From Cylindrospermopsis raciborskii Cr2010 (GTDB lineage Bacteria; Cyanobacteriota; Cyanobacteriia; Cyanobacteriales; Nostocaceae), in the NCBI RefSeq assembly GCF_003367075.2, contig NZ_CP065936.1, positions 1,230,001-1,262,000 of the forward strand: DNA of 32,000 nucleotides. The letters are read 5' to 3'. The translations under genes were made by a program, and so were the position numbers. Positions 1 to 32,000 of the stretch are shown in pieces. Position 1 is the first letter of the stretch, and every line of letters begins with the position of its first letter. The notes beneath the pieces are model-generated. The model was not told the origin of the DNA and searched no databases. It worked only from the letters and a program-made list of their open reading frames with translations.

Positions 1-288
1 AATTTGGATACTTTAGATAAAATTACTAAAATACTAAGCTATGCTGAACCAAGACCTTCTTGGATCATTATGCGCACAGGAGAATTATTAAAATGGTATA
101 ATTCTGGCGCATACGATAGCCTAATTCAGGGAAATTTTACCTCCTCAGATTATGTACCAAAAACAGAAGAAGTGGAAGATTTAGATAGTATACAAAATAC
201 AGAAGATGGAGATCAGATCAAACACCCACAAAATCAGCAAAACAATCAGACAGGTTCAGAAGATTGGAATTTCATATCCTCTTGGTAA
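1..288 (+). CDS. hypothetical protein, C-terminal part (reading frame open to the left window edge)
   Basis: Frame 1 is open from nt 1 (the track starts it at TTG nt 4) to the stop at 286-288. The tail is acidic and Gln/Asn-rich. No family recognised. It may be the 3' end of a gene starting upstream. Confidence 0.3.
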   Translation, partial: NLDTLDKITKILSYAEPRPSWIIMRTGELLKWYNSGAYDSLIQGNFTSSDYVPKTEEVEDLDSIQNTEDGDQIKHPQNQQNNQTGSEDWNFISSW

Positions 289-361
289 TGGTAATATTTC
301 CATATACACGCGGAGGCGAGCTAAAATGTCATGTATTAACCTAGGGATAAGTTCAATGAAG

Positions 362-781
362 TCAAATATTGAATATTTCCAAGATTTGTCTACAAATGTG
401 TTTAAGTTTTTCTCCAACTACACTAGAGGGTGTGGGTTCGCCCACAAAACTCCACTGTTCTATGGTAGAAAGTCGCCATACTTGACCTCGATGGTCAAAT
501 CCTGATACTTCAACACCTATAGCTTTGGATTGTTGATTAATGGGATCTTGATGAAAGCGAATTTGGATTAACACACTACGACTGCGCCAAGACCTGCTGA
601 TTCCGGGAAAGTGAAAACCTATATCAATGGAATCAGGATCCACTAGTTGTCTGGTCTCACGGTCATTTTGCCAAGGTTTTAGATCGCTTTTGGCATCAGG
701 AAATTGTAATTTAAACAAGTTGACTACGGTAGCAATCTTACTAGCTATTTCAAAGTTGGTTGCTTGTTCCGATGCGTTCAC
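362..781 (-). CDS. hypothetical protein (139 aa)
   Basis: Clean ATG-to-stop ORF with no competing ORF of comparable quality. No motif recognised. Confidence 0.45.
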   Translation of the reverse strand: MNASEQATNFEIASKIATVVNLFKLQFPDAKSDLKPWQNDRETRQLVDPDSIDIGFHFPGISRSWRSRSVLIQIRFHQDPINQQSKAIGVEVSGFDHRGQVWRLSTIEQWSFVGEPTPSSVVGEKLKHICRQILEIFNI

Positions 782-944
782 GTCAAGACTCTCCTAATAT
801 TACATTGGACTGGTTTGCTAGGGAATCAGTGAAAAAATTCAGCAAAATTCCTCCAAAAACTTTCCCACTGTAGAATGAGAAATTACAGTACCGATCTAAA
901 ATAAATCTGTCAATTGCTTAACAAACACTAAATTAATTTTCTTT

Positions 945-1403
945 ATGGTGCGTCAACGCCCTATTCTATCACTGATTCTTGTACTATTGACCACGTTTTT
1001 GATCAGTTGCAGCAGTCCTACTGTTGCAACTGCACCTCCCACCTATACACCAGAACAATTGGTAAAAGTGAGACAATATGTACCTGATATTCAGGCAGTA
1101 CAAAATCGATTTGAAGAACTAAAAAGTCTGATTACCAGTAGTGAGTGGATTAAAGTGGGTAATTTTATTCATGGTCCGGTAACAGAAGCTAGACTCACTA
1201 TGACCTATGTTATCCCCAGTCTATTACCCCAAGACCAAGGTCAAGGAAGACAAATTACCAAGAACTTATTGAATCACTTAGTTAGAGTTGATCAAGCTGC
1301 TAATGCTGGTAATACTAAACTGGCATTGAGCAGCTATAAAGACGTTGTGGCAGACTTTAACCAGTTCTTACAACTGATTCCCCCAGCACCAACTCAGGAA
1401 TAA
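945..1403 (+). CDS. psbQ: photosystem II lumenal lipoprotein PsbQ (CyanoQ)-like
   Basis: 152 aa. Signal peptide ends in a lipobox (LLTTFLISC-SSP). Size, helical character and the motifs TYTPEQ, IHGP, LLPQDQ and DFNQFLQLIP match my recollection of cyanobacterial PsbQ (Sll1638 type). The call rests on memory, not a search. Confidence 0.55.
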   Translation: MVRQRPILSLILVLLTTFLISCSSPTVATAPPTYTPEQLVKVRQYVPDIQAVQNRFEELKSLITSSEWIKVGNFIHGPVTEARLTMTYVIPSLLPQDQGQGRQITKNLLNHLVRVDQAANAGNTKLALSSYKDVVADFNQFLQLIPPAPTQE

Positions 1404-1465
1404 CTCAATTGTCTCCATTGCAATCTGAGTCTTGAGTCACAAAACCCTAGTTTAATCAGGTGATA

Positions 1466-1490
1466 GGGTGAAGGGGTAAACTCTTCACCC
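1466..1490 (+). terminator. hairpin downstream of psbQ (possible weak terminator)
   Basis: gggtgaag (1466-1473) pairs with cttcaccc (1483-1490) around a 9-nt loop. No U-run follows, so terminator function is uncertain. Confidence 0.25.
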
Positions 1491-1509
1491 CTCACTATTT
1501 ACAAAGCTT

Positions 1510-2658
1510 ATGAATGTAGTAATTATCGGTTGTGGTGTAGTTGGAGCAGCGATCGCATATCAACTAAGTCAAATCAAAGGTTTAAATATCACTGTTTTTG
1601 AAAAAAACCAGCCAGCACAAGGTTCTACAGCAGCTGCTTTGGGTGTTTTAATGGGGGTAATTAGCCATAAAACCAAGGGTAAGGCCTGGCAAATTCGCGA
1701 GGAGAGTATTAAACGCTATCAAACCCTAATTCCAGAGCTGGAGGAGATAACAGGGCGAAAAATTCCCTGTAACCGTCAGGGTATTGTCATGTTACTATCA
1801 GAGGATCCCACTCACCCCCTAAAAAGCGGAGTGGAAGCAATGAGTGACTGGGAGGAATTACAACAGGTGCGCAAATCCCAAGGATGGGAGTTAAAGGTGT
1901 GGGATAGGGAGAAACTAGGGAATTTTTGCCCCCAGGTAAATAATCCTATGGTAATTGGTGCTGTTTATTCCCCTCAGGATTTACAGTTGAATCCCACAGC
2001 GTTAACCCTAGCATTGGTGGACGCAGCACAGCGTAATGGGGTACAATTCAAATTTGGAGTAGCAGTTCGCAATCACCAAGCACCATCTAGTCAAATCGTC
2101 CAGATTACACCCCATGTTCAGGAACAACTAAAATCTATTGACACTACAGAAGGTGTAGTTACAGCAGATTGGTTTATCATTACTGCTGGTTTGGGCACCA
2201 CTGCACTGACTAGACAATTAAATCATCAGGTGACTATTCGTCCAGTTTTAGGACAAGCATTATATTTGAGTTTAGGAAGGAGTTTAGGCAATCCTGATTT
2301 TCAACCGGTCATTACCGGTAATGATGTACATCTAGTACCCATGGGTAATGGAGATTATTGGGTGGGAGCTACAGTAGAATTCCCTAACGGAGAAGATGAT
2401 GTTCTACCTAGTAAGGAATTACTGGAACTAGTTAAACAACAGGCGATCGCTTTTTGTCCTGAATTAGCTTCGGCCAAGATTCTTCGCAGCTGGTCAGGAT
2501 TACGTCCTCGTCCAGAAGGTAGACCAGCACCAATAATTGAAAAATTAGCCAGTTATACTAATATAATTTTGGCAACGGGTCATTACCGTAATGGAGTATT
2601 ACTTGCACCTGCTACAGCTTCTGCAGTACATGATATGATTATTACCGTTACCCGTTAA
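1510..2658 (+). CDS. FAD-dependent oxidoreductase, DAO family (glycine oxidase ThiO-like)
   Basis: N-terminal Rossmann motif VVIIGCGVVGAAIAYQL. C-terminal WSGLRPRPEGRPAPII...ATGHYRNGVLLAPATA closely resembles the ThiO/DAO signature (GLRP...GHxRNGxxLAP). Confidence 0.8.
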   Translation: MNVVIIGCGVVGAAIAYQLSQIKGLNITVFEKNQPAQGSTAAALGVLMGVISHKTKGKAWQIREESIKRYQTLIPELEEITGRKIPCNRQGIVMLLSEDPTHPLKSGVEAMSDWEELQQVRKSQGWELKVWDREKLGNFCPQVNNPMVIGAVYSPQDLQLNPTALTLALVDAAQRNGVQFKFGVAVRNHQAPSSQIVQITPHVQEQLKSIDTTEGVVTADWFIITAGLGTTALTRQLNHQVTIRPVLGQALYLSLGRSLGNPDFQPVITGNDVHLVPMGNGDYWVGATVEFPNGEDDVLPSKELLELVKQQAIAFCPELASAKILRSWSGLRPRPEGRPAPIIEKLASYTNIILATGHYRNGVLLAPATASAVHDMIITVTR

Positions 2659-4814
2659 ATAGTTAAGCCTATTAGTTTAAATGCCTGCTGTATTTGGGAT
2701 GCAAGCTGTGTTTTTTGCGACTTGTTGTATAGTTTTATTGCCTGACTATATGCAGCTAGTATTTCTCGACTATTTTCCACTTCTCCATGTTGGTTTTTGG
2801 TATTGAGTAACACCCATCCCAAGTTGTGATATGCTTCGGCGTAATTATCTCTAAATTCAATTGATTTATCTAAAAAAGCCTTAGCTTGTTTCCATGATCC
2901 TAATTGGGCATATAAAGTACCTACTCTAAAATGAGAAAAAGCCAATAGGGAATTTTTTTCCCCATGGACGTGAATTTCATTCTGAATATGGGTTATGTAC
3001 TTATCATAGATCTCAATAGCAGCTTGATAATTCTTTAGACTCTCCTGAGTGACTGCATAATTCATTAGCACCCAACCAGGAACTGAAGTTTGTTGAATAG
3101 CTGTTTCAAAACTAACTGTAGAATCTTGCCATAGAAATTCGTTTGCTTGTTTCCAACCTTTTAAACCCCATGCTATGGCATTATTAGGTGATTTATCCAC
3201 AAACTCTTGTATTCTCAGATTAACATCATTAGCCTTTTTGGTAACCACTGACCTTTCTAAAGCCATGATTAAATAAGTATATAGAGTAGATTGTAGTTCC
3301 TGCTCATCATCATTGAGATTGGCTAATTGGGTTTGTAACTTATTTTGTAATTTAAAGAGGGCTTGACTAGATGTACGAATTACCAACTTCCACTCTTGTT
3401 GTTGTAGAAGTATCCATGCTTGTAAAGTTAGGGCAAATATAGAATCAGACTCTATTTGTAAAACCTTATCTATAATTGTTTTAGCCGCAGTTAAACTGCC
3501 TGACTTAGCTAATGCCCAAGCTAAATTTGTTTTTATCCACAGTTGGTCAGGTGATAAATTAGCTCCCTTTTGTAGATTAGTTACAGCATCTTGCCAATGG
3601 TTTTCACGACAATTAATTAACCCTAACACTCCATATCCTCTACCATCATTTGGTTGGAATTTAATGGCATTTGTAGCTGCTATCTTAGCTTGATTATGGT
3701 CTAGGTATACTTGTACCAATGCCAGTTCCACAAATGCTTGTGGACTACTACCTTGGACTTGTAGATATTTTTGATATACTTGCACAGCACCGATTAAATT
3801 ACCTTGTTTAACTAAGTCCTTGGCTTTTTGATGTTGGGGATAAACAAAATTACCTTGTATGGCCGCCATTAATTCCTGAGCAGTTTGAAATCTATCTTCC
3901 ACCTTAAATTCCATTCCTGTCAAGATAATTTTTTCCATTAAAGGAGTTATGTTAGAGTTGAGTTGTCGGGGAGGGATTAATGCGTCTGATTGGGTATTTT
4001 GCAAAAGTTGACTAGCTCTTTCTGTAGCTTCTGTTGGTAACTTTCCAGTTAGTAATTCATACATTGATGCACATAAAGCATACAAGTCAGTAGCAGGAAA
4101 ATTTCTACTTCTTTGGATATATTGTTCATAAGGTGCATATCCAGCGGTGAGAATTCTAGTCATGTCTCCTGTTTGACCAGCAATAAATTCCCTTGCTGCA
4201 CCAAAATCTATGAGTACAGCTCTATTTGGTGGAACAATGATAATGTTTTCCGGTTTAATATCCCGATGTAATAAATTGTGGTCATGAATAATTTGTAGAG
4301 CGGATGCTATTTGCCAGAAATAATCCTTCACCTTATTTTCTTGGAGAATTCCTTCCTGGAGGAGAATTTTATCTAAAGATTTACCATTGAGTAATTCCAT
4401 AACCATATATGCAGTATTATTTTCTGGGAAATACTCATAAATTTCCGCAATATGGGGATGTTTACACTGTTGTAAATAGTTGGCTTCCCACTGAAATTTT
4501 TGTAGTTGCTCCAGACGCTGTGCAGGAGTAATTGATGTGGGCCATAAAACACTATTTCCATGTCTAGCAGCTTTTTCTGGCCATAGTTCTTTGATAGCCA
4601 CCTGAGCAGAATTTATCAAAGAAGTTGCTGCATAAGTAATACCAAAACCACCTTGTCCTAAAATTCTTTCTATTCTATATCTACCACTACCAATTAATGT
4701 CCCCGGTGTTAAATGTAGATTGGATACAGTATTTTCAGGTATTAAAGGTGTGCCACAGGCAATACAACTAATGGCATTATCTGAATTATCGGTGAGACAG
4801 GTGGGACATTGCAT
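2655..4814 (-). CDS. Hanks-type Ser/Thr protein kinase with N-terminal zinc ribbon and C-terminal TPR-like repeats
   Basis: CPTC...CIAC zinc ribbon at aa 3-20. Glycine loop GQGGFG, VAIK (K75), HRDIKPEN (HRD at nt 4260-4268), DFG and GYAPYE are all intact. About 390 aa of helical TPR-like repeats follow the kinase domain. The stop overlaps the convergent 1510..2658 gene by 4 nt. Confidence 0.9.
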   Translation of the reverse strand: MQCPTCLTDNSDNAISCIACGTPLIPENTVSNLHLTPGTLIGSGRYRIERILGQGGFGITYAATSLINSAQVAIKELWPEKAARHGNSVLWPTSITPAQRLEQLQKFQWEANYLQQCKHPHIAEIYEYFPENNTAYMVMELLNGKSLDKILLQEGILQENKVKDYFWQIASALQIIHDHNLLHRDIKPENIIIVPPNRAVLIDFGAAREFIAGQTGDMTRILTAGYAPYEQYIQRSRNFPATDLYALCASMYELLTGKLPTEATERASQLLQNTQSDALIPPRQLNSNITPLMEKIILTGMEFKVEDRFQTAQELMAAIQGNFVYPQHQKAKDLVKQGNLIGAVQVYQKYLQVQGSSPQAFVELALVQVYLDHNQAKIAATNAIKFQPNDGRGYGVLGLINCRENHWQDAVTNLQKGANLSPDQLWIKTNLAWALAKSGSLTAAKTIIDKVLQIESDSIFALTLQAWILLQQQEWKLVIRTSSQALFKLQNKLQTQLANLNDDEQELQSTLYTYLIMALERSVVTKKANDVNLRIQEFVDKSPNNAIAWGLKGWKQANEFLWQDSTVSFETAIQQTSVPGWVLMNYAVTQESLKNYQAAIEIYDKYITHIQNEIHVHGEKNSLLAFSHFRVGTLYAQLGSWKQAKAFLDKSIEFRDNYAEAYHNLGWVLLNTKNQHGEVENSREILAAYSQAIKLYNKSQKTQLASQIQQAFKLIGLTI

Positions 4815-4853
4815 AGACTTTACTATTTATTGGTTTGCTTATTAACTAATGAT

Positions 4854-6635
4854 TTACCAACGACCTTGATTACTCGTAACCAAAAATCGTAACGCTAAGA
4901 GTGTGGCATTATCTAGTGCACCCCTTTCTAAAACTTGGTTAATAGTAAGGTTCACAGCTGTTTGCAAGTTAGATTCAGTGATGAAATTTGTGGCAAGTTG
5001 GTTTTTAGAAACTAAGTCCCAAACTCCATCAGAACAGAGTAGTATGATATCTTCATGTTCTAATCTCATTGTTAATTCTGAAGTAGTTTGTCTTAGATCT
5101 TGAACATAGCCATCACTCAATCTACTTTTTCCACCAATAGATTTAGTCAGAATATTTCTATCTGGATGTGTTGACAATTCCTCTTCCGTAATTTTTCCAC
5201 TAGCAAATAATAGTGCCACTAAAGAGTGATCTTGACTAAGTTGTTGAATTTCTCCTTGACGCAGTAAATAAATACGACTATCCCCCACATGACCAATCAT
5301 TAGTTGTTCCGAAAAAGCAAAAATAACACTTAAAGTTGTTCCCCCATCTTTTACTTGTGCAGAAACTTTCTCATTAGCTTGAACAAATAGGGAAGTTAGC
5401 CACTCTTGGCATTCCTCCTTGGTATGATTTTCTAAAGGTAAGGGAGATTCTAGCACGGTTTCTATAGCCAATTTACTCGCCAATTCCCCCTGAGACATTC
5501 CTCCCATACCATCCGCCATCCCAGCCAAAATTACCGTCCGGCGATCGCCACTATTTTGGTATTTAATCCCATAGTTATCTTCATTTTTCAAGCGATTAAT
5601 TGAGAGTCCTACAGTAGATAAACTTGCCATGTCCCAATAAATTTTGGGGATAGTCATCTCCTGTCGAGTACGGACTAATATTTTTAAAAACTGTTCCAAT
5701 GTAAATCTTTCTTCTGGTAAGTAAGATAGACAAATTTTTAGCAGTTGATAAACTCGAGGTATAGGATTGATTTGTATTTCTTGATTTGGGTTACTGGGTA
5801 AGTTTTTGTGATGAATTATTTGATATAATAATGCTCCTACTGTGTAACTGCTCATAGTTTCGTGAACAGGATATTTACCGTATGCCAATTCTGGAGCGCA
5901 ATAGTCACCTATAAACCCAAAATTGAGTAATTCTCCTACAGGAAAGACATTAGTCAGGTCAAAGAATTTAATTGGTGTTCCTGGTGTTCCTATTTGCATT
6001 AATTTGGGAACGAGATTAATAACACACCATCCTCTTTGATGAAGATAGCGAAACACTTGACAGATTTGGCTGGTAATTAACAAAGACTCTTCCAAACTAG
6101 GTTTATTATTCAGCCAAGTTTCCAAGGTTTTATTTTCATCGGGAAGATAGGTAAGAACCAGCAATTTTTCACTTAATACACTGGTAGTAATTTCCTGTTC
6201 TGGATAATATTCCTCCTCTAAATATTCCACCTCTTGATTGCTATCTATGGTGGTATTTGTATTTTCAGGATTTTGATTTTCTGTTGTGGTTAGTGCAACA
6301 TCCAAAACTTCCCAATCCATGATATTACCTGGGATATCATGAATATTATTAATGTTAATAACAACATTGTCTACAACAGTGTGTAATAGAACTTGGGAGA
6401 TCAACTGGTAATCTCCCAATTGGGTTCTCAATTGTAATTCTCGGTTAAGTGCACCATCAGTTGTACCTATCCTGAGTAAACCTGGTTTTGCATCACCTAC
6501 TATCCAAACTTGGAAATAATAAATATCAGGCGTAAATTGTCCTAAATAGGATATAATTTCTACTGGCAGAGCTTGGATGTGAAAACAGGTGTTTTCTTGA
6601 ATTATTAATGGTAACTGATTGGTATAATCGCTCAT
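4854..6635 (-). CDS. pseudokinase-like domain fused to a PP2C (PPM) Ser/Thr phosphatase
   Basis: The C-terminal ~250 aa carry PP2C motifs: NED, ADGMGG, GGTT, GDSR, CSDGVWD, DNAT. The middle region looks like a kinase C-lobe (YLHQRG..., DYCAPELAYG, ERF), but the catalytic loop reads WCVINLVPKL instead of HRDxKPxN and DFG reads DLT. I could not find a glycine loop or VAIK. Confidence 0.85.
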   Translation of the reverse strand: MSDYTNQLPLIIQENTCFHIQALPVEIISYLGQFTPDIYYFQVWIVGDAKPGLLRIGTTDGALNRELQLRTQLGDYQLISQVLLHTVVDNVVININNIHDIPGNIMDWEVLDVALTTTENQNPENTNTTIDSNQEVEYLEEEYYPEQEITTSVLSEKLLVLTYLPDENKTLETWLNNKPSLEESLLITSQICQVFRYLHQRGWCVINLVPKLMQIGTPGTPIKFFDLTNVFPVGELLNFGFIGDYCAPELAYGKYPVHETMSSYTVGALLYQIIHHKNLPSNPNQEIQINPIPRVYQLLKICLSYLPEERFTLEQFLKILVRTRQEMTIPKIYWDMASLSTVGLSINRLKNEDNYGIKYQNSGDRRTVILAGMADGMGGMSQGELASKLAIETVLESPLPLENHTKEECQEWLTSLFVQANEKVSAQVKDGGTTLSVIFAFSEQLMIGHVGDSRIYLLRQGEIQQLSQDHSLVALLFASGKITEEELSTHPDRNILTKSIGGKSRLSDGYVQDLRQTTSELTMRLEHEDIILLCSDGVWDLVSKNQLATNFITESNLQTAVNLTINQVLERGALDNATLLALRFLVTSNQGRW

Positions 6636-6656
6636 CTTTTTATTAAGTCATGCTAT

Positions 6657-7181
6657 CTAGCTGTTTTTAAAAACAAATTTAACCTTACCAAATGCAATTT
6701 CATCGTCTGGTTTTAGAGGAGTGGGGACAGTAATTCTAGCACTGAATCGTGTTTGTCCTTGACCTTTAATAAATACTCCATTGGTAGATCCTAAATCCTT
6801 GACCTTCCATATTCCCGCCTCCTGATAAATTTCCGCGTGGTTACGGGATACGGTGTCTCCACCAAGAAAGGTTTCCAAATCTATATCCACCGGGCCAGTA
6901 TCCTGGTCAAAAATACCGACTATGGCATTATTTTCCAGAATAAATTCCGGTATGGGAGCATTGATCTGTTTACAGACTAACCTAGCAGTTGCGGATGTCC
7001 TTGTAAGTGGTATGGTTGGTGAATAGCTATTATCTGATATTGGTGGTGGAGCTGGTTGAATAATGGTGGGTGGTATGATTGACGCTGTAGTGACAGCAAT
7101 TGGCAGTTCCGAACCACAAATACTGCAGAACTCTGTATTATCTGGGTTTTGGTCATATCCACAAGCTGTACAAGTGATCAT
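6657..7181 (-). CDS. zinc-ribbon + FHA domain protein
   Basis: N-terminal CTAC...CSIC zinc ribbon, then a Pro-rich linker. The C-terminal FHA pattern is VSRNHAEI...DLGSTNGVFIKG...GDEIAFG. Confidence 0.85.
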   Translation of the reverse strand: MITCTACGYDQNPDNTEFCSICGSELPIAVTTASIIPPTIIQPAPPPISDNSYSPTIPLTRTSATARLVCKQINAPIPEFILENNAIVGIFDQDTGPVDIDLETFLGGDTVSRNHAEIYQEAGIWKVKDLGSTNGVFIKGQGQTRFSARITVPTPLKPDDEIAFGKVKFVFKNS

Positions 7182-7235
7182 GGTCTTTTATCCTTATGAT
7201 GGTAGAGTTATGTTGAAATTGTACCAGAGAGATTC

Positions 7236-8627
7236 TTATGTTCCCGTAAGTTTTCGCATCTCCTCTTCTGAAAGCATATCATCAATATCATTACCCATTT
7301 TCACCGTTTTCCCTTTAGCACCCATTTTCACCGTCTTCCGAGTTCCCGATGAGATTTTTTTAGTCTTCCGCAATTCAGATTGGGCATTATTTAAAGATTC
7401 TGTCATTTCATTATTGCCAAGTTTCACTGTCATTCTTCTAGCTGTTTCTAATAATTCCTCTGCTTTTTGTGGATTCTTTTCTGCCATTTTGATAGATTGG
7501 TCAACCAGATTGGCAATATTGCATTGTTGGACATAGTCCATAACTTCTTGATTAACCTGAGCTGCATTATGTTGTCCAGCAAGAAATTGAATAATGAGAT
7601 TTTCTGGTGGTATTTCACCGCGCCTTTTTTCTCCAGGAATGTCATAGGTCAATCCCAGCTGAGCAATACGTACACGAGAAGCAGGACGGTTATTAACTGT
7701 AAATTCTAGGATGAAGATAGTTTCATCATGAGCAATAGCATTTCCCAAGGGAAAGGGATCTTGATTAATGGGAAATTCTGCTTGGGTAGGATAAGCACGA
7801 ACAATACGACTTAGTTCTACCCCCTTCACAGTTTTCACAGTTAAAGCTAGATTAGTGATTACCTCCTGTTGTGCTTCACTATATTCAGCAATAATCTTGC
7901 CAGGTAAATCTAGTATGGATGTTTCTGTACCTTTGGCGATTCCCGGTACCACATAAAATAGTTTTCCTCCCGTGCAGTCACTAAGATGGCTCAATAAATC
8001 TTCATTGAACTCTTCCCCCACTCCCAACGCGGTGACTGGTATATTACGGGTGGCGAAATCATTAGCAATTGATTGACACTGATCTTCATCAAATGTTTGT
8101 CCATCGGTGAATAATAGAACCCGTTTAACAGTCATTTCCTGTTCACTCAATATATCAAATGCACGCCGCAGTCCTAAACCCATGCGCGTACCACCAGAAA
8201 AATTTCTCAAGTTGTTAATGGCAGTTTCTAGTTTTTTAATTTCTGTAGCACTAGTTAGTCCAATAATTGAGGAAGCACTATCATTAAATTGCACTATAGC
8301 AATGCGATCTTGTTGTTTTAATCTCCCAGAATTAACTAAGGCTAATAGGGATTCAATCACTATGTCTATTTTTGATTTACCTCCTGTCACCTCCCGATAT
8401 TCTTTGCCATCCTGTTGATAGGTGACACCTGTAGGTTTACTCTCACCTGCAACCACTTCATACATGGATCCACTAGTATCAATAACAAAAGTAAAAGTAG
8501 TTGGTGGAAGACTGGTAGCTATATCTTTGAGAGGACGCAACTTGAGCATAACAAATAACTTTTGTCCTTCCGTATCCGCTGGCATAAATTCCCGATGGGG
8601 TGTAATACTAGTCTTAATGGCATTCAT
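7236..8627 (-). CDS. von Willebrand factor A (vWA) domain protein, cytoplasmic type
   Basis: MIDAS motif DTSGS at nt 8466-8480 (aa 50-54), with downstream GGT and TDG motifs. No signal peptide. The basic Thr/Lys-rich C-terminal tail contains a 9-aa tandem repeat. Confidence 0.85.
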   Translation of the reverse strand: MNAIKTSITPHREFMPADTEGQKLFVMLKLRPLKDIATSLPPTTFTFVIDTSGSMYEVVAGESKPTGVTYQQDGKEYREVTGGKSKIDIVIESLLALVNSGRLKQQDRIAIVQFNDSASSIIGLTSATEIKKLETAINNLRNFSGGTRMGLGLRRAFDILSEQEMTVKRVLLFTDGQTFDEDQCQSIANDFATRNIPVTALGVGEEFNEDLLSHLSDCTGGKLFYVVPGIAKGTETSILDLPGKIIAEYSEAQQEVITNLALTVKTVKGVELSRIVRAYPTQAEFPINQDPFPLGNAIAHDETIFILEFTVNNRPASRVRIAQLGLTYDIPGEKRRGEIPPENLIIQFLAGQHNAAQVNQEVMDYVQQCNIANLVDQSIKMAEKNPQKAEELLETARRMTVKLGNNEMTESLNNAQSELRKTKKISSGTRKTVKMGAKGKTVKMGNDIDDMLSEEEMRKLTGT

Positions 8628-8684
8628 TTTATCTTTCCTGAAGTTAATTTTTGAGATTAATTTTTGCAGTTAAACTACCAAGAC

Positions 8685-9071
8685 CTAAACAAAGTTTAAA
8701 GGTGGCAATACACCCGATTGGAGTTGTATATCTGATATATCTGGAGCAATCATTTGAGGAATTTCCTGATTGCCATCCTCCTCAAGTTGATCAATATTTT
8801 CATCAATCAGCAGTCTTAAATTAAGACTCAGAGAACTAAATCTATAACCGTGCTTAATATCCTGAGTCCAGGTTTGAATAATTCGATTTAGTTGATAATC
8901 CCTAATTGCTGACAGGCTAAGATCCTGTAATGTCTTACGAATCTTTTCTCTAACCAGAGGTGTAAACACTTTTTCGGGTGCATCTTCCTCCATATTGTTT
9001 AAATCTAAACTGTAACTGTACGATTCAGATGGTGAACCCTCTGGTTTGAGATGGAAAGTATATTTGACCAT
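8685..9071 (-). CDS. hypothetical acidic protein (128 aa), cluster-embedded orphan
   Basis: ATG-to-stop ORF, co-directional with both vWA genes and 28 and 57 bp from them. No recognisable motif. Confidence 0.55.
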   Translation of the reverse strand: MVKYTFHLKPEGSPSESYSYSLDLNNMEEDAPEKVFTPLVREKIRKTLQDLSLSAIRDYQLNRIIQTWTQDIKHGYRFSSLSLNLRLLIDENIDQLEEDGNQEIPQMIAPDISDIQLQSGVLPPLNFV

Positions 9072-9099
9072 TGTGCCAATTAAACAAGAATTTTGATAA

Positions 9100-10563
9100 T
9101 TAGGTTTTATCTTTAACTTCTAGGGTAATTTTCCCCAACTTACGGACATCACCCACCTTTAAACTCTGAGTAGTAACTCTCATTTTCTTCATCCTAGCAT
9201 ATTCTTGGTCGAACTCCATGATAATATCACTTCCCTCCTTAAATATTCTAGCAGTAAGCGGTGCAAATCCGTCTGCTGCACTTAGGGGAATTTCCACGTT
9301 CACAGAAGTACCTATGGAAATTGGCCTGGTACCCAGTAAATATCTGGTCTGCTCCGTGGGTGTCCAATGCACTAACAAGTAAGGCTCTGAGTTTAACTGT
9401 TTTTGTTCAATCCAAGCAATCATCAATCCGATAAAAAACCCTAATATGGATACACCAGATAAGCGTCCCATAATGTCTCCTAGAATACTTGATGTAATTA
9501 GAAAGCCACCAGCACCGATTCCACCACCTACAGTTCCCCCCAGGAGGGCGTTTTTGAAGTTGAGATTGGGGACGAAGAATTTTGTGCCAGCTCCCACCAC
9601 CGCTCCCACAATCACCCAACCTCCAATTTTGGTAATTACTTCCAGACCAAGGATTCCTGAAAATGTTGTATTCACTGACAATACCACAAACAAAAATTGT
9701 CCACTTGCACCTGCGATGGTTCCTGCTACCAGACTACCAATAATAGTGATAATTCCCTTTTTCGCAGTTAATAATGGTAGTCGCATATAGCGATTTTGTC
9801 CCATAATTAAAGCCAAACATATTCCCATGGACAAAAACGCTGTCCAACCACCAATGCGGAATATGGAATAAGTAAAAGTATAGTTTTCACCAGTGTTGGA
9901 TTCAATCAACTGTTTATAAATTACCGCTTCTGCTTGGCTAAATGCTTGGTCAAATTGACCAGAATTAGCATAAAATACTAGGGAGCGATCGCCTGTGATT
10001 TGGGTTAAATAATTAGTGTCTGCACCTCCGGTAGCTACTGCAATTAGTTTAATTCCTGCATTTCTCACAGACAGGGCTGAATTGTAGGCAAAATTAGGAT
10101 CATCTGGTATTCCATCGGTAAATAAAATGATATTTTTGTTTAATGTTGTTGCTTGCAATTGATCTTGGGCAGTGTTAATACCTTCTCCCATAGGTGTTGA
10201 GCCATTTTCTAATAGTTGATTAATGGCATTATTTAAAATATTAATGTCGTTTGTCAATGGAGCAGGGGTTGCAACTGCTGAGCCAAAATTCACCACTGCT
10301 ATTTGATCTACTTCTAAGTTACGACGTTGCACAAACTGACTGGCGGCCGTTTTAACTTCCGTTAATTTACCATCACTCATGCTTGAGGATGTGTCAATTA
10401 ATAAGACTATCGCTTGAGGATTTGTTGTGGGTTTATTCCCACTTTTGGTTAGGGCTAGAAATGGTTCTCCTAGCAAGATTGCTGCTGTTAAACAGCCAGC
10501 GGATCCATATATGGCAAATAATAGGGTTTTGTTGTTTTTTAAGCGATTGATTAGGTTCAACAT
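9100..10563 (-). CDS. membrane vWA protein: signal-anchor + extracytoplasmic vWA + glycine-zipper TM bundle + C-terminal beta-rich (FHA-like?) domain
   Basis: A basic N-terminus is followed by TM1. MIDAS DTSSS lies at nt 10381-10395, with FTDG downstream. Five further hydrophobic, Gly-rich segments span aa ~232-386 (e.g. LLGGTVGGGIGAGGFLI). The last ~95 aa follow an FHA-like spacing but lack the canonical GR/SxxH/NG residues. Confidence 0.85.
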   Translation of the reverse strand: MLNLINRLKNNKTLLFAIYGSAGCLTAAILLGEPFLALTKSGNKPTTNPQAIVLLIDTSSSMSDGKLTEVKTAASQFVQRRNLEVDQIAVVNFGSAVATPAPLTNDINILNNAINQLLENGSTPMGEGINTAQDQLQATTLNKNIILFTDGIPDDPNFAYNSALSVRNAGIKLIAVATGGADTNYLTQITGDRSLVFYANSGQFDQAFSQAEAVIYKQLIESNTGENYTFTYSIFRIGGWTAFLSMGICLALIMGQNRYMRLPLLTAKKGIITIIGSLVAGTIAGASGQFLFVVLSVNTTFSGILGLEVITKIGGWVIVGAVVGAGTKFFVPNLNFKNALLGGTVGGGIGAGGFLITSSILGDIMGRLSGVSILGFFIGLMIAWIEQKQLNSEPYLLVHWTPTEQTRYLLGTRPISIGTSVNVEIPLSAADGFAPLTARIFKEGSDIIMEFDQEYARMKKMRVTTQSLKVGDVRKLGKITLEVKDKT

Positions 10564-10622
10564 TTTGCTTATGGTAAATTAGGTGTAATAAAATTCATGA
10601 TGCAATTCAATTCCGTGGTTTT

Positions 10623-11522
10623 TTATGGACTTCTTACCTTTATTTGAGTAACATACCAAGTGGCATTATTCTGATTCCAATCAAGATAAAATCTTAATCT
10701 GACTGGAAGTAATCGACGATTTTTCATACTATATTCACCTCGAAAATTAACGATAGCCGAGTTTTTATCTTCTGATTGAGTACCAACCCTAATTACCCTA
10801 ACACTCTCAACTTGCGTCCACCATCCTAAAAAGGAATCATAACCATTTGGATGTAAATTTAGATCTTCTTTAACTGTACTTGGATAAATATCCCAAGCAG
10901 TATCATACTGTTTATTATTGATCTTATCATAATAATCTCGAATTACTTGTTCAGGTGAAATTCTGGAAGTATTTTGTGTTGCTGTGTAGGACTTTTGAAC
11001 TGAATCTGCTCTTGGTGGTATTTGGGATTTAGTTTTAGGAATGGGTGCAGCTGTGGTAGCTATTACTGTCGATTTTTTTACTGAATCCTCCATAGTAACC
11101 GGATCGGATTTAAGGGTAGACCCTAAACCCACTTCTAAATTAAAATTTTTCACCCCTTGTGGTGCACCCACCTGTATGGTGTATTGACCAGTTTTAAGCA
11201 AATCTTTCCCTTTAACAATTTCAGTGTCTGGAGTAAATACCCAAATACAAACATCACTATCCGTACTGTAACTCAATTTATCCCCTGCTATTGCTGCAAA
11301 GGTGTACCCCACATGTTGCTCCACACTTACCTGGTTAGATTTACTAATTCTACCTTGATCGAATGTAAGGTTTTCAACATTTTTGGCATTTAATGAAACT
11401 GTAGGTTTATCAGGACAACCGGGTGAACTTAAAAGATTGGATGAAATAGATCCATGAGGATTGACTCCTTGACAACCGAGAAGTGATAAACAGGTGGAGC
11501 AAAAAATTATTTTTTTCAACAT
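10623..11522 (-). CDS. lipoprotein: beta-sandwich-like N-domain + NTF2-like C-domain
   Basis: I prefer the ATG at 11522 (MLKKIIFCSTCLSLLGC) because it aligns with the paralogue; the track start at 11555 adds 11 aa. Lipobox LLGC. The C-terminal pattern (VIRDYYDKIN..YDTAWDIY...W.V..I) is typical of NTF2-like domains seen at the ends of cyanobacterial kinases. Confidence 0.7.
   Translation of the reverse strand: MLKKIIFCSTCLSLLGCQGVNPHGSISSNLLSSPGCPDKPTVSLNAKNVENLTFDQGRISKSNQVSVEQHVGYTFAAIAGDKLSYSTDSDVCIWVFTPDTEIVKGKDLLKTGQYTIQVGAPQGVKNFNLEVGLGSTLKSDPVTMEDSVKKSTVIATTAAPIPKTKSQIPPRADSVQKSYTATQNTSRISPEQVIRDYYDKINNKQYDTAWDIYPSTVKEDLNLHPNGYDSFLGWWTQVESVRVIRVGTQSEDKNSAIVNFRGEYSMKNRRLLPVRLRFYLDWNQNNATWYVTQIKVRSP
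11125..11430. repeat. direct repeat copy 1 (shared lipoprotein N-domain DNA)
   Basis: Aligned by eye at a 947-bp offset. 11125-11354 is 230/230 identical to 12072-12301. The next 76 bp are about 87 percent identical, and similarity then collapses. Confidence 0.9.
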
Positions 11523-11584
11523 ACCAAAATTTTTACAATTTATAGCCGTATTCATCTACAACGGAAGCGGTCCAGAATGGTTAC

Positions 11585-12475
11585 CTATTGCCAAGCAGGA
11601 TAGACCTCAGAGATTTTCCACCTTGTGTTTTCTTTTTCAAAAAAATAAGTTAGATTTCTAGTGAACTTTCCCGATTTTGCCCTATCAATCCCATACCTAC
11701 TGTGTAAATATCTCTCCTCCCTTACTCTAACCCTAATATAAGGACGTTTCCCGGAATTTGAAAAATTAACCACTCTTTTTATTTCTGAAGAAATATATTC
11801 ATAATATGCTCCATTTTGTCTTAACCACTCCACTGGTCCATCAGCTTTAGTTGTAAAATTGTGCATTTTGCCCGTTGCTAATTGATCTACTAAATTGGTA
11901 TCAAAGGGTGATGCAAATATTTGAGGTTTTGCCGCGTACCATTGTTTAACCAGTTCCACAGCATCTTCTTGAGAAATATCATGTTCTGGCTGTAAATTAT
12001 TCTCTTTTGCATCTAAGTTTATTGTGGGAGTCGATTCAGTGGTGGGACTAATGTTAGTCTGTAAATCTCCCAAACCCACTTCTAAATTAAAATTTTTCAC
12101 CCCTTGTGGTGCACCCACCTGTATGGTGTATTGACCAGTTTTAAGCAAATCTTTCCCTTTAACAATTTCAGTGTCTGGAGTAAATACCCAAATACAAACA
12201 TCACTATCCGTACTGTAACTCAATTTATCCCCTGCTATTGCTGCAAAGGTGTACCCCACATGTTGCTCCACACTTACCTGGTTAGATTTACTAATTCTAC
12301 CCTGATTGAATGTGATTTTTTCAACATTTTTGGCATTTAATGAAACTGTCGGTTTATCAGAACAACCAGGTGAACCTAAATTAAGAATCCCCGTCCCTTT
12401 AGGGGTGGGGAGTGTCAATCCTTGACAACCCAGAAGTGATAGACAGGTGGAGTAAAAAATCATTTTCTTCAACAT
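11585..12475 (-). CDS. lipoprotein paralogue: same N-domain + DUF4101/ARC6-IMS-like C-domain
   Basis: Signal peptide MLKKMIFYSTCLSLLGC. The N-domain is nearly identical to the neighbour. The C-terminal AVELVKQWYAAKPQIF...NGAYYEY...WKISEV resembles the DUF4101 (ARC6 IMS) family as I recall it. Confidence 0.7.
   Translation of the reverse strand: MLKKMIFYSTCLSLLGCQGLTLPTPKGTGILNLGSPGCSDKPTVSLNAKNVEKITFNQGRISKSNQVSVEQHVGYTFAAIAGDKLSYSTDSDVCIWVFTPDTEIVKGKDLLKTGQYTIQVGAPQGVKNFNLEVGLGDLQTNISPTTESTPTINLDAKENNLQPEHDISQEDAVELVKQWYAAKPQIFASPFDTNLVDQLATGKMHNFTTKADGPVEWLRQNGAYYEYISSEIKRVVNFSNSGKRPYIRVRVREERYLHSRYGIDRAKSGKFTRNLTYFFEKENTRWKISEVYPAWQ
12072..12377. repeat. direct repeat copy 2
   Basis: Partner of 11125-11430. 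The identical 78-aa antisense ORFs in the track (11157.. and 12104..) are a by-product of this repeat. Confidence 0.9.
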
Positions 12476-12546
12476 ATCAAAATTATCTCATCTGTTATCT
12501 ACCAACCTTGATTTGAAATCCGTTCCTTTTAACAACCAACCAATTC

Positions 12547-13308
12547 CTATGGCAAAGTAAGAATCTCCACCCCATTTTCCGTTACCGCTATAGTATGCTC
12601 AAACTGAGCAGAAAGTTTTCTATCCCTTGTAATAGCAGTCCACCCATCAGCTAACATCTCAAACTCATAGGAACCCTCATTAATCATTGGTTCAATGGTA
12701 AAGACCATACCCGGTCTTAATAATCTACCAGTCCCCCTAGTGCCAAAATGAGGAATGTCTGGTGCAGTATGAAAAATCTTATTAATTCCATGACCGACAA
12801 AATCCCGCACCACCGAAAACCCATGACCCTCCGCATGCTCTTGAATAGCAGCACCAATGTCACCAATTCTCCCACCAGGTCTAATTTCTGCAATACCTAA
12901 ATACAAACACTTCTGTGTCACCTCTACCAATTTTTTGGCTATGGGCCTAGCTTCACCTACAATAAAGGTTTTAGATGTATCTCCATGATAACCATCTAAT
13001 ACAGGCGTTACATCAATGTTAATAATATCACCCTTCTTGAGAACCCGTTGTGAACTAGGAATGCCATGACAAATTACTTCATTTAAACTAGTACAAATTG
13101 ATTTAGGAAAGCCCATATAACCCAAGGGTGCGCTCTTGGCTCCATGAGCTTGTGTCCATGCTTCCGCTTCATCATTCAGTTCTTGAGTGGTTACACCAGG
13201 TTTAACCAAGGGTTCTAGGTGTTGTAATAGCTGAGCTGCTAGACTTCCAGCACGTCGCATTTTTTCTATTTCTCGTGCAGACAAAAGAATAATTTGTTTG
13301 GTGTTCAT
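12547..13308 (-). CDS. map: type I methionine aminopeptidase
   Basis: 253 aa. Shows the MAP pita-bread metal-ligand pattern: EVICHGIP, DIINIDVT...GYHGD, VGHGI, FTIEP, QFEHT. Confidence 0.9.
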   Translation of the reverse strand: MNTKQIILLSAREIEKMRRAGSLAAQLLQHLEPLVKPGVTTQELNDEAEAWTQAHGAKSAPLGYMGFPKSICTSLNEVICHGIPSSQRVLKKGDIINIDVTPVLDGYHGDTSKTFIVGEARPIAKKLVEVTQKCLYLGIAEIRPGGRIGDIGAAIQEHAEGHGFSVVRDFVGHGINKIFHTAPDIPHFGTRGTGRLLRPGMVFTIEPMINEGSYEFEMLADGWTAITRDRKLSAQFEHTIAVTENGVEILTLP

Positions 13309-13321
13309 CTAATAATCTTGA

Positions 13322-14323
13322 CTAATCTTGATCCAAAAATATTGTTAATCCGGTCTCAGCTGCTCTACGAGCTGCATCTGCAATTTTTAAAGTGTATAAA
13401 CTTTGTTCTGCAGTTACATATAAAGGGGAACCATGAAAAATATGATCTAAAACTATTTTAGTATCCCTAGCAAATAATCCCTGACGATTAGCAATTTCTA
13501 TTGACCTTGTGTCTTCCGATCCTATAAAAATTCCTTTATCCCCATCCAGAATCAAACCCCCGTTTTCAGCACTGACTTCTAATTTCCGTTCTGATTGCCA
13601 TATAGTTTCACCTTTGCCATAAATAACCTGAGCTAACAAACCATCGGCAAAACATAATTGGGTTGTACAAAGACAACCTTGATAATATTCCTCCTCTGTT
13701 TCCCAATATCGCTGATGACAATTCACTGTTACTACCTGACCAAATACATCAATGAGACGATGTAATCGCGATAATGCGCCCATTAGGGGAAATCCAAACA
13801 ATTGATGATTATAAGTCCATTTTCTCCGAGCTGGATGTTCCGCTTTCATAGTGCTGTAACGAACATAAAACAACTGTCCCAGCATAGGTAAGTTTTCTTT
13901 GAGTACCTGATGCCAACCACTCAGAAGTTCAATGTGCTCTACATGGAGCAGTCTTTTTTTGTCCTTTGCTAAAGCAATTAATTCCTCCGCATCTTTAAGA
14001 TTTAACGACAAAGGATACTCAACAACCAAATGTTTGTTATTATTCAATGCCGCACGGGCTATTTTACCATGATCTGAGTTGATTGTAGAAATAACTATTA
14101 AATCTACATCTTCTCTTCCTACTAACTCCTCCCAAGAATTGCTTACTTGGGTTTCGTAACTTTTTGCCAAAGCAGTTATCGATTCAGGAGAGTGTCCCGC
14201 AATAGCTATCAAATTCGCACGCTCATCCTGCTTAATTGCTTGAGATCTGTGTTTGGCTGCATACCCAGTGCCAATCAGGCCTACCCCTATGCTTTTTTCA
14301 GTAAACAGTCCGTAATTGTACAT
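13322..14323 (-). CDS. bvdR: Gfo/Idh/MocA-fold oxidoreductase, biliverdin reductase (BvdR)-like
   Basis: N-terminal GLIGTGYAA Rossmann motif. KHLVVEYPLSL...LLHVEHIELL and FGFPLMGALSRLHRLIDVFG parallel human BLVRA (KHVLVEYPMTL...[30 protein letters not shown]) as I recall that sequence. Confidence 0.55.
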   Translation of the reverse strand: MYNYGLFTEKSIGVGLIGTGYAAKHRSQAIKQDERANLIAIAGHSPESITALAKSYETQVSNSWEELVGREDVDLIVISTINSDHGKIARAALNNNKHLVVEYPLSLNLKDAEELIALAKDKKRLLHVEHIELLSGWHQVLKENLPMLGQLFYVRYSTMKAEHPARRKWTYNHQLFGFPLMGALSRLHRLIDVFGQVVTVNCHQRYWETEEEYYQGCLCTTQLCFADGLLAQVIYGKGETIWQSERKLEVSAENGGLILDGDKGIFIGSEDTRSIEIANRQGLFARDTKIVLDHIFHGSPLYVTAEQSLYTLKIADAARRAAETGLTIFLDQD

Positions 14324-14459
14324 AAAAATTTACCAGTTTACTCAATCAGTATAATTAAAGCTTATTCTTGAAAGTGTAACAGTTTTGTGGAAAAGTGAGC
14401 CAGAGGTAGTTACTAAGCTGTCCTGCACCTGGATTGCATAATAGGAAATTAACTAATCA

Positions 14460-14493
14460 AGCGATCGCACTTTCCTCACTCGGTGCGATCGCT
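14460..14493. repeat. HIP1-based hairpin (two GCGATCGC sites as an 11-bp inverted repeat)
   Basis: agcgatcgcac (14460-14470) and gtgcgatcgct (14483-14493) are perfect reverse complements separated by a 12-nt loop. Confidence 0.8.
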
Positions 14494-14663
14494 AACTAAG
14501 GCTATTAAATAGCTTTTATTGTTTTATAGGCGATGGCTTTAGAAAGTTAATTAAAAAATGTATTGGTCAATACTTGTTTTTTAAATGGGTCTATGAGAAC
14601 ATTCTGAAATACTACTAAATACCAATTGGAATTTAGTATTTTTATGGAAGGTTATTACTCTTG

Positions 14664-14693
14664 TTGACAATTATAATTGTCGGCGTTTAATAC
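14664..14693 (+). promoter_or_regulatory. candidate promoter with overlapping 16-bp perfect palindrome
   Basis: TTGACA at 14664-14669 and a TAATAC -10 candidate at 14688-14693 (18-bp spacer). The palindrome GACAATTATAATTGTC lies at 14666-14681, about 70 bp upstream of the tauD remnant. Confidence 0.3.
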
Positions 14694-14764
14694 GTAATAG
14701 AGTTTCAAACTTGCCTTAACCTAACCAATCTAAAATAGTGTTTATCAGTATCTAGGAGACACAG

Positions 14765-15140
14765 GTGACTTACCAACACTTAAAAATTAAACCTATTGCA
14801 GGACGTATTGGCGCGAAGATTTTGGAAATTGATTTGAAACAAAATCTCCAAGATGCAATTATTAATGAAAACTGAGTCTGATCATATTATTGGCTTATTG
14901 CAGTCATACGTAACACGTCCGGAAAACACAGTGCGCTGGCGGTGGAAAGTTGGTGATGTGGCATTTTGGGATAACCGGGCTACCCAACATTATGCTATAG
15001 CAGATTATGGTAATCAACCTCGGCGTGTGCAAAGGGTAACTATTGTAGGTGATGCACCTGTTTCCATTGATGGGCAAAAAAGTCAAAGTGTGAAAGGAGA
15101 TGCTTCTGTGTATAACAAACGGGTACCTGTAGCTGTTTAA
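14765..15140 (+). pseudogene. tauD: taurine/alpha-ketoglutarate dioxygenase (TauD/TfdA family) remnant with large internal deletion and frame change
   Basis: The GTG at 14765 opens 36 codons (VTYQHLKIKPIAGRIGAKILEIDL...) resembling the TauD N-terminus, ending at TGA 14873-14875. A different frame (14853-15140) encodes only the TauD C-terminus (RPENTVRWRWKVGDVAFWDNRATQHYA...). The central ~190 aa, including the HxD iron ligands, are absent. Confidence 0.8.
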
Positions 15141-15201
15141 GTTCAGATGTTAAAATGGGTATTCGGATGAATTTCAATCATAGGATTAGGATGGGTGTTA
15201 T

Positions 15202-15804
15202 ATGGTCAGAACCGCTTCCACAATGTTACCGTTGGGTACTTTAGCTCCAGATTTTAATTTGCCCGATGTGGTTTCTAACAAGACAGTTTCTTTGGCTGAT
15301 TTTGCCCATAAGAAGGGTTTGTTAGTCATTTTTTTGAGTCGTCATTGTCCCTTTGTGCAACACATCAAGTTAGAGTTGGCACAATTGGGCAAAGATTATT
15401 TACAAAGTAATCTGGGAATAGTAGCAATTAGTGCCAATGATATCAATAGTCATCCCGACGATGCACCGGAGTTTTTAAAAAGCTTCGCCCAAGAATTGGA
15501 TCTAACTTATCCTCTACTTTTTGATGAAACCCAGAAAACCGCCAAGGACTTTTTTGCCGCTTGTACTCCCGATTTCTTTCTCTTTGATGGTGAGCGCAAA
15601 CTGAGCTATCGCGGGCAATTAGATGACAGTCGTCCCGGTAATAATGAACCGGTCAATGGGAAGGATTTACGAGCCGCGATCAATGCTGTTTTGTCTGATA
15701 GAGAGGTGAACCGAAACCAAAAACCCAGCATTGGTTGCAATATTAAATGGCGTCTTGGAAATGAGCCTGTTTATTTCCAAAACCAAGCGATCGCAGTTTC
15801 CTGA
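15202..15804 (+). CDS. thioredoxin-fold redoxin (AhpC/TSA-like) family protein
   Basis: 200 aa. The LAPDFNLPD...LVIFLSRHCPFV pattern is typical of redoxin/thiol-disulfide oxidoreductase family proteins. Confidence 0.7.
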   Translation: MVRTASTMLPLGTLAPDFNLPDVVSNKTVSLADFAHKKGLLVIFLSRHCPFVQHIKLELAQLGKDYLQSNLGIVAISANDINSHPDDAPEFLKSFAQELDLTYPLLFDETQKTAKDFFAACTPDFFLFDGERKLSYRGQLDDSRPGNNEPVNGKDLRAAINAVLSDREVNRNQKPSIGCNIKWRLGNEPVYFQNQAIAVS

Positions 15805-15885
15805 TTGGATTTAATTTCCTTTACAGGTTAATGTTTTTGGGTTAGACTATTATTGGTAAATTTGTGTTATAGTCACAACTAAAAT

Positions 15886-15915
15886 ATAGGTATATTGATT
15901 AATCAATATACCTAT
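15886..15915. repeat. 30-bp perfect palindrome followed by a T-run
   Basis: ataggtatattgatt|aatcaatatacctat followed by tttt. It lies between the redoxin gene and the carbonic anhydrase remnant. The AT-rich stem could serve as a terminator or an operator. Confidence 0.6.
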
Positions 15916-15957
15916 TTTCTGAAGGGTTACTATTTTTAGCTACCGGTTAAAATAATC

Positions 15958-16215
15958 ATGAGTCAGATACTGAAAGAAGTTCTTACCGCTAATCAGAACT
16001 ATGCTGAAACATTTGGTGATAAAGGCAATTTACCTTTACCTCCTGCGCGGAGATTTACCATTTTGACCTGTATGGATGCCCGTTTAGATCCGGCAAAATT
16101 TGCTGGATTAACCGAAGGTGATGCTCATGTAATTCGTAACGCGGGTGGAAGGGTCAGTGATGATGCTATCAGGTCTTTAGTGATTTCATCCCACATTCCG
16201 CACCGTAAGCTGTGA
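15958..16215 (+). pseudogene. beta-class carbonic anhydrase, 3'-truncated
   Basis: The first ~77 aa match the beta-CA N-terminus, including the CxDxR zinc motif (TCMDAR) and NAGGRV. Homology stops near nt 16188, before the HxxC zinc ligands. The remaining 9 codons read into unrelated, IS-associated sequence. Confidence 0.75.
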
Positions 16216-16286
16216 CAGATCAAAGAGGATTCTGATGTAGTACATAATAACTAAAATTAATTCTAATAGAGACATAGTGTGAGAAA

Positions 16287-17112
16287 GTAAAGTTTGGTAA
16301 CAAAAAAGAGAATTGAGGCGTTGCATATTTGCGGGATGAATCAACTAAACGCGGGTATTACTTCATACTTTAAATAGTGAAGTAATAATTTAATTGAATA
16401 CCTAAGCATATCTACAGATTTTGAATAGCATAGCGTTTTTCTATGTAGTCGCGCTAAGTAGTGACGTAAACGTGTATTTTCACCCTCTACCCTAGTCATA
16501 TATGTTTTGCTCACAATATGATCCTCTGGCTGAATAAAACTCGGATAAACCCTCCACCCATCAGTAACATAAAAAAAGCATTGCCAGAGTTTAACGATGT
16601 CCCACAAAGGTTGAAATGCTTGTGAGCTGTGGTCTCCCACAACCCAAGCCAGGATATTTTTACGGAAGTGATTTACTGCTGTCCACAACCATATTTTGTT
16701 TTTTTTTGATCCCACAAAGGTCTCCAACTCATCAAGCTCACCTACCAAGGGTGTTTCCTCAACTGGTGGAGCATCTGGAAGTATGGAACCAATTTGTTTT
16801 AGCCAGTAAATAATAGTTGTATGATGAACGCCTTTATCGCGTTCAATTGCTCTAAATCCCATACCGTTAACATAAGAGCGCAGGCAACTTTGTTTAACTT
16901 CTTCTGAATAGCCTTTAGGTGGACTATAGACATCGATAAATTGACGACCACAATCAACACAAATGTGATTTTGTTTACCTCGACGTTTGCCATTCTTTCT
17001 GATTTTGGAAGACCCGCAGTTTGGACAATGCACAGTAGATTACCTCAATTCATACCTCTATTATGCAACGCCATTGATTGCAGAAATGTTGAATGTCGTT
17101 ACAAAACTTTAC
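16287..17112 (-). mobile_element. IS1-family insertion sequence (about 826 bp)
   Basis: Terminal inverted repeats match 14/15: gtaaagtttggtaac (16287-16301) versus gttacaaaactttac (17098-17112). A sub-terminal inverted pair is ggcgttgcata (16317-16327) and tatgcaacgcc (17062-17072). There is a single transposase ORF. I could not see a clean target-site duplication. Confidence 0.75.
16341..17033 (-). CDS. IS1-family transposase (single-ORF type)
   Basis: GTG start, with GAGG 11 nt upstream. N-terminal zinc finger CPNCGS...CVDCGRQF, then an HTH region, then the DDE region (DELETFVGSKKNKIWLW...TDGW..Y...H...K..T..VEGENTRLRHYLARLHRKTLCYSKS), characteristic of IS1 InsAB-type proteins. Confidence 0.85.
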   Translation of the reverse strand: MHCPNCGSSKIRKNGKRRGKQNHICVDCGRQFIDVYSPPKGYSEEVKQSCLRSYVNGMGFRAIERDKGVHHTTIIYWLKQIGSILPDAPPVEETPLVGELDELETFVGSKKNKIWLWTAVNHFRKNILAWVVGDHSSQAFQPLWDIVKLWQCFFYVTDGWRVYPSFIQPEDHIVSKTYMTRVEGENTRLRHYLARLHRKTLCYSKSVDMLRYSIKLLLHYLKYEVIPAFS

Positions 17113-17149
17113 ATAGTTAGATATAGTACTCCTATCAAAGGTGAAAATG

Positions 17150-17650
17150 TCAACATCTCATAATATCTTCCATCCAATGAACATAACTGATTTGTTGACA
17201 CATACAAGCTTGAAGATAGCGGAACTTATCTAACATTTTTTCACCCCATTCATTGGGAACGGATACAAGTTGTAAAATTAGATAAGCGATGAGACTGGCA
17301 TAAATTTGTATGCCAATGCCATTAACGTTTTTCGTAATTAATTTATCCAATTTTAGGTGCATTTTTAAAAACTTCTATAACAGTTCAACTCCCCACCGTA
17401 AACGATAAATATCTCTGATTTCATCATCTGTAACTGCTGCTTCTCCATCTGCAGGTAAATTCGTGACTAAGCGAAATTCTGTTTTCGTTTCTAAATCACA
17501 AAAGTTAACTACCCTGTAAGCATAAGCATCACTCGCCGAACCAAATTAGACATCATTGATGAGCCAAATTTGTAATCATGATTATGTCCAAAATTTATCA
17601 AATTATCTTCTGGACTTCCCGTTTGACAGTATGCCCAGAAAAAACGTCTT
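17150..17650 (-). pseudogene. IS4-like (DDE) transposase, C-terminal portion, degraded
   Basis: The minus-strand translation reads FGSASDAYAYRVVNFCDLETKTEFRLVTNLPADG...EIRDIYRLRWGVELL*KFLKMHLKLDKL...IQIYASLIAYLILQL. An in-frame TAG sits at 17375-17377. Further upstream (17546-17650) only stop-riddled similarity remains. The left boundary of the remnant is approximate. Confidence 0.7.
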
Positions 17651-17947
17651 TAATTCCAACAGAGGATATTTTAACCATTGTTTTATGTTTTAAATCCGAT
17701 TAATATAGGTTTTGTTTTCTTGGCGACAAAAACCACAAGCTTCAGCAACCCCTACCATAATTATTTATTTTGGATAAGTACGGTATGTCAATCGAATTAT
17801 AGTATTATTGGATTGTTTCATACCTCCACTAAAAAAACAAGTCTTAATGTCAGAATTTTTGCCAAAACTCAATTTTTATCCCCAAAGGATCTGAAAATAT
17901 GCCAAAGTACGGTTTCATTTCAGTTCATAAATCATTTCGCTAAGTCA

Positions 17948-18727
17948 ATGCTACAAAATTTCAACCTTTTTCATAGTTTCCTTTTGTTTACTACTTCCTT
18001 TATTGCTGGTTCACTAAATGCTGTAGCAGGAGGTGGTAGTTTTATTACCTTTCCTACTCTTATATTTGTTGGTATATCCCCAATCACTGCCAATGCCAGC
18101 AATAATACTGCTTTATGGATTGCTTCTATGGCTAGTGCAGGTGCCTATAGGCGTAATTTACGCATACCAAAGAAAGAATTTTTAGTTCTATGTGTTACCA
18201 GTTTGATTGGGGGAGTAATTGGATCTGTAATTTTGTTATACACATCACCAAATGTTTTTAAAAACTTACTACCCTATCTATTGCTATCAGCGACACTAAT
18301 TTTCACCTTTAATGATGTATTTCAAAAATGGTTACAGGTGCAAAATCAAAGATCCTTGGATACCCCAACCGCCCCTTTGTGGGTTCTGGTAATTGCTCAA
18401 CTAGCAATTTCCGTTTACGGTGGTTTTTTTGGTGCAGGTCTGGGGATTTTAATGTTAGCAACTTTAAGTTTTTTAGGTATTAAAAATATTCACTCTATGA
18501 ATGCTTTTAAAGCCTTTCTCGGTAGTTGTATCAATGGTATTGCCATCTTTCCCTTTATGTATGCTGGAATGATTGCCTGGCATCAAACTATACTAATGGC
18601 TATCGGCGGTTCCCTAGGTGGTTACTTGTGTGCTCATTACGCTTATAAGTTGAAACCCAGTTTCGTTAAAACAATTGTTATCGTTACTGGGTTCAGCATG
18701 ACTATTTACTTTTTTATTCGTAGCTAA
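17948..18727 (+). CDS. tauE: TauE/SafE (DUF81) family sulfite/organosulfonate exporter
   Basis: From the ATG at 17948 the protein is 259 aa, polytopic, with the family-typical AGSLNAVAGGGSFITFP and VYGGFFGAGLGILML motifs. The 90 codons the track adds upstream (17678-17947) have no membrane-protein character. Confidence 0.8.
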   Translation: MLQNFNLFHSFLLFTTSFIAGSLNAVAGGGSFITFPTLIFVGISPITANASNNTALWIASMASAGAYRRNLRIPKKEFLVLCVTSLIGGVIGSVILLYTSPNVFKNLLPYLLLSATLIFTFNDVFQKWLQVQNQRSLDTPTAPLWVLVIAQLAISVYGGFFGAGLGILMLATLSFLGIKNIHSMNAFKAFLGSCINGIAIFPFMYAGMIAWHQTILMAIGGSLGGYLCAHYAYKLKPSFVKTIVIVTGFSMTIYFFIRS

Positions 18728-18755
18728 CATAGTTTTTGTAGTCATCAATACTTGA

Positions 18756-18928
18756 TTAGATCTGATTAATAATGCAGGGTCAGCTCGTGCTGGATCATTT
18801 TTAGATCTTGATGATCAAGTATTTTTAGATGCTTGGCACTTGAAAGTTTTAGGATACATTCGTTTTGTAAGATTGGTAGTTCCCTACTTCAAACAGCAAA
18901 GTGATGGAAGGATTGTAAATATTATTGG
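18756..18928 (+). pseudogene. short-chain dehydrogenase/reductase (SDR) internal fragment
   Basis: Encodes LDLINNAGSARAGSFLDLDDQVFLDAWHLKVLGYIRFVRLVVPYFKQQSDGRIVNIIG. This is the NNAG-to-(G)RIVNI(S) segment of classical SDRs. The TGxxxGxG Rossmann start and the YxxxK catalytic motif are both missing. Confidence 0.6.
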
Positions 18929-19123
18929 GTTTAATCTTGTAAATAAGTCCCGCATACTTGTTAAACTATTATCCAAGGCATAAGCCAACCAACACTCAAC
19001 ATAAAGACGGCTGTTCAAAACTGGATAATCATTTTTTGGTAACAGTCTGAGGATGTCCTTGACAATCTTGGGGAATGAATTTATGATCATTATCAAATCA
19101 ATATTTTGATATGGGTTGCCCAA
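18929..19123 (-). pseudogene. IS4-like transposase, N-terminal ~65-aa fragment
   Basis: (M)IINSFPKIVKDILRLLPKNDYPVLNSRLYVECWLAYALDNSLTSMRDLFTRLN resembles the N-terminus of IS4-family DDE transposases. Homology ends abruptly at the junction with the SDR fragment. A 9-bp stem hairpin (19116-19124 with 19136-19144) lies at the outer end. Confidence 0.55.
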
Positions 19124-19258
19124 ATTTTAATATATTTTGGGCAATTTTTATCACAACTTTCTTAACATTCAACACTTCTGGGTATAATTAACTTACAAGT
19201 GCATAAATAAGGTGCAAGCAAGGCACTTTTAATCTACCTTTTTTGAGGCTTTGGTAAT

Positions 19259-19822
19259 ATGGCTGATGTGTTAGCTATTGCTGGTAGTCCTGCTCATCCT
19301 TCTAGAACATACGGGATTTTAGAGTATGCTACTCAGTTAATTTCTGAACAAGGTTTGGAAACAACTATTATTTCTGTCCGGGATTTGCCTGCTGAGGATT
19401 TAGTTTACGGGCGCTATAACAGTCCTGCACTGGAAAAGCCCAAAGAGCTGATACAGCAGGCTAGTGGTATCATAATTGCCACCCCTATTTATAAAGCTGC
19501 ATACACAGGAGTACTCAAGTCTTTCTTAGACCTATTACCCCAAAAAGCTTTAAGCGGTAAGATACTACTTCCCTTTGCTACTGGTGGTACTATTGCCCAT
19601 CTCTTAGCAATTGAATATGCTTTAAAACCAGTTTTATCTGAACTGGGTGCTAGGCATATTTTAAGTACAGTATATGCAGTAGATAAGCAAATTCAATTTT
19701 CCCAAGAGGGTTCGATTCAATTAGAAGAAGAGCTAGCCCAGAGACTACATGAAAATGTAGGAGAGTTGGTACGACTTGTTAATTCTGTAAAAGTTAATGA
19801 ACAAAAGTTGTCAGTTTCCTAA
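19259..19822 (+). CDS. ssuE: NAD(P)H-dependent FMN reductase, SsuE/MsuE family
   Basis: 187 aa. Flavodoxin-like pattern: AIAGSPAHPSRT...IIIATPIYKAAYTGVLKSFLDLLP...GGT. A TATAAT at 19183-19188 could be its -10 element. Confidence 0.8.
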   Translation: MADVLAIAGSPAHPSRTYGILEYATQLISEQGLETTIISVRDLPAEDLVYGRYNSPALEKPKELIQQASGIIIATPIYKAAYTGVLKSFLDLLPQKALSGKILLPFATGGTIAHLLAIEYALKPVLSELGARHILSTVYAVDKQIQFSQEGSIQLEEELAQRLHENVGELVRLVNSVKVNEQKLSVS

Positions 19823-19846
19823 AAACTAAAGTGGAGGCAATTAGCT

Positions 19847-20038
19847 ATGATAAGCGGACAAAAAGCAATTTGGAAAAGACTCAGAAGTAGCAAGCTATTT
19901 GTTATAGGGTTAGCAATCTTCTCATGTTTATTAATTACTCCTCTGTTGCACTTACCCGCATGGGGAAATGTTACTAACAGCAGGATCCAGTTTGTTAGTC
20001 CTAACTGGGTAGCAGAAAATATTAAGTTATATCGTTGA
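19847..20038 (+). CDS. 63-aa ORF with signal-anchor; possibly the 5' stub of a sulfonate-binding protein gene (ssuA-like)
   Basis: A basic N-terminus is followed by a hydrophobic segment (KLFVIGLAIFSCLLITPLL). It sits where ssuA follows ssuE in the E. coli ssuEADCB order. The sequence is too short to assign. Confidence 0.25.
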   Translation: MISGQKAIWKRLRSSKLFVIGLAIFSCLLITPLLHLPAWGNVTNSRIQFVSPNWVAENIKLYR

Positions 20039-20168
20039 ATTTAGCCAATCGGTAAACCTTTCTCAACAAAACGATTTAATGGCTTGTACCAGAACTAAAA
20101 AAGGTCAACCATCAGATGATAAAGGCGAAAACCCGTCTAGGACTTGATTAGCAATAGCTTAACGGTTT

Positions 20169-20190
20169 GGGGGGTGGTTCGCCGCCTCCC
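20169..20190 (+). other. GC-rich 9-bp stem hairpin with UUCG tetraloop in the yeeE leader
   Basis: ggggggtgg-ttcg-ccgcctccc gives 7 G-C pairs plus 2 G-U wobbles. It is the most GC-rich local structure in an otherwise AT-rich spacer, 48 nt upstream of the yeeE ATG, and no U-run follows. Confidence 0.5.
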
Positions 20191-20237
20191 TAAGTGGTTA
20201 TTGTTAGCCCATGAGTAAACTGTGACTGGCACTTTTG

Positions 20238-21125
20238 ATGAAAACATACACTCAACCGGAAAAATTAATTGTGGCGATCGCCCCTGTAGGAATATCAGGA
20301 GTGATAGGAGCATTTATCTTTGGGATAGGGATGCAATTAGGTGGAGCTTGTGGTTGTGGCACACTTTACACTATAGGTAGTGGCAATTATACCATGATCA
20401 TCACCCTAATCACCTTTTGTTTGGGGTCATTTTGTGCCAGCATAAGCCAAGACCTTTGGTCTGGATTACCGCAAATCCCCCCCATAGTCTTAGGTGAAAC
20501 CATTGGTTGGAAGAATGCAGTAATTGTCCAACTAATCATTTTTTTCTTTTTAGCGATAATAGTGGGTATTTGGACTAAAAACAGTCCCACCTCGCCAAAA
20601 AATAGCAGCTGGAGAAATTTTTTATACAATCCATGGTCGATATTTACGGGAGGGATTATTTTAGGGTTACTAAACTGGTTAACCCTAGTAATTTCTGGAC
20701 AACCCTGGCGAATCACCTGGGGGTTTGCATTGTGGATGGCTAAAATTGCCATGTTTTTGGGCTGGAACCCATCCAGTAGCAAATTTTGGGATGGGGATCC
20801 AGCACTTTCCAGTTCAGTCCTAGCGGATACCACCTCAATCATGAACCTAGGTTTGATTCTAGGTGCATTATTGGCAGCTGGTTTAGCTGGTAAATTAATA
20901 CCACAAACGGCAACTAACCCCTCAACACTCCTTTCTAAAGCAGTGGGTGGACTAATCATGGGTTTCGGAGCTTTTGCTGCTTTTGGATGTAATATTGGTG
21001 CCTTTTTCAGTGGCATTGCTTCCACCAGCTTACACGGTTGGCTGTGGATTATTTTTGCCCTATTAGGTACTTTCTTGATTATTAAGTTCACTTTCCCCCA
21101 AACTAAATTAGGGGCAATCAAGTAA
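20238..21125 (+). CDS. yeeE: YeeE/YedE family sulfur (thiosulfate) transporter, possibly N-terminally truncated
   Basis: Two of the family's conserved Cys loops are present (LGGACGCGTLYTIGSG and AFGCNIGAFFSG). Compared with my recollection of E. coli YeeE (352 aa, three Cys loops), the first ~70 aa and the first loop are missing. ATG 20238 is preferred over TTG 20235. Confidence 0.75.
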   Translation: MKTYTQPEKLIVAIAPVGISGVIGAFIFGIGMQLGGACGCGTLYTIGSGNYTMIITLITFCLGSFCASISQDLWSGLPQIPPIVLGETIGWKNAVIVQLIIFFFLAIIVGIWTKNSPTSPKNSSWRNFLYNPWSIFTGGIILGLLNWLTLVISGQPWRITWGFALWMAKIAMFLGWNPSSSKFWDGDPALSSSVLADTTSIMNLGLILGALLAAGLAGKLIPQTATNPSTLLSKAVGGLIMGFGAFAAFGCNIGAFFSGIASTSLHGWLWIIFALLGTFLIIKFTFPQTKLGAIK

Positions 21126-21146
21126 AAATCTCAAAAAAGAGTATAA

Positions 21147-23465
<2,319 letters not shown>

Positions 23466-23488
<23 letters not shown>

Positions 23489-25307
23489 CTTCCTCAGGTA
23501 AAAATCCACCCGCCTGCATTTTCCATAGTTTGTAATAGGTTCCACCCAATGCCAGCAAATCATCATGAGAACCGTCCTCAACAATACGACCCCTGTCAAA
23601 TACCAAAATACGATCTAAATGAGAAATGGTAGACAAACGATGGGCCACCACAATCACTGTCTTATCATTCATTGCCAGATCCAAAGTTTCCTGAATTGCC
23701 TTTTCAGTAATAGAATCCAAACTAGAAGTTGCCTCATCTAAAATCAAAATTGGTGCATCCTTTAAAATAACCCTAGCAATAGCAATCCTCTGTCTTTGTC
23801 CTCCAGATAACTTCACTCCTCGTTCTCCCACTAAAGAATTATAACCATTATTCATTTGAGCAATAAAATCATGGGCATAAGCCTTGATTGCGGCTATTTT
23901 CACATCTTCATCTTCAGCTTCTAAACGACCATAACGAATATTTTCCAGTAAAGTGCGATGGAACAAAGAAGGATCCTGAGGAATTAAACTAATCTGAGAA
24001 TGGAGAGAATCCTGAGTCATTTCCCTAATATCCACCCCATCAATAAGAATTTTTCCTGATTGAGGGTCAAACAACCGCAAAATTAAATTCACAAAAGTGG
24101 ATTTACCAGACCCAGAAAATCCCACTAAGCCCACCCGCTGACCCGGTTCAATTGCCACGGAAAGATTTTCAAAAACCTTTTTCTCCCGAGAATAACTAAA
24201 GTTAACCTGGCGAAACTCAATCCTTCCTTGAAAAAATTGGTGAGCAAGAGCATGCTCCTTATCAATTAACTCATGAGGTTGAACTATTATATGAACTCCA
24301 TTAGCTATATTACCAATGTGTTCAAAAAATTCAATAAACCTGCGACTTAAGTTCTTCGCTTCACTAATAATTAACAACGACAAACTCGTTGCTACCACAA
24401 AATCCGCTGCTGTAATTAATCCCCCACTCCACAAAAATATAGAATAATACAAAGTACTAACTTTAAGAATAGCAGCAGAAATAAATTGAAACCAACGAAT
24501 TCTCTCCGAATACCAATTAGCTCTCCTTACCTCCTTAAGTTCATACCTTAATCGCTCATTTAAATATTCCCTTTCAAAGCCCAAACGAGCAAATAACCTA
24601 GTGCTACTAAGATTTGTTACAGCATCAACAATAATACCTGTAGTGTCACTTCTAGCCGCTGCTGCCCTGCGAGAATAAATTCGACAACGAGTAGCTAACC
24701 AAAAAGAAATAGTAATAAACAAAACTGCCCACGTACCAACTAATGCTGCTAAGGGAGGATAGGTACGATAAAGCAAAATTGTGGATACCACATACACAAT
24801 TATTAAAGACATAAACTCAGTAATCAGCATTTGCATTGTTTGAGTAACACCTAAAGATGTTTCACCAATACGATGTGCTAATGCTCCCGCAAAACTACTA
24901 CTTAAATAACGATGGGAATGATATTGCAAATAGGCGTACAGTGAGCGGACAATATGCTGACGATGAATAGGATGCAGAATAGTTTGTAATAAACCCGCAG
25001 CACGCCCAAAAACTACCTCACCAATAATAAGAAAAGTAAATAAAGTTAAAGGTTGTTTAATAGCTGCAAAAATTTCTCCACTATTGGTATGAGCTACTGT
25101 CACAGTACGAATTATCTCTCCTATAGCGTATGGCAACATAATTCCACAGGTAGCATGTAATATTTCAGACACCACCATTGCCACATACCACCAGCGAAAC
25201 TGGTTCACAAAATAACAAACAAACCGGAATGGTGTATTAGGCAAATTAGGTGCTTCAGATGCACGCTGAAAAGACTGCCAAGGTCTTACATTTTTGAACA
25301 TTAACAT
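23466..25307 (-). CDS. ABC exporter, fused permease + ATPase (MsbA/MdlB-like half-transporter)
   Basis: The N-terminus carries six hydrophobic segments. The NBD has Walker A GFSGSGKST, signature LSGGQRQR and Walker B ILILDEATS. The 3' end overlaps convergent metX by 23 nt. Confidence 0.9.
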
Positions 25308-25333
25308 CTATCTCTTACAAACCAACACCAGCA

Positions 25334-25363
25334 ATAAAAATATCTCTGGCCAAAAGCCAGAGA
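25334..25363 (-). terminator. rho-independent-type terminator after the amidohydrolase gene
   Basis: tctctggc (25343-25350) pairs with gccagaga (25356-25363) around a 5-nt loop. On the minus strand the hairpin is followed by tattttt (complement of 25336-25342). It lies 39 nt past the stop codon. Confidence 0.5.
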
Positions 25364-25401
25364 GTTCTACCGTTCAACCCCCCAAATCATCAAAACCGTC
25401 T

Positions 25402-26943
25402 TTATACTGACACCAAATTTTGCTCCAGACTTTCTACCTTTAAAGACCTAGCTACCTTAGATTCAATTACCGTACCCTGGAAGAAATCGGGATTAGCTTC
25501 CGTATAGAACTTATAAGGATTACCAAACACATAGGCTTGGAAATCATCCTCAGAAAGCACACCCTCCTGAACCAAATCCCAGCTTTCCGCTAAAGGATCT
25601 GTTAAATCAGGCACATCCCAATGACCCACATCAGAAGAATAAATAGCGTTGATTTTTACATTTAAGGGATTAGCTCGATTATTGAATGCACTGGCAATAG
25701 TCCGGTCATCCGACTCGGAACCAAAGAAGAAACTGTTTACCCATCGATCGCGTATATCCTCAATAGATTCAATCCCCGCAGCAGCAAAATCTTCTAACTC
25801 ACTGCCCACAGGGGAACGACTAAAACGAGTAAAAGAAGATCCCAAAACACTTCGAGTTAGCTCCTCTTTACTCAGAGAATATCCCTCCAGTAATTCTGCA
25901 CCAAATTTCAAGAACAGCTCATACAACTCATGACTATTAGCCAGGTCCGGGTTATAGTTTTGTAACCCATTCAAACTACGCTTAGAAAAACGATCCACCA
26001 GATGAATATAAACATGAGCGCCCCAATCTGCTCCACCTTCTAACATCCCCACACGCAATTTAGGAAAACGCTTAGTTACACCACCAAAAAATAGGGCCTT
26101 AGCAAACGCCTGAGAACCATCAGCAAAATGACCAATATGGTTGTTCATATAATTACTGATGGAAGAACGACCTGTCCACCCCTGACTACCATAATGAGTA
26201 GTTACAGGTACTCCTAACTCAACCACCTTCGCCCAAAAAGGATCATAGTCATATTCACTGTCTATGCCATAAAAATCAATATAAGACGCATATCTGGCAA
26301 TTTCCGGATATTCCTCAGCCGGATACTTATCCGCGATCGCCCGAATAGGTCTTTTCACACCACCAGGAATATTAGCCACCTTCAAACCCAGAGTTTTTAC
26401 GGCAAATTCCAGTTCCTCAATCGCTTCTTGAGGGGTGTTCATGGGAATTCCCGCCACCACCGTCAGGCGATCGCTATATTTGCGATATAAATCGGCATGA
26501 TAATGATTAATTGCCCGCTGTAGTGCTTGACGAGTATCATTACTAGCACCTGCGGGTGCTAAAACATTATTAGGGAAGAGTACGGAATAATCAGATCCTT
26601 GCTCTGCTTGGCGCTCATAAAACAATTCCGGCAAAGTATACGTAGCTAAATCTAAGGTATTGCGGGTTACTCTTGCCCACCAGGGAGAGCGAATAGTACG
26701 ATAATATTGACGTTCTTCCTGTGTTTGTTCATACCAGTCTTTACCCTTAGCCTTAGAATTGAGGCGGGAAGATTCTGCTTTACGTAGTGAATCTACCAAT
26801 CTTGATCCCCCATAGTTAGCAATATAATCTTCTAAAGCAGGGGTAAAATCATTGGTATGAACATCAGTATCGATTACAGGATAATTGAGCTTAGACTTAA
26901 TCGCAGCGGAGCGAGAGCTTTTACGTTTGCTATATTCAGCCAT
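25402..26943 (-). CDS. amidohydrolase-2 (TIM-barrel metal hydrolase/decarboxylase) family protein
   Basis: 513 aa. The N-terminal VIDTDVH metal-ligand strand and overall pattern fit the PF04909-type amidohydrolase family as I recall it. Substrate unknown. Confidence 0.65.
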   Translation of the reverse strand: MAEYSKRKSSRSAAIKSKLNYPVIDTDVHTNDFTPALEDYIANYGGSRLVDSLRKAESSRLNSKAKGKDWYEQTQEERQYYRTIRSPWWARVTRNTLDLATYTLPELFYERQAEQGSDYSVLFPNNVLAPAGASNDTRQALQRAINHYHADLYRKYSDRLTVVAGIPMNTPQEAIEELEFAVKTLGLKVANIPGGVKRPIRAIADKYPAEEYPEIARYASYIDFYGIDSEYDYDPFWAKVVELGVPVTTHYGSQGWTGRSSISNYMNNHIGHFADGSQAFAKALFFGGVTKRFPKLRVGMLEGGADWGAHVYIHLVDRFSKRSLNGLQNYNPDLANSHELYELFLKFGAELLEGYSLSKEELTRSVLGSSFTRFSRSPVGSELEDFAAAGIESIEDIRDRWVNSFFFGSESDDRTIASAFNNRANPLNVKINAIYSSDVGHWDVPDLTDPLAESWDLVQEGVLSEDDFQAYVFGNPYKFYTEANPDFFQGTVIESKVARSLKVESLEQNLVSV

Positions 26944-27008
26944 ATTTTCTCCTGAAACAAATTGGTTACAAACTGGTTAATAATTTATGAATAGCGGAAA
27001 AGACCTAA

Positions 27009-28373
27009 CTAAGCCAAAACCAACGCTTGAGAATCTTTCTTAGCGGCAAATTGATTAGGTGGACGACGTAAACCCAGATTTTCGCGGAGGGTATTGCCCT
27101 CGTACTCAGTACGGAAGAGTCCGCGTTTCTGGAGAATAGGAACCACTAAATCAACAAAATCATCCAATCCGGTAGGAAGAATTGGCGGCATAATATTGAA
27201 GCCATCTGCAGCACCACTGTTAAACCACTCCTCTAATTGGTCAGCAATACTTTCAGGAGTGCCAATAATAGTGCGGTGTCCTCTAGCTGTTGCCAAAGCA
27301 AGATAAAGTTCACGCAGGGTCAAACTCCCTCGATGAGCTAAATCCTGAACCAATTTCAGACGACTCTTATTATTGTTTGTCTCACTGGGCAACTCAGGAG
27401 CAATATCATCCAGAGAATAACCAGACAAATCCACCCCCTTGTAATAGGTTTTTAAAATTCCCCAAGCCACATCCGGATGAATTAGCGACTGAATAAACTC
27501 ATACTTCTCCTGAGCTTCTTCCTCCGTTCTCCCAATAACCGGAAAAGCACCGGGCATAATTTTCAGATCCTCAAAGGAACGTCCGTATTTTCCTAACCTA
27601 CCCTTAATATCAGAGTAAAACTCCTGAGCATCACTCAAAGTTTGATTAGCAGTAAAAATCACCTCAGCAGTGCGAGCAGCTAACTCCCTTCCCGCTTCCG
27701 AAGCACCAGCTTGCACTATTACGGGATATCCCTGAGGAGGACGACCCACATTCAACGGACCCTTAACCGAAAAATATTTACCCTGATGATTGAGGATATG
27801 TAACTTATCCGGATCAAAGTAAATCCCCGATTCCCTGTCCCGAATAAACGCATCATCCTCCCAACTGTCCCACAAACCCTTAACTACCTCCACAAACTCT
27901 TCTGCTCGCTCATAACGCTGACTATGTTCCGGATGATATTCCAACCCAAAATTAGCCGCAGCATTTTCATTACCGGTAGTGACCACATTCCATCCTGCTC
28001 GACCATTACTTAAATAGTCTAAAGAAGCAAACTTCCTTGCCAAATTGTAAGGATCTTCATAAGTAGTAGAAGCAGTAGCAATAAAGCCAATATTCTTGGT
28101 TACCGATGATAAAGCGGAAAATAAAGTTACAGGCTCAAAATGAGCTAACTTACCATTCCGTTTTTGAGTTTCTGGTGTGCCACCCCATATTCCAGGGCTA
28201 TCGGCTAAAAAAACCGCATCAAGCAGTCCCCTTTCCGCAGTTCGGGTTATTTCCCAATAGTGCAAAAAATTTAAACCAGCATCTATTTGCGCCTCTGGAT
28301 GTCGCCAGGCAGAAACATGATGTCCAGTAGCCTGAATAAATGCACCTAAATGAAACCTACGCTTCTCACCCAT
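27009..28373 (-). CDS. LLM-class FMNH2-dependent monooxygenase, NtaA/SnaA/DszA/SoxA subfamily
   Basis: 454 aa. FHLGAFIQATGHHVSAWRHP...FLADS...GRAGWNVVT...ERYERAEEF is the hallmark N-terminal pattern of this subfamily. Confidence 0.85.
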   Translation of the reverse strand: MGEKRRFHLGAFIQATGHHVSAWRHPEAQIDAGLNFLHYWEITRTAERGLLDAVFLADSPGIWGGTPETQKRNGKLAHFEPVTLFSALSSVTKNIGFIATASTTYEDPYNLARKFASLDYLSNGRAGWNVVTTGNENAAANFGLEYHPEHSQRYERAEEFVEVVKGLWDSWEDDAFIRDRESGIYFDPDKLHILNHQGKYFSVKGPLNVGRPPQGYPVIVQAGASEAGRELAARTAEVIFTANQTLSDAQEFYSDIKGRLGKYGRSFEDLKIMPGAFPVIGRTEEEAQEKYEFIQSLIHPDVAWGILKTYYKGVDLSGYSLDDIAPELPSETNNNKSRLKLVQDLAHRGSLTLRELYLALATARGHRTIIGTPESIADQLEEWFNSGAADGFNIMPPILPTGLDDFVDLVVPILQKRGLFRTEYEGNTLRENLGLRRPPNQFAAKKDSQALVLA

Positions 28374-28664
28374 CTGTCTATTTCCACTTATAAAAAGTTC
28401 ACTATTTTAATGATGAATATACTCTTCTAACAAAGCTTAACAGCTATTTAATCTGAAGCCCTCATCACCATCAAACTAAATACCGGTAACTTGACCGAGT
28501 AAAAGTAGTTTACACCCAACCATCAAAAAAAAGATGTATCAGTCATCACATTTTATTAAAAACTAATAAAAAACTAATAATTAGACAACCTAACATTAAA
28601 ATCCCCTAACTAAAAATAGGTTCCCAGGATTTGCACGCATTTTTAGAGAAATTTAGAAAACTTC

Positions 28665-28720
28665 TTGACTTATAACCACAACTATGATGTACTAACAGTT
28701 AGAAAAACTAAATATTAGTT
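28665..28720 (+). promoter_or_regulatory. candidate promoter plus two CTAA/TTAG palindromes (possible MarR operator)
   Basis: TTGACT at 28665-28670, a 17-nt spacer, then TGTACT at 28688-28693. The palindromes are ctaacagttag (28692-28702) and aactaa-ata-ttagtt (28706-28720), immediately upstream of the ABC-2/MarR/MFS operon. Confidence 0.3.
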
Positions 28721-28745
28721 CAGTAAAAAAAAGGCAGGTCTCCTC

Positions 28746-29594
28746 ATGGTGGCTAAACTCACGGAAACGCCAGAATTAGTATCGGGTAACTTACCAGAAG
28801 TAATATTACAAACACTGGAACTCAGAAGATGTTTTGACAAATTTGTAGCAGTTGACGACCTAAGTATTTACGTTAAGTCAGGAGAGGTATTCGGTTTATT
28901 AGGTCCTAATGGAGCTGGTAAAAGCACAGTCATAAAAATCCTCACCACCCTATTACCTGCAAGTGGGGGTAAGGCCTACCTAAGCGGTTATGATGTGACT
29001 CGCCAACCTAATGCCATCAGGAGAGTAGTTGGCTACGTGCCACAAGCCCTATCAGCTGATGGCACCCTAACCGGCTATGAAAACCTATTAATATTTGCCA
29101 AAATCTATGATATACCTACTCGACATAGAAAACAGCGAATCAGAGAAATGTTAGAATTTATGGGATTAGAGAACGTAGCCCATCGAATGGTGAGAAACTA
29201 TTCCGGGGGGATGATTCGCAAACTAGAAATTGCCCAAGCCATTCTCCACCAACCCCAGATTTTATTTCTGGATGAGCCAACCGTAGGATTAGATCCCGTA
29301 GCCAGGTCTCAAGTCTGGCAACTTATGGAACAGCTCCAGAAACAACATGGCACAACCATTTTTCTCACCACCCACTTTTTAGAAGAAGCAGACGCCCTTT
29401 GCGATCGCGTAGCCATTATGAACAGGGGTAAAGAAATTATCACTGGTTCCCCATCACAATTAAAAGCCTCCATCAACAAACCACAAGCCAGTTTAGACGA
29501 CGTATTTATCCATTACGCAGGGAATCAACTAATATCAGGAGTTAGCTACAGTGAAACCGCTAGAACTAGACGTGCAACCCAACGCTTGGGATAA
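28746..29594 (+). CDS. ABC transporter ATP-binding protein (ABC-2/DrrA-like)
   Basis: Walker A GPNGAGKST, signature YSGGMIRK, Walker B ILFLDEPTVGLD, and the H-loop TTHFLEEA. Confidence 0.9.
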   Translation: MVAKLTETPELVSGNLPEVILQTLELRRCFDKFVAVDDLSIYVKSGEVFGLLGPNGAGKSTVIKILTTLLPASGGKAYLSGYDVTRQPNAIRRVVGYVPQALSADGTLTGYENLLIFAKIYDIPTRHRKQRIREMLEFMGLENVAHRMVRNYSGGMIRKLEIAQAILHQPQILFLDEPTVGLDPVARSQVWQLMEQLQKQHGTTIFLTTHFLEEADALCDRVAIMNRGKEIITGSPSQLKASINKPQASLDDVFIHYAGNQLISGVSYSETARTRRATQRLG

Positions 29595-30405
29595 TAGACC
29601 ATCCATCCAACCAAACAGTATCTTACTAGGGATCAAAAACTTCCTCATCAAGACCCTAGTAATTGCCGAACTAGAAGTTAGAAAATTGCGTCACGACCCC
29701 AGTGATCTACTACTCAGAGCCGTACAACCTGCCTTATGGTTAGTCATTTTTGGACAAGTTTTTTCCCGAACCCGTGCTATTCCCACAGGTAATATAGCTT
29801 ACCTAGACTTTATGACCCCGGGTATCCTAGCACAAAGTGGCCTATTTATGGCTATTTTTACGGGAGGTATGACCTTAATTTGGGAGAGGGATCTAGGAGT
29901 AGTGCATAAATTTTTAGCAGCGCCCATACCCCGTGCTGCCATAGTTTTAGGCAAGAGCCTAGCTTGCGGCGTCCGTTGTTGTTCTCAAGTAATAGTCATT
30001 TACCTTCTAGCCTTATTATTAGGAGTGAACTTAAATCATAGCTTTGTATCCTTACTACAAGTTATCCTAGTTGTTTTCTTGGGTGCTGGTTGTTTTTGCG
30101 CCTTCTCCTTGATTATTGGCTGCCTAGTTAGATCAAGAGAAAGATTTACTGGTATTGGACAATTGATTACCATGCCATTATTTTTTGCTAGTAACGCCAT
30201 ATACCCAATTTCCCTAATGCCCGATTGGTTAAAAATAATTTCCCACCTCAATCCCCTCACCTACCAGGTAGATGCTTTACGGGGAATCATGGTAGTCAAC
30301 GGAACCACCAATTATGGACTTGAGTTAGATTGCGCAGTTCTTCTGTTAACATTAATAGGCTTAACCTTTATTTGTGGAAGACTTTATCCACGAGTAGTCA
30401 TGTAA
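29551..30405 (+). CDS. ABC-2 type exporter permease
   Basis: Six hydrophobic segments with the typical ABC-2 N-terminus (ELEVRKLRHDPSDLLLRAVQPALWLVIFG). The start is uncertain: GTG 29551 or GTG 29572, both overlapping the ATPase gene. Confidence 0.85.
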   Translation: MKPLELDVQPNAWDNRPSIQPNSILLGIKNFLIKTLVIAELEVRKLRHDPSDLLLRAVQPALWLVIFGQVFSRTRAIPTGNIAYLDFMTPGILAQSGLFMAIFTGGMTLIWERDLGVVHKFLAAPIPRAAIVLGKSLACGVRCCSQVIVIYLLALLLGVNLNHSFVSLLQVILVVFLGAGCFCAFSLIIGCLVRSRERFTGIGQLITMPLFFASNAIYPISLMPDWLKIISHLNPLTYQVDALRGIMVVNGTTNYGLELDCAVLLLTLIGLTFICGRLYPRVVM

Positions 30406-30423
30406 CCAGGAGAAAAACATCCT

Positions 30424-30879
30424 ATGTCCTTCGATAAACCCCCCCAAAAATGTGCAGCTAGGGTAATGGAAACCATTCCCCTATTAATGCGGTTTATTCG
30501 AAGTGACATGCGTAATCATAGTGCTGATTCCCTCACCATTCCCCAACTGCGATCGCTCGCCTTTCTCAAACGTAACCCGGGAACTTCCCTTTCCGCAGTA
30601 GCAGAGCATCTTGGTGTTACCTGTGCCACAGCTTCCACAACCATCGAAAGACTGGTACAACGCCATCTGGTACAAAGAACAGATCACCCCCAGGAAAGAA
30701 GAAAAATAGTATTAAATCTCACCACACAAGGAAAATCCCTCTTAGAAGAATCTCAGGAAAAAACTCGCCTTCATATTGCCGAAATTATTGAGAGCCTAAC
30801 CTCGGAAGAACTATTACAAATTGAAACAAGTCTTACTTTGCTAAAAAATGTCTTTGAAAAAACCGAATCTAACCACTGA
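30424..30879 (+). CDS. MarR family transcriptional regulator
   Basis: 151 aa. The winged-helix pattern is LTIPQLRSLAFLKRNPGTSLSAVAEHLGVTCATASTTIERLVQRHLVQRTDHPQERRKIVLNLT. Confidence 0.9.
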   Translation: MSFDKPPQKCAARVMETIPLLMRFIRSDMRNHSADSLTIPQLRSLAFLKRNPGTSLSAVAEHLGVTCATASTTIERLVQRHLVQRTDHPQERRKIVLNLTTQGKSLLEESQEKTRLHIAEIIESLTSEELLQIETSLTLLKNVFEKTESNH

Positions 30880-32000
30880 CCATAGTAGCATCCATGACCC
30901 ATTTGCTGCGCTAAGATTTAGAGACTACCGATTATTTACCATAGGAAGGATTCTGTTATTTACAGGTAACCAAATGCAAACAGTAGCCCTAGGTTGGGAA
31001 CTGTATGAACGTACCAACTCCCCTCTAGCCCTAGGTATAGTAGGACTGGCACAAGTATTACCAGTTATATTATTAACCTTAATAGCTGGACACGTAGCGG
31101 ACAAATATAATCGTCAACGCACCACTGTAGTAGCTAGCCTCCTTTTAGCTCTTTGTTCATTGGGATTAGGCATAATCTCTTATACACAGGCACCAGTATT
31201 TTTGATTTATATTTGCCTAGTCCTTACTGGTATAGCCAGAGCCTTCCTCAAACCTGCCAGCGATGCCATGATGTGGCAATTAATACCTCCACAAGTATTT
31301 ACTAATGCTGCCACCTGGGTAAGTGGTAGCTTTCAACTAGCATCAGTAATTGGACCAGCTCTAGGTGGATTTGTTATTGCCATTTTTAATAGTGCCACCC
31401 AGGTGTATATACTCACATCAATTGCATCCCTATCATTTCTAATAGCTGTAGTAGCTATGAACCCACCAGAAGGAAATCTCAGTAAAGAGCCAATATCCCT
31501 GAGATCCTTAGCAGCGGGGGCAGAATTCATTTGGAAGAATCAAATTATATTAGCTGCTATTACACTAGATCTATTTGCTGTTTTATTTGGTGGTGCAGTA
31601 GCACTATTGCCAATATATGCCAAAGACATTTTAAAAGTAGGTCCAGTAGAACTCGGATATTTACAAGCAGCACCGGCCATAGGAGCATTAATTATGGGCG
31701 CGGTGCTGATACAACTTCCACCCATTACTAAAACCTGGTCTACCCTACTATGGTCGGTTTTTGGTTTTGGGGTCACAACCATTATTTTTGGCCTATCCAA
31801 ATGGATGTGGTTATCCCTGCTCATGTTAGCTCTTGGTGGAGGATTAGATACTATTAGCGTAGTCATTCGCCACACCTTAGTACAACTAAAAACCCCGGAA
31901 GAATTAAGAGGTCGTGTGGCAGCCATTAATACAGTATTTATAACTGCATCAAATGAACTAGGAGCTTTTGAATCTGGACTAGTAGCTGCTCTAGTAGGAC
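30848..32000 (+). CDS. MFS transporter (EntS/MFS_3-like), 5' part; runs off the right window edge
   Basis: Absent from the ORF track because there is no stop in the window. The ATG at 30848 opens MSLKKPNLTTDHSSIHDPFAALRFRDYRLFTIGRILLFTGNQMQTVALGWELYERT..., and the frame stays open to nt 32000 with repeated TM segments. It overlaps the marR 3' end by 32 nt. Confidence 0.85.
   Translation, partial: MSLKKPNLTTDHSSIHDPFAALRFRDYRLFTIGRILLFTGNQMQTVALGWELYERTNSPLALGIVGLAQVLPVILLTLIAGHVADKYNRQRTTVVASLLLALCSLGLGIISYTQAPVFLIYICLVLTGIARAFLKPASDAMMWQLIPPQVFTNAATWVSGSFQLASVIGPALGGFVIAIFNSATQVYILTSIASLSFLIAVVAMNPPEGNLSKEPISLRSLAAGAEFIWKNQIILAAITLDLFAVLFGGAVALLPIYAKDILKVGPVELGYLQAAPAIGALIMGAVLIQLPPITKTWSTLLWSVFGFGVTTIIFGLSKWMWLSLLMLALGGGLDTISVVIRHTLVQLKTPEELRGRVAAINTVFITASNELGAFESGLVAALVG

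What the first reader, a model, noticed from the sequence alone, without database searches (positions are those of the whole stretch)
2655..12475. Eight-gene co-directional vWA / FHA / PP2C / Hanks-kinase cluster: a phosphothreonine-gated vWA system with no known output
Seen: eight minus-strand ORFs are separated by only 29-62, 59, 28, 57, 54, 21 and 39 bp, and I found no hairpin terminator in any gap. In transcription order they encode two lipoproteins and a membrane vWA protein (MIDAS DTSSS, 10381-10395). Next come a 128-aa orphan and a soluble vWA protein (MIDAS DTSGS, 8466-8480). The last three encode Zn-ribbon+FHA, pseudokinase+PP2C, and Zn-ribbon + catalytically intact kinase (GQGGFG, VAIK, HRD 4260-4268, DFG) + TPR. 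Established: FHA domains read phosphothreonine, PP2C reverses Hanks kinases, and vWA MIDAS sites mediate metal-dependent protein adhesion. The same parts list drives the Pseudomonas T6SS threonine-phosphorylation pathway (PpkA with a vWA domain, PppA, Fha1). As I recall, comparative-genomics work also flagged vWA+PP2C+kinase 'TerY-P triad' type modules as putative stress or conflict systems. Inference: no T6SS or ter genes are present here. The module has two vWA proteins, a glycine-zipper membrane component, an orphan protein and two surface lipoproteins. It therefore looks like a self-contained envelope-sensing or abortive-type system whose biology is, to my knowledge, uncharacterised in cyanobacteria.
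Basis: partly seen in the sequence, partly recalled or inferred. Interest (0 to 1): 0.85.

Follow-up and report, generated by a model that had tools for sequence, protein, structure and literature searches.

The report
ArnA/ArnB-like phosphothreonine switch gene cluster
The eight genes are a real, strongly conserved cyanobacterial cluster whose core resembles an archaeal phosphorylation switch (ArnA/ArnB), but this organism keeps only part of a larger GTPase-linked locus found in most other cyanobacteria, and what the cluster does is still unknown.

Summary
There are eight minus-strand ORFs with the stated gaps and motif coordinates, and every domain call holds; the pseudokinase call is only moderately supported. 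The window is Cylindrospermopsis raciborskii.

The best-matching characterised systems are not the T6SS threonine-phosphorylation pathway or TerY-P. The 463-aa vWA protein has the ArnB fold (vWA, beta-sandwich, helical bundle) plus a basic tail with conserved threonines. Its neighbour is a zinc-ribbon+FHA protein like ArnA. The four core genes are homologous to the Deinococcus radiodurans DRA0331-0334 operon.

Across about 80 cyanobacterial species, the order orphan, vWA, FHA, PP2C, kinase is almost invariant. The cluster is not self-contained. In 57 of 61 loci it follows a block with paired DO-GTPases, another vWA protein and a membrane protein. Cylindrospermopsis and Raphidiopsis lack that block.

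The locus often sits on plasmids. Other species carry peptidoglycan enzymes in a variable slot. Between C. raciborskii and R. brookii the cluster is about 20% diverged while its flanks are about 4-5% diverged.

The most likely mechanism is a kinase/PP2C-driven FHA-vWA switch tied to envelope proteins. Output and biological role are unresolved.

The parts
11585..12475 (-). W1: 296-aa lipoprotein (LLGC lipobox) with an N-terminal beta-rich domain and a C-terminal ARC6-like IMS (DUF4101) domain. Predicted periplasmic.
   Evidence: Pfam PF13355 E 1.2e-21. Lipobox Cys recurs in orthologues. Found upstream of the core in 43/61 loci. Absent from R. brookii D9.
10623..11555 (-). W2: lipoprotein paralogue of W1 and of the 265-aa protein C6 of other loci. 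The likely true start is M12 at 11522 (299 aa). Its C-terminal half has no Pfam match.
   Evidence: hhalign W1/W2/C6 100%. Direct repeats of 300 nt (97%) and 66 nt (91%) shared with W1. The exact 310-aa sequence is not in the protein collection.
9100..10563 (-). W3: 487-aa membrane vWA protein. It has an N-terminal anchor (residues 13-33), a predicted periplasmic vWA domain with intact MIDAS (DTSSS 10381-10395, T123, D149), a roughly five-helix glycine-zipper region (234-386) and a conserved cytoplasmic C-terminal domain (395-487).
   Evidence: Pfam VWA E 3.8e-22. Hydropathy and conservation. The membrane plus C-terminal part is paralogous to C4 of the upstream block (hhalign 97.6%). Present in 41/61 loci.
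8685..9071 (-). W4: 128-aa protein found only in cyanobacteria. It has a small alpha/beta domain (1-98) and a disordered, conserved C-terminal tail (GNQE.P..I.PDLS.IEP..GMLPPLNF). It always lies just upstream of W5.
   Evidence: No Pfam, NCBIfam or PADLOC hit. AF2 pLDDT 78, pTM 0.61. No significant PDB fold match. Adjacent to W5 in 76/77 loci.
7236..8627 (-). W5: 463-aa ArnB-type vWA protein. Two N-terminal strands and a beta-sandwich (255-347) flank a vWA domain with MIDAS DTSGS (8466-8480). A helical bundle (360-424) and a disordered basic Thr-rich tail follow.
   Evidence: Profile against PDB: best hit 8s05 ArnAB, E 1.8e-11. AF2 pLDDT 79, pTM 0.74. Foldseek: 4fx5, 8s05, 5a8j at E 1e-17 to 1e-22, TM 0.54-0.75. 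40.6% identical over its full length to D. radiodurans DRA0331.
7293..7370 (-). W5 C-terminal tail (residues 420-445: RKTKKISSGTRKTVKMGAKGKTVKMG). These are candidate phospho-acceptor threonines T422, T429, T432 and T441, with a hydrophobic residue at +3.
   Evidence: The four Thr are invariant in 50 cyanobacterial sequences. T432 and T441 are also kept in Deinococcus and in bacterial relatives of 24-35% identity. The region has pLDDT <50 and aligns with the phosphorylated TTRR repeats of ArnB (PMC6509490).
6657..7181 (-). W6: 174-aa protein with a 4-Cys zinc ribbon, a Pro-rich linker and an FHA domain, the same architecture as ArnA.
   Evidence: Pfam FHA E 2.2e-12. Weak hit to ArnA 5a8i, E 0.009. 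S112, R113, H115 and N134 are invariant, but the canonical 'GR' Arg is Ile here (I37/R17/K13/V9 among 76 orthologues).
4854..6635 (-). W7: 593-aa protein with an N-terminal kinase-like domain lacking catalytic residues (pseudokinase) and a C-terminal PP2C phosphatase with intact metal-binding motifs.
   Evidence: PP2C Pfam E 4e-13 and NCBIfam Stp1 1e-52. Pseudokinase evidence: Pfam 18 bits, hhalign 55.6%. 31.7% identical to DRA0334 over residues 183-582.
2655..4814 (-). W8: 719-aa protein with an N-terminal 4-Cys zinc ribbon, a catalytically intact Hanks Ser/Thr kinase (GQGGFG, VAIK, HRD 4260-4268, DFG) and C-terminal TPR repeats.
   Evidence: Pfam Pkinase 6.6e-43 plus several TPR families. 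Catalytic motifs are conserved in 67 orthologues. The zinc ribbon is homologous to that of W6.

Best explanation
The cluster is the Cylindrospermopsis version of a locus found widely in cyanobacteria. Its constant core, W4-W8, is an ArnA/ArnB-type phosphothreonine switch.

Shown:
- W5 has the ArnB fold (vWA, beta-sandwich, helical bundle), an intact MIDAS site and a disordered basic tail with threonines conserved across phyla.
- W6 is a zinc-ribbon+FHA protein like ArnA.
- W8 is an intact kinase with TPR repeats, as in ArnC.
- W7 carries an intact PP2C.
- The five genes W4-W8 keep their order in about 55 species. W5-W8 are homologous to Deinococcus DRA0331-0334.

Inferred by analogy with ArnAB:
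- The zinc ribbon of W6 docks on the beta-sandwich and helical region of W5.
- W8 phosphorylates the W5 tail or bundle.
- The W6 FHA domain then clamps the phosphothreonines, changing the shape of the complex and which surfaces are exposed.
- The PP2C of W7 resets the switch. Its pseudokinase domain may tether it to W8.

Also inferred:
- W3 (periplasmic vWA, glycine-zipper membrane bundle, cytoplasmic domain) and the periplasmic lipoproteins W1 and W2 link the switch to the cell envelope, probably to peptidoglycan-related events.
- The conserved tail of W4 is a candidate ligand for the W5 MIDAS site or the W8 TPR repeats.

In most cyanobacteria this unit follows a paired DO-GTPase block that Cylindrospermopsis and Raphidiopsis have lost. 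The final output is unknown. Candidates are control of W3 assembly or gating, or of a partner encoded elsewhere.
For: - Domain calls.
- ArnB relationship by sequence profile and by predicted fold.
- ArnAB mechanism: PMC6509490 and PMC12852372.
- Conserved tail threonines with a hydrophobic residue at +3, across phyla.
- Conserved catalytic motifs of the kinase and PP2C.
- Synteny counts.
- Homology to the Deinococcus operon. Distant ArnB-like vWA genes also sit next to kinase, PP2C or FHA genes.
- DO-GTPase block in other cyanobacteria. It is absent from this window. No Cylindrospermopsis or Raphidiopsis homologue of C4 appears among the top hits, although close relatives do.
- Purifying selection on the retained genes: dN/dS 0.10-0.20. 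The ORFs are intact in many strains.
- Peptidoglycan enzymes in the variable slot of other loci, and PG_binding_1 on two C3 homologues.
- W3 topology.
Against: - No experiment on any cyanobacterial member was found.
- The W6 FHA domain lacks the canonical phosphate-binding Arg (Ile here; Arg or Lys in only 30 of 76 orthologues), so phosphothreonine binding may be weak or unusual.
- Sequence similarity to ArnA and ArnB is remote (17-18% identity in structural alignments).
- No protein-protein contact was modelled.
- The phosphatase is PP2C, not PP2A.
- The envelope and peptidoglycan link rests on gene neighbourhood in other species. This window has no peptidoglycan enzyme.
- The pseudokinase call is only moderately supported.
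- No output or effector has been identified.
Confidence: 0.6

Rival explanations
1. The locus is an accessory conflict system, for anti-phage or abortive defence or for self/non-self discrimination. The kinase/FHA/vWA switch would gate an effector, for example the glycine-zipper membrane proteins or the peptidoglycan hydrolases. This concerns the biological role and could coexist with the switch mechanism above.
For: - In other cyanobacteria the locus is linked to DO-GTPases, a family described only in predicted conflict systems.
- It lies on at least 8 cyanobacterial plasmids and takes up more than half of A. variabilis plasmid B.
- A relaxase gene sits next to it in Chroococcidiopsis, and a PIN toxin pair is inserted in one locus.
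- Constant modules flank a variable middle slot.
- The cluster is 79-80% identical between C. raciborskii and R. brookii while the flanks are 95-96% identical, with breakpoints at the cluster ends.
- The kinase hits PD-T4-6 and mad6 models.
Against: - No PADLOC hit for either vWA protein, the orphan or the lipoproteins. The FHA protein's only hits are weak (E 0.003-0.008) and fall on its zinc ribbon. The kinase hits are generic.
- No nuclease, NADase, protease or known pore toxin domain.
- No phage homologues.
- In this window the flanks are housekeeping genes.
- The core proteins are unusually well conserved (50-90% identity across orders) and under purifying selection.
- The cluster is kept in streamlined genomes.
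Confidence: 0.3
2. The cluster is a non-functional remnant. After the DO-GTPase half was lost, the remaining eight genes would be decaying.
For: The upstream block is missing here, and R. brookii D9 has also lost both lipoprotein genes.
Against: - All eight ORFs are intact.
- Sequences at least 90% identical to seven of the eight proteins occur in many Cylindrospermopsis strains; the 310-aa W2 as called was not found.
- dN/dS is 0.10-0.20 for W3-W8.
- Catalytic and MIDAS residues are intact.
- The W4-W8 core also stands alone in the two Prochloron-group loci (Prochloron, Prochloraceae), and four of its genes (W5-W8) in Deinococcus.
Confidence: 0.05
3. The cluster is a T6SS-type threonine-phosphorylation pathway (PpkA/PppA/Fha1) or a TerY-P triad.
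For: It shares the parts list of kinase, PP2C, FHA and vWA.
Against: - No T6SS or ter genes in the window.
- The kinase has no transmembrane segment or vWA domain.
- The vWA protein is ArnB-type, not a stand-alone TerY type, and no PADLOC model hits it.
- The zinc ribbon is N-terminal and TPR repeats replace the C-terminal zinc ribbon or OB fold that defines the TerY-P kinase.
Confidence: 0.03

Closest known systems
ArnA/ArnB/ArnC/PP2A archaellum-regulatory switch of Sulfolobus acidocaldarius (PDB 8s05, 5a8i, 5a8j; PMC6509490, PMC12852372)
   Same: - A vWA protein with the vWA, beta-sandwich and helical-bundle architecture, an intact MIDAS site and a Thr-rich C-terminus.
- An adjacent partner with an N-terminal zinc finger and a C-terminal FHA domain.
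- A Hanks kinase with a TPR-like region.
- An opposing Ser/Thr phosphatase.
- ArnB is the best PDB sequence-profile hit and among the top fold hits.
   Different: - Archaeal, and only 17-18% identical in structural alignment.
- The phosphatase is PP2A, not pseudokinase-PP2C.
- The kinase has its TPR-like region at the N-terminus and no zinc ribbon.
- No orphan W4, membrane vWA, lipoproteins or DO-GTPases.
- The archaeal output is archaellum expression, which has no counterpart here.
- The W6 FHA domain lacks the canonical Arg.
Deinococcus radiodurans DRA0331-DRA0334 operon (bioRxiv 10.64898/2026.01.23.701218)
   Same: True homologues of four genes: vWA 40.6% identical over its full length, FHA 44%, PP2C with its N-terminal extension 31.7%, kinase 36-41%. 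The conserved tail threonines are shared.
   Different: - Gene order is vWA, kinase, FHA, PP2C.
- The kinase has C-terminal transmembrane helices rather than TPR repeats.
- A second kinase is fused to a beta-helix protein.
- No W4, W3, lipoproteins or DO-GTPases nearby.
- The preprint reads the N-terminus of DRA0334 as a KI-FHA domain, whereas here that region looks kinase-like.
- Its in vivo role is also unknown.
GAP1-N2-type DO-GTPase systems, third theme (kinase, PP2C, stand-alone vWA); Kaur, Burroughs, Iyer and Aravind 2020, PMC7159879
   Same: In other cyanobacteria the same kinase, PP2C and vWA genes follow paired DO-GTPases (30/30 hit PF19993). Those loci also hold further vWA proteins, one with a predicted extracellular vWA domain and several transmembrane helices, and show links to peptidoglycan.
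   Different: - The paper describes this theme as restricted to actinobacteria.
- No GAP1 domain was detected in the 711-aa neighbour (0/25).
- An FHA protein and the orphan are additional constant parts.
- The window itself has no DO-GTPase.
TerY-P triad (Anantharaman et al. 2012; defence activity shown by Gao et al. 2020, as summarised in PMC11090510)
   Same: vWA, PP2C and Ser/Thr kinase encoded together, with a zinc ribbon on the kinase.
   Different: - The TerY vWA is a stand-alone domain, whereas W5 is ArnB-type.
- The TerY-P kinase carries a C-terminal zinc ribbon or OB fold; here the zinc ribbon is N-terminal and the C-terminus is TPR.
- No FHA protein in TerY-P.
- No PADLOC hit to the vWA proteins.
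Sec23/Sec24 core of the COPII inner coat
   Same: The same combination of vWA 'trunk', beta-sandwich, helical domain and zinc finger. These are Foldseek hits at E about 1e-12. The similarity was noted by the ArnAB authors. Sec23/24 works with a small GTPase, and the cyanobacterial locus is linked to GTPases.
   Different: Fold-level resemblance only (TM about 0.46). No gelsolin domain. DO-GTPases are unrelated to Sar1. No evidence here for coat formation.

Membership tests
ArnA/ArnB-type FHA-vWA phospho-switch | vWA protein with three parts: a vWA domain inserted in a beta-sandwich, followed by a C-terminal helical bundle, with an intact MIDAS site | tested here: met
   The AF2 model shows two N-terminal strands, vWA, a sandwich at 255-347 and helices at 360-424. 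Foldseek top hits are 4fx5, 8s05 (ArnB) and 5a8j, with TM 0.54-0.75. MIDAS residues D50, S52, S54, T147 and D175 are invariant.
ArnA/ArnB-type FHA-vWA phospho-switch | Adjacent partner protein with an N-terminal zinc finger and a C-terminal FHA domain | tested here: met
   W6 has a conserved 4-Cys ribbon and an FHA domain (E 2e-12). It hits ArnA 5a8i weakly (E 0.009). Caveat: the canonical GR Arg is Ile.
ArnA/ArnB-type FHA-vWA phospho-switch | Several phosphorylated threonines in the C-terminal region of the vWA protein, bound by the FHA domain | not testable with these tools
   Sequence only. Conserved Thr residues lie in a basic, disordered tail that aligns with the ArnB TTRR repeats. Neither phosphorylation nor binding was shown.
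ArnA/ArnB-type FHA-vWA phospho-switch | Dedicated Hanks kinase with a TPR-like region, and an opposing phosphatase | tested here: met
   W8 has Pkinase plus TPR, and W7 has PP2C. The phosphatase family differs (PP2C versus PP2A), and the domain order in the kinase differs.
Deinococcus DRA0331-0334-type vWA/STK/FHA/PP2C operon | Homologues of all four proteins encoded together | tested here: met
   tblastn: 40.6%, 36-41%, 44% and 31.7% identity, all in one locus.
DO-GTPase / GAP1-N2 system (Kaur et al. 2020) | One or two DO-GTPase genes in the locus | tested here: not met
   No hit in the window. No Cylindrospermopsis homologue of the block was found. The feature is met in orthologous loci of other cyanobacteria (30/30 PF19993; 57/61 loci with the block).
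DO-GTPase / GAP1-N2 system (Kaur et al. 2020) | GAP1 protein (GAP1-N2, M and C domains) next to the GTPases | tested here: inconclusive
   The 711-aa neighbour in other cyanobacteria has no Pfam hit in 25 members. A divergent GAP1 cannot be excluded.
TerY-P triad | Stand-alone TerY-like vWA, PP2C, and a kinase with a C-terminal zinc ribbon or OB fold | tested here: not met
   No PADLOC model hits W5 or W3. W5 has extra domains. W8 has an N-terminal zinc ribbon and C-terminal TPR repeats. Definition taken from PMC11090510.
T6SS threonine-phosphorylation pathway (PpkA/PppA/Fha1) | Located in or with a T6SS gene cluster; the PpkA kinase has a transmembrane segment and a periplasmic vWA domain | tested here: not met
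   No T6SS genes among the window ORFs. W8 is soluble and has no vWA domain. The TagH-type FHA model scores 19.5 bits against a cut-off of 120.

The most novel reading that the evidence does not exclude
The ArnB/Sec23-like vWA protein, its zinc-ribbon FHA partner and, in most cyanobacteria, the linked paired DO-GTPases, membrane glycine-zipper proteins and periplasmic peptidoglycan enzymes together form a previously unrecognised bacterial machine. It would be a phosphorylation- and GTPase-gated assembly at the cell envelope that is exchanged on plasmids and kept as deeply diverged alleles. Such a machine would be either a new class of anti-phage or kin-discrimination system, or a bacterial counterpart of GTPase-controlled Sec23/24-type membrane assemblies.
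Probability: 0.15. Interest if true: 0.85.

Novelty: new variant of a known kind. Interest (0 to 1): 0.6.

Why it matters
Clusters of vWA, FHA, PP2C and kinase genes are common in bacteria, but almost none has a known mechanism. This work gives four leads:

- **Testable mechanism.** Tying this cluster to the structurally solved ArnAB switch yields concrete tests: which threonines are phosphorylated, which domains dock, and what resets the switch.
- **Wider reach of the switch.** The same switch occurs in cyanobacteria and Deinococcus and has an archaeal structural counterpart.
- **Natural dissection.** In cyanobacteria it is normally coupled to DO-GTPases, a link previously reported only for actinobacteria. 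The GTPase-less version in Cylindrospermopsis and Raphidiopsis shows which parts can work alone.
- **Clue to selection.** Plasmid carriage and the 20%-diverged island inside 95-96% identical flanks suggest unusual selection. That could reveal whether such modules serve in conflict or in envelope housekeeping, here in a bloom-forming toxic cyanobacterium.

Tried and rejected
- **PADLOC** scan of all eight proteins found only generic kinase hits, one PP2C hit and weak hits on the FHA protein's zinc ribbon, so defence-system membership was not supported.
- **Rfam** scan of the whole window found nothing.
- **Promoter and terminator scan** gave counts at shuffle level, so it says little either way.
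- **W3 C-terminal domain as a degenerate FHA domain**: hhalign against the W6 FHA family gave 1.7% probability, so this was rejected. The domain does match the C-terminus of C4 (84.5%).
- **GAP1 identity of the 711-aa neighbour** in other cyanobacteria: no Pfam hit in 25 members.
- **Phage collection**: no homologue of W5.
- **Literature searches** for a characterised cyanobacterial member (FraH, DUF4101, and vWA/FHA/PP2C terms) found none. The supplement of Kaur et al. held as text lists only organism traits, so I could not check whether the cyanobacterial loci were in their data.
- **Generalising the 'divergent island' pattern** to other pairs of related genomes failed, because the fetched loci have too little flank.

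Full report
**Observation**

The window comes from Cylindrospermopsis raciborskii. Seven of the eight proteins match sequences from that species exactly, and two match strain Cr2010. The gaps are 29, 59, 28, 57, 54, 21 and 39 bp, and every motif coordinate checks out. No terminator-like hairpin falls in any gap.

Upstream on the same strand are methionine aminopeptidase and a Gfo/Idh/MocA oxidoreductase. Downstream is a convergent FAD oxidoreductase that overlaps the kinase stop codon by 4 nt.

Pfam and NCBIfam confirm these domains:
- vWA in two proteins
- FHA
- PP2C
- Pkinase plus TPR
- ARC6-like IMS (DUF4101)

The zinc ribbons score below curated cut-offs. However, their four cysteines are conserved and the two ribbons are homologous to each other. 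A lipobox-type cysteine recurs in orthologues of both lipoproteins.

The pseudokinase is the softest call. Pfam gives 18 bits against a cut-off of 31.7. A profile-profile alignment to the kinase family runs in correct register over 252 columns, but at only 55.6% probability. HRD is replaced by VIN, and there is no glycine loop or VAIK lysine.

**Synteny**

The 463-aa vWA protein (W5) is 50-90% identical across cyanobacteria. A scan of one genome per species returned 78 loci. They span Nostocales, Oscillatoriales, Pleurocapsales, Chroococcales, Spirulina, Arthrospira, Trichodesmium and Pseudanabaena.

I compared all eight window proteins against these loci:

| Gene | Position relative to W5 | Loci with the gene |
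|---|---|---|
| Orphan W4 | immediately upstream | 76/77 |
| FHA (W6) | downstream | 57/57 |
| PP2C (W7) | downstream | 56/57 |
| Kinase (W8) | downstream | 56/57 |
| Membrane vWA (W3) | upstream | 41/61 |
| ARC6-IMS lipoprotein (W1) | upstream | 43/61 |

The downstream order FHA, PP2C, kinase is kept in 55 of 57 loci. The cluster is a real functional unit with a constant core (W4-W8) and a more variable envelope part (W1-W3).

**The cluster is not self-contained**

In 57 of 61 loci with enough upstream sequence, the same strand carries a further conserved block. It contains:
- Two or three paralogous DO-GTPases. All 30 scanned members hit Pfam PF19993.
- A protein of about 711 aa with no recognisable domain.
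- A 359-aa membrane protein (C4) paralogous to the membrane and C-terminal part of W3.
- A third vWA protein, C5.
- A lipoprotein, C6, paralogous to W1 and W2.

Kaur et al. 2020 defined DO-GTPase systems. They noted a sub-theme with an active kinase, a PP2C and a stand-alone vWA protein, and described it as restricted to actinobacteria. The cyanobacterial locus looks like an undescribed relative of that theme.

The window has none of this block. A search with the Cuspidothrix copy of C4 found Dolichospermum, Aphanizomenon and Sphaerospermopsis homologues. It found no Cylindrospermopsis or Raphidiopsis among the 120 listed hits. The closest full-length locus found, with W5 85% identical, still has the GTPases.

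R. brookii D9 and a related metagenomic genome have gone further. Methionine aminopeptidase directly abuts the membrane vWA gene, and both lipoprotein genes are missing. The lineage therefore shows stepwise loss from the 5' side.

What remains is under purifying selection (dN/dS 0.10-0.20). Sequences at least 90% identical to seven of the eight proteins occur in many Cylindrospermopsis strains. The W4-W8 core also stands alone in the two Prochloron-group loci. Four of its genes (W5-W8) stand alone in Deinococcus.

**What the core is**

A profile of W5 searched against PDB sequences hits 8s05 best (E 1.8e-11). That entry is the ArnA-ArnB complex of Sulfolobus acidocaldarius. The alignment includes W5's C-terminal basic Thr-rich stretch against the ArnB TTRR repeats.

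An AlphaFold2 model of W5 (pLDDT 79, pTM 0.74) shows these elements:
- two N-terminal strands
[quoted passage not shown] - a helical bundle
- a disordered tail

Foldseek ranks these structures first:
- the Catenulispora vWA protein 4fx5
- ArnB (8s05)
- the ArnB paralogue vWA2 (5a8j)

Their E-values run from 1e-17 to 1e-22, with TM-scores of 0.54-0.75. Inter-alpha-inhibitor heavy chain, Sec24/Sec23 and integrins follow.

W6 has ArnA's architecture of zinc ribbon plus FHA, and it hits ArnA weakly.

In Sulfolobus the mechanism runs as follows:
- The ArnA zinc finger docks on the ArnB beta-sandwich and C-terminal domain.
- The TPR-bearing kinase ArnC phosphorylates threonines in the ArnB C-terminal region in sequence.
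- The FHA domain then binds tightly.
- PP2A reverses the process.

The window encodes a matching parts list, with PP2C in place of PP2A.

The W5 tail (RKTKKISSGTRKTVKMGAKGKTVKMG) has four threonines that are invariant in 50 cyanobacterial sequences. Two of them, in a KT[VIL] context with a hydrophobic residue at +3, persist in Deinococcus and in bacterial relatives only 24-35% identical. To my knowledge, bacterial FHA domains often prefer a hydrophobic residue at +3.

**A bacterial homologue that has been studied**

W5 is 40.6% identical over its whole length to a megaplasmid protein of Deinococcus radiodurans. The locus there encodes vWA, kinase, FHA and PP2C, and all four are homologous to W5-W8. 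This is the DRA0331-DRA0334 operon, studied biochemically in a 2026 preprint. Its physiological role is also unknown.

Among 1.8 billion cluster representatives, 142 match the W5 profile at E <= 1e-30. Of the four more distant ones sampled, three sit next to kinase, PP2C or FHA genes. The fourth locus ends just past the vWA gene, where tblastn shows the start of a kinase-like ORF. The ArnB-like vWA with its phospho-signalling partners is therefore a widespread module. The cyanobacterial form is one elaborated variant of it.

**The envelope part**

W3 has these features:
- An N-terminal anchor preceded by basic residues.
- A vWA domain predicted to face the periplasm, with an intact and conserved MIDAS site.
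- About five glycine-zipper helices.
- A conserved cytoplasmic C-terminal domain.

I tested whether that C-terminal domain is a degenerate FHA domain. It is not.

W1 and W2 are lipoproteins that share an N-terminal domain. A 300-nt stretch is 97% identical between the two genes, so the domain was recently duplicated or homogenised.

In other cyanobacteria the slot between the ARC6-IMS lipoprotein and W3 often holds a cell-wall enzyme. Of 30 inserted genes scanned:
- 16 are of the Beta-lactamase2 type.
- 5 are VanY D,D-carboxypeptidases.
- 1 is NlpC/P60 with SH3 domains.

Two homologues of the 711-aa protein carry PG_binding_1. This repeated association points to peptidoglycan or the periplasm as the place where the system senses or acts. 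The window itself has no such enzyme.

**The orphan W4**

W4 is restricted to cyanobacteria in the searches done. Its model shows a small alpha/beta domain followed by a disordered but conserved tail ending in GMLPPLNF. No significant fold match was found. Its fixed position next to W5 suggests a direct partner. Its tail might be a ligand for the W5 MIDAS site or for the kinase TPR repeats. That is inference only.

**Signals on the biological role**

Several observations favour an accessory or conflict-type element:
- W5 homologues lie on at least eight cyanobacterial plasmids. On the 35.8-kb plasmid B of Trichormus variabilis ATCC 29413, the complete 16-gene locus takes up more than half of the replicon.
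- In Chroococcidiopsis the locus is next to a relaxase gene.
- One locus carries an inserted PIN toxin pair.
- Between C. raciborskii and R. brookii D9 the flanks are 95-96% identical while the cluster is 79.6% identical. The breakpoints fall at the cluster ends. A second D9-type genome gives the same picture.
- Synonymous divergence is 0.49-1.39 in the cluster against 0.15-0.16 in the flanks, with low dN/dS. This indicates an old allelic split or replacement by recombination rather than relaxed constraint.

Other observations argue against a defence system:
- No effector-type domain was found.
- Neither vWA protein, the orphan nor the lipoproteins hit any PADLOC model. The FHA protein has only weak hits on its zinc ribbon.
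- There are no phage homologues.
- The flanks here are housekeeping genes.
- The core proteins are unusually well conserved across cyanobacterial orders.

I therefore commit to the switch mechanism at moderate confidence and leave the role open. I put an envelope-linked signalling apparatus somewhat ahead of a defence system.

The T6SS pathway fails its membership test. There are no T6SS genes, and the kinase has no transmembrane segment or vWA domain.

TerY-P also fails. The vWA is not the stand-alone TerY type. The kinase has an N-terminal zinc ribbon and C-terminal TPR repeats, whereas TerY-P kinases carry a C-terminal zinc ribbon or OB fold.

The canonical GR arginine is isoleucine in this protein, and it is Arg or Lys in only 30 of 76 orthologues. 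The SR, H and N positions are invariant.

**Verdict**

The finding is real, conserved and experimentally untouched in cyanobacteria. It is best described as a new variant of a known kind: an ArnAB/DRA0331-0334-type phospho-switch with added envelope components. It is normally coupled to DO-GTPases but has been naturally truncated in this lineage.

Noticed in passing
window 2655-10622 versus flanks 1-2643 and 12509-14373; L004, L088: The cluster is a hyper-divergent island. It is 79.6% identical to R. brookii D9 at the DNA level, while both flanks are 95-96% identical, and the breakpoints fall at the cluster ends. Synonymous divergence (dS) is 0.49-1.39 inside the cluster versus 0.15-0.16 in the neighbouring Map and oxidoreductase genes. 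A second D9-type genome (L088) is 96.8% identical to D9 throughout, so there are two allele classes.
   Followed up: partly
window 11122-11421 and 12069-12368; 11466-11531 and 12419-12484: A 300-nt direct repeat (97% identical) and a 66-nt repeat (91%) link the two lipoprotein genes. This indicates recent tandem duplication or gene conversion of the signal peptide and N-terminal domain. It also implies that W2 starts at 11522 rather than 11555.
   Followed up: partly
window 10623-12475 versus L004 7940-8014: Both lipoprotein genes are absent from R. brookii D9 and from a related metagenomic genome. There, the methionine aminopeptidase gene directly precedes the membrane vWA gene.
   Followed up: yes
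window 16341-17033: An IS1-family transposase ORF (Pfam DDE_Tnp_IS1, E 2e-26) lies about 4 kb upstream of the cluster, near where the DO-GTPase block would be expected. Any link to the loss of that block was not examined.
   Followed up: no
window 17678-30405: This is a block of sulfur and organosulfur metabolism and transport genes: TauE exporter, FMN reductase, Sulf_transp, a Cys/Met PLP enzyme, an alpha/beta hydrolase, an ABC exporter, an amidohydrolase, a luciferase-like monooxygenase and an ABC ATPase.
   Followed up: no
L086 (Trichormus variabilis ATCC 29413 plasmid B, whole record): The complete locus, 16 genes from the DO-GTPases to the kinase, wraps around the origin of this 35.8-kb plasmid and fills more than half of it. 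The rest holds ParA/ParB, DnaB, an integrase and a XisF-type recombinase.
   Followed up: partly
L002, L003, L009 and about 20 other loci, between the ARC6-IMS lipoprotein and the membrane vWA gene: A variable slot holds different peptidoglycan enzymes in different species: a Beta-lactamase2-type serine hydrolase, VanY, or NlpC/P60 with SH3 domains. Two Spirulina genomes are 94-99% identical on either side of this slot but do not align within it.
   Followed up: partly
L087 15020-17983 (D. radiodurans plasmid): The gene after DRA0334 is annotated only as a beta-helix repeat protein. It begins with a zinc ribbon and kinase domain 40.6% identical to W8 residues 1-317, so the Deinococcus locus has a second kinase.
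   Followed up: no
L090 4503-5117: A small ORF plus a PIN-domain gene, a likely toxin-antitoxin pair, is inserted inside the DO-GTPase half of the closest full-length relative of the locus.
   Followed up: no
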